The position numbers and the translations under genes were made by a program. Under the pieces are notes generated by a model, which was not told where the DNA came from, did no database searches, and was given only the letters and a program-made list of their open reading frames with translations. Of a DNA stretch of 39,361 nucleotides, positions 1-39,361 are shown one piece after another. This DNA comes from Candidatus Delongbacteria bacterium (GTDB taxonomy: Bacteria > CAIWAD01 > BS150m-G50): the NCBI GenBank assembly GCA_016784425.1, contig JADHUQ010000002.1, positions 1 to 39,361 of the forward strand. The letters are read 5' to 3'. Positions within the stretch are counted from its first letter, which is position 1, and each line of letters begins with the position of its first letter.

Positions 1-687
1 GTTGAGACCCAGCTGACGCTGATTGACAAGCTTTATCAGTGTGGAATCGCCATACTCTTCGGTCAGTAACAGAACCTTGGAGTAACCATCGTGGTGGGGA
101 TCCATCCGGTCCAGTTTATGGTTGAATACATGATACTTGTGTGAAAGATCAGAGCGGTAAGGACGCCAGTTTTCCGTCAGATACTCCGCCAGGCCCTCCA
201 CAAACCAGCCAGGCGTCTGCGAGATCAAAAAACTCCAGGGCTGCGGCAACCAGGACTTGACCGCATTGAAGTAGATGATGTGCTGTAATTCATGCGCCAG
301 CACCTGCTGTAACCATTTGCCGTTCTCGAGCCAGATACCGGCATCATTCTGATCGACCCAGATGAATGTCTGGTTGGTCCAGAGGGCGTAACCGTTCATT
401 ATTTCATCTTCGCTGGTGAAGATAATGTCGATGACTGGTGTTTGCGCAATACCCATCTGCGCCATCAACGTGGCACGTATCTGTTCGGCCCAGTCGGCTC
501 CAACCTGTGCCAACTCCTCAATACCGGCATGATAGTGAACATTGAAGTGCTCTGTTTCGAGCGTGTGCCAGTCCAGTTCACTGTGAACGCGACCTGACCA
601 GCTCCAGGTGCCCTGGGCCAGCGTCAGCAACGGCAAGGACAAGAACATCAGCAAAACCGGCAGGTGATACATTCTGCGGTGCGTCAT
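1..687 (-). CDS. Secreted zinc metallopeptidase, Peptidase_MA-like (partial; C-terminus lies beyond the left edge)
   Basis: Minus-strand frame open to the window edge, so it is missing from the supplied track. My translation from the ATG (complement of 685-687) reads MTHRRMYHLPVLLMFLSLPLLTLAQG (signal peptide) ... WLQQVLAHELQHIIYFNAV ... PGWFVEGLAEYLTENW. HExxH plus a downstream EGxAEY glutamate is the gluzincin / Peptidase_MA_2 signature. An alternative ATG lies at the complement of 670-672. Confidence 0.75.
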   Translation of the reverse strand, partial: MTHRRMYHLPVLLMFLSLPLLTLAQGTWSWSGRVHSELDWHTLETEHFNVHYHAGIEELAQVGADWAEQIRATLMAQMGIAQTPVIDIIFTSEDEIMNGYALWTNQTFIWVDQNDAGIWLENGKWLQQVLAHELQHIIYFNAVKSWLPQPWSFLISQTPGWFVEGLAEYLTENWRPYRSDLSHKYHVFNHKLDRMDPHHDGYSKVLLLTEEYGDSTLIKLVNQRQLGLN

Positions 688-981
688 GAAAACCCCCTGT
701 GTGCTATAATGCCGTTAGGAATACGGCGTGTTGGCGGACAATCCCGCTCCTGGAGAGCAATATATTTCTTTGCTGAGACTTTTTGTAAAGCGCATTTTAC
801 CACCTGATCTCGTCGGACCGTTGAGCTGGCGCAGCAGGCCGCTGTGGCGTTATTCTCAAATAATATCAATTCAAAACCTGTGATACATCTTTTTATACTT
901 ATTCCTGATCACTTCTACTCGGTTCTATCCGGTGGAATCTGTTTCTTAACGGCAGGAAGATAGTTACAACAGGAGGCTTTT

Positions 982-1209
982 ATGCCACGCGTAGTACACT
1001 TTGAAATCAACGCCGATGATCCGGAACGCGCCGCAGGATTCTACCGGGGGGTTTTCGATTGGGATATCAACAAGTGGGACGGTCCGGTTGATTACTGGAT
1101 GGCAGCTACAGGACCAAAGGAGGAGCCGGGGATCGACGGTGGTATTATGCAGCGGGAGCATCCCGGCGCCACCATCATTAATACTATCGGGGTGGATTCA
1201 AAGGGATGA
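982..1209 (+). CDS. VOC (glyoxalase/bleomycin-resistance/dioxygenase) family protein, short form, probably 3'-truncated
   Basis: AGGAGG lies 6 nt upstream of the ATG. The N-terminus MPRVVHFEINADDPERAAGFYRGVFDWDI...EPGIDGGIM is the typical first beta-alpha-beta-beta-beta module of roughly 120-aa VOC proteins. The ORF stops at 75 aa, where homologues continue with a second module. Confidence 0.7.
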   Translation: MPRVVHFEINADDPERAAGFYRGVFDWDINKWDGPVDYWMAATGPKEEPGIDGGIMQREHPGATIINTIGVDSKG

Positions 1210-1283
1210 GTCCAGGAGCAAACCGTGCGGTTGCCCCTGCTCCCGATCAAGTTACAGGGAACGGAAAATGAGAAGTCACGAAG

Positions 1284-3092
1284 TTGATTACGAGATACTG
1301 GGCGGCGATTGAGGTGAAACCGTTACGACTCTCTCTCGGTTTCAAACTCTTTGCGGTAAGTACCCTGATAGTACTGCTGACCGGTGCCAGCATCGGTGTC
1401 ATCAGTATGCTGGAGGCGAGGCAGACAATCGAACAGGAAGCGAGTCGACAGCTGATGGGGGTGGCTCTGGAACGACGCGCCCGCCTCGAGTTGTGGCTGA
1501 GTGAACGAATGCGGGCCGCCTCACTGGAGTCTGTCCCTGAGATCCGGCTGGTGATCGAGAGTTGCGAAATTCATCCTCAGCAATGCCCCGGCATTCTGCA
1601 ACCGTTGAACTCGCTCCTGGAGCAGAAGATGGAGCTTGACAGCACCATGCTCTTCGCCGCAGTTTTCGACCAGGAGTTGAACCTGCTCGCCTGCGCCGGT
1701 TCCGGTGTGGATGTTACCGCCGCGGTCAGCCTGCCGGAAGTACTCAGCGCCCTCAAAGGGAAAGGATCCTATGGGCGTCTGCAATTGAACGATGACCAGA
1801 TCGCCGCGCTGAATCTGGCGGTCCCCTTTTCACTCCCCTACGGAACCAACGGTATCCTCCTGCAGCAGTACAGCAGCGCCACCACGATCAATCCGGTCCT
1901 GGCCGATATTGCCGATCTTGGACAGCGGGGTGAGGCGTACCTGGTCGATGCTGATACCGTCATGCTGACCCCCTCCCGTTTTCATCATCATCCGGAACCG
2001 TTGACCCACAAGATGCCGTTGCCACCGGTATTGGAGGCATTACAGGGGAAGAGCGGTGTTATGGTTTATGCCGGCTTTCTCGGTGGAAAAGTGATGGGTG
2101 CCTACAACTGGTTACCGGAAATCAACGGGGCCATCATCGTGGAGATGGATATCGAAGAGGTATTCGCACCCTTGCGGGGAATCCTGGTCGACACCCTGCT
2201 GGCGGCCACGGTCGCCCTGGCAGTGATGCTCTCCATCGTCCTGTTGCTGGCCCGCAACTGGAGCAGACCGCTGGGCGCTCTGGTCACCGCCAGTAATCAG
2301 GTCGGCAGGGGAGACCTCACCGTACGGGTAGCAGAAGAGAGCCGGGGTGATGAAATCGGCAGCCTGTTGGTCAATTTCAACCTCATGGTCAAAGGTCTGG
2401 AGGATTCCCGCCGCCAGCTGGTACAGGCGGAAAAGATGGCCGCCATCGGGCAACTGGTTGCCGGTATCGTACACGAAATGCGTAATCCCCTCTCCTCTAT
2501 CAAAATGAATGTCAGGTTGCTGCAACGGCGGCTGCAGGAGATGTCAACGGTCAGGGAGAGCCTCGAGATTGCCTCCGGGGAGGTGGAACGGCTGGAAAGA
2601 ATGCTGGCTGAACTGCTGGATTACAGTAAGCCGCCGACATTCAAACCTGAAACCTTTGCACCCGGAATTCTGTTGGAACGGGTACGCCGGGCAGTGACGG
2701 AACCGGCCGCAGCAAACGAGATCGAGCTCACCTGCACCAGCGCACCGGAAATCGCCACCCTCTACGGAGATCTTGAGCTGATGGAAAGGGCGGTAGTAAA
2801 CCTGTTACTCAATGCTATTCAAGCCTGCGATAAGAAGGGCAGGGTGGAGCTGCGGATCGAGGAGGCAGCCGGTGGCACGCTTCTGCAGGTCAGTGATCGC
2901 GGCCGGGGTATGAATACCCATGTGCTGGAACGGTTGTTTGACCCCTTCTTTACCACTCGTCCGGACGGGATCGGTCTGGGGATGGCTTCCGTCAGGAAAA
3001 TTGTTGAGACTCATGACGGACAACTCCAGGTTGAAAGCCTGGTTGACCAGGGTACAACAGTGAGAATAATTCTGCCGGGAGGAAACAGCTGA
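1284..3092 (+). CDS. Sensor histidine kinase (TM, about 260-aa periplasmic Cache-like domain, TM, HAMP, HisKA, HATPase_c)
   Basis: Two hydrophobic segments (about aa 20-44 and 300-325) bracket an extracytoplasmic domain. H-box VAGIVHEMRNPLSSI, N-box NLLLNAIQA, G1 DRGRGM and G2 GIGLGMA are present. The start is uncertain: TTG at 1284 or in-frame GTG at 1314. The stop overlaps the start of the downstream regulator (ATGA at 3089-3092). Confidence 0.9.
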   Translation: MITRYWAAIEVKPLRLSLGFKLFAVSTLIVLLTGASIGVISMLEARQTIEQEASRQLMGVALERRARLELWLSERMRAASLESVPEIRLVIESCEIHPQQCPGILQPLNSLLEQKMELDSTMLFAAVFDQELNLLACAGSGVDVTAAVSLPEVLSALKGKGSYGRLQLNDDQIAALNLAVPFSLPYGTNGILLQQYSSATTINPVLADIADLGQRGEAYLVDADTVMLTPSRFHHHPEPLTHKMPLPPVLEALQGKSGVMVYAGFLGGKVMGAYNWLPEINGAIIVEMDIEEVFAPLRGILVDTLLAATVALAVMLSIVLLLARNWSRPLGALVTASNQVGRGDLTVRVAEESRGDEIGSLLVNFNLMVKGLEDSRRQLVQAEKMAAIGQLVAGIVHEMRNPLSSIKMNVRLLQRRLQEMSTVRESLEIASGEVERLERMLAELLDYSKPPTFKPETFAPGILLERVRRAVTEPAAANEIELTCTSAPEIATLYGDLELMERAVVNLLLNAIQACDKKGRVELRIEEAAGGTLLQVSDRGRGMNTHVLERLFDPFFTTRPDGIGLGMASVRKIVETHDGQLQVESLVDQGTTVRIILPGGNS

Positions 3093-4432
3093 TGGCCCGT
3101 ATTCTGGTGATTGACGATGATAAAGCCGCCTGCAGAACGTTGGAGTTGTTTTTCCAGGAGGCGGGGCACGAAGTGTTGACCGCCGGTACAGCCGCCTCTG
3201 GTATGGAGACTTGGCGGAAATCCAACCCCAGTGTTGTCCTGCTGGACCTGATGCTACCGGACGGTTACGGTCTGGACCTGCTTACGGAAGCCAGTCAGCA
3301 GGGTTTACCCGGTGTGGTGATCATGATTACCGGACACCAGGATCTGGATCTGACAATCCAGGGAATGCGTAGCGGTGCCTGGGACTATATTCACAAACCG
3401 CTCAACATTGATGAGTTGGAACAGGCGGTGATGAGTGCGCTGGCGTTGGAGAACAACACGGAGAATCCCGCTCTGGTAGTGGACCTGCTGGCCGAGATCC
3501 ATCCGGAGAAGATTGTCGGTTGCAGCCGGGCGCTGGTCGAAATCCATAAAAAGATCGGTCTGACCAGCCGGGGGCAGGCCAATGTCCTGATCACCGGTGA
3601 TTCCGGGACCGGTAAGGAACTGGTCGCCCGTGCCATTCACCGCTACACCTGTCCCCTGGAGCCGCTGGTGGCGGTAAACTGCAGCGCTTTTGTCCCCACC
3701 CTGCTGGAGAGTGAACTGTTCGGACATGAAAAAGGCGCCTTTACCGGGGCTGACCGTAAAAAGCAGGGTCGCTTTGAACTGGCGGGCAGCGGGACACTTT
3801 TCCTGGACGAAATCGGCGACCTGGATCACGCCCTGCAGGTCAAGTTGCTGCGGGTACTCCAGGAAAAAGTTTTCGAGCGGGTGGGCGGCACCGAGGAGGT
3901 AGAATTCAAAGCCCGGGTGATCGCCGCCACCAACCGTGACCTGGAGTCGCTGGTTGCCGCCGGCAGTTTTCGGGAAGACCTCCTCTTCCGTCTCAAAGTA
4001 ATCGAGATTGATCTCCCCCCCCTGCGGGAGAGACGGGAAGATATTCCACCCCTTACCGAACACCTGCTGCTCAAGATCAACCGCGAGCTGAAGCGGGAGG
4101 TTACCGAGGTTGCGCCGGCTGTTCTGCAACGCCTGCAGAATTATGACTGGCCCGGTAATGTAAGAGAACTGGAGAATCGACTTACCGCCGCGGTCATGCT
4201 TTCAAATGGAAAATCGCTGGATATCGATCTGCCGCAGCCGGAGGGAGCCGCTGAGCCGCCTCCCTCGAGTTCGTCAGACTGGCAGAGTTCGCTGGCACAG
4301 GTGGAAAGTCGGCATATCGCCGGTGTACTGAAAGCTTGTGGCTGGAATCTGGGTAAGACCTGTGATATTCTCGGTATCACCCGTCCGACTTTGCGTCGAA
4401 AAATTGAGGAGTACTCCCTCACCCGGGATTGA
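3092..4432 (+). CDS. Sigma54-dependent response regulator (REC + AAA+ sigma54-interaction domain + Fis-type HTH), NtrC/ZraR family
   Basis: REC domain with LLDLMLPD. Walker A GDSGTGKE. Intact GAFTGA loop (EKGAFTGA). Walker [18 protein letters not shown] and a C-terminal HTH_8 ([15 protein letters not shown]) are present. Translationally coupled to the kinase. Confidence 0.95.
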
Positions 4433-4450
4433 AAATAACAAACATCACAG

Positions 4451-4467
4451 TGAATGATTCTTTCAAT
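4451..4467 (-). promoter_or_regulatory. Candidate enhancer (UAS) site 1, ATTGAAAGAATCATTCA on the minus strand, embedded in the inverted repeat GTGAAT-N10-ATTCAC (4450-4471)
   Basis: Centred about 90 bp upstream of the -24 GG at 4549. It shares 15/17 nt with the site at 13507-13523 and the exact 8-mer ATTGAAAG with the site at 6799-6815. Confidence 0.4.
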
Positions 4468-4547
4468 TCACCCCAACGGTATTTAACCGGGGAGAATATA
4501 CTGGTTGTAACACAAGAACATACAGCAACTTAAGATTGAGAGATTTT

Positions 4548-4563
4548 AGGCACGCCCTTTGCT
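4548..4563 (+). promoter_or_regulatory. Sigma54 (-24/-12) promoter P1: AGGCAC-GCCCT-TTGCT
   Basis: GG at 4549-4550 and GC at 4561-4562 give exact GG-N10-GC spacing. It matches the TGGCAC-N5-TTGCW consensus at all but the first base. It lies about 80 nt upstream of the DUF2892 start and directly downstream of the bEBP gene. Confidence 0.7.
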
Positions 4564-4643
4564 TTGACAGGGGTAGTTACAGGTAGACCGGACAGTCTTA
4601 AACAGCCGGTCCGGCACACCCTTGAATCGCAAAGGAGATCCAA

Positions 4644-4862
4644 ATGAAACGAAATGTAGGCAATGGAGATCGCTATTTCAGGGTAGCAGTAGGAATTATT
4701 GTTATCGCGGTCGGCCTTTATTGGGAAACCTGGTGGGGCGCAATCGGGCTCCTGCCACTGTTAACAGGCGCTATGGGCTGGTGCCCGGCGTATTTGCCGT
4801 TAGGATTATCCAGCCGTAAAGGCGATCATTTAACAGAAGCATCCACTGAAGGCAATAAATGA
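4644..4862 (+). CDS. DUF2892 (YgaP-like) small inner-membrane protein
   Basis: AAAGGAG lies upstream of the ATG. The 72-aa product has the family pattern DRxFRxxxG...two TM helices...GWCPAY. It is the first gene after sigma54 promoter P1. Confidence 0.8.
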   Translation: MKRNVGNGDRYFRVAVGIIVIAVGLYWETWWGAIGLLPLLTGAMGWCPAYLPLGLSSRKGDHLTEASTEGNK

Positions 4863-5107
4863 TCCGTTTGGTTTAAATGGGGCAGGGGTAGCAGACTGGA
4901 ACGGAGACTGAACGGAATAACAGCATGGATGCAAGAAGCACCATTGGTCTGGTTCGTTTATAACCTGTTCCAGCATGACTCATAAAACCTGCTCATGCGA
5001 CCGCCAATCGCCAGGATGTGCCTTATTGAAAACAGTAAAAGCAGATAGAAATGACTTAGCAGAAGAACCGTGATCAAACACAACCTAAAAAATGATGGAG
5101 GATTCAA

Positions 5108-5689
5108 ATGAAGATGAAACTACTCACCCCCCGCCTGACCGGATTAGCCCTGGCAGCCATGATGTTGTTCAGTTTTCAGGCTGTCAGCTTTGCTGGTGCC
5201 GGATGTGGCAAGACCTGCGGCAGCACCTGTGGCAGTGCGAAAGTCGGCGCTGATCTTGGTGTTGGTTGCAGTGGTCATGCTACGGCGACCGCAACGACTG
5301 ATGGAGCTACAACTGAGAAGAAAGCTGCCTGCCCCCATGCTGGAGCCGGTCATGCTGTTGGTGCCGGTGCTGCGGGTAACCCCCATGCCGCTATGGCGAT
5401 GGAAGCTCTGAATTATGTCAACACCGCCGAGAAGCTCTACACCTGCCCGATGCATGCTGAAGTAGTAACAGCGGATGGTGATAAGCTCTGTCCCTCCTGC
5501 AACATGGAGTTACGCCCGATGAGCGCCAAGGAGATGAAGAAATTGCGTGCTTCCGAGCCCAAAGGTTGTCCGATGTGCGCCCTGGTTCTGCCTGGTGACG
5601 CTGAGCAGACAACCTGTCCCACCTGCGAAATGAAGCTGATGCCGGTGCCCCCGATGCCCCAGACTGGTCGCACACCCGCAGGAATGTAG
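5108..5689 (+). CDS. Secreted Cys/His/Met-rich metal-binding protein with two HMBD-type modules (paralog 1)
   Basis: GGAGGA RBS. Signal peptide MKMKLLTPRLTGLALAAMMLFSFQAVSFA. CGKTCGSTCGS and GCSGHA motifs, plus a His/Ala-rich stretch. Module 1 is LYTCPMHAEVV...CPSCNMEL and module 2 is GCPMC...CPTCEMKL, both of the heavy-metal-binding-domain pattern YxCPMHP...CPxCxMxL. Confidence 0.8.
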   Translation: MKMKLLTPRLTGLALAAMMLFSFQAVSFAGAGCGKTCGSTCGSAKVGADLGVGCSGHATATATTDGATTEKKAACPHAGAGHAVGAGAAGNPHAAMAMEALNYVNTAEKLYTCPMHAEVVTADGDKLCPSCNMELRPMSAKEMKKLRASEPKGCPMCALVLPGDAEQTTCPTCEMKLMPVPPMPQTGRTPAGM

Positions 5690-5692
5690 CAA

Positions 5693-6634
5693 ATGACACT
5701 CAGTGCTCAACGGCTGGCTATGGAGATCGACGATCTGCGTCGCAGTCAGAACGCTGTAATACTGGCCCATTTTTATCAACGGGATGAGATTCAGAATCTC
5801 GCTGACGAAATCGGTGATTCACTGAAGCTGGCCCAGGTAGCAGCAGAAACGACAGCAGATGTGATAATGTTCTGCGGTGTTCGCTTTATGGCGGAAACCG
5901 CTAAAATCCTCAATCAGGATAAAACAGTATTGCTGCCGGATCTGGACGCTGGTTGCTCACTGGTCAACGATTGTCCCGCTGATAAGTTCGCCGCCTTCAA
6001 GGCGGACTATCCGGATCATATCGTTCTCTGTTATGTCAACTCCTCGCCGGAAGTAAAAGCACTGAGCGATATTATTGTTACCAGCGCCAACGCTGAGAAG
6101 ATCGTACGAACTATCCCTCCAGAACAGGGGATCATATTCACACCCGATCGCAACCTGGGCCGTTATCTGATACGCAAAACCGGTCGGGAAATGGTACTCT
6201 GGCAAGCGGACTGTGAGGTACATGTGGCTTTCAGCGAGCAGGAGTTACTCCGTGTCAAACAGGAAAATCCCGGCGTCAAAGTCCTGGCACATCCTGAATG
6301 TATCCAGGAGGTTTTGCAGCATGCTGAAGTGGTTGGATCCACCAGCAAGCTGCTGCAGTATTCTCGTGAAAGTGATGATGCTGCCCTCATTGTTGCCACG
6401 GAACCGGGGATCATTTACCAGATGCAGAAGAGCAATCCAGACCGCAAGTACATCCTGGCTCCAGCCATACTCGATGGACGGGAATGCGCCTGTAATGTCT
6501 GCCCCTACATGAAACTCAACACACTTGAGAAGATACACGCAGCCTTCAAAACCGGTCAGCCGGAAATAACACTGCCGTCAGAACTGATGCGTGAAGCTGC
6601 CCGTCCGATCAAGCGGATGTTGGAACTTTCTTAA
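5693..6634 (+). CDS. nadA: Quinolinate synthase NadA ([4Fe-4S] enzyme of de novo NAD synthesis)
   Basis: 313 aa. AVILAHFYQRDEIQNLAD.IGDSL.L, FCGVRFMAETAKIL, DAGCSL, HPEC and CPYMK are present, covering the conserved NadA blocks and the three cluster Cys positions. The start lies 3 nt after the stop of the HMBD-1 gene. Confidence 0.93.
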   Translation: MTLSAQRLAMEIDDLRRSQNAVILAHFYQRDEIQNLADEIGDSLKLAQVAAETTADVIMFCGVRFMAETAKILNQDKTVLLPDLDAGCSLVNDCPADKFAAFKADYPDHIVLCYVNSSPEVKALSDIIVTSANAEKIVRTIPPEQGIIFTPDRNLGRYLIRKTGREMVLWQADCEVHVAFSEQELLRVKQENPGVKVLAHPECIQEVLQHAEVVGSTSKLLQYSRESDDAALIVATEPGIIYQMQKSNPDRKYILAPAILDGRECACNVCPYMKLNTLEKIHAAFKTGQPEITLPSELMREAARPIKRMLELS

Positions 6635-6798
6635 GAGCTGCCGGGATCCGGCTGGCGTCTGATCACTACCCCCTGCTAGGTGTTCAGATCCACCGGACCC
6701 CGTGCGCTCTTTGTTTTGATGACTGTTACCACCTGAGTTACAGATTCTCAGTTTCTTATTGCGGCAACGACTTTGAAGTTCGATAAGATCAGGGACCG

Positions 6799-6815
6799 AT
6801 TGAAAGTTTCTTGCA
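6799..6815 (+). promoter_or_regulatory. Candidate enhancer (UAS) site 2, ATTGAAAGTTTCTTGCA (part of the near-palindrome ATTGAAAG-TTT-CTTGCAAT)
   Basis: Centred about 117 bp upstream of the -24 GG at 6924. It carries the same 8-mer and overall pattern as sites 1 and 3. Confidence 0.4.
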
Positions 6816-6922
6816 ATTCTACCAGGACACCTCTCCCCAAGTCTGCTCTTTCTGTTTATAACACAGCTTAAAAATCCCACCTAAATACTTAATATAAAAT
6901 TGGTTACATCATTCTATTGTGG

Positions 6923-6938
6923 TGGCACAGCTTTTGCG
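6923..6938 (+). promoter_or_regulatory. Sigma54 (-24/-12) promoter P2: TGGCAC-AGCTT-TTGCG
   Basis: GG at 6924-6925 and GC at 6936-6937 give exact N10 spacing, with a perfect TGGCAC and TTGC. It lies about 45 nt upstream of the outer-membrane factor gene. Confidence 0.75.
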
Positions 6939-6983
6939 TAACCACGCTTTGAGCTCGCAATCGTTGGTAGCGTCTTTTGTCAA

Positions 6984-8303
6984 ATGAGGCTTATGATGGT
7001 TAAGTTTTTGAAAGAAGGTGGTTTTCTCCCCTTTACTACCGGTATCCTGATGCTGGTTGCGGTCAGTCACACCACAGCGCAAATCACCGAATTGGAACCG
7101 CAGCTGCAGGACCATATCAGGGCAGCCTTGACAGATAACCTGGATCTTGACAGCTGGACAGAGCGGGTGACAGCCTCAGAAAAGAGGATTTCACAGGCGG
7201 GTGCCTGGCAGGATCCAATGCTCACGGTCGGTTTGATGAACCTCCCGGTAAATTCGTTTGATTTCAATCAGGAACCGATGACTGGTGCCTGGATCACACT
7301 GTCACAATCGATCCCACTCACTGACCGGTATTCAACCCAGCGGGACATAGCGACTCTCTCGACGGAACGGGTTGAAACAGAGCTTCTGGTGCGCCAATTC
7401 GACATCGCCGGGAGCATCGGTGAAGCCTGGTATGACTGGACTTTTTACAGGGCTGCGGTGGCTACACTCGACTCCACCATCGAGGTACTGGATCAGTTTC
7501 TCCAGATTGCGGGCAGCAAGTATGAGACCGGTTCCGGTTTGCTGCAGGATCTTTTCAAAATTGAGACTGAACAGGCCCGTCTGCTCGACAAGCGTGCGGT
7601 ACTTGCACAGATGGCAAAAACCACCGGTGAAAGAGTGGCAATCCTGCTGGGACGAGATCCGCTGGATGTACCACCAGCGCCCGGTTCAATCCCACAGCAA
7701 TTCACTCCACTGACGGATATCGGTCTGGACAGCCTGCTCATCAAAGACAGTCCCACCCTCGCTTCAACTCGCACCGGCCTGGAGATCACCCGCCGTCAGC
7801 TGGATCTGAAAAAAAGCTTACGCTGGCCCAATCTGAACCTGAATGCCGGGTACGGCTACCGCCAGGATGCAGCTGATGGAATGTCCCGGCCTGATTTTTT
7901 CAGCCTTACGGCCGGTATCTCTATTCCTGTCTTCGGTTCAGCCAAGCAGGGCGCCGCTGTTGAAGAAGCTGCCGCGGTATCACGAGAGCGGCAATCACAA
8001 TTGAACAACCAGCTCCTTCAACTCCGTTTTGCACTCCAGGCCTTACTGGATGAGGATTTACGATTGGATGAACAGATCACAATATACAGTAGCAACCTGC
8101 TACCGTTGGCAACGGCGACAGTGTCGGCTTCCATCTCAACCTATTCCGTGAATAAGACCGACATAGAGGCATTGCTGATGGCGCAGACAGCTCTGTTTAA
8201 TTCGAGACTGGAACTGATAGACCGGCTGCGTGATCGTGCGAAAACCCGGGTGAGAATTGCCGCCCTGGTCGGCAGCAGCGAGCTGATACTTCGCGACGAG
8301 TAG
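6984..8303 (+). CDS. cusC: Outer-membrane efflux factor (TolC/OEP family, CusC/CzcC-like)
   Basis: Signal peptide. Two OEP repeats with long heptad-like helical stretches. It sits as the first gene of an OMF-MFP-RND operon. There is no lipobox Cys, so it is CzcC-like in that respect. ATG at 6993 is an alternative start. Confidence 0.85.
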   Translation: MRLMMVKFLKEGGFLPFTTGILMLVAVSHTTAQITELEPQLQDHIRAALTDNLDLDSWTERVTASEKRISQAGAWQDPMLTVGLMNLPVNSFDFNQEPMTGAWITLSQSIPLTDRYSTQRDIATLSTERVETELLVRQFDIAGSIGEAWYDWTFYRAAVATLDSTIEVLDQFLQIAGSKYETGSGLLQDLFKIETEQARLLDKRAVLAQMAKTTGERVAILLGRDPLDVPPAPGSIPQQFTPLTDIGLDSLLIKDSPTLASTRTGLEITRRQLDLKKSLRWPNLNLNAGYGYRQDAADGMSRPDFFSLTAGISIPVFGSAKQGAAVEEAAAVSRERQSQLNNQLLQLRFALQALLDEDLRLDEQITIYSSNLLPLATATVSASISTYSVNKTDIEALLMAQTALFNSRLELIDRLRDRAKTRVRIAALVGSSELILRDE

Positions 8304-8330
8304 CGCTTTCCTGAGGAGTACAAACCACTT

Positions 8331-8413
8331 ATAGTATTGCTTGCTTCGTTGCTGCAGGCAACGCTTTAGTAATTAATGACCGCTGAGGGGATTAGTTTGT
8401 GAAGCAATACTAT
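8331..8413 (+). repeat. Nested inverted repeats in the 181-bp cusC-cusB spacer (predicted RNA stem-loop structure)
   Basis: The outer arms ATAGTATTGCTT (8331-8342) and AAGCAATACTAT (8402-8413) are perfectly complementary over 12 nt. An inner hairpin is CGTTGC-TGCAG-GCAACG (8347-8363). There is no ORF in the spacer. Confidence 0.4.
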
Positions 8414-8484
8414 GGGCCCGATGCTTTGCTGACCGCGCTTTAAAGGCGATTAATTCTAAGCATCGGTATAACAGAGGTGATAGA

Positions 8485-10218
8485 ATGGATAGAAAGAGAA
8501 TGGGGATTATGACAGCTGCCCTCCTGTCCGGGCTGGTCATACTGTTGTCTGCAGGCTACCTGATTGTCCCCATAACTAATGCTGAGAGTGGAGCTGCCGT
8601 CTACAGTGACCTCCATGTCGACTCCATGCATCCCTGGATTGCTTCTGAGGGACCCGGGAAATGCTCTATCTGCGGGATGAAGCTGAGCCAGGTTCAGGGT
8701 CACCGGCCGGGGACCACCCTGCCGGCTGTCGATAACCTGTATGTCACTCCCTCCAATCCGATGTGGGTCCACGAGGGGCCTGGTGAGCACCCTGAGACTG
8801 GTGAACAGTTGATCCCGATCAAGCAATCACCCTATTATCAAGCGCCGGTGGAGGATCATGCAGAGGATCACGATCAGTCCGGCATGTCAATGCAGGAATC
8901 TCCTGCAGCCGTCTCACACAGCCAGGAGGGGGATGAAGCGCAGCTCTATACCTGTGGCATGCACCCGGATGTAATACAGGATGAACCGGGAACCTGCCCG
9001 ATCTGCAGTATGAATCTGACCCCGATCCGCGGTTCCGGCAGGTCATCCACCACTGGTGAGCGTGAGATTGCCTATTGGGTTGCCCCGATGGATCCCGGTT
9101 TTATTTCGGATACACCCGGCAAGTCGCCGATGGGAATGGATCTCGTCCCGGTCTACGCTGATCAACTGAGCGAGGGGACAGTACAGATCGATCCGGTAAC
9201 CCTGCAGAGCATCGGCGTGAGAACAGAACCTGCAACGATGAGAGATCTGGCCCGATCGATCCGTTCCAATGGGATCGTAAAAGTCGCCGAGGATTCTGAA
9301 TTTAAATTGAATGCCAGAATATCCGGCTGGGTTGAGCGACTGCATGTGTCACGAACCGGTGACCGGGTAGTGGCTGGTCAACCGCTGCTTGACATCTACA
9401 GTCCCCAGCTGGTTTCCGCACAGAAAGATCTTTTGCTCGCAATGCGCAGCGGATCAAGCAGCAGTTCCAGGCTGGTCGCAGCCGTACGCCAGCGTCTGCG
9501 ATTCTGGAATATCTCAGAAGCGCAGATCGACGAACTTGCAGGAACCGGGCAGATCAGGCAGTCGCTGACCCTGACCAGTCCCGGCACCGGTATTGTGCTC
9601 CACAAGAATGTTGTCGAGGGATCGTCAGTCAGCGCGGGAATGGACCTGTTCAGAATTGCCGACCTTGAAACCCTCTGGGTTATCGCCCAGATTTACGAGT
9701 ACGAGGTTCCCTGGATCTCCATCGGGGATAAGGTGGAAATCCGCTCCCCCTATGATCCCGGTCTGACTGTCACAGGTACCTTGTCTTTCATCTATCCAAC
9801 CCTGGATACCAGGTCCAGAACAGTCGAGCTCCGCATCGTTATTCCGAATCCGGACTTGCGCTTCAAACCGGAGATGTATGTTGATGTCACAATCCAGACC
9901 TCCTCGCGGGAGGATGTTGTAGCGGTTCCCAAATCGGCCGTAATCAGGACAGGTGAACGGGACCTTGTCTTCGTACAGAGGGGACAGGGGCGGTTTGAAC
10001 CGGTTGAGGTACATCTTGGCCTGGAAGCCGGTCGCTACTACGAAATCGCCCACGGTCTGCAGGCCGGCGAAGAGGTTGTTGTTTCTGCACAGTTCCTGCT
10101 GGACAGCGAGGCAAAACTGCAGGAAGCTATCCAGCGACGGATTCAGCAAAGAAAACAGCCGGGTAAATCGAACCCCGTCACCACAGAAACATCTCCCGGT
10201 AGTCAGCATCAGCACTGA
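8485..10218 (+). CDS. cusB: RND efflux periplasmic adaptor (CusB family) with an N-terminal extension carrying HMBD modules
   Basis: TM/signal anchor. Modules MHPWIASEGPGKCSICGMKL and YTCGMHPDVIQDEPGTCPICSMNLTPI. Then IAYWVAPMDPGFISDTPGKSPMGMDLVPVY and barrel-sandwich / beta-barrel blocks typical of CusB-type MFPs. Confidence 0.92.
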   Translation: MDRKRMGIMTAALLSGLVILLSAGYLIVPITNAESGAAVYSDLHVDSMHPWIASEGPGKCSICGMKLSQVQGHRPGTTLPAVDNLYVTPSNPMWVHEGPGEHPETGEQLIPIKQSPYYQAPVEDHAEDHDQSGMSMQESPAAVSHSQEGDEAQLYTCGMHPDVIQDEPGTCPICSMNLTPIRGSGRSSTTGEREIAYWVAPMDPGFISDTPGKSPMGMDLVPVYADQLSEGTVQIDPVTLQSIGVRTEPATMRDLARSIRSNGIVKVAEDSEFKLNARISGWVERLHVSRTGDRVVAGQPLLDIYSPQLVSAQKDLLLAMRSGSSSSSRLVAAVRQRLRFWNISEAQIDELAGTGQIRQSLTLTSPGTGIVLHKNVVEGSSVSAGMDLFRIADLETLWVIAQIYEYEVPWISIGDKVEIRSPYDPGLTVTGTLSFIYPTLDTRSRTVELRIVIPNPDLRFKPEMYVDVTIQTSSREDVVAVPKSAVIRTGERDLVFVQRGQGRFEPVEVHLGLEAGRYYEIAHGLQAGEEVVVSAQFLLDSEAKLQEAIQRRIQQRKQPGKSNPVTTETSPGSQHQH

Positions 10219-10312
10219 AACGGAATACGGCTTGAAATACTTATACCCGGATCGCAGCAACGACTGTGTTTATCACAAAGCAGTATCACCGAGATTGCAT
10301 TAGAGGCCGAAC

Positions 10313-13300
10313 ATGAACCTGATCGAACGCATCATCGATGGAAGCATTAAGAATCGGCTTCTGATAATTCTCGTTACCCTGGCTCTCGTGGCGATGGGAA
10401 CCTATTCCCTCCTGACCATACCGGTTGACGCGATTCCCGACCTGTCCGATGTCCAGGTGATCGTAATCGCCGATTACCCCGGCCAGTCCCCCCAGGTTGT
10501 CGAGGACCAGATTATCTACCCCCTGACCACCGCACTGTTATCGGTCCCCTTCGTGAAAGATGTACGGGGCTACAGTTTCTTCAATTTTGGTATGGTGTAT
10601 CTGCTTTTTGAGGATGGCACCGATCTCTACTGGGCCAGGAGCCGGGTGCTGGAATATCTGAACCAGGCCGCCCAGAGAATGCCGGAAGGGGTTACCCCCC
10701 GGCTCGGTCCGGATGCCACCGGCCTGGGCTGGATCTACCAGTATACACTCGAATCGGATAACCACTCACTGCAGGAACTCCGCTCGCTGCAGGACTGGTA
10801 TATGCGGTATGAATTACAGACCGTTCCCGGTGTTGCCGAGGTGGCCAGTCTCGGTGGCTTCGTCAAACAATACCAGGTAGCCGTTGACCCGGATCGTCTG
10901 GCCGCACTGGGGATTCCCCTGCAGAAAGTGAAAATGGCGCTGGCTGCTTCGAATAATGATGTCGGGGGCAGGCTGATTGAGATGGCAGAGACCGAGTATT
11001 TCGTCAGGGGTCTGGGTTACCTGAGTGGAGATACCGACGCTGATATCATTGCCCAGATTGAGAGTATTGCGCTGGGTGTCAATGAGAACGGATTCCCGAT
11101 TCTGCTGAAACAGGTCGCAAATGTTGCAGTGGGTCCCGAGTTACGCCGTGGAATAGCAGAATGGAATGGGGAAGGGGAGACGGTGGGAGGAATTGTGGTC
11201 CTCCGGTTTGGTGAGAACGCCCTGGCGGTGATCAAGCGGGTTCAGGCCAAATTGCACGATCTGGAAACAGGTCTCCCGGAAGGGGTGAGAATTGTTACCG
11301 CTTATGACAGGTCAGATCTCATCTATCGGGCCATCGACACCCTGAAAGAAAAACTGACCGAGGAGATGATTGTCGTTGCTCTGATAATTCTCATCTTCCT
11401 GCTCCATTTCAGGAGTGCCCTGGTACCGATCCTGGCGCTGCCGGCAGGTGTACTGATTTCCTTCATGGTGATGAAGTGGATGGGGATTAACGCCAATATC
11501 ATGTCGTTGGGAGGTATTGCCATTGCGATTGGAGTGATGGTCGATGCCTCAGTAGTCATGGTGGAGAACGCCCACAAACATCTCGAAAGGGACAGTGGCG
11601 ACAAAACCCACGCGCAGATCATCTCTGAAGCCGCCCGGGAGGTTGGACCCGCGCTTTTCTTCAGCCTGTTGATAATAACTGTCAGTTTCTTCCCGGTTTT
11701 CAGTTTACAGGCCCAGGAAGGGAGGCTGTTCAGTCCGCTGGCATTTACCAAAACCTTTGCCATGGGGGCTTCAGCCATTCTGGCGATTACTATTGTACCG
11801 GTGCTCATGGTGATATTTGTGCGTGGCAAAATCATAAACGAGGCTAAAAATCCACTCTCGCGTTTCTTTATCTGGCTTTACCGACCCTTCATCAAAACAG
11901 TTCTTCGCCGACCGCTGCTGGTACTGCTCGGCAGCGTGATCGTTCTGGGGATTACCTACTTCCCTTACAGCAGGTTGGGGAGCGAGTTCATGCCACCGCT
12001 GAACGAAGGTGACCTGCTCTATATGCCGACCACACCACCTGGAATCTCCCCGGAGAAAGCGAGGGAGTTACTGCAACAGACTGATCGTATTATCGCCAGT
12101 TTCCCCGAAGTTGAACATGCCTTCGGCAAGATTGGTCGAGCTGAAACCGCCACCGATCCGGCACCGCTGTCGATGATTGAAACCACCATCATTCTGAAAA
12201 AGGACAGATCAGAATGGCGGGCAGGGGTAGACCTTGATTCCCTGGTAAAAGCGCTGGATGCGGCCATTCAATTTCCCGGTTTGACCAACGCCTGGACGAT
12301 GCCGATCAAGACCCGCATCGATATGCTCTCGACCGGGATCAAGACACCGGTCGGCATCAAGATTATGGGTGATGATCTGGAACAGCTGGCCCGGTTGGGG
12401 GAACAGATTGAAGCTGCGGTCAGTACAGTTGAGGGAGTTACTTCAGCCTATGCTGAACGGGCGATTGGCGGCAAGTATATAGACATCCGGATTAACCGTG
12501 AACAGATCGCCAGGCTGGGCTTGACCGTCGGCGATGTACAGGCTGTTATTATGACTGCTCTGGGAGGGATGAATGTCACCTGGACTGTGGAGGGTCAGGC
12601 GCGCTATCCGGTGAATGTCAGGTATCTGCGTGAACGGAGGGATGACATTTCCGATATATCCCGTATCAGAGTTCCGACCCCCGCCGGTGGGCAGGTCCCG
12701 CTCGGTCAACTGTCCGATATCAGGATTGTCGATGGCCCGCCGATGATAAAAACAGAGAACGCCCGCAAGACAGTCTGGGTCTATGTGGATACGAGGGACA
12801 GCGATATCGGTGGATTTGTGGAGCGGCTGCAGCAGGTTGTCAGGAGCGAGATCGATCTTCCGATCGGTTATTCGATAGTCTGGTCCGGTCAATTCGAATA
12901 CATGGAAAGGGCGAGCAAGCGGCTCAAACTGATCATACCGTTGACCCTGCTTATCATCTTCTTCCTGCTGTATGTCCACTTCGGCAATGTCACGGAGTCG
13001 CTGGTGGTCATGCTCACCCTCCCCTTTGCCATGGTGGGGGGAATCTGGCTGATGTATATCCTCGGTTTCAACTCTTCCGTTGCGGTTGCCGTCGGCTTTA
13101 TTGCCCTGCTCGGTCTGGCTGCGGAAACCGGTGTGGTGATGCTGGTGTATCTGGATGAATCCTTCCAGCGTTACACGGACGAAAATCGGATGCGTTACCG
13201 GTCAGATCTCAGAGGTGCCATCATGGAGGGGGCGGTGGATCGTGTGCGTCCCAAGCTGATGACGGTGGCGACCACCCTGATCGGTCTGTTACCGATCATG

Positions 13301-13483
13301 TTTGGCACATCCACCGGATCCGAGATTATGAAAAGGATTGCCGCGCCAATGGTCGGCGGACTGATCTCCTCCACCATTCTGACCCTCATCATCCTGCCTG
13401 CCGTGTACTATCTGATCAAGAGCAGGAGGGTCAGCCCGGATCCTGCGGTGGTAAAACCCACCAGTCCTGAAGGCGCCCGGTAG
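10313..13483 (+). CDS. cusA: CusA/CzcA-family heavy-metal efflux RND pump, CusA-like (Cu(I)/Ag(I))
   Basis: 1056 aa, with long collinear similarity to E. coli CusA as I remember it (PVDAIPDLSDVQVI, YWARSRVLEYLNQ, GPDATGLGWIYQY, LRSLQDW, RRGIAEWNGEGE, NANIMSLGGIAIA.G.MVDA). The three Met contexts of the CusA metal site are kept: LLYMPTT, PLSMIETT and RIDMLSTGIK. Confidence 0.96.
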   Translation: MNLIERIIDGSIKNRLLIILVTLALVAMGTYSLLTIPVDAIPDLSDVQVIVIADYPGQSPQVVEDQIIYPLTTALLSVPFVKDVRGYSFFNFGMVYLLFEDGTDLYWARSRVLEYLNQAAQRMPEGVTPRLGPDATGLGWIYQYTLESDNHSLQELRSLQDWYMRYELQTVPGVAEVASLGGFVKQYQVAVDPDRLAALGIPLQKVKMALAASNNDVGGRLIEMAETEYFVRGLGYLSGDTDADIIAQIESIALGVNENGFPILLKQVANVAVGPELRRGIAEWNGEGETVGGIVVLRFGENALAVIKRVQAKLHDLETGLPEGVRIVTAYDRSDLIYRAIDTLKEKLTEEMIVVALIILIFLLHFRSALVPILALPAGVLISFMVMKWMGINANIMSLGGIAIAIGVMVDASVVMVENAHKHLERDSGDKTHAQIISEAAREVGPALFFSLLIITVSFFPVFSLQAQEGRLFSPLAFTKTFAMGASAILAITIVPVLMVIFVRGKIINEAKNPLSRFFIWLYRPFIKTVLRRPLLVLLGSVIVLGITYFPYSRLGSEFMPPLNEGDLLYMPTTPPGISPEKARELLQQTDRIIASFPEVEHAFGKIGRAETATDPAPLSMIETTIILKKDRSEWRAGVDLDSLVKALDAAIQFPGLTNAWTMPIKTRIDMLSTGIKTPVGIKIMGDDLEQLARLGEQIEAAVSTVEGVTSAYAERAIGGKYIDIRINREQIARLGLTVGDVQAVIMTALGGMNVTWTVEGQARYPVNVRYLRERRDDISDISRIRVPTPAGGQVPLGQLSDIRIVDGPPMIKTENARKTVWVYVDTRDSDIGGFVERLQQVVRSEIDLPIGYSIVWSGQFEYMERASKRLKLIIPLTLLIIFFLLYVHFGNVTESLVVMLTLPFAMVGGIWLMYILGFNSSVAVAVGFIALLGLAAETGVVMLVYLDESFQRYTDENRMRYRSDLRGAIMEGAVDRVRPKLMTVATTLIGLLPIMFGTSTGSEIMKRIAAPMVGGLISSTILTLIILPAVYYLIKSRRVSPDPAVVKPTSPEGAR

Positions 13484-13506
13484 ATCCGCATCAAACAGCT
13501 CCTGAA

Positions 13507-13523
13507 ATTGAAAGATCCATTCA
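13507..13523 (+). promoter_or_regulatory. Candidate enhancer (UAS) site 3, ATTGAAAGATCCATTCA
   Basis: Centred about 83 bp upstream of the -24 GG at 13598. 15/17 identical to site 1. It overlaps the left arm of the cusA terminator hairpin. Confidence 0.4.
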
Positions 13524-13543
13524 GTACTGGATGGATCTTTTTT
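13511..13543 (+). terminator. Rho-independent terminator after cusA
   Basis: AAAGATCCATTCAGT / ACTGGATGGATCTTT is a near-perfect hairpin of about 10-11 bp, followed directly by TTTTTT (13538-13543). It starts 28 nt after the cusA stop. Confidence 0.65.
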
Positions 13544-13596
13544 ATTACCCAGCTGTCATCTAAATCTAAGATGTTATATATCAATATATTACATAT

Positions 13597-13612
13597 TGGC
13601 ACACTTGTTGCT
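13597..13612 (+). promoter_or_regulatory. Sigma54 (-24/-12) promoter P3: TGGCAC-ACTTG-TTGCT
   Basis: GG at 13598-13599 and GC at 13610-13611 give exact N10 spacing and a perfect consensus core. An IHF-like match, TATCAATATATTA (WATCAA-N4-TTR), lies at 13579-13591 just upstream. Confidence 0.75.
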
Positions 13613-13700
13613 GATAATCATTATCAAATAGAGATTTTCAGCGATGACTGAACTGAGAACAGTTTGAACTTAACACCAAATGAAGATAAGGGAGAAAAAA

Positions 13701-14222
13701 ATGTTTAGTAGAATCAGTAGAACATTGGGCTTTATGATGGTAGTAGCTTTAGCTGGTGCGCCACTGTTGGTGAATAGTGCAGTAGCCTGTGATGGTTGTA
13801 CGGGACACGCAAAAGTAGCAGTGCCCGACCAGGGTGAGCAGTACGGCACCATGAAGGCCAGCCAGGTTTCCTCAAGCCATGACGGCCATCAGGAAGCTCA
13901 TGGCATGATGGAGGCAATGGAACACGCCAAAGGAACCAGCCTGGGAATGATCATGACGGCTGAGCATCTGTACAGCTGTCCGATGCACCCGGAAGTCGTT
14001 GCCGTCGACGCAGAAACCACCTGTCCCCTCTGTAACATGAACCTAACCCCGATGAGTCAGGATGATGTTGTCAAATTGCGCAGCTCCCATCCTGAGGCTT
14101 GCCCGATGGATCCAATCGTGGTCGCAGGAAACAGCGACGTAGAAACCTGTCCGATCTGCAAGATGGATCTTACAGAGATTCAGCTGCCAGATATGGAAAG
14201 TGGACATGTGCATCGCCAGTAG
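13701..14222 (+). CDS. Secreted Cys/His/Met-rich metal-binding protein with two HMBD-type modules (paralog 2)
   Basis: AGGGAG lies 7-8 nt before the ATG at 13701. The track ORF begins at 13680 in the same frame. Signal peptide MFSRISRTLGFMMVVALAGAPLLVNSAVA. ACDGCTGHA and an HDGHQEAHGMMEAMEH stretch. Modules LYSCPMHPEVV...CPLCNMNL and ACPMDP...CPICKMDL. Same architecture as 5108-5689. Confidence 0.8.
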   Translation: MFSRISRTLGFMMVVALAGAPLLVNSAVACDGCTGHAKVAVPDQGEQYGTMKASQVSSSHDGHQEAHGMMEAMEHAKGTSLGMIMTAEHLYSCPMHPEVVAVDAETTCPLCNMNLTPMSQDDVVKLRSSHPEACPMDPIVVAGNSDVETCPICKMDLTEIQLPDMESGHVHRQ

Positions 14223-14723
14223 GCTGCTGTCGGTTGACAATAGCGATATTGTTGATAACAGGCTATAAAGGCTTTCAAAAAGGACAGATTGCTCTTTGCT
14301 TGAAGGAGAGGATAGTGAGGGCAGACGATCGGCCAGTGTCACCTGATACTGGCTGATCTCTTTTAGGTCAGCTTCGATTACCTCCGGACTGTTCAAGCAG
14401 GAGCTGCCAGCTTCGGGGAGAAAGGGGGCTGTTCGGTTAAGATAATTGTGTCATACCATATTGAATCAGCGTTTCACAGAAGTGTGCCCGGCAATAATCG
14501 GGGAAAACCGGGTTCGGAAAAACAGTGCTGCTTGCACAACGCCTGCCTGTAAGCTACTTTGCACCTGAGCTCTCTTCGTTGTTGTTTCCGGGTCACAAAG
14601 GAATTCTGCTCCGAAGGGCCAGGCTCAATAGTTTTACCTGAAAGCATTCCGGGATTCCTCGGAAAGATCAGCTGCCACGATGCTGCGCAAACTCTGCACA
14701 GACTAACAGGAAAGCCGGATGAT

Positions 14724-16202
14724 ATGAATCTGATGTTGATCATTCATATAATCGAGAGTCTGCTGATCATCTATTTCTCACTGTATCTGCTGATAGAGCT
14801 GGCGATGATCGTGATATTCTTCTTTGTCTGGCGTTCATCATCAGATACTACTGTGCAGTTGGATAAATCTGCCGTAAGCGGGCAGGGGATAACTATCATC
14901 GTCCCGGCTTACAATGAGGAAATGACCATTGTCGATGTGGTAGAGATGCTGGGGGAGTCGGATTATCCTGAATATGAAATCATTGTTGTAACTGACGGTT
15001 GTACCGATGCTACCCTGCAAAAACTGCAGGACCGTTATGCGTTGCAGGATGTTGCCCGGGAATTTGTTGATGATATTGGCACCTCAGGTGTAAACCAGCT
15101 CTACACCAGCCCGGTGAATTCACGTCTGACGGTAATTGACAAACCCAATGGGGGTAAAGCCGACGCACTCAATGTCGGCTTGAGTTTTGCCAGTCATCCC
15201 TACGCCTGTACAATTGATGCCGATTCTATTCTCGATCCCCAGGCGTTGCGGCAGGTAGCTGCACCGTTTCTGGCAGCTGACGGCGAAAGTGTGGTGATGG
15301 TCGGCGGGGCGCTGGCCGTTGCCAACCGGACCAGGCTGGTAGGGAATCGCCTGACAGGAGGTGAGTTTCCCCGTAATCCCTGGGTCGTCTTTCAGGTCAT
15401 CGAGTACCTGCGCTCGTTCCTGGTCAGTCGAACCGGTCTCGCCAGGATACGCGCACTGCTTATTCTATCGGGCGCTTTTACGCTGTTCCGACGCGAAAGC
15501 CTGCTGGCAGCAGGTGGTTTTCTCTCACTGCACAACCATCACCCCTACATCAAAGAGCTGGGACTTGACGGACGGCACACTGTCTGTGAGGATATGGAGG
15601 TTGTGGTCAGGTTGCGCAGATATCTGAAAGAACAGGGAAAGCCCTCCCGGACCGTATTTCTGCCCCGTCCGATCTGCTGGACAGAAGTTCCGGACAATGC
15701 CGCAAATCTTTCGCTGCAACGCAATCGCTGGCATCGGGGACTGCTGGAGACAATTTACTTTCACCGGAAACTGATTCTGGAGCCATTCTATGGTTCTCTC
15801 GGACTCATCGCCCTGCCATATTACCTGATCTTTGAGGCTATATCACCGATCATAAAATTGCTGGCGCTCCTTTTCGTCGGCGGATTGCTGGCCTGGGGAT
15901 TGGTAAACCGGATGGCGATGATTCTGCTGCTGCTGTCGGTCAACATCACCACAGTAATCTTCATCGGGATTATTACAGTTGTGGTTGAGAGCTGGGGGAG
16001 CAAACACTCACCGGTGAATGTTGCCGCACTCAGGTACCGCAATCATCCGGACTGGCTGGCGCTCCTGGGGATGTCAATACTGGGTGATTTCACCTTTGCC
16101 CATATCCGTATGTTCTGGCAACTAGGGGGAATCAGTGGTTTTCTGAAGGGTAGAAAATCGTGGGATAAATTTGAAAGGAAAGGATTTCATGAAGCTGCGT
16201 AG
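14724..16202 (+). CDS. Processive family-2 glycosyltransferase, PgaC/IcaA-like exopolysaccharide synthase
   Basis: N-terminal TM helix. IIVPAYNEE, VVTDGCTDAT, NGGKADALN, TIDADS (DxD), LSGAFTLFRR, CEDMEVVVRL and QRNRWHRG (QxxRW) are present. Several C-terminal TM helices follow. The track ORF start at 14559 adds 55 non-hydrophobic residues with no support, so I prefer the ATG at 14724. Confidence 0.9.
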   Translation: MNLMLIIHIIESLLIIYFSLYLLIELAMIVIFFFVWRSSSDTTVQLDKSAVSGQGITIIVPAYNEEMTIVDVVEMLGESDYPEYEIIVVTDGCTDATLQKLQDRYALQDVAREFVDDIGTSGVNQLYTSPVNSRLTVIDKPNGGKADALNVGLSFASHPYACTIDADSILDPQALRQVAAPFLAADGESVVMVGGALAVANRTRLVGNRLTGGEFPRNPWVVFQVIEYLRSFLVSRTGLARIRALLILSGAFTLFRRESLLAAGGFLSLHNHHPYIKELGLDGRHTVCEDMEVVVRLRRYLKEQGKPSRTVFLPRPICWTEVPDNAANLSLQRNRWHRGLLETIYFHRKLILEPFYGSLGLIALPYYLIFEAISPIIKLLALLFVGGLLAWGLVNRMAMILLLLSVNITTVIFIGIITVVVESWGSKHSPVNVAALRYRNHPDWLALLGMSILGDFTFAHIRMFWQLGGISGFLKGRKSWDKFERKGFHEAA

Positions 16203-17127
16203 AACATTCTTCTTCATCTGTCTGCTGGCCTCCGTCCCACTTACAGGTTGCTTCAACAGCAACGCGGATGTCGACAGCAATCCACTCGGGAGTGACAATG
16301 CTGGTGAAATCTGGATCAGAATCACTTACCCCGCCCAGTGGGGTACCGTAGCCGGAATTGAGGAGATCAGTGTAGAAGCCGGACCGGTTGGTGAAATTGA
16401 CTCGGTCGGCTTTTTTGTCGACGGGCAGGAGCTGGGTAACGACTCTGTTTCACCCTTCACATTTACCTGGGATGTTAACGGTCTGACCGGCTCTCACTCG
16501 ATTTTCACAAGAGCATATACCGCTGCAGGAACGACAGATTCCGATCTGTTGACTGTAAGTGTTTTTGAGCCCTCTCCTCTGGAACCGGTTATTACCTCAC
16601 CGGCCAATTTGAGCGTCGTGGAAAACACAATCACAGTATTTGCTGAGGAGACCACTCCTGTAGAGGTAGACAGTGTTGTACTTTACACTGACGGTCAGCG
16701 TTTTGAGGCGGATGATACTGAACCGTTCCAGTTTCTATGGACCGTTCCCGACTCAGTCAATTCACATACATTATTTGTAAAATCCTGGCTGGAGAACCGT
16801 TCCGGAACATCCCCACTGGTGACCCTGTTTGTAGAATCCGATTATGACACCCGACTGCCCTATGTCCAGATCCTCTCGCCGGCTGACTGGTCTGTGGTAC
16901 AGGGGGAGATTGAGGTTATTGCCGCAGCACTGGATAACTACGGTATTGATCGGGTTGTTCTGGTTCTTGACGGTCTGGACCATGACACACTTTATACAGC
17001 ACCTTACCTGTTTCCTCTGAATACTGATCTTCTGACAGAGGAGAACCACACCTTGATCTGCAGAGCCTATGATACAGCCGACAATTATAATCTGTCAAAT
17101 ATGGTCACTATCGTGGTGGACCGATGA
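16189..17127 (+). CDS. Lipoprotein with three tandem Ig-like (Big_7 / chitinase-N-like) domains
   Basis: GAAAGGAAAGGA RBS. MKLRRTFFFICLLASVPLTGC has a lipobox (LTGC). Three repeats of about 95 aa share I.SP....V.G.I.V.A...D.V.(F/L).VDG......PF.F.W.V......H.L...A.D. The start overlaps the GT2 stop by 14 nt. Confidence 0.75.
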   Translation: MKLRRTFFFICLLASVPLTGCFNSNADVDSNPLGSDNAGEIWIRITYPAQWGTVAGIEEISVEAGPVGEIDSVGFFVDGQELGNDSVSPFTFTWDVNGLTGSHSIFTRAYTAAGTTDSDLLTVSVFEPSPLEPVITSPANLSVVENTITVFAEETTPVEVDSVVLYTDGQRFEADDTEPFQFLWTVPDSVNSHTLFVKSWLENRSGTSPLVTLFVESDYDTRLPYVQILSPADWSVVQGEIEVIAAALDNYGIDRVVLVLDGLDHDTLYTAPYLFPLNTDLLTEENHTLICRAYDTADNYNLSNMVTIVVDR

Positions 17128-18689
17128 GGGGCTGGAAAACCGGTCTCCTCCACCGCACAATCCCTCTGTTTACAACGATGTTGCTGCTGGCCCTGGTGGC
17201 TGAAGGTGGGCAGAGGTTTCTGGAAGGACGGGCAGCGGTTTCTGTCTCCGACTATCCAGGCGCCGTAGATCTGCTGAAAACAGCCGTCGTTGAGGATAAG
17301 ACAAATCCTGAAGCCTGGCGCCTGCTCGGGTTTTCCTACTGGAGGCTGGATTCCCTGCAGGAGGCGGTGGCAGCATATCAGCAGGTCCTGATCCTGCGTC
17401 CCGCTGATTACGATGCCAGACTGGGACTGGGGGCGATTTTCGCATTGCTGGGATCAACCGGCCCCTCCATCGCTATCTTCTCAGAGATCCTCGCTACTGA
17501 CTCAACCGATGTTGAGGCCTGGCTGGGGGTGGGGAGAAGCTACTCCTGGCAGAATGATCTGAGGGAGGCGGAGTCCGCCTACCGCCAGGCCCTCTTCTAC
17601 AAGCCCGGCTATCCCAGGTCTCTACTTGGCCTGGCCGAAGTTCTCGCCTGGCAGAATAGATCCACTGAAGCGCGAGCAGTCTACTGCCAGCTCCTGGAGG
17701 TTGACTCCACCTATGCCGAGGCCTGGACCGGACTGGGAAACAGCTGGTACTGGGTAGATCACCCTTACCAGGCGCTCCTCTATTACCGCAAAGCCCGGCA
17801 GCTGGATGAGCATGATCAACAGTTAAACCGGCTGATAACCAGGGTTGAAAACGAGGTGGAATGGAGCCACCAGCCGACCTACACCTACTGGGCGGAGGAT
17901 GACGACGGTTTGATCACAGAACATGAAAAGCTCTCCTTTTCCACCGGGAAGCGTATAAACGACCTGTTTGAGATCACCGGAAGGTTTTCAGCCTACAGCT
18001 CTTTCAGGGATAACGGCTGGAGTTACCGCCGTAACCTGGGTGTGAGCGGTGTGATACACACCTTTCGCGGTTTCAATATTCAGCCTGAGGCCGACATTGA
18101 TCTCTTGTCCGGAAATCTGGACCTGCTGCAACTCCTGGGTAGTTATCAGGGAAACAGAAGCTGGAGCTGGTTCAGGAGTAAGCTCATTTACGCAAACAGT
18201 CTCTATGAGTTGTGGTCCGACACCCGGGCCGACGGTGTCTGGGGAGAGGTCACATTTGAAAAGAAAGCTCTGTTCGCAGTCACCGCCGGTGCCGGAAGAT
18301 GGTATCTGTCGGATGAGAACAGAAAAAGCCAGGTGTCGATCCAGCTCCGGATCACCTCTCTCCAGGCAGCAGGGCTCACCTTCCTGCTAAACTCCAGATA
18401 TCTGGATTTCCGGGAAAATGTCGTCGGCTACTGGACACCACAGGAGTTGCGTTATGACGGTGTTGGCATGCAGTATACGGGCAACCTGAACCGCTTTATT
18501 CAGCTTGAAGGTACCGGGGAATACGCCATCAATACCGACAGTAATCGCTTCATCAGTCTGACCGGGTCAATTCAAACCGTTCTCCTGGAGGACTATCGGA
18601 TCAGTACCGGTGTGTCGTATTTCGAAACGGATACAGATTACCGTATGCTGCTCTGGCGTGTATCACTCCAGGCTGGAGGACTGTTTTGA
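17124..18689 (+). CDS. TPR-repeat protein with a C-terminal predicted outer-membrane beta-barrel (short PgaA/PelB/BcsC-type export porin)
   Basis: Signal/TM segment. About 200 aa of TPR-like repeats (AWRLLGFSYWRL...A..AYQQVL...P.DYDARLGLG, AWLGVGRSY, AWTGLGNSWYW). Then about 280 aa of alternating-polarity strands rich in Y/W/G, ending ...SLQAGGLF with a terminal aromatic residue. ATGA overlap with the upstream gene. Confidence 0.7.
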   Translation: MRGWKTGLLHRTIPLFTTMLLLALVAEGGQRFLEGRAAVSVSDYPGAVDLLKTAVVEDKTNPEAWRLLGFSYWRLDSLQEAVAAYQQVLILRPADYDARLGLGAIFALLGSTGPSIAIFSEILATDSTDVEAWLGVGRSYSWQNDLREAESAYRQALFYKPGYPRSLLGLAEVLAWQNRSTEARAVYCQLLEVDSTYAEAWTGLGNSWYWVDHPYQALLYYRKARQLDEHDQQLNRLITRVENEVEWSHQPTYTYWAEDDDGLITEHEKLSFSTGKRINDLFEITGRFSAYSSFRDNGWSYRRNLGVSGVIHTFRGFNIQPEADIDLLSGNLDLLQLLGSYQGNRSWSWFRSKLIYANSLYELWSDTRADGVWGEVTFEKKALFAVTAGAGRWYLSDENRKSQVSIQLRITSLQAAGLTFLLNSRYLDFRENVVGYWTPQELRYDGVGMQYTGNLNRFIQLEGTGEYAINTDSNRFISLTGSIQTVLLEDYRISTGVSYFETDTDYRMLLWRVSLQAGGLF

Positions 18690-21600
18690 AGGGTAAGTAT
18701 GCAGTTATTGCCCTCCTTGCAGCAATCCTGGTCTGGACTGTGTCTGTCATGCTGAACTACATGGACAGACCACTTACCGGCACGATGAAGAATCTGGTCG
18801 GAGAAATCACCGGTTCAAGCAGTGTATCCTCCAGACAGATCATTCCAGTTCATACCATGCAGGAGTGGAAGTCACTGGCCGCGAAGAGTGAGTACTTCAC
18901 CCGGGTTGTCCGGGATCAGATTCAGCTGCAAACCACGCGTAGAAATCAGGATCTGAGTCCGGCCGAAGTATCCTGGCAGTCATTTTTCATGAAGGGTTTC
19001 AATCTGGGTGCGGCGCTCCCGGGATGCTTTCCGTCTGAATTCAAAGCCACCAGAGACCAGTATTATCACTGGCTGGAACAGATGGGCGATCTGGAGGTCA
19101 ATGTGGTCAGAACCTATACCATTCTCCCACCTGAATTCTATGAAGTGCTCAAACGGTACAATTTCAACAATCACAACAATCCCATCTATTTAGTCCAGGG
19201 TGTGTGGGCGTATGTGATCAGTGAAGGCAGCTATGGTGATCCCCGGTACATTGAAAACTTTCAGGCCGAGATCAGGGATGTGATCGATGTGATTCATGGT
19301 AACGCGGTCATTGAGGCCAGGCCTGGTCACGCACACGGTGTTTATACTGCGAACGTCAGTAGATATACTGCGGCCATCATTCTGGGTCGGGAATGGGAAC
19401 CGAATACTGTCAGCGATATGAGACGGCAGTTTCCGGAGAGAACATCATATGAAGGGGTGTTTTTCTCAGTGCCTGACGGACACCCCATGGAGTGCTGGAT
19501 TTCGGAAGCACTCGATTACACTGCCAGATATGAAACTTCCTCATATCAATTCCAGCACGCGCTCTCTTTTGTGAACTGGTTGCCACTGGATCCGATGTAT
19601 CACGACAGCGAGTGGATTGAATGGGACGCTGTACGGGAATTCGATAATGATCTTGAAACGATCGATCCTGGAAATATTCACGACTCGCCGCTGTTCAAGC
19701 CGGGTTATTTCGCAAGTTACCATGCTTATCCCTATTACCCAGATTTTGTCTTCAACGATCCCGGCTATCGCCAGGCGCAATGCGCTCAGGGGCCATGCAC
19801 CTACTTTGGTTATCTGCAGGACCTGGTAGCAGCACATGCCAATTTACCGGTAGTCATTGCGGAGTTTGGCGTGCCCTCCAGCCGCAGCGCCTCCCATTTT
19901 GAACCGGCGGGGATGAACCAGGGTGGACACTCGGAGGTGGAGCAGTGCAGAATCAACGCCCACCTGATCGGTGATATTCATCAATCAGGTGCGGCAGGCG
20001 CCATCCAGTTTTCCTGGATTGACGAGTGGTTCAAACATAACTGGCTGGTAATGGAATTTGAGCTTCCCCGCGAACGCAACAAGTTGTGGCATAATCTGGA
20101 AGATCCGGAGCAGAACTTCGGTATTCTGGCGCTGGAATCAAAAACCATAGTCATCGATGGTAAGCTGGCTGACTGGAAGGATTCCCAGATGCTGGCAACC
20201 GATCCGGCAGGTGATGCTGCGGTCAGCGGAGTGGATATCAGCTCTTTCTGGGCGACCTCTGATGCCAGCTGTCTCTATCTGAGAATGGACTTCAATGAAG
20301 AACTCACGGATGCAACCTGGCAGGATCAGACGATCTGGATTGGAATTGACACCTACGACAGGGATAGAGGCGACTTCTGCTTTCCCGACCGGTCCTTTAC
20401 GGCGCCAGCCGGGCTTGAATTTCTGCTCGAGATTGCCGGACCTGGCCAATCGCGTCTGCTGGTTGATGATCCCTACGATGTTTATACCGATTACTTCAAA
20501 CAGGAAACACCCGGCTACAGCTCCCTGCCCAATCGTGACGGCGTCTTCCACGATCAACGACTTCTGACCAACAGAATGCGTGAAACTCTGTTTGGCGAGC
20601 TGTTTCCCGCAGTATATCTGACCCGCAGTAATCTGCTGTGGGGTACTGCTGATCCGGAAGTCCCGCAACACAGCTCACTGGTCGACATCTCTCTCAGCAG
20701 CGATCGCAGGCAGATCGAACTGCGCCTTCCCTGGGCACTGCTCAATGTAACCGATCCCTCCACGAGGTCTTTGCTCGACAATCGCCCGGAGACTGATGAG
20801 TTGGACATTACCACGACAGCCGGTTTCACCTTTTATCCTCTGGTTGTGCAGAACCAGGGTAGCAGCCGGAAGCTGGTTGACGCCATACCGGATGATCGTG
20901 AACAGGGGATCAGCTTCAGCTGGGACAGGTGGGAGGTTCCGGCCTACACATCCCGTTTGAAAGAGGGTGCCGAACTGGTTGCGACAGCTTTTCGATCTGC
21001 AGTCGGATCGGTAAATTCTACGGAGCAGTTTCCGAAGGGGCCACTTGCCGAACTTGCACAGTGGCCGGGAGGAAAAGGGGGAGGTGTATCCCTCACCTTT
21101 GATGACGGCAGCTCAAATCAGTTTCGTTACGGCAAGAAACTGCTGGAAAAGTATGGCATGCGCGGCACTTTTTTTGTCGTTACCAGCTGGACCGGTCACA
21201 GTCCTCTCGTCACCGGTGAAGCAGGGGGTTTAATCACCCGCCGGCTTTCGATACCGGAAATCCGCGAACTGCACCGGGCGGGGCACGAAATTGGCAGTCA
21301 TGGCCATGAACATCGCCCGCTGAATAACAGTGTAACCGAACGGTGGATGATCTCCACCTTTTCAGAAAGTCAGATGCTGATTTCCGAATGGACAGGTGAA
21401 TCACCGATTTCAATCGCTTATCCCTATTCCGCCCTGACGGCTGATGGGATGGAAACACTGGTGAATCTGGGTTTTCAATACGGCCGTTTCAGTGGTAACC
21501 ACTCAAATGATCCGGCTGCTGTATCGAATCTGGGATTATACAGCCATATCATGATTGACGACCAGAACCCGGACCCATATTCCCTGGTTGGACTGTTGGA

Positions 21601-22045
21601 TGAGAACCGGGACCGGTGGACTATTTTGCAGTATCATCATCTCTTTCCTACAGATGCCCGCGAATACAGTCAGCTGGTGGATCATGATGTTGAGGAAAAG
21701 TATAATGTAACCCCCCGGAGTTTTGAGCGTCAGCTACGGTTGCTCCGCAATCGCAACCTGTCAGTTCTCCCCCTGCGGGAAATGGGTGAATATCTGGAGG
21801 CGTACGCAGCCACAACACTGGAGTTCAGTGAACACCAGGACAGCTATGTATTGACCCTGAAAACAAAGACCAACCTGAGGGGAGATTACCCACCGCTGAC
21901 CGTGAAGCTGTGGACTCCCTGGGAATGGATATCTATTGATGGTTCTGAAAACGATGGTGTCTATCATAACCGTACCGGGTATCTCACGTTTGAGATGATT
22001 CCAGGCAGTGAGGCTGTTGTTCAGAGAGGCTACAGTGAGAGATAA
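18686..22045 (+). CDS. Membrane-anchored multidomain polysaccharide-modifying enzyme: clan GH-A-like TIM-barrel glycoside hydrolase, beta-sandwich domain, and CE4 (NodB) de-N-acetylase
   Basis: TTG start 5 nt after GGAGGA. N-terminal TM helix. Hydrolase-like region with ILGREWE (candidate acid/base) and VVIAEFGVPSS (candidate nucleophile Glu, codon 19862-19864). Middle region DGKLADW...D.AGD...DISSFWATSD..CLYLRMDF. C-terminal CE4 motifs LTFDDG (about 21092-21109), GSHGHEH and IAYPYS. Confidence 0.85.
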   Translation: MKGKYAVIALLAAILVWTVSVMLNYMDRPLTGTMKNLVGEITGSSSVSSRQIIPVHTMQEWKSLAAKSEYFTRVVRDQIQLQTTRRNQDLSPAEVSWQSFFMKGFNLGAALPGCFPSEFKATRDQYYHWLEQMGDLEVNVVRTYTILPPEFYEVLKRYNFNNHNNPIYLVQGVWAYVISEGSYGDPRYIENFQAEIRDVIDVIHGNAVIEARPGHAHGVYTANVSRYTAAIILGREWEPNTVSDMRRQFPERTSYEGVFFSVPDGHPMECWISEALDYTARYETSSYQFQHALSFVNWLPLDPMYHDSEWIEWDAVREFDNDLETIDPGNIHDSPLFKPGYFASYHAYPYYPDFVFNDPGYRQAQCAQGPCTYFGYLQDLVAAHANLPVVIAEFGVPSSRSASHFEPAGMNQGGHSEVEQCRINAHLIGDIHQSGAAGAIQFSWIDEWFKHNWLVMEFELPRERNKLWHNLEDPEQNFGILALESKTIVIDGKLADWKDSQMLATDPAGDAAVSGVDISSFWATSDASCLYLRMDFNEELTDATWQDQTIWIGIDTYDRDRGDFCFPDRSFTAPAGLEFLLEIAGPGQSRLLVDDPYDVYTDYFKQETPGYSSLPNRDGVFHDQRLLTNRMRETLFGELFPAVYLTRSNLLWGTADPEVPQHSSLVDISLSSDRRQIELRLPWALLNVTDPSTRSLLDNRPETDELDITTTAGFTFYPLVVQNQGSSRKLVDAIPDDREQGISFSWDRWEVPAYTSRLKEGAELVATAFRSAVGSVNSTEQFPKGPLAELAQWPGGKGGGVSLTFDDGSSNQFRYGKKLLEKYGMRGTFFVVTSWTGHSPLVTGEAGGLITRRLSIPEIRELHRAGHEIGSHGHEHRPLNNSVTERWMISTFSESQMLISEWTGESPISIAYPYSALTADGMETLVNLGFQYGRFSGNHSNDPAAVSNLGLYSHIMIDDQNPDPYSLVGLLDENRDRWTILQYHHLFPTDAREYSQLVDHDVEEKYNVTPRSFERQLRLLRNRNLSVLPLREMGEYLEAYAATTLEFSEHQDSYVLTLKTKTNLRGDYPPLTVKLWTPWEWISIDGSENDGVYHNRTGYLTFEMIPGSEAVVQRGYSER

Positions 22046-22052
22046 GTTTATC

Positions 22053-23924
22053 ATGACCGGTTTTAAGAATCAGCTTCGTCATTGCGTAATTTACTGTCTG
22101 GTATTGTGGGGCATGTTGCTGATCACCGGATGCTCGCCACCCTCGGTCGACGAGCGCATCCAGTCGGAACTGCCCGGCCGCGCTCCCGATTTCGTGGTGC
22201 CGCGGGCGGCAATTCTCGCTACGAGCGATGGTGAAGGGCTGGGGACCTTTTCCGACGGTGTCCTGCTTGCCTACGAAGCGCTGAATCGGGCGGGAATTCC
22301 CACCCGGATCTGTGACCGGACCATTCTTGCCGACAGCTCAAGACTCGGTGATTACAGCATTATCATCGCTTCCACCCTCTTCGGCTATCATGATGCTGAT
22401 CAGCGCTTCTCGCTGACATTCATGGATGATGATCAATTGAAACTCCTCAACGACTGGATATTTGACGGCGGTGTGCTCGTTGCCGGGGAGAATTTTGGCA
22501 GAAACAGCCGTGAAGGACATGACCGGCTGGTAGATTCAGCTGAGCTGAATTCTGAAACATGGTTGCTCGGCGATGCGATCGGGGTAACCCTGACCGAGCA
22601 GAATCTTGAAGGGTTCGAACTGTCCCTGCAGGCGGATTCAACTGAAACCAAAATCTGGCGGACTAAAGCCAAATACCTGCTTACAAAGCCGGAGTGGCTT
22701 CTTGCTCCCTCTGCCAGGGTGGATACAACCCGGGTGAGGGTTCTGGGCAGCTGGAAAAACCTGGACCGGAAAATTCCTGCAGTCTGGGAAAGCTCCTGGG
22801 GCTCAGGGCGGATGTTCTATTTTTCAGACTTCAGACTCCTGCACCCAAACCTGGATGGTGGACTCTCTTCACCTGATGAAATTGAAAACTTCTACCGGTA
22901 TCTGGCCGCTCGCGTTTTCCCGCTGGACGAGCGTTCAACAATTGAGCAGATTTCTGTTTCCCCCTGGTACCGAGGTCACACGGCCGTACTGGCTGTTACC
23001 TTGAATGCTACCGGGGAGGAGGAGAGTTTCGAGCGAACCATCAGCTCGCTGCTTGAGGATGCACCCGCGTTGACCCTGTTCACCAGTCATCCTGAAACCG
23101 TTGCCCGCCGGCTCCCGGCTGACCTGCTGCAGCGGGTGGAGATAGCCTCACTCAGTAAATCAGACCAGCAACTGAGCCATCTTGAGCCGCAGCGTGCCAG
23201 AGAATTGATTCACTGGCCCCCGTCCACTGCTGTTTCGATCAGGGGTTTTCGGTTTCCCAGATTAGCCAGAGCCCGGTCGATATTCGAGTATCTCGATCTG
23301 GCCGGTTACGCTTATGATAGCAGCCTGCCGGTGAACCATCAGGATTATTACGCTGGCAGTCTTTATCCTGTCAATCTCATGCTTACCGATCAGGGTGGCA
23401 GCACTGAGCTGAAACTACTGGAAATGGGGCCGATATTCCGTGATGACTGGTCGTTTTACGAAAAGGCTCCCAGTGATAGAATTCAGGCTGCCGCCATGTA
23501 CCGCGATTTCCTGCTGGAAGCCTGGAGCGGTGTCTTCCTTCCCCGGAACGGGCTGATGGTCCAGATTGGAGATCCGCAGTTTGAGGGTGAGTCGGAGGCT
23601 ACACTGGAGCCGGTGAAAGTCCTGATCAACACGGCACTGGCTGATAACGGCTGGGTTACAAACCTGGCAACTGTGGCAGATTTCTGGAAGATGAGAGAAA
23701 CTGTAACGGTTTCGCTCTGGCGCACAGACAACAAAGTGCAGATACTGGTTTCGGGCGGTGAACAGGATATCGCCGGCCTGACTCTAAAGGTGGCGGTCTC
23801 GGCAGACTGGTCAATGGAAAGGCTTGAAGCCGCCCTGAATGGGACAGTTCAGATGGAGAGTGACCGGTTGCTCAATCTCATCAGCAATTCAGGTAATCGG
23901 TCTTTCTATTCGTTACATGATTGA
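22053..23924 (+). CDS. Lipoprotein of unknown function; N-terminal GATase1/ThuA-like fold suspected, C-terminal degenerate polysaccharide-deacetylase-like domain suspected
   Basis: MTGFKNQLRHCVIYCLVLWGMLLITGC has a lipobox (ITGC). The track start (GTG 22008) lies inside the upstream gene. LAVTLNATGE occupies the place of the CE4 TFDDG motif, and RGFRFPRL resembles the RxPY block. The domain calls are weak. Confidence 0.65.
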   Translation: MTGFKNQLRHCVIYCLVLWGMLLITGCSPPSVDERIQSELPGRAPDFVVPRAAILATSDGEGLGTFSDGVLLAYEALNRAGIPTRICDRTILADSSRLGDYSIIIASTLFGYHDADQRFSLTFMDDDQLKLLNDWIFDGGVLVAGENFGRNSREGHDRLVDSAELNSETWLLGDAIGVTLTEQNLEGFELSLQADSTETKIWRTKAKYLLTKPEWLLAPSARVDTTRVRVLGSWKNLDRKIPAVWESSWGSGRMFYFSDFRLLHPNLDGGLSSPDEIENFYRYLAARVFPLDERSTIEQISVSPWYRGHTAVLAVTLNATGEEESFERTISSLLEDAPALTLFTSHPETVARRLPADLLQRVEIASLSKSDQQLSHLEPQRARELIHWPPSTAVSIRGFRFPRLARARSIFEYLDLAGYAYDSSLPVNHQDYYAGSLYPVNLMLTDQGGSTELKLLEMGPIFRDDWSFYEKAPSDRIQAAAMYRDFLLEAWSGVFLPRNGLMVQIGDPQFEGESEATLEPVKVLINTALADNGWVTNLATVADFWKMRETVTVSLWRTDNKVQILVSGGEQDIAGLTLKVAVSADWSMERLEAALNGTVQMESDRLLNLISNSGNRSFYSLHD

Positions 23925-24288
23925 CATGATCGCTTCAGCAGCAATATCTCATCCAAAGACAACTCCTCCTGTTGCAGTCTATGCTGTGAATGGGGTCCTC
24001 ACTATCCTGCTCGTTCCACGCCATTGCTTCGGTTCAGGGAGGACCCATCTGGTACGTTGCTAACGACAGCGAACTTGGTAATACTATAGTATTCCCCAGT
24101 TAAGCTGACCGTTTGAGTTAGTGCATTTCGGGAAATACTGTTTAAATGATGCCGCTGTCTCCATAATAAAGCGGACATTTCAGGTGAGCATCGCTATATA
24201 TACGGATAGTTCCTTTTTGTTTGCGACAGCTCCCTTGTACAGAGGGTGTTGGCGCCGGGCAGAGGTAATCAAACTAGGAGGTCTGATC

Positions 24289-24729
24289 ATGCGGAGCATT
24301 GCTGGAATACTGAGTGAAAAAGGGAAAGCTGTCTGGTCGGTCACACCGGCAGCCACCGTGAAAGAGGCCCTGCAGGAGATGACGAACCGGGATGTGGGTG
24401 CGGTGCTGGTCGTAACGGATGACAAGCTGGCCGGTATCTTCTCCGAGCGGGATTTTACCCGCCGTGCCGCCGCTGCCGGAGAGATAGATTTCAACACCCC
24501 GGTCGGTGAGGTGATGACTACCCAGGTTTTCTACATCAGCCCCGATTACAGCATCGAGCAGTGTATGGCGTTGATGACTGAAAAACATGTACGCCATCTG
24601 CCGGTACTGGAAGAGGAGCGGCTGGTCGGAATCGTCACCATCGGTGATATTGTCAAACGGGTTATCGCCGATCAGCAGTTCATGATCACCGAACTGGAGA
24701 AATTCATCAAGGGGAGTTACCCGGGGTGA
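24289..24729 (+). CDS. CBS-domain pair protein
   Basis: AGGAGG (24275-24280) precedes the ATG at 24289. The 146-aa product has two CBS motifs (VGAVLVV.DDKLAGIFSERD ; VRHLPVLEEERLVGIVTIGDIV). The upstream extension in the track (24121) runs through an AT-rich, non-coding-looking sequence. Confidence 0.88.
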   Translation: MRSIAGILSEKGKAVWSVTPAATVKEALQEMTNRDVGAVLVVTDDKLAGIFSERDFTRRAAAAGEIDFNTPVGEVMTTQVFYISPDYSIEQCMALMTEKHVRHLPVLEEERLVGIVTIGDIVKRVIADQQFMITELEKFIKGSYPG

Positions 24730-24878
24730 TCTGAGAATTGCCCGGCATCGCTTCCAGTTGCCGTGATTTCGGCACCATCTATGAAGGAAACAGTAACCGT
24801 GCGATACTCGCACCAGATCTATTTAGTTGCACATACGCGGTTGTCAACCCCGACAGCCCGATAATATCAGGAGTTTTT

Positions 24879-25679
24879 TTGGCTAAACTTAAACGGAATA
24901 TCATTCAGATTGATGAAGAGAAGTGCGATGGTTGCGGGCTTTGTATCCCCTCCTGCCCGGAAGGGGCGCTGCAACTTATCGACGGCAAAGCCAGGCTGGT
25001 ACGACAGGACTTTTGTGACGGCCTGGGGGCCTGCCTGGGTGACTGTCCGCAGGATGCGCTGCATCTGATCGAAGAGCTGGTTGATGCCTACGACGAACAG
25101 GGGGTGCTGGATCACCTGCAGCAAGCGGCACCGGAGCTGGTTGAAAAACACCGTCAACATCTGGAGCAGCATGGGATGAGTAGTACCCCGGCAGCGCACA
25201 CCGCCACCGGTGGCGGTTGCCCCTCAGCCTTGTCGCTGCAATGGGGCGAACAGGCCAGAGCTGAAGTATCTCAGGAAAAAACCGAATCTGAGTTGCGTCA
25301 GTGGCCGGTACAGCTGCATCTGGTCTCACCCCGGGCACCCTATTTTCAAGGGGCTGATCTGGTGCTGGTGGCTGATTGCGTGCCTTTTGCCTATGCAGAT
25401 TTTCACCGTGACTGGCTCCGCGATAAAGCTGTGGTTATCTGCTGTCCCAAACTCGATAATCTGACCGGCTATCTGGAAAAACTCACCGAGATTATTACAA
25501 CCGGTAGACCGCGTCGTATCACCGTGCTGCATATGGAGGTTCCCTGTTGCGGCGGTATCGTCCAGCTGGCACGCCAGGCTTTGGCTCTGGCCGCCCAGGC
25601 GACAGGCAGTGCCATTGAGATTCCCTTCCAGAGCGTGAAGATAGGGATTAAGGGCGAGGTCCTGGAAACTGTGAGATAA
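24879..25679 (+). CDS. 4Fe-4S dicluster-domain protein with a conserved C-terminal Cys-containing domain
   Basis: Probable TTG start at 24879, 5 nt after AGGAG. CDGCGLCIPSCPEG (CxxCxxCxxxCP) and CDGLGACLGDCP are present. The C-terminal block is WPVQLHLVSPRAPYF.GADLVLVADCVPFAY..FH...L..K.VVICCPKLD...Y.EKL..I......ITVLHMEVPCCGG. Confidence 0.8.
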   Translation: MAKLKRNIIQIDEEKCDGCGLCIPSCPEGALQLIDGKARLVRQDFCDGLGACLGDCPQDALHLIEELVDAYDEQGVLDHLQQAAPELVEKHRQHLEQHGMSSTPAAHTATGGGCPSALSLQWGEQARAEVSQEKTESELRQWPVQLHLVSPRAPYFQGADLVLVADCVPFAYADFHRDWLRDKAVVICCPKLDNLTGYLEKLTEIITTGRPRRITVLHMEVPCCGGIVQLARQALALAAQATGSAIEIPFQSVKIGIKGEVLETVR

Positions 25680-25869
25680 CAGATCAGGCTTTGGCGATAC
25701 AGCTTCAAGTACGTTGCACGGCAACGGAGCAAGCCGCGGTATGTTTGTAGCATGACTATGAAGTGAAGTTGAACTGTGAGCAGCAGACCGACCAACTGAC
25801 AATGACTTCAACAGCTGAACGCTGATCTCTTCCTGCAGACATTTCCTCTAGGGGAGTCAGAGTATAACC

Positions 25870-27861
25870 TCACCCCAGAAACAGACTGCCCACCTGATAA
25901 ACCAGTACCGCCATCAACCAGCCTAACAGCAGCGGATAAACGGTGGCCAGCACCGCCCAGCGCAGACCGGCCTCTTTGCGGATCACCGCCATCGTCGCCA
26001 GACAGGGAATATAGATCAGCGCCATCACCATGAATGCATAGGTTGATAAGGGGGTAAAGAGGAGGCGCAAAACTTCCTCGCTGACCCGTAAAGTCTCCAG
26101 GGTACCGATCATAACCTCCTTGGCAACGATACCAAAGATGAGTGTAACTGCCGCCTGCCAGGAGCCAAACCCGGCCGGCTCCAGAACCGGAGCAATGAAA
26201 GCACCGAGCCGCCCGATCCAACTGGCTGCGGAGGCGTATTCCACCCCGACCGGCAGCGAAGCCAGTAACCAGATGAGCATCACACCAAAGACGATAACCG
26301 TCCCCGCCCTGCGTAAAAACATCAGGGTGCGGGTCCATGCCTGACGGAAGACATGCCCCCATACCGGCAGTTGATACGGGGGTAATTCCATGATCAGCGG
26401 AGCGGTATCCTGCCGGAAGAAGATCGATTTGAAGAGACGAGCCATGGCAACAGCCAGCACGATTCCCAACAGATACAATGAGAGCACTACTACCCCCTGA
26501 TGCTCCCGAAAGAAGATTCCGGTAAAGAGAATGTAGATCGGCAGCCGGGCCGAGCAGGACATCAAGGGGTTGACCAGAATGGTAAGCAGACGGTCCTTGC
26601 GTGATTCCAGAGTGCGGGTGGCCATTATGGCCGGGACATTGCAGCCGAACCCGAGCAGCATCGGGATGAAACTCTTGCCGTGCAGACCGAGCAGATGCAT
26701 TAAACGGTCCATGACGAAAGCGGCGCGGGACATATAGCCGGTTTCGCCCAGCAGCGCAAAGACGGTGAAAAGGATGAAGATATTCGGCACAAAGACCAGG
26801 ATAGCACCGACCCCGGCGATAATACCGTCGGTCAGCAGCGAAATCAGCCAGGGGTGGACGCCAACCAGCGGCAATATACCCTGCAGTCCTTCGCTCAACA
26901 GGCCCACGGATTTGTCGATGAGGTCGGCCAGCGGATTGCCAAGACTGAATATCAGCTGGAAAGACAACCACATGAAAAACAGAAACAGCGGTATCCCGAG
27001 CCAGCGGTTGGTTGCAACGCTGTCCACCTTGTCGGAGAAGCTAACCCTGGTGGAAAAACCGCCCCGCCGTTGCACACACTCCCGGCAGAGTCCATGGATA
27101 TAGCCATAGCGTTTCTCAGCCAGCATGACCGCAATGTCGCTCTCTGCGGAGGTAAACCGGTTGAGAATTTCCATGATCTCTTCCTGACGGGTCATTTTCT
27201 GCAACCGGGCCAGAAATTCCGGATCCTCCTCCGCCAGTTTGACTGCCATGAAGCGAGTAGGGCAGGTACACTTTTCTTCCTGCTCCAGTAACTGCTGAAC
27301 TTCGCTCAACGCCTCATCAATCTCTTCGCCGTAGTAAGAGGGTGGGGTTGGGATGGGTAATTCCAACCGCTGGGCGATAGCTTCCCGCAACTGGTCGATT
27401 CCCTCCCCTTTAACACCGATTGTCGGGACAACCCGGATCTGCAGCTGTTGCGCCATCGCGAGATGATTGATCTGCAGACCACTCTTCTCCGCCATGTCCA
27501 TCATGTTGAGGGCGATCACTACCTTTTCACCTAATTCCAGGAGCTGCAGAACCAGGTAGAGATTACGTTCCAGGTTGTCAGCATCGACCACAACGACCAC
27601 CAGGTCCGGTTCCCTTTCAACCAGGAAGTCCCGGGCAACTTTTTCATCAAGGCTGTAAGAGGTAAGTGAGTAAATACCGGGCAGGTCGATAATACGGATG
27701 GTTTTATCAGCGAACCGGAAGTGCCCCTCTTTCCGTTCAACCGTAACCCCGGGCCAGTTACCGGTACTCTGGTTGCTGCCGGTCAGGCGGTTGAAGATAG
27801 TGGTTTTGCCGCTGTTGGGATTACCGGCGAGTGCAATTGTATATTCTGGTTGATTTGCCAT
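25870..27861 (-). CDS. feoB: Ferrous iron transporter FeoB
   Basis: N-terminal G domain IALAGNPNSGKTTIFNRLTG...GNWPGVTVE...DLPGIYSL. A large polytopic membrane domain carries the conserved gate motifs. 663 aa. Confidence 0.96.
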   Translation of the reverse strand: MANQPEYTIALAGNPNSGKTTIFNRLTGSNQSTGNWPGVTVERKEGHFRFADKTIRIIDLPGIYSLTSYSLDEKVARDFLVEREPDLVVVVVDADNLERNLYLVLQLLELGEKVVIALNMMDMAEKSGLQINHLAMAQQLQIRVVPTIGVKGEGIDQLREAIAQRLELPIPTPPSYYGEEIDEALSEVQQLLEQEEKCTCPTRFMAVKLAEEDPEFLARLQKMTRQEEIMEILNRFTSAESDIAVMLAEKRYGYIHGLCRECVQRRGGFSTRVSFSDKVDSVATNRWLGIPLFLFFMWLSFQLIFSLGNPLADLIDKSVGLLSEGLQGILPLVGVHPWLISLLTDGIIAGVGAILVFVPNIFILFTVFALLGETGYMSRAAFVMDRLMHLLGLHGKSFIPMLLGFGCNVPAIMATRTLESRKDRLLTILVNPLMSCSARLPIYILFTGIFFREHQGVVVLSLYLLGIVLAVAMARLFKSIFFRQDTAPLIMELPPYQLPVWGHVFRQAWTRTLMFLRRAGTVIVFGVMLIWLLASLPVGVEYASAASWIGRLGAFIAPVLEPAGFGSWQAAVTLIFGIVAKEVMIGTLETLRVSEEVLRLLFTPLSTYAFMVMALIYIPCLATMAVIRKEAGLRWAVLATVYPLLLGWLMAVLVYQVGSLFLG

Positions 27862-27893
27862 TGTGTTTATCCTGCAACGAAAATAGGCTGATT

Positions 27894-28583
27894 CTATAAA
27901 ATCGCCTTAGCCTTCATCTGTACTGCAGCGGCTTCCTCCCGGCGCAGTGACAACCTGTAACCTTTGATCAGAATTTCCAGCGGATCACCCAGAGGTGCCA
28001 GTTTAATCAGATGGATCGATTCACCCGGTAAGACCCCCATGTCCAGCAGGCGTCGTTTAACCCGGCCCTGTGCCAGAATCCTCTGTACAACACCGCTGTC
28101 TCCGGGACGATAGTCTTTGAGGGTAACAATATGAGCCGGTAGTGTGACATCTGAGGTATCCAGATTGGCGTTTTCCAGATCGCTAAGCCAGGTAAGCTGA
28201 TTCCGATGCTGTTCCAGCAGATGAATAAACCGCAACAGGCGATTGAAGGTATCGCGACTGAGATGGTGTTCAACCTCACAGGCGTCATTTTCGGCGATCG
28301 CCTGGTCAACTCCGAGAATTCCGGTGAAGAAACGGTTAAGAGCCACGTGTCTCTCGTAAACATCCTGTGCCTGTTCCAAGCCCTCATCAGTCAAGCGGAT
28401 ATGTCCATATTTTTCATGCTCCACCAGATTCAGAATCGCCAGATTTTTTACAGCGGTGGTTGCTGATGCACTGGAAACCTTCAGGTTAGCCGCGAGATCC
28501 TTTACTCGAACCACCCCTTTCCGCAAAGAGAGGACCCAGACCATCTCCAGATAATCTTCGAGGCTTTCGGTCAGCTGTTTCAT
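27894..28583 (-). CDS. DtxR/MntR-family metal-dependent repressor fused to a C-terminal FeoA/SH3-like domain
   Basis: LEDYLE.V..L......VRVKDLA..L.VS..S....VK.L....LVEHE.Y..I.LT..G is a winged HTH. The metal-site region is DACE.EHHLS. The C-terminus is L.DY.PGDSGVV.RI......RLLDMGV.PG..I.L...AP.GDPLEI...G..LSLRR.EA..V (FeoA fold). It sits 32 nt upstream of feoB. Confidence 0.9.
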   Translation of the reverse strand: MKQLTESLEDYLEMVWVLSLRKGVVRVKDLAANLKVSSASATTAVKNLAILNLVEHEKYGHIRLTDEGLEQAQDVYERHVALNRFFTGILGVDQAIAENDACEVEHHLSRDTFNRLLRFIHLLEQHRNQLTWLSDLENANLDTSDVTLPAHIVTLKDYRPGDSGVVQRILAQGRVKRRLLDMGVLPGESIHLIKLAPLGDPLEILIKGYRLSLRREEAAAVQMKAKAIL

Positions 28584-28600
28584 ATGTTTGCCTATAAAGT

Positions 28601-29062
28601 TTAGTTGGGGCTAAAATATTGGTTAAAAGCAGGCTTCATGCAAGAAGATATCACTACCGACGTTTTATCTTCGCTCTTGTCCAGTTCATGACACCTTGAG
28701 CGAAATTGCCAATTGACACCTTGTTCTATAAGCTGTCCATTTTCAGAAAAGCCAGCCGTTCCCCCCAGGCGGCCGAAATGGGCTTCGGCAGCATAAAACA
28801 GCAGATATGTCATTGGCTTTATAGGAGCGAAGTTCATAAATAATAAATCCTTGACTTGTGAGGTCACAATCCCTATACTTTTTAACGGCTGTGGTAACGG
28901 CACCCCATACAGTGATTGGGCACTCTGAATCCTGTCTGTAAAAACAGCATAACTCCGATCCATATTGACCACCATCGGCTGGAATCCCGTGAGCAGAATC
29001 ATCACCATTTTGTCTGGTATTACAGGGTAAATCATTGGTATACATTGTCTTAAGCATGACAC
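28601..29062 (-). CDS. Hypothetical protein (orphan ORF in a lower-GC stretch)
   Basis: A 153-codon open frame in a region that is visibly more AT-rich (low-to-mid 40s % GC by eye) than its surroundings, which makes chance openness less likely. It ends 17 nt before the dtxR-like start. I recognise no motif. An internal ATG (MIYPVI..., start 29035) is an alternative. Confidence 0.4.
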   Translation of the reverse strand: MSCLRQCIPMIYPVIPDKMVMILLTGFQPMVVNMDRSYAVFTDRIQSAQSLYGVPLPQPLKSIGIVTSQVKDLLFMNFAPIKPMTYLLFYAAEAHFGRLGGTAGFSENGQLIEQGVNWQFRSRCHELDKSEDKTSVVISSCMKPAFNQYFSPN

Positions 29063-29099
29063 ACATTACATTTCAGACAGATATTCTCCGGTTTCATAT

Positions 29100-29537
29100 A
29101 TGCTGGAACTAACAGCTCCCCTGTGGGAATGGCATTTCAAACCGTGGCAGGTTTTGCGTGTGCGAACCACGCTGCTGGCATTGGTCATCCTGGCGGTGGC
29201 GTTGGTGCTGGTGTCCAATTTTGGTATCACTATGCTCGCTTTTCTGTTACTGATCGCTTTCACCTGGTCGCTCAGGCTGGCACTGTTCACCACCCGCTAC
29301 CGGGTGAACACTGAGGGTTTGTCCCGGGTGAATCTGTGGATGACACAGAGTTTTCCCAATACATCCATCCGGCGAGTGGTACCGGTTCCTGGTGGCATTT
29401 TTGTCAGCCAGCATCGGCGGCCCAGTCGCCTGGATCGGTTTCAGGGGTGGTTGATTCCACTCCCGGCAACAGATAAAAAGCAGATTATCAATCATTTACA
29501 GGCTGTCTGTGCAACCGACCAGGAAGTGGAAGCATGA
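29100..29537 (+). CDS. Small membrane protein (two TM helices plus a soluble, possibly PH-like, domain)
   Basis: The hydrophobic hairpin LLALVILAVALVLVSNFGITMLAFLLLIAFTW is followed by a roughly 80-aa basic soluble region. Its stop overlaps the next start (ATGA at 29534-29537). Confidence 0.55.
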   Translation: MLELTAPLWEWHFKPWQVLRVRTTLLALVILAVALVLVSNFGITMLAFLLLIAFTWSLRLALFTTRYRVNTEGLSRVNLWMTQSFPNTSIRRVVPVPGGIFVSQHRRPSRLDRFQGWLIPLPATDKKQIINHLQAVCATDQEVEA

Positions 29538-29866
29538 ACTTCACCGAGCAGGAACAGAACTTTATCGAGCGCTTCTCCGAAGCGGTTGTCAGGCGTCGTA
29601 TGACCGTCCCGGCGATCTTCTTCCTGGAATCGATGACACCGTTGAATTTTATCGCCAGCCAGGGGGTGGCATTTTTTACACCGATTGTCCAGATTTTCAT
29701 GAAAGCTGGGGATCTGGACATTTTGCAACGGCTGCTGGAAAACCGGGAATTCATCCCGGTACTGATCAGCATACTGGAAAAGCGGGATAGAACTTTGAAG
29801 CTTGAGGAGAAAAAACAGAAACAGGAACGCAAACTGTTACGGAAGCAGAAGAAAGAGCAGGCCTGA
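29534..29866 (+). CDS. Small hypothetical protein with a Lys/Glu-rich C-terminal tail
   Basis: 110 aa. It is translationally coupled on both sides (ATGA overlap upstream, and its stop lies 1 nt before the next ATG). A central amphipathic/hydrophobic segment is PAIFFLESMTPLNFIASQGVAFFTPIV. The tail is KLEEKKQKQERKLLRKQKKEQA. Confidence 0.55.
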   Translation: MNFTEQEQNFIERFSEAVVRRRMTVPAIFFLESMTPLNFIASQGVAFFTPIVQIFMKAGDLDILQRLLENREFIPVLISILEKRDRTLKLEEKKQKQERKLLRKQKKEQA

Positions 29867-29867
29867 C

Positions 29868-31178
29868 ATGACATTGATCAAGAATGCCCTGATAGTCACA
29901 ATGAATCAGCATGACGCCATCATTAAAAGCGACATTCTCATCCGTGACGGCTTGATCAAAGCACTTGGTAAATTTCGTGGTGCCCGTGAAGAGGTTGTTG
30001 ATGCCCGGGGTCTGGTGGTCTTTCCCGGATTCATCCAGTCGCATGTTCATCTGAATCAGACACTATTTCGCAATCTGGTTGACGATATGCCGTTGATGCA
30101 ATGGCTGAAAAAAAACATCTGGCCGATGGAAGCGGCGCACAATGCCCGTTCTATCAAGGCTGCCGCCCGTCTCGGTCTGGCGGAGTTGATTTTATCCGGG
30201 ACCACCACGATGGTCAGCATGGAAACGGTACATCATACCGAAGAAGTTCTGAAACAGATCGCTGAGTCCGGGATACGGGCGATCACCGGTAAAGCCATGA
30301 TGGACGCCGGTCGGGGCGTTCCCGCGCTGCTCAAACAGAAAACCGGTGACGCCCTCGCAGAATCGGTTGAGTTACTGGAAAAATGGCACGGACACGACGC
30401 GGGACGAATCCAGTACGCTTTCGCGCCCCGTTTCGCAGTCACCAGCAGTCGGCGGTTGCTGGAGGAAACGGCGCGGTTGGCCCGTGAATACCAGGTAGCA
30501 GTCCATACCCATGCCTCCGAAACGAAGGAAGAGGTGGCACTGGTGCGTAAGCAATTCGGTACCACCAACATTCAGCTCTTCAAACAGGTCGGTCTGCTGG
30601 AGTCACCCCTGATTATCGCACATGGTATTTACCTGACCGGCACGGAACGCAAGCTGTTGCAACGTCATCGTTCCCTGCTGGTACATTGTCCCACCACCAA
30701 TCTCAAACTAGGCTCCGGGATTGCGGACATACCCCTCTATCAACAGGAAAAACTGCAAATCGGGCTGGGCTCGGATGGAGCTCCCTGTAACAACAATCTC
30801 GATCTGCTGCGTGAGATGAGGCTGGCGGCGTTGTTACAGAAACCCAAATATGGCCCTGGGAGTATGCCTGCGATCCGAGTGGTCAGTATGGCTACCCGGG
30901 AAACGGCTGCCGCGCTGGGTCTGGCCGATCGAGTCGGTTCGATAGAGATTGGCAAAGAGGCAGATCTGGCGATTTTTGATTTTAATACGATTCAAACCAC
31001 CCCGGGTAGCAATCCCTGCAGCCAGCTGGTTTACAGTGCCGGAAGAGAAAATCTGCGTCATCTCCTGGTTCGGGGGCGATTCCTGCTGCGCGACGGTCTC
31101 CTGACCGGTTGGGATCATCAGCAGATTGTGCGGGAAGGGCGAGACCAGGCACGAAAATTGCTGCAACGTCTGCAGTAA
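29868..31178 (+). CDS. Amidohydrolase-superfamily nucleoside/base deaminase, MtaD-like (5-methylthioadenosine/S-adenosylhomocysteine deaminase family)
   Basis: MTLIKNALIVT...ILI.DG.I..LG...V.DA.G..V.PGFIQSHVHLNQTLFR...DD.PLMQWL...IWP.E is present. Also HTHASET, HGIYL, GLGSDGA.CNN and DL..F. The track start at 29802 sits inside the upstream gene's Lys-rich tail. Confidence 0.85.
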   Translation: MTLIKNALIVTMNQHDAIIKSDILIRDGLIKALGKFRGAREEVVDARGLVVFPGFIQSHVHLNQTLFRNLVDDMPLMQWLKKNIWPMEAAHNARSIKAAARLGLAELILSGTTTMVSMETVHHTEEVLKQIAESGIRAITGKAMMDAGRGVPALLKQKTGDALAESVELLEKWHGHDAGRIQYAFAPRFAVTSSRRLLEETARLAREYQVAVHTHASETKEEVALVRKQFGTTNIQLFKQVGLLESPLIIAHGIYLTGTERKLLQRHRSLLVHCPTTNLKLGSGIADIPLYQQEKLQIGLGSDGAPCNNNLDLLREMRLAALLQKPKYGPGSMPAIRVVSMATRETAAALGLADRVGSIEIGKEADLAIFDFNTIQTTPGSNPCSQLVYSAGRENLRHLLVRGRFLLRDGLLTGWDHQQIVREGRDQARKLLQRLQ

Positions 31179-31408
31179 CCTGCGAGGCTCGCGCTGAGCG
31201 CCAGAACACCCGGAAACGGCTGTTCAGTCAGGATTTTATTTCCTTGGCAACCAGGTAGTCTCTATCTTAAACTGACCTGCAGCACCAGCCTTGTCTCAAT
31301 TCTTACTATCTTGAGAACCGGGGTCAACAGGATACCATTCTGGATCGCGGTCGTCCGTTACCGTGCTGTGATTTGAGTGGAACAAATTGTAATAAACAGG
31401 ATTCCTGC

Positions 31409-33196
31409 ATGAATGAAATCAGGACCATTCTTGCGACCGATTGTGGCAGTACTACCACCAAAGCCATTCTGATTGAGCAGGTGGAGGGGGAATACCGTTT
31501 GATCGTTCGCGGTGAAGCCCCCACCACAGTTGAAGCACCTTTCGAAGATGTGACCCGTGGTGTCATCAATGCCATCACCGAAGTGGAGGAGTTGACCAAG
31601 CGTGTCTTTCTCGATGGGGATGAAGTAATCATTCCCCCTCGCGACGGAAACGGGGTTGACGCTTACATCTCTACTTCCAGTGCCGGCGGTGGTCTGCAGA
31701 TGATGGTGGCGGGTGTAGTCAAGAACATGACCGCGGAAAGCGCTACCCGCGCCGCTCTGGGGGCGGGTGCCATCGTGATGGATGTAATCGCCTCCAACGA
31801 TGGGCGTCTCGCACATGAAAAAATCGACCTGATCCGCAAGCTGCGACCCGACATGATACTCCTGTCCGGCGGCACCGATGGTGGCAGTGAACAGGCGATT
31901 GAACTGGCTGAACTGATCAAGGCGGCCAACCCGAAACCCCGGCTGGGCAGCGGTTATAACCTGCCGATTATCTATGGCGGAAATGCCAGATTACAGGATA
32001 TAATTCGTGATACACTGGAGGGAATCAGCGCCCTCAGCATCGTGGATAATCTGCGACCGGTGCTGGAAAGGGAGAATCTTAATCCCGCCCGTGACAAGAT
32101 CCACGATCTCTTCATGGAACATGTCATGCAGCAGGCTCCCGGCTACTCCAAGCTGATGGCGATGACCCGTACAGCTGACAAACAGGTACCGATCATGCCA
32201 ACCCCTGGTGCGGTCGGGTTGATCATGCAGGCCATCGCGGAGGAAGAGCAGATCAACGTGGTGGGTGTCGATATCGGGGGCGCAACCACAGACATCTTCT
32301 CCGTATTCGATGGTACCTTCAACCGTACTGTCAGCGCCAACCTCGGCATGAGCTACTCGGTGGCCAATGTGCTGGCGGAAGCCGGCCTGAGCAATATACT
32401 GCGCTGGGTCCGCTCTGATATCGAAGAGGAGGATCTGCGCAACCGCATCGGTAACAAGATGATCCGACCGACCACGATCCCACAGACCAGGGAAGAGTTG
32501 ATGGTGGAACAGGCTATCGCCCGCGAAGCGTTACGTCTGGCCTTTATCCAGCATCGCGAGTTCGCCGTTGAGCTCAAGGGGGTACAGCAGGAGCGGACTA
32601 TTTCCGACGCTTTCGAGCAATCTGAATCGGGACGATCCCTGGTGAAGATGTTAGAACTGGACCTGCTGGTCGGTTCCGGCGGTGTCCTGTCACACGCACC
32701 CCGGCGGGTAGAGGCGGCCCACATGCTCGTGGACGCTTTCCTGCCGGAAGGTTTTACCAGGCTGGCAGTCGATTCGATTTTCATGATGCCCCAACTTGGG
32801 GTTTTGACCGAGCTGCACCGCCAGGCCGCTACCGAAGTCTTCCGAAAGGATTGCCTGATACATCTGGGAACCTGTATCGCTCCCAGAGGAATCCTGCGCA
32901 GCGGCACCGCACTGAAAATCAGCGGTAAGCTGGGTGATGGAACTGACTTCAACCATGAAATCGGCACTAACGAACTGCAGCTGTTCAAGCTGCCGGAGGA
33001 ACCGGCGATCGAACTGATCTTTGAACCCGCCCGTTCACTTGACCTGGGCGCCGGCAAGGGTAAACCGGTGAAGCGCGCCATCAGTGGTGAGTGCGTAGTT
33101 GGACTGATCGTGGATACACGCGGTCGGCCTTTCCAGTTCACCCGTGAGACCCGCGATCGTCAGTCGCTTCTGAACAAGTGGGATATCTGCGAGTAG
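31409..33196 (+). CDS. Glutamate-mutase-MutL-like ASKHA-fold ATPase (mutase reactivase-like), orphan
   Basis: ILATDCGSTTTKAILIE (phosphate-1 motif). DGGLQMMVAG-type and VGVDIGGATTDIFS (second ASKHA phosphate motif) are present. About 595 aa. The ATG at 31409 is preferred over the TTG at 31373. Confidence 0.8.
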   Translation: MNEIRTILATDCGSTTTKAILIEQVEGEYRLIVRGEAPTTVEAPFEDVTRGVINAITEVEELTKRVFLDGDEVIIPPRDGNGVDAYISTSSAGGGLQMMVAGVVKNMTAESATRAALGAGAIVMDVIASNDGRLAHEKIDLIRKLRPDMILLSGGTDGGSEQAIELAELIKAANPKPRLGSGYNLPIIYGGNARLQDIIRDTLEGISALSIVDNLRPVLERENLNPARDKIHDLFMEHVMQQAPGYSKLMAMTRTADKQVPIMPTPGAVGLIMQAIAEEEQINVVGVDIGGATTDIFSVFDGTFNRTVSANLGMSYSVANVLAEAGLSNILRWVRSDIEEEDLRNRIGNKMIRPTTIPQTREELMVEQAIAREALRLAFIQHREFAVELKGVQQERTISDAFEQSESGRSLVKMLELDLLVGSGGVLSHAPRRVEAAHMLVDAFLPEGFTRLAVDSIFMMPQLGVLTELHRQAATEVFRKDCLIHLGTCIAPRGILRSGTALKISGKLGDGTDFNHEIGTNELQLFKLPEEPAIELIFEPARSLDLGAGKGKPVKRAISGECVVGLIVDTRGRPFQFTRETRDRQSLLNKWDICE

Positions 33197-33205
33197 GAGG
33201 TTCTG

Positions 33206-34324
33206 GTGGCAACATCATTTACACCCGGTCTACGGGTGGCGAAAAATATCATAGTGCGCAAAGAGCGTCGTCTGCCGCTGCTGGGCGAGGTTCTCGTCAA
33301 AAGCGGAGATACCGTCAAAGCCGATCAGGTGGTGGCGGAGACAAAACTGCCGGGCAGGATTTTCCCGGTCAATGTAGCCAATGCGCTCAACGTGACGCCG
33401 CCCGAGCTGAAAGAGGCGATGTTCAAGGGAATTGGAGACCAGGTTGAGGAGGGTGAGGTCCTCGCCAGCATCAAATCATTTTTCGGTCTTTTCAGATCCG
33501 AAGCCAAGGCGCCGATCCACGGTACGATCGAGTCGATTTCTTTCATCACCGGTCAGGTTATCGTGCAGGCTCCGCCCGTGCCGGTACAGGTGAAGGCATT
33601 TGTTGATGGCAGGGTGATCCAGGTTTTCAGTAACGAAGGGGTTGAAGTAGAAACCAATGGCTCCTACATCCAGGGCATTCTGGGCCTGGGCGGCGAAACG
33701 CTGGGACCGATTATGATGGGTGTTGAAGCACCGAACGAGGTATTAACCCCTGATAAGCTGACCCCGGCAATGAAAGGTGCGGTTGTTATTGGTGGTTCGT
33801 TGCTGCGCCTCGACACTGTGCGGCGAGCTCGCGAACTTGGTATCAACGCCCTGGTTACCGGTGGCTTTCATGACGGAGATGTCAAGCAACTACTCGGTTA
33901 CGATCTGGGGGTGGCGATTACCGGCTCCGAAGATATCGGACTGACTCTGATCCTCACAGAAGGATTTGGCTGTATTGACATGGCTGATCGGACTTTCGAG
34001 CTCTTGAAGTCACTGGAGGGGCGTTTCGCTTCTGTAAACGGTGCTACGCAGATTCGCGCCGGTGTGATACGTCCGGAGATCATCGTTACCCGTGACGGTG
34101 AAGAGTTACAGGTGGAGACTGTTCACACCGGTGAACTCACGGAAGGTCAAACGGTGCGGGTGATTCGGAATCCCTACTTCGGTCGCATCGGCAAGGTAAC
34201 AGGTTTACCGCCGGAGTTGACCCTGATACCCACTGGCGCCGCTGTCCGTATCCTGGAGGTGGAGTTCACCGACGGTGAGCGGGTCAGTCTGCCACGTACC
34301 AATATTGAATTGATCCTGGAGTAA
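33206..34324 (+). CDS. Hypothetical protein with an N-terminal barrel-sandwich-hybrid (lipoyl/RnfC-N-like) domain; conserved-partner candidate of the MutL-like ATPase
   Basis: GTG start 5 nt after AGGAGG. The LPLLGEVLVKSGDTVKADQVVAE hybrid-barrel motif has no biotin/lipoyl Lys context (no MKM). The central region is GG.LL.LD.VRRARELGINALVTGG. Confidence 0.7.
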   Translation: MATSFTPGLRVAKNIIVRKERRLPLLGEVLVKSGDTVKADQVVAETKLPGRIFPVNVANALNVTPPELKEAMFKGIGDQVEEGEVLASIKSFFGLFRSEAKAPIHGTIESISFITGQVIVQAPPVPVQVKAFVDGRVIQVFSNEGVEVETNGSYIQGILGLGGETLGPIMMGVEAPNEVLTPDKLTPAMKGAVVIGGSLLRLDTVRRARELGINALVTGGFHDGDVKQLLGYDLGVAITGSEDIGLTLILTEGFGCIDMADRTFELLKSLEGRFASVNGATQIRAGVIRPEIIVTRDGEELQVETVHTGELTEGQTVRVIRNPYFGRIGKVTGLPPELTLIPTGAAVRILEVEFTDGERVSLPRTNIELILE

Positions 34325-34332
34325 GCTGAACG

Positions 34333-34815
34333 ATGCAACTCGCCACTCTCCTCTATGTGCGCACCGACACCCACACACTGATGCTGCTGCGTAATAAAAA
34401 GCGGCATGACCTGCACGCCGGGCGCTGGAACGGTCTGGGCGGAAAATTTGAGCCGGGTGAGATGCCGGAAGAGTGCGCCCGGCGGGAACTGCTGGAGGAA
34501 TCGGGACTGCACGCTGAAGAGCTGGAGTGGAGAGGGCTGTTGACCTTTCCTCTCTTCGACGGGATCAAGGATTGGTATGTACATGTTTTCGTGATACCGA
34601 GGTTTACCGGTGAATTGATCGATTCACCGGAAGGGGAGCTGGCCTGGATTGAGAACGACGCGCTCCTCGATCTGAACCTATGGCCTGGGGACCGGCATTT
34701 TCTTCCCTGGGTTTTTGGTGATCGCTTCTTCTCTGCTCGTTTTAACTATCTGGATGGAGAAGTGGAATCGTATCACAGAGTGTTTTACGGCAGCCTGGAC
34801 AAGGAGAACGCATGA
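34333..34815 (+). CDS. NUDIX hydrolase (MutT-like)
   Basis: The Nudix box GLGGKFEPGEMPEECARRELLEESGL matches GX5EX7REUXEEXGU. Confidence 0.9.
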   Translation: MQLATLLYVRTDTHTLMLLRNKKRHDLHAGRWNGLGGKFEPGEMPEECARRELLEESGLHAEELEWRGLLTFPLFDGIKDWYVHVFVIPRFTGELIDSPEGELAWIENDALLDLNLWPGDRHFLPWVFGDRFFSARFNYLDGEVESYHRVFYGSLDKENA

Positions 34816-35630
34816 CACACAACACCGTGAAGGTAAGCCTGATCGTTTTGAGCGGTCTGGTGTTACTGCTGGCTGGAGGAAGTGCCTGCGCCCAGGATGA
34901 TACTGGTGCGCCACCAGCCGTGCCTCTGAATTATCTGATCGACACACCGACCGCAGGCCTGCTGGAGCGGGGTGAGATGGGTTTTGACAGTCGTATCTAC
35001 GGGGATGGCGGCGTCCTTTTTACCTTCCAGGTGGGTGTGTTCCAGGCATTTAACATGGGTGTTTCCTACGGTGGTACCGGTATCGTGGGACAGGGGGAGG
35101 TAAACTGGAACCGGCAGCCCGAAGTGCATCTGCGCTACCGCCTGCTCAACGAATCCTTCATCTGGCCTGCCGTCAACATCGGTTATTCCAGCCAGGGATA
35201 TGGCAGACACTATGAGGATCGCTATCAGTTCAAAGCGCGCGGTTTCTACGGTGTGACCAGCAAGAACTTTCTGCTGGCGGGTCGCAGCATCATCGGCTTT
35301 CATGCCGGGATTAATTACAACAACAACGAAGTGGACGATGACAGCGGTCCCAACTACTGGTTTGGCTATCACCACGCACTGAATCAGGACCTGATGCTCG
35401 TATTGGAATACGACTGCGCGTTGCGGGACAAGTATGTGCTGCAGCAGCTTGCTGATGAGCCGGTAATGGAATTACATCGGCGTGATCGGGGTTATCTGAA
35501 CGGGGCGCTACGCTGGACTTTCGCAAAGAAACTCAGCCTGATTTTCCATTTCAAAGACCTGCTGGGTAACCAGGAGAATCTGGAAAACTTCGAACGTGAG
35601 ATCCGCATCCAATATGTGGAGACATTATAG
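34812..35630 (+). CDS. Predicted outer-membrane beta-barrel protein, unknown family
   Basis: AAGGAG RBS. ATGA overlap with the NUDIX stop. Signal peptide ...LLLAGGSACAQ. Alternating aromatic/Gly-rich strands run throughout. Confidence 0.6.
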   Translation: MTHNTVKVSLIVLSGLVLLLAGGSACAQDDTGAPPAVPLNYLIDTPTAGLLERGEMGFDSRIYGDGGVLFTFQVGVFQAFNMGVSYGGTGIVGQGEVNWNRQPEVHLRYRLLNESFIWPAVNIGYSSQGYGRHYEDRYQFKARGFYGVTSKNFLLAGRSIIGFHAGINYNNNEVDDDSGPNYWFGYHHALNQDLMLVLEYDCALRDKYVLQQLADEPVMELHRRDRGYLNGALRWTFAKKLSLIFHFKDLLGNQENLENFEREIRIQYVETL

Positions 35631-35633
35631 AAA

Positions 35634-36095
35634 ATGGGTTACATGCACCGGACCGTGCCGGTACTGCTGTTGCTACCGTTTTTAAGCGGTTGCTACACTG
35701 TGATACGTCATCAGCCGGTGGAGCAGTCGGTCGGCTATTATTCCGACTGCCTGCAATGCCATGACAACGGTGTCGAGGATTACTATGTCGAAGAGATTTA
35801 CCACCTCTCCGCTGACAGCTACTCCCGTTACGCTGGCGAAAACCATTATCGCTATTTTCACGACTCCCCCTGGTGGTGGTACTACAGCTACGATGAGGAT
35901 GAAGTCGCAGGGGAGGAGGATGATTCCCCGGTCACCCGGATTCTGCGGCGACACCAGAATTTCAACAGTACAGCAGTAATCCAGTTGGGGGAGAATGTGA
36001 TACGTCTCTCCAGCAGCGATGAACAGGATGAAGGGGACCAGGAGGAAGAGGAAGATAAACCACGCCAGAAAAAACTGAAGCGGAGGAAGCGCTGA
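35634..36095 (+). CDS. Small lipoprotein with a single CXXCH motif, an aromatic cluster and an acidic-then-basic tail
   Basis: VLLLLPFLSGC lipobox. DCLQCHDNG is a CXXCH motif. SPWWWYYSYDEDE is present. The tail is DEQDEGDQEEEEDKPRQKKLKRRKR. It sits in a chain of coupled genes (3-nt gap upstream, 1-nt overlap downstream). An equal-length antisense ORF has no such features. Confidence 0.6.
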   Translation: MGYMHRTVPVLLLLPFLSGCYTVIRHQPVEQSVGYYSDCLQCHDNGVEDYYVEEIYHLSADSYSRYAGENHYRYFHDSPWWWYYSYDEDEVAGEEDDSPVTRILRRHQNFNSTAVIQLGENVIRLSSSDEQDEGDQEEEEDKPRQKKLKRRKR

Positions 36096-37315
36096 TGTTG
36101 AATAGAGTTTTATCGATCTGCCTGTTGGCACCGCTGCTGGCATCGACTCTGGTCGCCCAGGATGAAGTGGATATTCTCAGTCGAACGCCCTTTACACCGG
36201 GTGCACGCGCCGCCGGTATGGCTGGCGCCTTCTCTGCGATTGCCGACGATTACACCGCCCTTTATTACAACCCTGCCGGATTAGCCGGTATGAAACGGAT
36301 GGAGTTATCCGCCTCCGGCTATATCGGTTTTCTGAACAACGATGCCGACATCGGTCCCGGTACAGCTGCTGCTACCGACGACAGTTTCGCCGGCCTCTCC
36401 CATTTTGGCCTGGTATTGCCGTTACCGGTGTATCGTGGCGGTGTCAGCTTCGCCCTCGGTTACCATCGCCTGGTAGACTTCAATCAACCTTACGGGATCA
36501 GGGTCGATGAAGCGCAGCTGCTGGTTGAAGAAGAGGGTGGGGTAAACGCCTGGGCTTTTGGTTTCGGGTTTCAGATGAGCCGCCGCTTCTGGGGTGGTTT
36601 GACACTGGAACTTCTTTCCGGTGAGGAGAAGTATCTCTTCACGGCTGAAACACCCACGACCGAAGAAAGGGAGTTCTCACACCTTTCCCTGACCGGTTTC
36701 CGTGTAACGGTGGGGAGCATGTTTCATCTGTCCCGCCAGTTACGCCTCGCCCTGCAATTGCGCACACCGGTCAAGTACAACTTCGCCTGGGAGGACTACC
36801 AGTATGTTCTGATCCAGAACGGTCAGGTGGTCGAAGAGGATGACCGGCTCGGTTATGATTACAAGCTGTATATACCGTTCGAGTTGACCGTAGCCACCGC
36901 CTGGCGGGGGCGCTGGTTCGCGCTGGACGGCGAGGTAAGTTTCACCGACTGGAGCCAGGCGCAGTACAACGAGTATTTCGAGGATGATTTCTACGAAGCT
37001 AATCGGGCTCTTGACCGCCAGTATGAACCGCGGCTGGGTATGCGTCTCGGTGGGGAATACAATCTACCGACTACCGACCTGGTGTTACGCGCCGGTGTGG
37101 CACATTATCCCTTCGCGGGACCCCGGGAGGAGATCACCCCTCGTTATCTGATCACTGGCGGTGTTGGCTATCTGATCGACCAGGTAGTGGATCTGAACCT
37201 GGCGGTTGGTTACGAGGTTGCTGATTTCGAATTTGACAGCGGTGACGACACCATTCATGAAAATCGTTCCTCACTGCTGCTCCGTCTCGGTTTTTACTAT
37301 CGCTTTCAACCATGA
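36095..37315 (+). CDS. Outer-membrane beta-barrel protein, FadL/PorV-like (membrane channel family)
   Basis: Signal peptide. GARAAGMAGAFSAIADDYTALYYNPAGLAG is the N-terminal hatch-like motif typical of FadL/OmpP1/PorV-type barrels. The C-terminus is ...LRLGFYYRFQP. Confidence 0.72.
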   Translation: MLNRVLSICLLAPLLASTLVAQDEVDILSRTPFTPGARAAGMAGAFSAIADDYTALYYNPAGLAGMKRMELSASGYIGFLNNDADIGPGTAAATDDSFAGLSHFGLVLPLPVYRGGVSFALGYHRLVDFNQPYGIRVDEAQLLVEEEGGVNAWAFGFGFQMSRRFWGGLTLELLSGEEKYLFTAETPTTEEREFSHLSLTGFRVTVGSMFHLSRQLRLALQLRTPVKYNFAWEDYQYVLIQNGQVVEEDDRLGYDYKLYIPFELTVATAWRGRWFALDGEVSFTDWSQAQYNEYFEDDFYEANRALDRQYEPRLGMRLGGEYNLPTTDLVLRAGVAHYPFAGPREEITPRYLITGGVGYLIDQVVDLNLAVGYEVADFEFDSGDDTIHENRSSLLLRLGFYYRFQP

Positions 37316-38085
37316 TAGATGCTCACTGCCACCTCTATGACGCCGCCGATGTGGCACAGCAGATGTATCTTTACGAGCGGGGTGGCGTCGCCTGTGTCAG
37401 CGAAGACCTGACTTCACTGGAGCGGAGCCTGGCGCTGGCGGAACAGTGGCCCGGAGTAATCTATGTCGGAGGCGCACTGCATCCGGCACACTCTGTTACC
37501 ATCACGCCGCTGGAGCTGGACAAATTTTTTGCCCGACTGGAGGAGGTTCATTCCCGCCTCGACCTGGTGGGGGAAAGCGGATTGGATTACAAGTATGCCG
37601 TGACACCGGAGCAACGTCAACTGCAAGGGTCACTGCTGCAGCGTCATTTCGATTTTGCCGCCCGGCACCGCCTACCGGTCAACCTCCATTCCCGGCGGGC
37701 TGAGCGGGCTGTAGTAGAAGCCGCCCTGGAATTTCGCAGCACTACCGGGCTCAACGCGTTGCTGCACTGGTTTACCAGTTCGCGCAAGTTGATCCGTCAT
37801 GGTGCCGCCGGAGGACTGTTCTTCAGTGCCGGTCCGGTGATACTGGAGGATGAAAACTCCTTCCGGGCGGCCTGTTCCATACCGCTGGAGCTGTTACTGA
37901 CGGAAACTGATGCGCCGGTTCCGTTCACACGGGGTGGTGGCCGTCTGGAAGCGGTTAAGGAAGTCACGGAGAAACTGGCTCTGTATCACGAAATGTCATT
38001 GTCTGAATTTGAACTGGTATTGCGGGACAACTTCCGGAGCTATCTGGCAGATCCCGCCGCCGATACCCCGGGAGCTGAATCCTGA
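37312..38085 (+). CDS. TatD-family metal-dependent hydrolase
   Basis: MIDAHCHL..., GE.GLDY, NLHSR, LLTETDAP. ATGA overlap with the upstream gene. Confidence 0.9.
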   Translation: MIDAHCHLYDAADVAQQMYLYERGGVACVSEDLTSLERSLALAEQWPGVIYVGGALHPAHSVTITPLELDKFFARLEEVHSRLDLVGESGLDYKYAVTPEQRQLQGSLLQRHFDFAARHRLPVNLHSRRAERAVVEAALEFRSTTGLNALLHWFTSSRKLIRHGAAGGLFFSAGPVILEDENSFRAACSIPLELLLTETDAPVPFTRGGGRLEAVKEVTEKLALYHEMSLSEFELVLRDNFRSYLADPAADTPGAES

Positions 38086-38107
38086 TTATGAGGACTTTTA
38101 AGTGAGT

Positions 38108-39361
38108 ATGAGAGTAAAACTACTGGCGTTGATATGTCTGGCAATACTGCCACAGCTGCTGTTGCACTGCACTATCGACGAAGACCCCTGGCCTGGTTCG
38201 GTGGAAATAATTGCCAGCAGTGATCTGGACGGCTCCGATCCTGGAGCGACCATCATACTTGACGGTGTGGAAACCCTGTATCACACCCCTTACACGATTA
38301 CCGACCTCGCAGCGGGGACCCATACAATAGCCCTGTCAGCGGCTGACTACAGTATGCTGGAGGTCAGTTATCAAATTCAGCTCGACAACGCTGATCCACA
38401 CACCCGGCTAGAGATATTGCTGATACGCCACCGGGGTACAGTCAGCGTGACCGCCGTAGACAATGACGATAATCCACTCCAGGCCCGTATCGTAATGGAT
38501 CTGACATCGCAGGGATTTCAAACACCTTACCAGTTGGACCCGATTACCGGCCAGCACCTCCTGCACCTGGCGGCAAACGGTTACACGACAACCCCGGAAT
38601 CTCTGCTGGTGGATGTGATACATAATGAGGAAACCACGGCTGTGTTCATCCTGACCCAGACACCGGGTGACGCCTTTCCGGTGGAAGTCAATGCAGAAAA
38701 TGAAGATGGGACACCTGCCACAGGTCTGGAAGTCTGGCTGGACAGCCGACCCTACGGATTAATCACACCAGCTCAATTCGAGGTTATTCCCGCTGATGTG
38801 GATCACCTGCTGGAGTTACGTGTTGGCTATAGTATCCGTGCAGAGTTGCTGGTTCCCGCCGGACAGCAGGAGCTGCTGATCTGGGAGCCGGTGATCACTG
38901 AAATCGAGTTGAGCCTGTTCAGCGTTCCGCCCGGGATGCCGATCTATCTCGACGAGATGGTTACCGGATTTATTACTCCACACAGTTTTCCTCTGATTGG
39001 CACCCATTTCGTCAGCGTCGGCAGTACCGGCCACGCCACTGATTTACCCGGTGGCTGGCTGCTGGATATAGCTGAAAGTACCGACATTGAGGTCACTCTG
39101 ACCGCCGGCAACAACGGTGTTCAGTTGAATGATATCGCGACCGATTTCTCCCTGCCGCTTTACGGGGCACCAGGTGTCGAAATGACCCTGCACCAGTTCC
39201 GCGGCCGCGTGGTGCTGTTGAATTTCTGGTTCGTGGATTGTCCCAACTGTATCCTGGAAATGCCGGGTCTGAATACAGTCTATCACGAATTCAGATCGCA
39301 GGGGTTCCGTTTCCTGGCGGTGGATGAGTTGGGCAGCTCTGCTGCTGAGGCTGAAGCTATC
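38108..39361 (+). CDS. Secreted protein with four PEGA-like repeats fused to a TlpA/AhpC-TSA-type thioredoxin domain (partial; runs off the right edge)
   Basis: The frame is open to the window end, so it is missing from the track. My translation reads MRVKLLALICLAILPQLLLHC... It has four repeats of the PEGA type (for example PGATIILDGVETLYHTPYTITDLAAGTHTIALSAADY). These are followed by DFSLPLYGAPG.EMTLHQFRGRVVLLNFWFVDCPNCILEMP, which contains the CxxC motif CPNC. Confidence 0.8.
   Translation, partial: MRVKLLALICLAILPQLLLHCTIDEDPWPGSVEIIASSDLDGSDPGATIILDGVETLYHTPYTITDLAAGTHTIALSAADYSMLEVSYQIQLDNADPHTRLEILLIRHRGTVSVTAVDNDDNPLQARIVMDLTSQGFQTPYQLDPITGQHLLHLAANGYTTTPESLLVDVIHNEETTAVFILTQTPGDAFPVEVNAENEDGTPATGLEVWLDSRPYGLITPAQFEVIPADVDHLLELRVGYSIRAELLVPAGQQELLIWEPVITEIELSLFSVPPGMPIYLDEMVTGFITPHSFPLIGTHFVSVGSTGHATDLPGGWLLDIAESTDIEVTLTAGNNGVQLNDIATDFSLPLYGAPGVEMTLHQFRGRVVLLNFWFVDCPNCILEMPGLNTVYHEFRSQGFRFLAVDELGSSAAEAEAI

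Follow-up and report, generated by a model that had tools for sequence, protein, structure and literature searches.

A group of copper/silver efflux genes lies directly behind a two-component system on a contig from an uncultured marine bacterium (Candidatus Delongbacteria). This raises the question of whether the efflux genes are controlled by the adjacent regulator through sigma-54, and whether copper or silver is the signal. The window, meaning the whole stretch of 39,361 nucleotides that was analysed, most probably encodes a copper/silver-responsive, sigma-54-dependent two-component regulon, as judged from sequence and from comparison with related loci.

The sensor kinase and its regulator

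The first-pass annotation had placed a kinase beside a response regulator with an intact GAFTGA loop, and both genes are as described:

1284-3092, + strand: sensor histidine kinase (Pfam; Pfam calls in homologues)
3092-4432, + strand: NtrC-family response regulator, a bEBP (Pfam, NCBIfam, motif inspection)

The kinase, whose true start is possibly the GTG at 1314, has two transmembrane segments around a periplasmic domain of ~250 residues (called dCache_1 in homologues), followed by HAMP, HisKA and HATPase_c domains, with the H-box VHEMRNPL (H397). At E <= 1e-30 the sensor-domain family is small, counting 15 clusters. The periplasmic motif M-x-[TS]-PSR-x3-HP-x4-H-x-M does not vary among 24 aligned homologues and is present in 43. 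Its assignment as a copper ligand is weak, because P0038 and P0089, more distant homologues that are also linked to copper genes, lack this His/Met motif. The regulator consists of a REC domain (D52), an AAA+ sigma-54 interaction domain and a Fis-type HTH_8 domain, and its AAA+ motifs are intact (Walker A at residue 169, GAFTGA at 215, Walker B at 236). Its scores do not reach the equivalog cut-offs that NCBIfam sets for AtoC, NtrC and ZraR.

Three candidate promoters and a shared enhancer motif

The candidate control sites are as follows:

4450-4466, + strand: enhancer (UAS) 1, GTGAATGATTCTTTCAA, centre 90 nt before the -24 element
4548-4563, + strand: P1, sigma-54 promoter (-24/-12), AGGCACGCCCTTTGCT, intergenic
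6800-6816, + strand: enhancer (UAS) 2, TTGAAAGTTTCTTGCAA, centre 115 nt before the -24 element
6923-6938, + strand: P2, sigma-54 promoter for the pump operon, TGGCACAGCTTTTGCG, intergenic
13508-13524, + strand: enhancer (UAS) 3, TTGAAAGATCCATTCAG, centre 81 nt before the -24 element
13597-13612, + strand: P3, sigma-54 promoter with a perfect core, TGGCACACTTGTTGCT, intergenic
31147-31162: fourth match, AGGCACGAAAATTGCT, inside coding sequence

The three GG-N10-GC sites first noticed at P1, P2 and P3 have exact coordinates, and each lies between genes, on the coding strand and ahead of a gene. Relative to TGGCAC-N5-TTGCW, P1 and P2 each have one mismatch and P3 has none. The distance from the end of the site to the next gene is 80 nt for P1 (DUF2892, ATG at 4644), 45-57 nt for P2 (outer-membrane factor gene, start 6984, or 6996 by a second start call) and 67-89 nt for P3 (second HMBD gene, start 13680, or the likelier 13702). 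The accompanying statement that the other TGGCAC strings noticed in coding sequence have the wrong spacing was not quite right, because the fourth site, with one mismatch, is correctly spaced. It has no enhancer upstream and is probably a chance match. No sigma-54 site precedes the kinase gene, and the window contains no rpoN gene.

By itself, the core motif is weakly above chance: allowing <=1 mismatch, the window holds 4 sites against an expected 1.66 +/- 1.13, and 4 of 100 shuffles match or beat that count. This marginal enrichment would suit an explanation in which the -24/-12 matches are coincidental, the genes are read from housekeeping promoters (sigma-70 or Bacteroidota-type sigma-A) and the two-component system regulates other targets. 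The good match in coding sequence at 31147 points the same way, as does a weak sigma-70-like match at 13596-13624 that overlaps P3. However, sigma-70-like matches in general are not enriched (10 found, 10.0 expected), and each of the three promoters is preceded, 81-115 nt upstream, by the palindrome TTGAA-N7-TTCAA. The composite of enhancer and promoter is far beyond chance: the window holds exactly 3, and 300 dinucleotide-preserving shuffles yielded 0. Coincidence also fits poorly with the retention of promoter and enhancer at matching distances in loci with 31-49% kinase identity, and we consider it very improbable.

Care must be taken with the palindrome itself, which was derived post hoc from the same three regions; its validation therefore comes from its independent presence in other loci, where it was later found. 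Across 132 kb, made up of the window and five related loci, 4 of 4 perfect palindromes lie upstream of predicted sigma-54 promoters. UAS 1 has a weaker partner 22 bp upstream (4428-4444) that overlaps the stop codon of the regulator, and UAS 3 is embedded in the cusA terminator hairpin. These enhancers are often paired, 22-23 bp apart.

Three predicted transcription units

All of the gene assignments in the first-pass annotation are borne out by Pfam and NCBIfam:

4644-4862, + strand: DUF2892/YgaP-like (YgaP-TM) small membrane protein, 72 aa, with a GWCPAY motif (Pfam)
5108-5689, + strand: HMBD1, secreted Cys/His/Met-rich protein with a CPMH...CPxC heavy-metal-binding domain (Pfam)
5693-6634, + strand: nadA, quinolinate synthase, a [4Fe-4S] enzyme (NCBIfam NF006878)
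6635-6709, + strand: terminator-like hairpin after nadA, then a U-rich tract
6984-8303, + strand: outer-membrane factor, OEP/TolC family, cusC-like (Pfam, NCBIfam)
8485-10218, + strand: CusB-like membrane fusion protein with three N-terminal HMBD repeats (Pfam)
10313-13483, + strand: CusA orthologue, CusA/CzcA-family HME-RND (TIGR00914)
13510-13541, + strand: cusA terminator hairpin, then a U run (dG -23.7 kcal/mol, z = -6.0)
13680-14222, + strand: HMBD2, secreted His/Met/Cys-rich protein with an HMBD, likely start ATG 13702 (Pfam)
14327-14358, + strand: terminator-like hairpin closing the HMBD2 unit (z = -4.0)

Three transcription units are recognised because hairpins follow nadA, cusA and the last gene, HMBD2. 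The nadA hairpin is strong (dG -41.2 kcal/mol, z = -5.7, with 0 of 200 shuffles folding as well), and it and the cusA hairpin stand before the second and third enhancer-promoter pairs.

In the first unit, HMBD1 is probably co-transcribed from P1, and a hairpin scan of the gap between DUF2892 and HMBD1 found no strong hairpin; this 245-nt gap (4863-5107) may hold an unrecognised constitutive promoter. The nadA product scores 422 bits against NF006878 (cut-off 294). Its gene, earlier listed as a possible regulon member, is probably one, because it starts 3 nt past HMBD1, no terminator lies between P1 and nadA, and in related locus L001 nothing but the HMBD-nadA pair stands behind the conserved promoter. 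L001-L004 and the P0002 contig all retain the pair, and in L003/L004 and the P0002 contig the promoter is likewise followed by a DUF2892 gene. It is odd that a housekeeping gene such as nadA should be made dependent on a stress promoter.

In the second unit, the membrane fusion protein matches HlyD_D23, HlyD_D4 (CusB-type) and HMBD (three times) in Pfam, and scores 202 bits against the CusB model NF007303, below its cut-off. The RND protein scores 1194 bits against TIGR00914 (cut-off 701), and its M573, M623 and M672 align to Met of the Cu(I)/Ag(I) methionine triad of CusA.

Conservation and the nature of the signal

When the neighbourhoods of orthologous kinase/regulator pairs are compared, the arrangement of the pair, the enhancer and the promoter prove to be conserved in other lineages. 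Behind pairs whose kinases are 31-76% identical, the enhancer and the -24/-12 promoter recur with matching spacing. In L001, L003, L006 and L007 a promoter occupies the corresponding position with respect to the regulator gene, and there, as in the window, the enhancer lies 90-95 nt from the -24 element. Before the outer-membrane factor gene the distance is 115 nt in both the window and L008, and before the HMBD gene it is 81-82 nt, the enhancer of L008 (82 nt) being arranged as UAS 3. Motif and promoter are also present in a Latescibacteria MAG (L094) and in a Syntrophobacter-like contig (L093, kinase ~31% identical), and the predicted design recurs across several phyla. Together, the shared enhancer, this conservation and the terminators support the original proposal of a single bEBP-controlled regulon comprising the pump, the two HMBD proteins, DUF2892 and possibly nadA.

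The kinase/bEBP pairs adjoin copper genes (OEP-CusB-CusA, a CopA-type HMA ATPase, cupredoxin, multicopper oxidase or CopB) in L006-L012, L030 and L092-L094. Copper or heavy-metal efflux neighbours accompany 10 of the 11 distinct loci with full-length kinase homology, compared with ~5 of the 75 that match the kinase core only; the flanks of L013, a full-length homologue, contain no copper gene.

The sigma-54 wiring could be real and yet serve a signal other than Cu/Ag, such as Zn, Cd, Co or envelope stress, with the pump as one envelope-protection output. General envelope stress sensing is now argued for ZraSR, and the named families nearest to the kinase and regulator are AtoS/ZraS and AtoC/ZraR; the sensor has a generic dCache fold, and the distant copper-linked homologues do without the His/Met motif. 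Against this, the RND protein keeps the CusA methionine triad and scores 1205 bits to E. coli CusA (3K07), twice its 545 bits to the Zn pump ZneA; the neighbours in related loci are copper-specific; and no ZraP/CpxP-like gene is present. A non-copper signal is accordingly thought unlikely.

Proposed mechanism

In the copper/silver reading, the periplasmic domain of the kinase would detect Cu(I)/Ag(I) or one of its direct effects, with the invariant M227, H236, H242 and M244 as candidate ligands. The kinase would then autophosphorylate on H397 and pass the phosphate to D52 of the regulator, which would oligomerise on TTGAA-N7-TTCAA 81-115 bp upstream of the three promoters and, through its GAFTGA loop and ATP hydrolysis, open closed complexes of the sigma-54 holoenzyme. 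P1 would drive DUF2892, HMBD1 and nadA; P2 the cusC-like outer-membrane factor, the CusB-like fusion protein and CusA; and P3 HMBD2. The pump is predicted to export periplasmic and cytoplasmic Cu(I)/Ag(I), and the secreted HMBD proteins are probably periplasmic metal chaperones or buffers replacing CusF.

Comparison with known systems

Like ZraSR (HydHG)/zraP of Escherichia coli and Salmonella, the locus pairs a periplasmic sensor kinase with an NtrC-type regulator in a metal-associated sigma-54 system whose output includes a periplasmic metal-binding protein. The likeness is limited: the kinase reaches 188 bits against the ZraS equivalog (cut-off 479) in a match that covers the kinase core only, and the regulator 327 against ZraR (cut-off 760). 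The ZraSR output is the ZraP chaperone and its theme Zn/Pb, whereas here an RND pump, HMBD proteins, DUF2892 and nadA are found with a Cu/Ag theme. The E. coli CusRS/cusCFBA system shares a CusA orthologue with the Met triad, a CusB-type adaptor, an outer-membrane factor and an adjoining two-component system, but CusR belongs to the OmpR-type winged-helix regulators and works from a sigma-70 promoter, whereas the regulator here is a sigma-54 bEBP. Against the CusS/SilS/CopS family model the kinase falls short (117 vs 293 bits), and in place of CusF there are secreted HMBD proteins and adaptor HMBD repeats. Nla28 of Myxococcus xanthus is also an NtrC-type bEBP, with RND and heavy-metal efflux transporter genes among its targets at confirmed or predicted sigma-54 promoters (PMC9765219). 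It is, however, a starvation/development regulator with a GC-rich tandem-repeat site, not a dedicated one linked to metal-resistance genes (PMC9765219).

The closest precedent in kind is M. xanthus CorSR, a characterised copper-responsive sigma-54/NtrC-type two-component system (Sanchez-Sutil et al. 2013, PMC3707914). The first-pass annotation, which named ZraSR and left CorSR out, was incomplete in its background on metal-associated sigma-54 systems and overstated the novelty of the wiring (PMC3707914). Compared by description, both systems join a kinase with a periplasmic sensor and HAMP domain to a REC-sigma54 AAA+-HTH_8 regulator, and both have several predicted sigma-54 promoters in the cluster; the regulator gene of CorSR lies within a copper-resistance cluster, and the pair here is immediately upstream of one. 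Shared architecture, multiple promoters and an inferred copper theme (PMC3707914) would fit an orthologue of CorSR/curA, a known system in another phylum, and L007, L094 and L092 carry curA-type cargo (cupredoxin_1, CopA ATPase, multicopper oxidase). Yet none of the named homologues comes from Myxococcota, the sensor-domain family is small, as noted above, the Myxococcota loci retrieved match the kinase core only and lack copper neighbours, and no CBA/RND pump has been shown under CorSR in M. xanthus. Orthology is possible, but we find it rather doubtful. Copper induction depends on CorSR in M. xanthus and is inferred here; CorSR targets a multicopper oxidase, a P1B ATPase and cupredoxin-like and cytochrome-c-like proteins, not CusCBA; it is autoregulated within its operon, whereas the kinase gene here has no sigma-54 site of its own; and no enhancer motif was defined for CorR, in contrast to TTGAA-N7-TTCAA. 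Since CorSR is already characterised, the wiring of this locus is best seen as a variant with an RND pump as its target and not as an unprecedented principle. What is new is that predicted target, CusCBA, together with the cross-phylum enhancer and the probable co-transcription of nadA.

Gene content and predicted transcription units

The copper locus consists of a two-component system followed by a pump and its accessory genes, as listed here. The two HMBD proteins are secreted heavy-metal-binding-domain proteins, and the OEP is the cusC-like outer-membrane factor (OMF).

Genes of the copper locus, assigned with Pfam and NCBIfam
1284-3092: HAMP/HisKA/HATPase kinase
3092-4432: REC/sigma-54 AAA+/HTH_8 regulator (Pfam PF00072, PF00158, PF02954)
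4644-4862: DUF2892 (YgaP-TM)
5108-5689: HMBD protein 1 (HMBD1)
5693-6634: NadA
6984-8303: OEP (outer-membrane factor)
8485-10218: CusB-type adaptor (MFP) with three HMBD repeats
10313-13483: CusA/CzcA-family RND protein
13680 or 13702-14222: HMBD protein 2 (HMBD2)

Both Pfam and NCBIfam agree with every gene assignment made in the first-pass annotation. The regulator had also been called an NtrC-family sigma-54 activator, or bacterial enhancer-binding protein (bEBP), and its sequence bears this out, with the receiver aspartate (D52), Walker A (GDSGTGK, 169), GAFTGA (215) and Walker B (LFLDEI, 236) motifs of the AAA+ domain, and a C-terminal Fis-type HTH all present. Strong hairpins are found 3' of nadA (6635-6709, dG -41 kcal/mol, z = -5.7), of cusA (13510-13541, with a U run, z = -6.0) and of HMBD2 (14327-14358, also with a strong z-score), while the gap between DUF2892 and HMBD1 has no hairpin of comparable strength (z = -1.05). 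This pattern points to three transcription units, predicted to be DUF2892, HMBD1 and nadA from the first promoter (P1), OMF, MFP and CusA from the second (P2), and HMBD2 from the third (P3). Within the first unit, nadA starts 3 nt past HMBD1.

Predicted sigma-54 promoters

The three sites claimed in the first-pass annotation are found exactly where it had placed them.

Predicted sigma-54 promoter cores
4548-4563, + strand: P1 core AGGCACGCCCTTTGCT, intergenic, 5' of a + strand gene
6923-6938, + strand: P2 core TGGCACAGCTTTTGCG, intergenic, 5' of a + strand gene
13597-13612, + strand: P3 core TGGCACACTTGTTGCT, intergenic, 5' of a + strand gene

All three are co-oriented with their genes, have GG and GC exactly 10 nt apart and carry a TGGCAC-N5-TTGCW-like core with 0-1 mismatches. 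The core motif by itself is marginally enriched in the window, with 4 occurrences at up to one mismatch against 1.66 +/- 1.13 expected (equalled in 4 of 100 shuffles), and the bare GG-N10-GC pattern shows no enrichment there. The fourth of these cores, AGGCACGAAAATTGCT at 31147-31162, has one mismatch; it falls inside an amidohydrolase gene (29802-31178), at the 3' end, with a MutL-like (PF13941) gene starting about 210 nt further on. The first-pass annotation had stated that the other TGGCAC strings it noticed in coding sequence were wrongly spaced; this one is spaced correctly and was missed. It is either a chance match or the target of another bEBP.

Housekeeping promoters are a rival explanation for the transcription of these genes, but sigma-70-like matches occur in the window scan at chance level and give this explanation no backing. 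Control of the 5' regions by a riboswitch is likewise unsupported, since Rfam and tRNA scans found no known RNA element. A sigma-54 site was also sought before the kinase gene and none was found, so autoregulation is not seen in this locus.

A shared enhancer

When the 260 nt 5' of each site were read alongside the corresponding parts of related loci, a common palindrome emerged, TTGAA-N7-TTCAA. In the window it lies, each time with one mismatch, at 4450-4466, 6800-6816 and 13508-13524. Measured from its center, it stands 90 nt ahead of the -24 element at P1, 115 nt at P2 and 81 nt at P3, distances that all fall in the range of bEBP enhancers of the sigma-54 class (about 80-150 bp upstream of the promoter). 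When the palindrome (up to one mismatch) is required to sit 70-130 nt 5' of a GG-N10-GC core (up to two mismatches), exactly three composites are found in the 39-kb window, all at P1-P3, and none in 300 dinucleotide-preserving shuffles. As these very regions yielded the motif, it is tested independently by its occurrence in other loci. Across 132 kb (the window and five loci), all four perfect palindromes sit at predicted sigma-54 promoters, and enhancers often come in pairs 22-23 bp apart. The second and third enhancer-promoter pairs of the window are each preceded by a terminator hairpin. A further palindrome with one mismatch, TTGAATCAGCGTTTCAC at 14461-14477, lies 5' of a GT2 gene and is probably due to chance, as no -24/-12 core follows it. 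The core at 31147-31162 has no TTGAA-N7-TTCAA upstream; with each element missing its partner, both were set aside as chance matches.

In the window (4430-4432), the regulator gene ends in a TGA stop codon that falls within a TTGAA half-site, as it does in related loci L007 (around 3832), L008 (6080-6096) and L094 (13143-13159), so that the first enhancer element overlaps the 3' end of the regulator gene in several lineages. The third enhancer overlaps the cusA terminator hairpin, and the DNA at 13508-13541 thus appears from its sequence to double as RNA terminator and bEBP binding site; a similar inverted-repeat arrangement precedes the HMBD gene of L008. Read by eye, all three promoters have AT-rich spacers, consistent with DNA bending, and TATCAATATATTA at 13570-13590, between the third enhancer and P3, fits the IHF consensus WATCAANNNNTTR.

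Conservation in related loci

Close relatives of the kinase, at 73-76% identity, are encoded on marine metagenome contigs, and more distant ones, at 28-49%, come from several phyla. By taxon assignment the close relatives can be described as T9SS-bearing, FCB-like marine bacteria. Downstream of the kinase/regulator pair they have a -24/-12 site, behind which the genes take one of three arrangements.

Gene arrangements in related loci (identity to the window kinase where given)
L001/L002: site AGGCACGCAATTTGCT, then HMBD-nadA
L003/L004: site TGGCATCCCTTTTGCC, then DUF2892, cusA remnant, HMBD-nadA
P0002 contig (close relative): pair, DUF2892, OEP-CusB-CusA, then HMBD-nadA
L006: 49%, OEP-CusB-CusA-HMBD after or near the pair
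L008 (Ca. Electryonea): 42%, OEP-CusB-CusA-HMBD
L007: 44%, CopA-type ATPase, cupredoxin, OEP-CusB-CusA
L094 (Latescibacteria MAG): 42%, HMBD, CopA, cupredoxin, OEP-CusB-CusA
L093 (Syntrophobacter-like): 31%, CusB-CusA-YHS
L092 (7.2-Mb genome): 31%, CopB, multicopper oxidase, RND

The sister lineage L003/L004 has lost its pump, leaving a stretch of the CusA C terminus (13711-14010, 71% identity over 100 aa) as a remnant between DUF2892 and HMBD-nadA; the kinase and regulator are retained, as are the enhancer, the promoter and the small genes. L001/L002 have lost both pump and DUF2892 entirely. Here nadA, with HMBD, is the sole cargo behind the L001 promoter, and it is therefore probably a real member of the regulon in this clade.

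The first-pass annotation had proposed comparing the neighborhoods of orthologous kinase/regulator pairs, and this comparison ties the family to metal efflux. A genome-collection scan was built on a 24-sequence kinase alignment; its search patterns came from the kinase core, and as a result most of the 80 loci are unrelated kinase/bEBP pairs, which can be used as a negative control. Of the 11 distinct loci with a full-length kinase alignment, 10 carry copper or heavy-metal efflux genes within 10 kb, against roughly 5 of the 75 matching the kinase core only, so that the association is one of this sensor family specifically. The family itself is small, with 15 clusters at E <= 1e-30, rising to 79 at E <= 1e-10, in an exhaustive HMMER search of 1.84 billion representatives; a word-index search with the sensor domain alone, which is of low sensitivity by comparison, returned only one fragment.

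The -24/-12 element and palindrome recur together in related loci at matching distances. Sites of the -24/-12 type occupy equivalent intergenic regions in L001, L003, L006, L007, L008 (two), L094, L093 and L010. For promoters 3' of the regulator gene, the enhancer distance is 93-95 nt in L001, L003, L006 and L007 versus 90 in the window; before the OMF gene it is 115 nt in both L008 and the window, and before the HMBD gene 82 nt in L008 versus 81. L094 has two perfect palindromes 22 bp apart, and L093 has three (two perfect, one with one mismatch), accompanied by two + strand promoters and one divergent promoter. Among more remote loci, sigma-54 cores are found 5' of a divergently oriented cusB (L009), upstream of pump genes (L010) and just 3' of the regulator, about 2 kb before pump genes (L030); TTGAA-N7-TTCAA is absent from all three, one of which is a Kiritimatiellales MAG. 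In L092, divergent sigma-54-like cores (CGGCAC...TTGC) lie 5' of the kinase homolog at 9580-9633, possibly reflecting autoregulation in that branch, and another core lies near the CopB/multicopper-oxidase genes at 16720-16735. This locus does not contain the palindrome, which suggests a different enhancer in its branch.

Horizontal transfer of the pump cassette was also considered. The nearest homologs do differ, with the pump proteins closest to L008 and the kinase to L006, but this incongruence is too mild to claim transfer, and base composition gives no sign of a recent event.

Candidate signal

Against E. coli CusA, the best match among solved structures, the RND protein of the pump scores 1205 bits, versus 545 against the zinc pump ZneA. 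It exceeds the TIGR00914 cut-off (1193.8 vs 701.45 bits) and has Met at each of the three positions that align with the Cu(I)/Ag(I)-binding residues M573, M623 and M672. An OMF gene is present in the predicted P2 unit. The adaptor has CusB-type domains; its score of 201.8 bits, however, is below the 390-bit CusB cut-off, and its three HMBD repeats are of the CPMH/CxxC type. CusF was looked for and not found, and the two secreted HMBD proteins, both rich in Cys, His and Met, are plausible substitutes for it. In the periplasmic part of the kinase, a motif M-x-[TS]-PSR-x3-HP-x4-H-x-M (M227, H236, H242, M244) is invariant in 24 aligned homologs and is found in 43 retrieved homologs. These residues would suit a Cu(I)/Ag(I) site, an assignment that should be taken as a lead only because the motif is missing from more distant copper-linked homologs.

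Flanking regions

Upstream of the kinase, a glyoxalase/Ble-like gene (982-1312) is truncated to 75 aa, compared with 122-123 aa in most relatives, and AIM24, found ahead of the kinase gene in every close relative, is absent. Together these point to a local deletion. Downstream, 14559-23924 encodes a PgaC-like GT2, Big_7 and TPR proteins, a 1119-aa polysaccharide deacetylase and a 638-aa ORF, a cluster that separates HMBD2 from the CBS/Fer4/FeoB genes. CBS/Fer4 follows nadA almost directly in L001 and L003, placing the pump cassette and the exopolysaccharide cluster in a variable region. Beyond it are CBS and 4Fe-4S ferredoxin genes (24121-25679, + strand), adjoined by FeoB and a DtxR-FeoA fusion (25870-28583, - strand). 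The fusion is 229 aa long and combines the N- and C-terminal domains of an iron-dependent repressor with FeoA; this iron neighborhood is kept in L001/L002.

Proposed mechanism and implications

The best-supported model, judged from sequence, is a classical NtrC-type relay. A periplasmic metal signal would trigger autophosphorylation of the kinase on H397, and the phosphate would pass to D52 of the regulator. The regulator would then assemble on the TTGAA-N7-TTCAA enhancers and, through DNA looping, drive ATP-dependent opening of the sigma-54 holoenzyme at P1-P3. Promoters of this class are silent without their activator, a property that suits a costly tripartite envelope pump. The proposal in the first-pass annotation of a single bEBP-controlled regulon is well supported computationally by the shared enhancer, the conserved distances and the synteny of loci with a full-length kinase.

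In much of the uncultured FCB and neighboring lineages, copper efflux is probably under a sigma-54 switch that is ATP-gated and tightly off. Searching metagenome-assembled genomes for TTGAA-N7-TTCAA about 80-115 bp 5' of a -24/-12 promoter offers a way to predict their copper regulons, and the presence of nadA suggests that copper stress is tied to NAD biosynthesis. A broader and distinctly tentative reading, which we consider doubtful as a whole, joins these elements into one copper-sensing kinase/bEBP family that acts across phyla on one enhancer, with modular cassettes and a recruited nadA. If true, this small family would span FCB (Latescibacteria, Calditrichaeota, Electryonea) and Syntrophobacter-like Deltaproteobacteria, possibly also Planctomycetes, Verrucomicrobiota and Kiritimatiellales, and TTGAA-N7-TTCAA would be nearly invariant among its members. 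CusCBA, CopA ATPase, cupredoxin and HMBD cassettes would each have their own terminator, enhancer and sigma-54 promoter, and as self-contained units could be gained, lost or shuffled and come instantly under the resident regulator. The regulon of this clade would have taken in nadA as a means of replacing a copper-sensitive Fe-S enzyme under metal stress.

Comparison with known systems

Textbook control of Cus, Sil and Cop pumps is through OmpR-type regulators at sigma-70 promoters. The window pair is not of the CusRS/CopRS type, as its regulator has a sigma-54 AAA+ domain and HTH_8 instead of the winged-helix Trans_reg_C output of CusRS/CopRS/SilRS and its kinase fails the corresponding model (TIGR01386, 117.4 vs 292.55 bits). 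Nor is it ZraSR, AtoSC or NtrBC, since every score falls under the equivalog cut-offs; for ZraS (NF007688) the kinase reaches 188.5 of 479 bits, and for ZraR (NF007689) the regulator reaches 327.5 of 760. A ZraP/CpxP-like gene was not found among the window genes scanned.

The first-pass annotation did not recognize this wiring as described. That holds for the pump, as our literature search found no paper describing CusCBA under a sigma-54 two-component system, and HME-RND pumps are not listed in a 2025 cross-phylum survey of sigma-54 regulons (PMC12316311). It overlooked, however, the precedent of CorSR (CorS, MXAN_3419; CorR, MXAN_3418) in Myxococcus xanthus, a characterized system that responds to copper and has a sigma-54 bEBP as its regulator. 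Its target is the curA cluster, which encodes a multicopper oxidase, a CopA ATPase and a cupredoxin-like protein and is controlled from several predicted sigma-54 promoters (PMC3707914). Compared by its published description, CorSR is the closest precedent: like the window pair, it has this domain architecture and is located next to copper-resistance genes with several predicted sigma-54 promoters. The retrieved Myxococcota loci are not CorS; the Archangium candidate (L086) is an unrelated kinase beside an M16 peptidase. A partial precedent is the M. xanthus bEBP Nla28, whose sigma-54 targets include genes for RND and heavy-metal efflux (PMC9765219). Because CorSR had already established copper-responsive sigma-54 two-component regulation, the advance here is incremental, not conceptual. 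What the sequence comparisons add is CusCBA, the HMBD proteins, DUF2892 and nadA as predicted targets, and a defined enhancer that is kept across phyla.

Follow-up and report, generated by a model that had tools for sequence, protein, structure and literature searches.

A shared dyad upstream of three sigma-54 promoters

How might an uncultured marine bacterium switch on a copper/silver efflux pump together with its helper proteins? The stretch of DNA analyzed here (39,361 nucleotides; the window) encodes a sensor kinase, an NtrC-type response regulator and a predicted pump, and the original prediction held that this regulator binds a motif found 5' of each of three sigma-54 promoters. All three promoters proved to be genuine consensus matches, lying in intergenic DNA 5' of genes on the plus strand. 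P2 (6923..6937) and P3 (13597..13611) match the consensus TGGCAC-N5-TTGC perfectly, and P1 (4548..4562; AGGCAC-N5-TTGC) has a single mismatch to it. Alignments showed that the three promoters are kept in orthologues.

The coordinates and sequences reported for the three motif copies could be reproduced, and the distances given to the GG of the promoters (about 90, 117 and 83 bp) were correct within 1 bp. Searching the window for the full pattern ATTGAAAGNNNCWTKCA with at most two mismatches gave seven matches where 1.0 was expected, a number reached in none of 100 shuffles, which places the full pattern above chance. Six of the seven matches were the three sites, each read on both strands; the element itself is therefore palindromic, A-N-TGMAWG-N3-CWTKCA-N-T (19 bp). 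The consensus of the dyad common to the three sites in the window is ATTGAAmr-N3-ykTTCAAT. The pattern TGMAWGNNNCWTKCA had exactly three perfect matches in the window, whereas unrelated loci totaling 1.28 Mb contained none. The exact 8-mer ATTGAAAG that the sites had been said to share is indeed present in each, but carries no statistical weight alone: 1.43 copies are expected in the window, where three occur, and 20 of 100 shuffled sequences hold at least as many. The symmetry noted earlier at site 1, GTGAAT-N10-ATTCAC, also exists, but its axis is 2.5 bp off the true dyad axis.

We designated the three dyads, which have no assigned strand, UAS1 (4449..4467; AGTGAATGATTCTTTCAAT), UAS2 (6799..6817; ATTGAAAGTTTCTTGCAAT) and UAS3 (13507..13525; ATTGAAAGATCCATTCAGT), corresponding to sites 1, 2 and 3 of the original prediction. 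Their centers lie 90, 115 and 81 bp 5' of the T in the −24 elements of P1, P2 and P3, respectively, within the ~70 to 200 bp expected for a bEBP enhancer. Each promoter in the window has one strong dyad. Only UAS1 has a partner, the weak half-site ATTGAAAATAACAAACATC (4428..4446, no strand assigned), which sits 21 bp 5' of UAS1 and overlaps the regulator stop codon; it scores 2.0 bits, and ~1% of random positions have a flanking score this high.

A match to the IHF consensus WATCAANNNNTTR, at 13579-13591, had been pointed out between UAS3 and P3. The match exists, yet is indistinguishable from chance (2 matches in the window versus 1.15 expected). Just 6 bp separate its 3' end from the −24 element of P3, and pairwise alignment showed that the match is not conserved in the orthologous locus L089. 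Since its frequency is at chance, it abuts the −24 element and it is not conserved in L089, we rejected it as a site for IHF-assisted looping.

The dyad is conserved in orthologous promoters

We ran a palindromic EM motif search on nine orthologous promoter regions, leaving the window out. This search returned ATTGAACGAATCGTTCAAT (19.7 bits), the same palindrome as that found in the window, with site centers between −72 and −115, of which five out of nine fell at −93 or −94. Scanning the window with the resulting matrix selected exactly the three dyads at 18 to 21 bits: UAS1 ranked first (21.2 bits), UAS2 second (19.3 bits) and UAS3 third (18.4 bits). The next-best site scored 6.8 bits, leaving a gap of 12 bits. 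In Markov simulations, 0.065 sites of at least 15 bits were expected per window, and only four such sites occurred in the 1.28 Mb of unrelated loci.

Orthologues whose regulator is 61 to 84% identical retain the dyad at distances specific to each promoter: −115 for cusC, −82 for the HMBD gene and about −93 after the regulator gene. Even at 61 to 64% regulator identity, the dyad and its promoter-specific spacing were kept and the remaining intergenic DNA had diverged; pairwise and seven-way alignments confined conservation to the dyad and the −24/−12 elements. The cusC promoter of L089, for instance, has its dyad at −115, equal to the UAS2 spacing, and the L089 counterpart of UAS3, ATTGAAAGATTCATTCAAT, lies at −82. 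Most orthologues have tandem dyads 20 to 23 bp apart, carrying a strong dyad where the window has the weak half-site.

A regulator with an unusual recognition helix accompanies the dyad

The gene encoded near the dyads (3092..4432, plus strand) specifies an NtrC-type response regulator (bEBP) with intact REC, AAA+ sigma-54 activator and HTH_8 domains. The protein has GAFTGA at residues 215 to 220, a Walker A motif (GDSGTGK) at 169 and a Walker B motif, and its recognition helix, ITRPTLRRK, contains an unusual RPTLR signature. The neighboring gene (1284..3092, plus strand) encodes a sensor histidine kinase with a HAMP-HisKA-HATPase_c arrangement (Pfam) and an uncharacterized N-terminal sensor region; its best NCBIfam models were AtoS and ZraS, both under cut-off.

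We searched 185,579 species genomes for the dyad and then for TGGCAY-N5-TTGC at the right distance. The combination occurred at 38 loci versus 8 in a reversed-promoter control (Poisson p = 1.7e-14). In other phyla, the dyad paired with a sigma-54 promoter tends to occur alongside regulators that have the unusual HTH signature GI[ST]RPTLRxK: [ST]RP[TA]L was present in the recognition helix of 11 of 14 bEBPs at these loci versus 2 of 83 selected by similarity alone (Fisher p = 2.7e-10). At two loci from other phyla, L230 and L243, the regulators adjoin the dyad without having the RPTL signature, and at L001 and L016 the 450 bp downstream of the genes for RPTL-like regulators contain no dyad. The dyad accompanies the regulator gene despite differing targets: the cus operon is deleted in L091, and metabolic genes are found in other phyla. 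Worldwide, the exact 19-mer mostly occurs without a sigma-54 promoter, one being nearby in 1 of 120 sampled matches.

Three units are expressed in seawater

P1 precedes an operon (4644..6634, plus strand) encoding a ygaP-like membrane protein (4644-4862), an HMBD protein of 193 amino acids (HMBD193; 5108-5689) and nadA (5693-6634), all assigned with Pfam; a syntenic gene order is seen in L081 and L084. P2 precedes, on the same strand, genes for a cusC-like OEP (6984-8303), a cusB-like adaptor with three HMBD repeats (8485-10218) and a cusA-like RND pump (10313-13483), likewise assigned with Pfam. The pump matched NCBIfam model TIGR00914 at 1194 bits, above the cut-off of 701, and its score against E. 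coli CusA (1205 bits) exceeded that against ZneA (545 bits). Judged by its sequence, it is predicted to be of the CusA/CzcA heavy-metal RND type, nearer to CusA than to a divalent-cation pump. P3 precedes a gene for an HMBD protein of 180 amino acids (HMBD180; 13680..14222, plus strand; Pfam HMBD), a putative periplasmic metal-binding protein whose translation probably begins at the ATG at 13701.

Assembled RNA contigs from four seawater metatranscriptomes mapped to the window only at 4592-5816, 6986-8928 and 13649-14336, which fall in the three predicted units; the three are co-expressed in situ. Operon 1 was represented by a single RNA contig at 4592-5233 with coverage onward to 5816, and the cusCBA contigs covered 6986-8928. 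HMBD180 had the highest RNA depth in the window (43 to 72), and its contigs ended at 14319-14336, next to a hairpin that resembles a terminator (14327-14358). These data are contigs rather than read 5' ends and so bracket the transcription start sites. Contigs began at 4592-4639 after P1, 6986-7041 after P2 and 13649-13662 after P3; these starts, which are not exact 5' ends, lie 18 to 37 nt downstream of the predicted transcription starts, and none lies upstream. The kinase gene had no RNA contigs in metatranscriptomes X8 to X11.

What the dyads are likely to be

The response regulator whose gene lies at 3092-4432 very probably uses the three 19-bp dyads as its upstream activating sequences (UAS). 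This central claim of the original prediction has four independent kinds of evidence behind it: the motif obtained without the window, the phylogenetic footprint, the link to one HTH type and co-expression in situ. The dyads resemble bEBP sites in their distance from the promoter, in a symmetry suiting a dimeric Fis-type HTH, in having an activator encoded nearby, and in their conservation and co-variation with the DNA-binding domain. A random origin of the three matches within AT-rich intergenic DNA has next to no probability, even though the 8-mer by itself is not enriched and the 19-mer worldwide is so rarely near a sigma-54 promoter. The motif search restricted to orthologues and the resulting window scan effectively refute it, an independent matrix having put exactly these three sites first, 12 bits above the next; the sites are, moreover, kept in orthologues, and the three units are co-expressed. 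The shared-motif observation is correct and does not reflect chance.

It is unlikely that the dyad is a real conserved operator bound by some other protein, such as a nucleoid protein or a separate metal-responsive regulator, be it repressor or activator, with the adjacent regulator acting from another, unrecognized site or from solution. Such a reading would draw on the predicted nature of binding by the adjacent regulator, on the ordinary HTH of the regulators adjoining the L230 and L243 dyads and on the window having just one strong dyad for each promoter; yet the dyad follows the regulator gene though targets differ (L091 and other phyla), correlates with one HTH type and lies 106 to 140 bp 5' of the predicted start, the position of an enhancer and not of a promoter-overlapping operator. 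A role mainly at the level of RNA or DNA structure is very unlikely. On that view the dyads would be terminators or 3'-end hairpins belonging to the genes before them (the regulator gene, nadA and cusA), and would sit 5' of promoters simply because the intergenic regions are compact. Site 3 does have a second role, as the original prediction had cautioned, which confounds its reading as an enhancer site: the left arm of the intrinsic terminator of cusA (13511..13546, plus strand) falls within UAS3. This hairpin begins 28 nt past the cusA stop codon and consists of a 15-nt inverted repeat (AAAGATCCATTCAGT and ACTGGATGGATCTTT; 93% complementary, ~14 bp paired) with a GUAC loop, followed by TTTTTT (U6 in the RNA); it folds at −18.7 kcal/mol (z = −3.5). 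The tandem dyads of L093 and L089 also form long hairpins (z = −4.8 and −2.8), the 3-nt spacers are complementary in site 3 of the window, L089_P2 and L093, and the dyad begins at the regulator stop codon in several orthologues. A Rho-independent terminator is, however, found at site 3 only. Shuffled sequence folds as well as sites 1 and 2 do (z = −0.18 and +0.54), and 165 bp separate site 2 from the nadA stop codon. Conservation extends to the sequence TTGAA...TTCAA itself, beyond mere base pairing; the half-sites differ without compensating changes (TGAAAG versus TGAATG), and the distance to the promoter is conserved promoter by promoter. Rfam gave no match in the region.

A model for activation by the adjacent regulator

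If the dyads are sites for the adjacent regulator, the kinase (1284-3092) may respond to a signal in the periplasm, with Cu(I)/Ag(I) stress the likeliest candidate, by phosphorylating the regulator. Regulator dimers would dock on each dyad through the Fis-type HTH, by way of the recognition helix, and would there form an active AAA+ ring. Many enhancer-binding proteins use two or more sites; here, oligomerization would have to proceed from a single strong dyad per promoter. We infer that the ring could reach the closed-complex sigma-54 RNA polymerase 80 to 115 bp downstream, the AT-rich DNA between being looped out. ATP hydrolysis would then open the three promoters, with co-induction of ygaP-HMBD193-nadA, cusCBA and HMBD180 as the expected outcome.

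Comparison with known systems

That the dyads are an ordinary kind of regulatory element is well supported. The NtrC consensus site is TGCACC-N5-GGTGCA, from which the TTGAAmr-N3-ykTTCAA of the window differs. In other respects, NtrC-family UAS, for example NtrC sites (glnAp2) and the EBP sites of Desulfovibrio vulgaris (PMC4641369), are like those of the window: they are dyads for a REC-AAA+-HTH_8 activator, lie ~100 bp 5' of a GG-N10-GC promoter and have the activator gene beside the target. Most D. vulgaris EBP sites are ~100 nt from the promoter (PMC4641369). The window departs from this family in the unusual RPTLR helix of its regulator and in its one strong dyad per promoter. We found no description of the TTGAAmr-N3-ykTTCAA motif in the literature searched.

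CorSR of Myxococcus xanthus is a two-component system that resembles that of the window in architecture and in serving copper tolerance. Its sigma-54-dependent response regulator (PF00072-PF00158-PF02954) governs copper-tolerance genes of a single cluster, in which several putative sigma-54 promoters mediate the control (PMC3707914). CorSR acts on genes for a multicopper oxidase and a P-type ATPase, whereas the target in the window is a CusCBA pump, and the CorSR work defined no enhancer sequence (PMC3707914), where the window has a 19-bp dyad.

The ZraSR (HydHG)-zraP system of E. coli resembles that of the window in being a metal-responsive (Zn/Pb) sigma-54 two-component system. ZraSR is reported to work by way of inverted repeats located between zraP and zraS. 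Its target is a periplasmic chaperone rather than an RND pump, and the ZraR HTH (NKTEAARQLGITRKTLLAKL, locus L067) is without the RPTL signature of the window regulator, which we rejected as a ZraR equivalog (327 bits versus an NCBIfam cut-off of 760). AtoC and AtoS of E. coli are the top NCBIfam models for the window regulator and kinase, but the scores are far under the equivalog cut-offs (AtoC, 397 versus 714 bits; AtoS, 207 versus 646), so that AtoC was likewise rejected; the targets and recognition helix of AtoSC also differ. The output of E. coli CusRS-cusCFBA, a Cu(I)/Ag(I) CusCBA-type tripartite pump, is common to the window. In E. coli that output is controlled from a sigma-70 promoter by CusR, a winged-helix regulator of the OmpR type, whereas the window encodes an NtrC-type sigma-54 activator, and the window has HMBD-domain proteins where E. 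coli has cusF.

A kinase-regulator pair adjoins a metal efflux cluster

By Pfam and NCBIfam assignment, the cluster consists of a HAMP-HisKA-HATPase histidine kinase (1284-3092), a REC/sigma-54-activator/HTH_8 response regulator (3092-4432), a YgaP-like membrane protein, an HMBD protein (HMBD193), NadA, an OEP protein, a CusB-like adaptor with three HMBD repeats, and a CusA/CzcA-family pump, and it ends with a second HMBD protein (HMBD180). The regulator has the GAFTGA motif and both Walker motifs. The pump scored 1205 bits against Escherichia coli CusA and 545 bits against the zinc pump ZneA, a difference that makes Cu(I)/Ag(I) its likely substrate. NCBIfam ruled out the regulator as an AtoC, ZraR, or NtrC equivalog. 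Its DNA-binding domain has no close relative among solved structures, the closest being Aquifex NtrC4 (E = 0.004).

Three palindromes lie upstream of sigma-54 promoters

The original prediction was that a 17-nt motif recurs upstream of three sigma-54 promoters and is bound by the adjacent NtrC-type regulator. Its coordinates and sequences for the three copies (sites 1, 2, and 3) proved exact, and each copy does lie upstream of an intergenic sigma-54 consensus promoter. The promoter at 4548 (P1), preceding ygaP-HMBD193-nadA, reads AGGCAC-N5-TTGC, and those at 6923 (P2, preceding cusCBA) and 13597 (P3, preceding HMBD180) are perfect TGGCAC-N5-TTGC matches.

The 8-mer common to the three sites, ATTGAAAG, had been offered as part of the signal. 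By itself it is uninformative: the window holds 3 copies against 1.43 expected, an enrichment that is not significant, since 20 of 100 shuffles contained at least 3. The longer pattern, allowing up to 2 mismatches, had 7 matches against 1.0 expected, a number reached in none of 100 shuffles of the window. Six of the seven were the three sites, each counted on both strands, which makes the element a palindrome, A-N-TGMAWG-N3-CWTKCA-N-T, with copies at 4449-4467, 6799-6817, and 13507-13525. Its core, TGMAWGNNNCWTKCA, had three perfect matches in the window and none across 1.28 Mb of unrelated bacterial loci. From the centre of the dyad to the first base of the -24 element, the distances are 90, 115, and 81 bp for sites 1, 2, and 3.

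No second dyad scoring above 0 bits adjoins site 2 or site 3; site 1 alone in the window has a possible partner, a weak half-site of 2.0 bits that lies 21 bp upstream and overlaps the regulator stop codon. A world-wide scan for the exact 19-mer is uninformative: about 500 matches are expected by chance in 596 Gb, and the 1 of 120 sampled among the matches listed that lay near a sigma-54 promoter fits chance. Four DNA runs gave 3 SNPs in 3 kb, none of them in the motifs; the population is nearly clonal and thus holds too little variation for a selection test.

One part of the original prediction fell away. The IHF-consensus match between site 3 and its promoter is of a kind that occurs in the window at chance frequency, and it is not conserved. 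It abuts the P3 -24 element and falls within an AT-rich inverted repeat (13568-13597), whose 14-nt arms are 86% complementary and which lies directly against that element.

The same palindrome is recovered from orthologous loci

A search of species-representative genomes with the regulator returned only paralogues of at most 48% identity, which lacked the motif. Orthologues were found through a protein database combined with contig look-ups, which yielded relatives at 84, 81, and 61-64% identity, one of them from Candidatus Electryonea clarkiae, of an FCB-group candidate phylum. The kinase-regulator pair was present in all orthologous loci fetched and in most was directly followed by OEP-CusB-CusA-HMBD or ygaP/HMBD-nadA genes; in one, L094, it lies instead downstream of the cus genes. 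All had a TGGCAY-N5-TTGC promoter with a dyad of the same type 72-115 bp upstream: ATTGAACGTTTTGTTCAAT in L089 and L095, AGTGAACGTTTTGTTCAAT in L093, CTTGAAAACATCTTTCAAT in L081, and, preceding the HMBD gene of L089, ATTGAAAGATTCATTCAAT.

We then excluded the window and applied palindromic expectation-maximisation to the nine non-redundant upstream regions of the orthologues. This motif discovery found the same palindrome, ATTGAACGAATCGTTCAAT (19.7 bits), with best-site centres at -93, -94, -93, -115, -82, -94, -93, -72, and -93. Applied to the window, the resulting matrix placed the three sites at ranks 1 to 3 (21.2, 19.3, and 18.4 bits), and rank 4 in the 39 kb scored 6.8 bits. Sites of at least 15 bits occurred at 0.065 per window in Markov simulations and 4 times in 1.28 Mb of unrelated loci. 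Spacing was retained gene by gene: -115 at the cusC promoter in both the window and L089, and -81 and -82, respectively, at the HMBD promoter. Identity in the alignments was confined to the dyad and the -24/-12 elements, which we read as a phylogenetic footprint.

In the closest relatives, whose regulator is 84% identical, the cusA C terminus survives as frame-broken remnants between ygaP and the HMBD gene (L081, 11780-12260; also L249, 6606-6905). The cus operon has decayed in both and is intact in the window. Comparison of L091 (11340-11460) with L093 (10800-10920) showed L091 to be an L093-like locus minus cusCBA; it retains the tandem dyads and sigma-54 promoter, and a gene for a DAO/FAD oxidoreductase now follows about 360 bp downstream of them.

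The dyad tracks a helix-turn-helix type across phyla

In 185,579 species genomes, we searched for copies of the dyad that have TGGCAY-N5-TTGC 62-92 bp downstream. This gave 38 loci, against 8 with the promoter reversed (Poisson p = 1.7e-14), and none of the 8 control loci had an enhancer-binding protein. Many of the 38 carried a kinase-regulator pair, the regulator gene ending just ahead of the dyad, and those regulators share with that of the window the C-terminal signature LG(K/E)xCxxLGI(S/T)RPTLRxK. In the 80 loci selected for overall similarity, nearly all regulators instead had (R/K)AAxxLGIxRxTL, including ZraR in L067. The sequence [ST]RP[TA]L was found in 11 of 14 regulators from motif-selected loci versus 2 of 83 from similarity-selected ones (Fisher p = 2.7e-10). 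L143, a locus found in the motif-only scan, is a further case: its regulator is of the RPTL type, and the gene stops 13 nt short of a perfect ATTGAACGTTTCGTTCAAT. There were exceptions on both sides: L230 and L243 have the dyad adjoining an ordinary HTH, and L001 and L016 have RPTL-like helices without the dyad.

The targets of the distant relatives include ADH, Peripla_BP_6, ATP-synt_C, Oxidored_FMN, a Rieske dioxygenase, and an AMP-binding enzyme, a variety indicating that the dyad tracks the DNA-binding domain and not the regulated function. In three different Syntrophales genomes, all MAGs (L222, L224, and L234), the dyad and sigma-54 promoter precede a gene for a 125-aa ATP-synthase c-subunit-like protein, which one would not expect an enhancer-binding protein to control.

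A broader reading, for and against which we find the balance about even, is that TTGAAmr-N3-ykTTCAA and LGx(A/T)CxxLGI(S/T)RPTLRxK form an uncatalogued recognition pair that defines an NtrC-type subfamily. That subfamily would range over FCB-group candidate phyla (Electryoneota relatives), Syntrophia, Desulfobacterota, and possibly Planctomycetota, and would have been rewired to very different outputs: copper efflux in the window and, elsewhere, ADH, an amino-acid-binding protein, ATP-synthase c subunit, OYE reductases, a Rieske dioxygenase, and an acyl-CoA ligase. The same reading has tandem dyads in many members also forming the hairpin that terminates the upstream gene. If true, a single DNA element would stop one transcript and turn on the next. 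The link between HTH type and motif could also allow enhancers to be predicted for more orphan NtrC-type regulators.

Probable protein recognition, and RNA folding, at the dyad

Symmetry of this kind could also reflect RNA structure. Site 3 is, as originally proposed, the left arm of the cusA terminator hairpin, which is genuine (a stem of 14 paired bases and then U6, -18.7 kcal/mol, z = -3.5). For sites 1 and 2, folding was no stronger than in shuffled controls (z = -0.18 and +0.54), and no Rfam family was found in 4000-15000. In orthologues, pairs of neighbouring dyads at a spacing of 20-23 bp make up a single long inverted repeat whose spacers are complementary, and the tandem dyads of L093 fold at -23 kcal/mol (z = -4.8). 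Such repeats suggest that the enhancer pair there may also terminate the upstream gene or form its 3' hairpin. The conservation of TTGAA/TTCAA, the uncompensated differences between half-sites, and the fixed promoter distance all indicate that protein recognition is the main constraint on the dyad. Complementary 3-nt spacers (TTT/AAA, ATT/AAT, and ATC/GAT) were seen at L093 10798-10835, L089 12966-13004, and window 13507-13546. In L089, L091, and L095, the TGA stop codon of the regulator lies within the first dyad.

The three units are transcribed in seawater

Four seawater metatranscriptome runs contain sequence from the window, in the form of assembled contigs. RNA contigs covered 4592-5816 (ygaP, HMBD193, and the beginning of nadA), 6986-8928 (cusC and cusB), and, at the greatest depth (43-72), 13649-14336 (HMBD180); none of the four metatranscriptomes had contigs over the kinase, the regulator, cusA, or the remaining window. 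On these data, the three units are transcribed together, and separately from the genes upstream. Relative to the starts that the -12 elements predict, the first contig bases of the three stretches lie 18, 37, and 26 nt downstream; as these are contigs rather than reads, transcription starts are bracketed, not mapped. HMBD180 was by far the best represented transcript of the window, the depth of the other two units being 3-27.

With the window-free motif, the footprint, the HTH link, and expression all behind the proposed assignment to the adjacent regulator, we consider it highly probable that the three dyads are its enhancer. The mechanism would be that of a standard NtrC-family enhancer. The outcome is a concrete and testable prediction of the cis-element and the regulon through which a sigma-54 two-component system would control a CusCBA-type copper/silver pump, in an uncultured marine FCB-group lineage in which the regulon is visibly on in seawater metatranscriptomes.

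ZraSR is the classical metal-responsive sigma-54 system, and the system described here differs from it in HTH, score, and target. CusRS of model bacteria controls the same kind of pump via an OmpR-type regulator, whereas the window has a sigma-54 two-component system. The searchable literature, of incomplete coverage and so leaving novelty unproven, held no description of this dyad motif or of sigma-54 control of cusCBA. The nearest functional analogue found is CorSR of Myxococcus xanthus, a copper-responsive two-component system of the sigma-54 type that has several putative sigma-54 promoters, without a defined enhancer there (PMC3707914).

Other features of the cluster

The nadA gene (within 5689-6634), encoding the Fe-S enzyme quinolinate synthase, begins 4 nt past the HMBD193 stop codon, and this synteny is kept in L081 and L084; nadA is therefore apparently a member of the metal-responsive operon. 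Within it, RNA coverage fades at about 5816. At the beginning of the HMBD180 open reading frame (13680-13703), GGGAG lies 8 nt ahead of the ATG at 13701 and a signal-peptide-like sequence comes after it; this ATG, rather than 13680, is probably the start. The N terminus of the kinase (1284-2270, a sensor region of about 320 aa) had no Pfam match in the window; some orthologous kinases scored as dCache_1. This region contains a His-rich stretch, FHHHPEPLTH, which could be a candidate for metal binding.

Follow-up and report, generated by a model that had tools for sequence, protein, structure and literature searches.

Five adjacent genes (G1 to G5) in a 39,361-nucleotide stretch of Candidatus Delongbacteria DNA (contig JADHUQ010000002.1; hereafter the window, meaning the whole stretch analysed) raise the question of whether they build and export a polysaccharide and, if so, by which type of system. 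We put at about 65% the probability that they constitute a single operon encoding a synthase-dependent system for exopolysaccharide secretion, of a kind for which no published description was found; searches for a study of this widespread type returned none, and no characterised operon type matches the five-gene set.

Gene layout and conservation of the locus

All five genes lie on the forward strand at 14724–23924 (Table 1), and the boundaries and domain contents given in a preliminary description of this DNA were borne out when the ORFs and all four junctions were read directly. The ATG of G2 (16189) precedes the stop codon of G1 (16200–16202), giving a 14-nt overlap; G2 and G3 share ATGA (17124–17127), and G3 and G4 share TTGA (18686–18689), in which TTG is the start of G4 and TGA the stop of G3; G4 ends with TAA (22043–22045), followed after a gap of 7 nt by the ATG of G5 (22053). 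Through these overlapping or nearly abutting junctions the genes are translationally coupled, in keeping with co-transcription. Starts further upstream are mechanically possible for G1 (TTG 14559), G2 (TTG 16171), and G5 (GTG 22008); the starts originally chosen for G1 and G5 agree with the homologues, because G1 homologues as called have 488–492 aa and near G5 homologues 623 aa. The presumed promoter region gave no match to sigma-70-type, Bacteroidetes-type, or sigma-54-type promoters, and a terminator-like hairpin lies at 14327–14358, after the preceding HMBD gene. Profile searches detected no c-di-GMP receptor or other regulator within the operon.

Table 1 Features of the five-gene locus (positions in the window).
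Feature	Position	Strand	Evidence
Intergenic region upstream of G1	14223–14723	+	Operon promoter presumed here
G1, inner-membrane family-2 glycosyltransferase (GT2), 492 aa, predicted processive synthase	14724–16202	+	Pfam GT2 families
G2, lipoprotein with three Big_7 Ig-like repeats, 312 aa	16189–17127	+	Pfam Big_7, 3 stretches, E 5e-34
G3, secreted TPR protein, 521 aa, predicted outer-membrane beta-barrel in C-terminal ~280 aa	17124–18689	+	Pfam TPR, beta periodicity
G4, TM-anchored periplasmic bifunctional enzyme, 1119 aa	18686–22045	+	AF2 model, pLDDT 89.2, pTM 0.89
G4 glycosidase domain, (beta/alpha)8, clan GH-A type, aa ~100–480	18983–20125	+	Foldseek
G4 beta-sandwich domains, aa ~481–760	20126–20965	+	AF2 secondary structure
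G4 CE4 (NodB-type) deacetylase domain, aa ~787–1040	21044–21805	+	Pfam PF01522, E 1.8e-21
G4 C-terminal beta-sandwich, aa 1043–1119	21812–22042	+	After CE4 domain
G5, lipoprotein, 623 aa	22053–23924	+	AF2 pLDDT 77; lipobox ITGC

A block of this five-gene type has stayed together in Cloacimonadota, Bacteroidota, Ignavibacteria, WOR-3, and Electryoneota-like genomes. A chance arrangement is made unlikely by relatives with 73%, 43%, 39%, and 36% identity in G4, which show the same gene order with other flanks; the block has differing flanks in loci L089, L090, L001, and L002. A G1-like GT2 was found less than 8 kb from the N-terminal module of G4 in 23 of 38 fully flanked loci, including all five of the CE4-fused type. 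Across phyla, no neighbour of the GH-like module is more constant than a membrane GT2 with QxxRW, which argues against the reading that the genes alter or break down a glycan of the envelope or the environment, or that the product stays in the periplasm. Such a role would fit the typical occurrence of GH and CE4 enzymes in degradation loci as well, and the porin fold of G3 is a prediction; against it, the block contains no SusC/SusD, transporter, or sugar catabolism genes, and G4 is anchored in the membrane, not secreted. We consider a locus without export most improbable.

The predicted synthase and the candidate export porin

The G1 protein carries the motifs DAD (TIDADS, the DxD motif), ED (VCEDME), and QRNRW, which align with those of PgaC, and its hydropathy profile shows a single hydrophobic segment at the N-terminal end and, towards the C-terminus, a cluster of them at aa 359–417, as expected from the processive-type GT2 with C-terminal TM segments proposed at the outset. 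No PgaD-like ORF is present in the locus, which has no room for one. The G1 family profile aligns with Chlorella-virus hyaluronan synthase over positions 15–398 and with chitin synthase over 160–390, spanning the catalytic domain into the membrane region of these processive enzymes, and this does not favour a non-processive GT2 lacking a membrane channel. The best NCBIfam match was PgaC_IcaA (E 4e-29; 101.7 bits, far under the cutoff of 422), and identity to Escherichia coli PgaC was 27% over aa 55–339 (E 7e-19). By its sequence, therefore, G1 is a synthase-type GT2 nearest to PgaC/IcaA.

A chitin-/chitosan-like (beta-1,4-HexNAc) or other HexNAc polymer such as poly-ManNAc, with G4 acting as a pair of chitin-deacetylase and chitosanase-like enzymes, would be in line with the chitin and hyaluronan synthase alignments above, with the match of G1 and its relatives to Pfam Chitin_synth_2, and with the membership of chitin deacetylases in CE4; beta-1,4-specific enzymes also occur in clan GH-A. 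The scores of G1 against chitin synthase and NodC are, however, far weaker than that against PgaC, no epimerase or other sugar-nucleotide gene is present at the locus, and nothing there discriminates between the possible linkages, so we regard this identity of the polymer as distinctly unlikely.

G3 has a signal peptide and TPR matches in Pfam at aa 30–235. Its C-terminal half shows a two-residue amphipathic periodicity (z = 4.5 versus shuffles), and Phe is the terminal residue here and in 11 of 15 homologues. Of the TPR plus beta-barrel protein described earlier, the repeats, the length, and the terminal Phe were thus recovered, and the barrel is indicated by periodicity; the C-terminal half matched no known porin in Pfam, PDB, or hhalign searches. 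It is likely, judging from these sequence features, that this half forms an outer-membrane barrel serving as the export porin.

The bifunctional enzyme G4 and the two lipoproteins

G4, which has more than 3441 homologues, proved in its AF2 model to be the fusion previously assigned, with an N-terminal TM helix, a (beta/alpha)8 barrel, beta-sandwiches, the CE4 domain, and a last beta-sandwich in this order. The barrel has no Pfam match and, even with a 118-sequence profile, no sequence-level match in PDB. Its top Foldseek match is a GH157 endo-beta-1,3-glucanase (E 1.5e-13, 10% identity), followed by GH17, GH2, GH164, and GH5. For the barrel plus beta-sandwich, LaGH157 (PDB 9g4n) matches best in structure, and its catalytic Glu pair is placed alike; G4 differs in its membrane anchor, its fusion to CE4, and its genetic linkage to a synthase. 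E238 (REWEP, after strand 4) is predicted to be the acid/base and E393 (AEFG, strand 7) the nucleophile; both are invariant in 118 homologues, together with E236, H346, Y348, D446, E447, and W448. The hydrolase looks active, since the predicted fold is of the GH-A type and the putative catalytic Glu residues are invariant. The beta-sandwiches accompany the barrel in all phyla, tblastn matches elsewhere covering aa ~70–770.

The CE4 domain retains every catalytic residue (D806, D807, H872, H876, and H984/H985). Its best profile matches in PDB are PplD and PgaB, both GlcNAc de-N-acetylases, and its Foldseek matches include PgaB, BpsB, and IcaB. Across the family, CE4 copies in G4 are often degenerate; in four of nine examined loci of this kind, a stand-alone intact CE4 gene lies beside the GT2, and deacetylase function tends to be kept. 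Within the sequence examined, five related loci (L010 and L014–L017) have no intact CE4, and deacetylation is therefore not universal; outside the FCB phyla, the GH-like module carries no CE4 at all. The degenerate or missing CE4 domains and the beta-1,3-glucanases of GH157 and GH17 as nearest structural relatives of the barrel are what one would expect if the polymer were a neutral glucan with beta-1,3 or mixed beta linkages and the CE4 domains O-deacetylases or non-catalytic binding modules. Yet the identity to GH157 is just 10%, scores for other GH-A families are much the same, G1 matches the CelA cellulose synthase model poorly (29.7 bits, N-terminus only), the CE4 domain in the window is intact, and no acetyltransferase for supplying O-acetyl groups is present at the locus. 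A beta-glucan product is accordingly quite improbable.

Three domains make up G5. At aa ~47–290 lies one of the GH42/GH164 'trimerisation' type (glutamine-amidotransferase-like), whose Foldseek matches were ThuA-like proteins and the middle domain of GH42/GH164; a CE4-like domain of degenerate sequence occupies aa ~297–550, and a beta-sandwich aa 552–622. The degenerate deacetylase-like region noticed before was verified by the loss of DD and HxxxH, G5 reading TLNATG and ASLSKS in place of TFDDG and HSxxH, which are retained in P0128/P0129. Only 47 representatives of the G5 family were found at E<1e-30. G2 has the lipobox LTGC ahead of the predicted Ig-like repeats. The two lipoproteins differ in their standing as accessories: G5 occurs in most CE4-fused loci examined, whereas G2 was found only in L001, L011, L089, L090, and the window, with no tblastn match (E<=1e-5) in the remaining related loci screened. 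Presumably, G2 is a lineage-specific accessory.

Relation to known systems and a possible mechanism

When compared with pga, pel, bcs, and nfr, the locus could be assigned to none of them, and a layout unlike pga, pel, bcs, alg, or ica, as originally proposed, was confirmed. The closest parallels are with pgaABCD/hmsHFRS/bpsABCD of Proteobacteria, which produce PNAG (poly-beta-1,6-GlcNAc) and likewise combine an inner-membrane GT2 (PgaC branch, 27% identity) with an outer-membrane protein whose periplasmic part bears TPR repeats and with a single periplasmic protein in which a CE4 deacetylase is joined to a (beta/alpha)8 glycosidase. This shared logic of a synthase, a porin with TPR repeats, and a deacetylase coupled to a hydrolase, together with the PgaC_IcaA match, the CE4 matches to PgaB, BpsB, and IcaB, and a weak match of G3 to the PgaA model TIGR03939 (31 bits), could mean that the locus is a highly diverged PNAG system, equivalent to pga in function with its domains reshuffled. 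However, all four NCBIfam pga equivalog models score far under cutoff, PgaD is absent, a clan GH-A barrel takes the place of the GH153 domain of PgaB, and G4 and PgaB have only the generic CE4 motif in common. In addition, the domain order is reversed (glycosidase first, CE4 second), PgaB, unlike the TM-anchored G4, is a lipoprotein, G3 is shorter than PgaA (521 versus 807 aa) with no similarity between the barrels detectable by hhalign, and the window locus has two extra lipoproteins. A diverged PNAG system thus seems unlikely.

In the pelABCDEFG system, the hydrolase domain of PelA precedes a deacetylase domain and a beta-jelly-roll, PelB unites TPR repeats with a porin, and the lipoprotein PelC aids export (PMC12022489, PMC12141448, and general background). 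The locus resembles pel in these three respects, but Pel uses a GT4 (PelF) acting with PelD, PelE, and PelG in place of one GT2, and no Pel protein family appeared in any Pfam or NCBIfam scan. A hybrid of pga and pel parts was also considered and rejected: the G4 hydrolase is unrelated to the hydrolase domain of PelA or the C-terminal one of PgaB. Of the 'hybrid synthase-dependent system' first suggested, the synthase-dependent type therefore stands and the hybrid does not, the clan GH-A barrel belonging to a large family of its own. On sequence and model comparisons, the locus looks like an independent lineage, and we interpret it as a novel variant among synthase-dependent exopolysaccharide systems.

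In such a new variant, G1 would polymerise a nucleotide-sugar, most likely UDP-GlcNAc or another UDP-HexNAc, and thread the chain into the periplasm, where G4, anchored in the inner membrane through its single TM helix, would take off some acetyl groups with its CE4 domain and cut or trim the chain with its barrel by a retaining mechanism via E238 and E393. The TPR domain of G3 would then take up the chain and pass it out through the C-terminal barrel, perhaps with contacts between the components; G5, whose deacetylase fold has lost the metal ligands, probably assists G4 without catalysis, by binding the polymer or as a scaffold. Beta-linked HexNAc units, partly deacetylated, probably make up the polymer; a partly de-N-acetylated hexosamine polymer is plausible because the GT2 is nearest to PgaC/IcaA and the CE4 domain to PplD/PgaB. 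The enzymes structurally nearest to the G4 barrel have beta-1,3-glucan, glucuronides, and mannosides as substrates instead of HexNAc polymers, and the polymer is therefore assigned from the GT2 and CE4 similarities only.

Related modules in Gemmatimonadota, Eisenbacteria, Deinococcus, and Bacillota contain orthologues of both the GT2 (29–41% identity) and the GH-like plus beta-sandwich module (22–41% identity), without fused CE4 or G5. In all five such loci examined from other phyla, this pair is accompanied by a HEAT-repeat protein, encoded directly upstream of the GT2, and REC or GGDEF regulators are often present.

Operon structure and the membrane-anchored enzyme

The ORF listing gave five co-directional ORFs, G1 to G5, bearing out the five-gene arrangement at 14724-23924 proposed in the preliminary description, whose junctions (a 14-nt overlap at 16189-16202, ATGA at 17124, TTGA at 18686-18689, and a 7-nt gap at 22046-22052) were exact in the sequence. 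ATG 14724 and ATG 22053 as the starts of G1 and G5, respectively, agree with the lengths of called homologues (488-492 aa for G1 and 623 aa for close relatives of G5). As judged by a domain scan of the neighbours, the flanks are functionally unrelated to G1-G5. The 500-nt gap 5' of G1 holds a terminator-like hairpin at 14327-14358. Terminator-like and sigma-70-like sites occurred at chance frequency; no sigma-54 site was found 5' of G1, and the Bacteroidetes-type -33/-7 promoter had no match anywhere in the window.

Coordinates of the operon ORFs and flanks, of the G4 domains, and of stand-alone CE4 genes in related loci
Feature	Position	Strand	Source or remark
G1 ORF	14559/14724-16202	+	ORF listing
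G2 ORF	16171/16189-17127	+	ORF listing
G3 ORF	17124-18689	+	ORF listing
G4 ORF	18686-22045	+	ORF listing
G5 ORF	22008/22053-23924	+	ORF listing
Upstream flank			Cus-type RND metal efflux set
Downstream flank			CBS protein, ferredoxin-like protein, feoAB
G4 TM helix	aa 2-26		AF2
G4 (beta/alpha)8 barrel	aa ~100-480		AF2
G4 beta-sandwiches	aa ~481-760		AF2
G4 CE4	aa ~787-1040, then final beta-sandwich		AF2
Stand-alone CE4	L008 3-1034		intact SFDDA/HGYRH-type motifs, just upstream of GT2
Stand-alone CE4	L012 3892-4986		intact SFDDA/HGYRH-type motifs, just upstream of GT2
Stand-alone CE4	L013 4042-5121		intact SFDDA/HGYRH-type motifs, just upstream of GT2
Stand-alone CE4	L082 2396-3511		intact SFDDA/HGYRH-type motifs, just upstream of GT2

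The AF2 model of G4 (1119 aa; pLDDT 89, pTM 0.89) comprised a TM helix, a barrel, beta-sandwiches and a CE4 domain. In Foldseek searches, the top match of the barrel was a GH157 endo-beta-1,3-glucanase (E 1.5e-13, 10% identity), followed by GH17, GH2, GH164, and GH5, and these matches place the barrel in clan GH-A. Indeed, from the modelled strands 228-233 and 389-394, E238 (REWEP) follows strand 4 and E393 (AEFG) lies on strand 7, as is predicted for the acid/base and nucleophile Glu residues, respectively, of a GH-A enzyme; both are invariant in 118 homologues, together with H346, Y348, D446, E447, and W448. Membership in GH157 itself, the family of the top structural match, is argued against by the 10% identity and by the lack of any PDB sequence match, even with the 118-sequence profile. 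More than 3441 homologues of G4 were found, annotated only as 'polysaccharide deacetylase family protein' if at all. This large barrel family, with its conserved putative catalytic residues, has neither a Pfam model nor a relative of solved structure that can be recognized by sequence; it probably represents a new family of glycoside hydrolases, and its members may be biofilm-dispersing enzymes.

The CE4 domain of G4 has D806, D807, H872, H876, YPY 912-914, and H984/H985, which are mostly conserved and correspond to the Asp-His-His metal triad and catalytic Asp/His (TFDD, HxxxH, RxPY-like, LxH) by which CE4 esterases are recognized. At the profile level it was nearest to the GlcNAc de-N-acetylases PplD and PgaB, the BLASTP alignment of G4 with PgaB covering the TFDDG stretch only and the PgaB model TIGR03938 scoring 15.8 bits (cutoff, 321.9). 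With its TM anchor, GH-A-type barrel and intact CE4 domain, G4 corresponds to the periplasmic component expected of synthase-dependent systems in general, which is a polymer-modifying enzyme, a glycosidase or lyase, or both.

Predicted synthase, putative exporter and lipoproteins

G1 (492 aa) matched GT2 Pfam families, and its nearest curated NCBIfam model was PgaC_IcaA (TIGR03937), at 101.7 bits versus a cutoff of 422.3. Identity to E. coli PgaC was 27%, confined to the catalytic GT domain, in which the DAD, ED, and QRNRW motifs line up with those of PgaC. A profile of 25 members of the G1 family aligned with Chlorella-virus hyaluronan synthase over 15-398 (E 3e-11) and with chitin synthase over 160-390, and its alignment with BcsA was limited to the N-terminal part. 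Hydropathy indicated a membrane segment near the N terminus, plus a cluster between aa 359 and 417. From these sequence features, G1 is predicted to be the inner-membrane processive glycosyltransferase of a synthase-dependent system, its active site being of the QxxRW type and accompanied by membrane helices. G2 (312 aa), with the lipobox LTGC and three Big_7 repeats in Pfam, was rare among 86 related loci compared by tblastn.

G3 (521 aa) has a signal peptide and clear TPR repeats (Pfam) up to about aa 235. Its last 280 aa showed a strong two-residue amphipathic periodicity (z = 4.5 versus shuffles), whereas the TPR half showed helical periodicity instead of this beta type, and a C-terminal Phe was present in 11 of 15 homologues. 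Presumably, the C-terminal half is an outer-membrane barrel; this assignment, made from the beta periodicity and the terminal Phe only, is less secure than any other element of the model. The hhalign comparisons of the C-terminal half with PgaA and of G3 with NfrA gave probabilities of 0.4 and 0.1, respectively, and G3 scored 31.4 bits against the PgaA model TIGR03939 (cutoff, 366.65). Neither a profile search of the PDB with the C-terminal half nor a Pfam search with 11 C-terminal halves of the family returned a match, and TPR matches dominated the PDB results for the full-length profile.

For G5 (623 aa; lipobox ITGC), the AF2 model (pLDDT 77) comprised a GH42/GH164-trimerisation-like N-domain, a CE4-like fold, and a beta-sandwich. 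The positions of CE4 motifs 1 and 2 read TLNATG and ASLSKS, departing from the catalytic pattern of CE4 esterases, and two distant homologues (P0128 and P0129) retain TFDDG and HSxxH. The family is small (47 representatives at E<1e-30); through the CE4 part it connects to a wider group of GH42M-plus-CE4 proteins, and a word-index search with alignment for further relatives gave nothing new. The nearest named relative (65% identity) belongs to Candidatus Electryonea clarkiae, which has been placed in the FCB superphylum (PMC9324843), in a paper whose available text makes no mention of this locus.

Across 20 related loci, the CE4 domain of G5 was degenerate in 18 and that of G4 was intact in about half. 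Four of the nine loci with a degenerate G4 CE4 carry a stand-alone intact CE4 gene just 5' of the GT2 gene (Table), and no intact copy was found within the locus DNA compared for L010 and L014-L017. By these counts of intact G4 domains and stand-alone genes, a deacetylase is retained in most, not all, of the loci examined. Active and degenerate CE4 copies thus occur within one locus, a pattern well suited to following how pseudoenzymes evolve among proteins that process polysaccharides.

A link to B. subtilis ydaJKLMN and Listeria pss, in which the G4 N-terminal module (barrel plus beta-sandwiches) would equal YdaN and G5 would equal YdaL, was unsupported and was abandoned. YdaN is BcsB/PssD-like, and proteins of about 567 aa that matched the CE4 part of G5 had no Yda names attached.

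Distribution of related loci

The same succession of five genes, set among other neighbours, is seen at G4 identities of 73% (L089), 43% (L090), and 39% (L001), and is kept without the Big_7 gene in L002 (36%). With one genome per species scanned, at least 597 GTDB species of ten or more phyla encode the G4 N-terminal module. By tblastn of the five proteins over the 86 loci, the layout GT2, TPR-barrel, G4 with both N-terminal module and CE4, and G5 occurs in Cloacimonadota, Bacteroidales, Flavobacteriales, Saprospiraceae, Ignavibacteria, and WOR-3, and a full-length G1-like GT2 (31-45% identity) lies within 8 kb of the module in 23 of 38 fully flanked loci. Outside the FCB phyla, the module also occurs, without CE4 and G5, in Gemmatimonadota, Acidobacteriota, Eisenbacteria, Deinococcus, and Bacillota; a HEAT-repeat protein of about 357-390 aa, absent from the window, was encoded immediately 5' of the GT2 gene in all five such loci examined (L023, L065, L075, L085, and L086) and is a candidate regulatory subunit. 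A double-REC regulator is additionally encoded in L023, and a GGDEF-REC regulator in L075.

CotH-domain genes adjoin the module in two unrelated genomes: a CotH kinase adjoining polyphosphate polymerase and DUF4956 genes on a Planococcus plasmid (L086, 6384-7802), and a single gene combining CotH, a beta-helix, and a T9SS tail on an Electryonea-like contig (L089, 2009-4939). In the cyanobacterium Cyanosarcina radialis (L027, 7485-10124), the GH-like module stands behind N-terminal TPR repeats in a single 879-aa protein, and there was no G1-like GT2 within 8 kb.

Comparison with known systems and proposed function

To our knowledge, the synthase-dependent systems that are understood are few (cellulose, alginate, PNAG, Pel, and some others such as Nfr and mixed-linkage glucan), and nearly all come from Proteobacteria and Bacillota. 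Assignment to pga would agree with the nearest model of G1, but all pga equivalog models scored far under cutoff for the window proteins, the small two-helix partner PgaD is absent, and the overlapping or abutting genes leave no room for a small ORF. Moreover, PgaB has an N-terminal CE4 and a C-terminal GH153 domain, whereas this order is reversed in G4 and its barrel is of the GH-A type. The Pel synthase is a GT4 (PelF) acting with PelD, PelE, and PelG; unlike PelF, the sole glycosyltransferase here is a GT2, and Pfam and NCBIfam scans gave no match to Pel families. PelA is described in the available text of PMC12022489 as having the hydrolase domain followed by the deacetylase domain. As for bcs, the CelA model matched at 29.7 bits (cutoff, 699) and at the N-terminus only, and no PilZ or BcsB match was found in the Pfam scan of the operon. 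The nfrBA-ybcH system was likewise not recognizable, BLASTP of G1 against NfrB giving E 0.002 over 36 aa and neither an MshEN-bearing NfrB nor an NfrA porin being found. As for a c-di-GMP receptor that would control the synthase, PilZ, GGDEF, EAL, and MshEN domains were absent from the five operon proteins and from the 20 neighbouring ORFs of more than about 150 aa that were scanned; a cryptic site may still exist.

The preliminary description of a synthase-dependent locus unlike known layouts is largely upheld after the comparisons with pga, pel, bcs, and nfr, but in place of its term 'hybrid' the locus is better called an independent lineage within the synthase-dependent class. Neither the hydrolase fold nor the domain order is that of PgaB. 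A synthase-dependent secretion system is the most economical reading, with all functions deduced from sequence and models: G1 would polymerise and translocate the chain, G4 would deacetylate and cleave it in the periplasm, and G3 would export it, G5 serving as a putative non-catalytic partner and G2 as a putative accessory protein. The polymer is probably HexNAc-based, since the GT2 belongs to the PgaC/IcaA branch, with its best alignments being to synthases that use HexNAc, and since the G4 CE4 is nearest to GlcNAc de-N-acetylases. GH-A enzymes act on beta-glycosides with retention, so that the polymer is probably also beta-linked.

A further-reaching reading, at a probability of roughly one in three (0.35), takes the locus as the form that a large, unstudied exopolysaccharide system has in the FCB superphylum. 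The invariant core of this system would be a PgaC-branch GT2 and a membrane-tethered enzyme (the G4 N-terminal module) representing a new glycoside hydrolase family, and its polymer would differ chemically from PNAG, Pel, cellulose, and alginate. G5 would be a pseudo-deacetylase with a GH42-type oligomerisation domain, joining G4 in a periplasmic processing complex. In the available text of the operon survey by Bundalovic-Torma et al. (PMC7112194), Bacteroidetes, Ignavibacteria, and Chlorobi go unmentioned, and no description of this operon type was found in the literature searched, PMC13274460, PMC7112194, and PMC9324843 included, which is absence of evidence. The system is widespread, without a published study found, and loci of this type are frequent in Bacteroidota, Cloacimonadota, Ignavibacteria, and uncultured phyla related to them. 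In anaerobic digesters, sediments, and stratified lakes these phyla predominate, and matrix polymers there influence both aggregation and the flow of carbon.

The operon directly adjoins the Cus-like efflux set (window, 6984-16202), as the exopolysaccharide genes nfrBA-ybcH directly adjoin cusRS in E. coli K-12 (L088, 586000-595000); this is probably a coincidence, because the proteins are not homologous. A perfect sigma-54 consensus (TGGCAC-N5-TTGCT) occurs at 13597-13612, shortly 5' of an HMBD gene at 13680, and one-mismatch sites occur at 4548-4563 and at 6923-6938, the latter 5' of the outer-membrane efflux gene at 6984. Because of these sites and of the histidine kinase and sigma-54 activator encoded at 1284-4432, the Cus-like locus may be under sigma-54 control, such sites being present only at chance count window-wide. 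HMBD domains are encoded at 5108-5689, 8485-10218, and 13680-14222, in two small proteins and as three copies in a CusB-like membrane fusion protein. On the other side of the operon, the AT skew reaches 0.317 at 26001-27000, within feoB (minus strand), far higher than elsewhere in the window.
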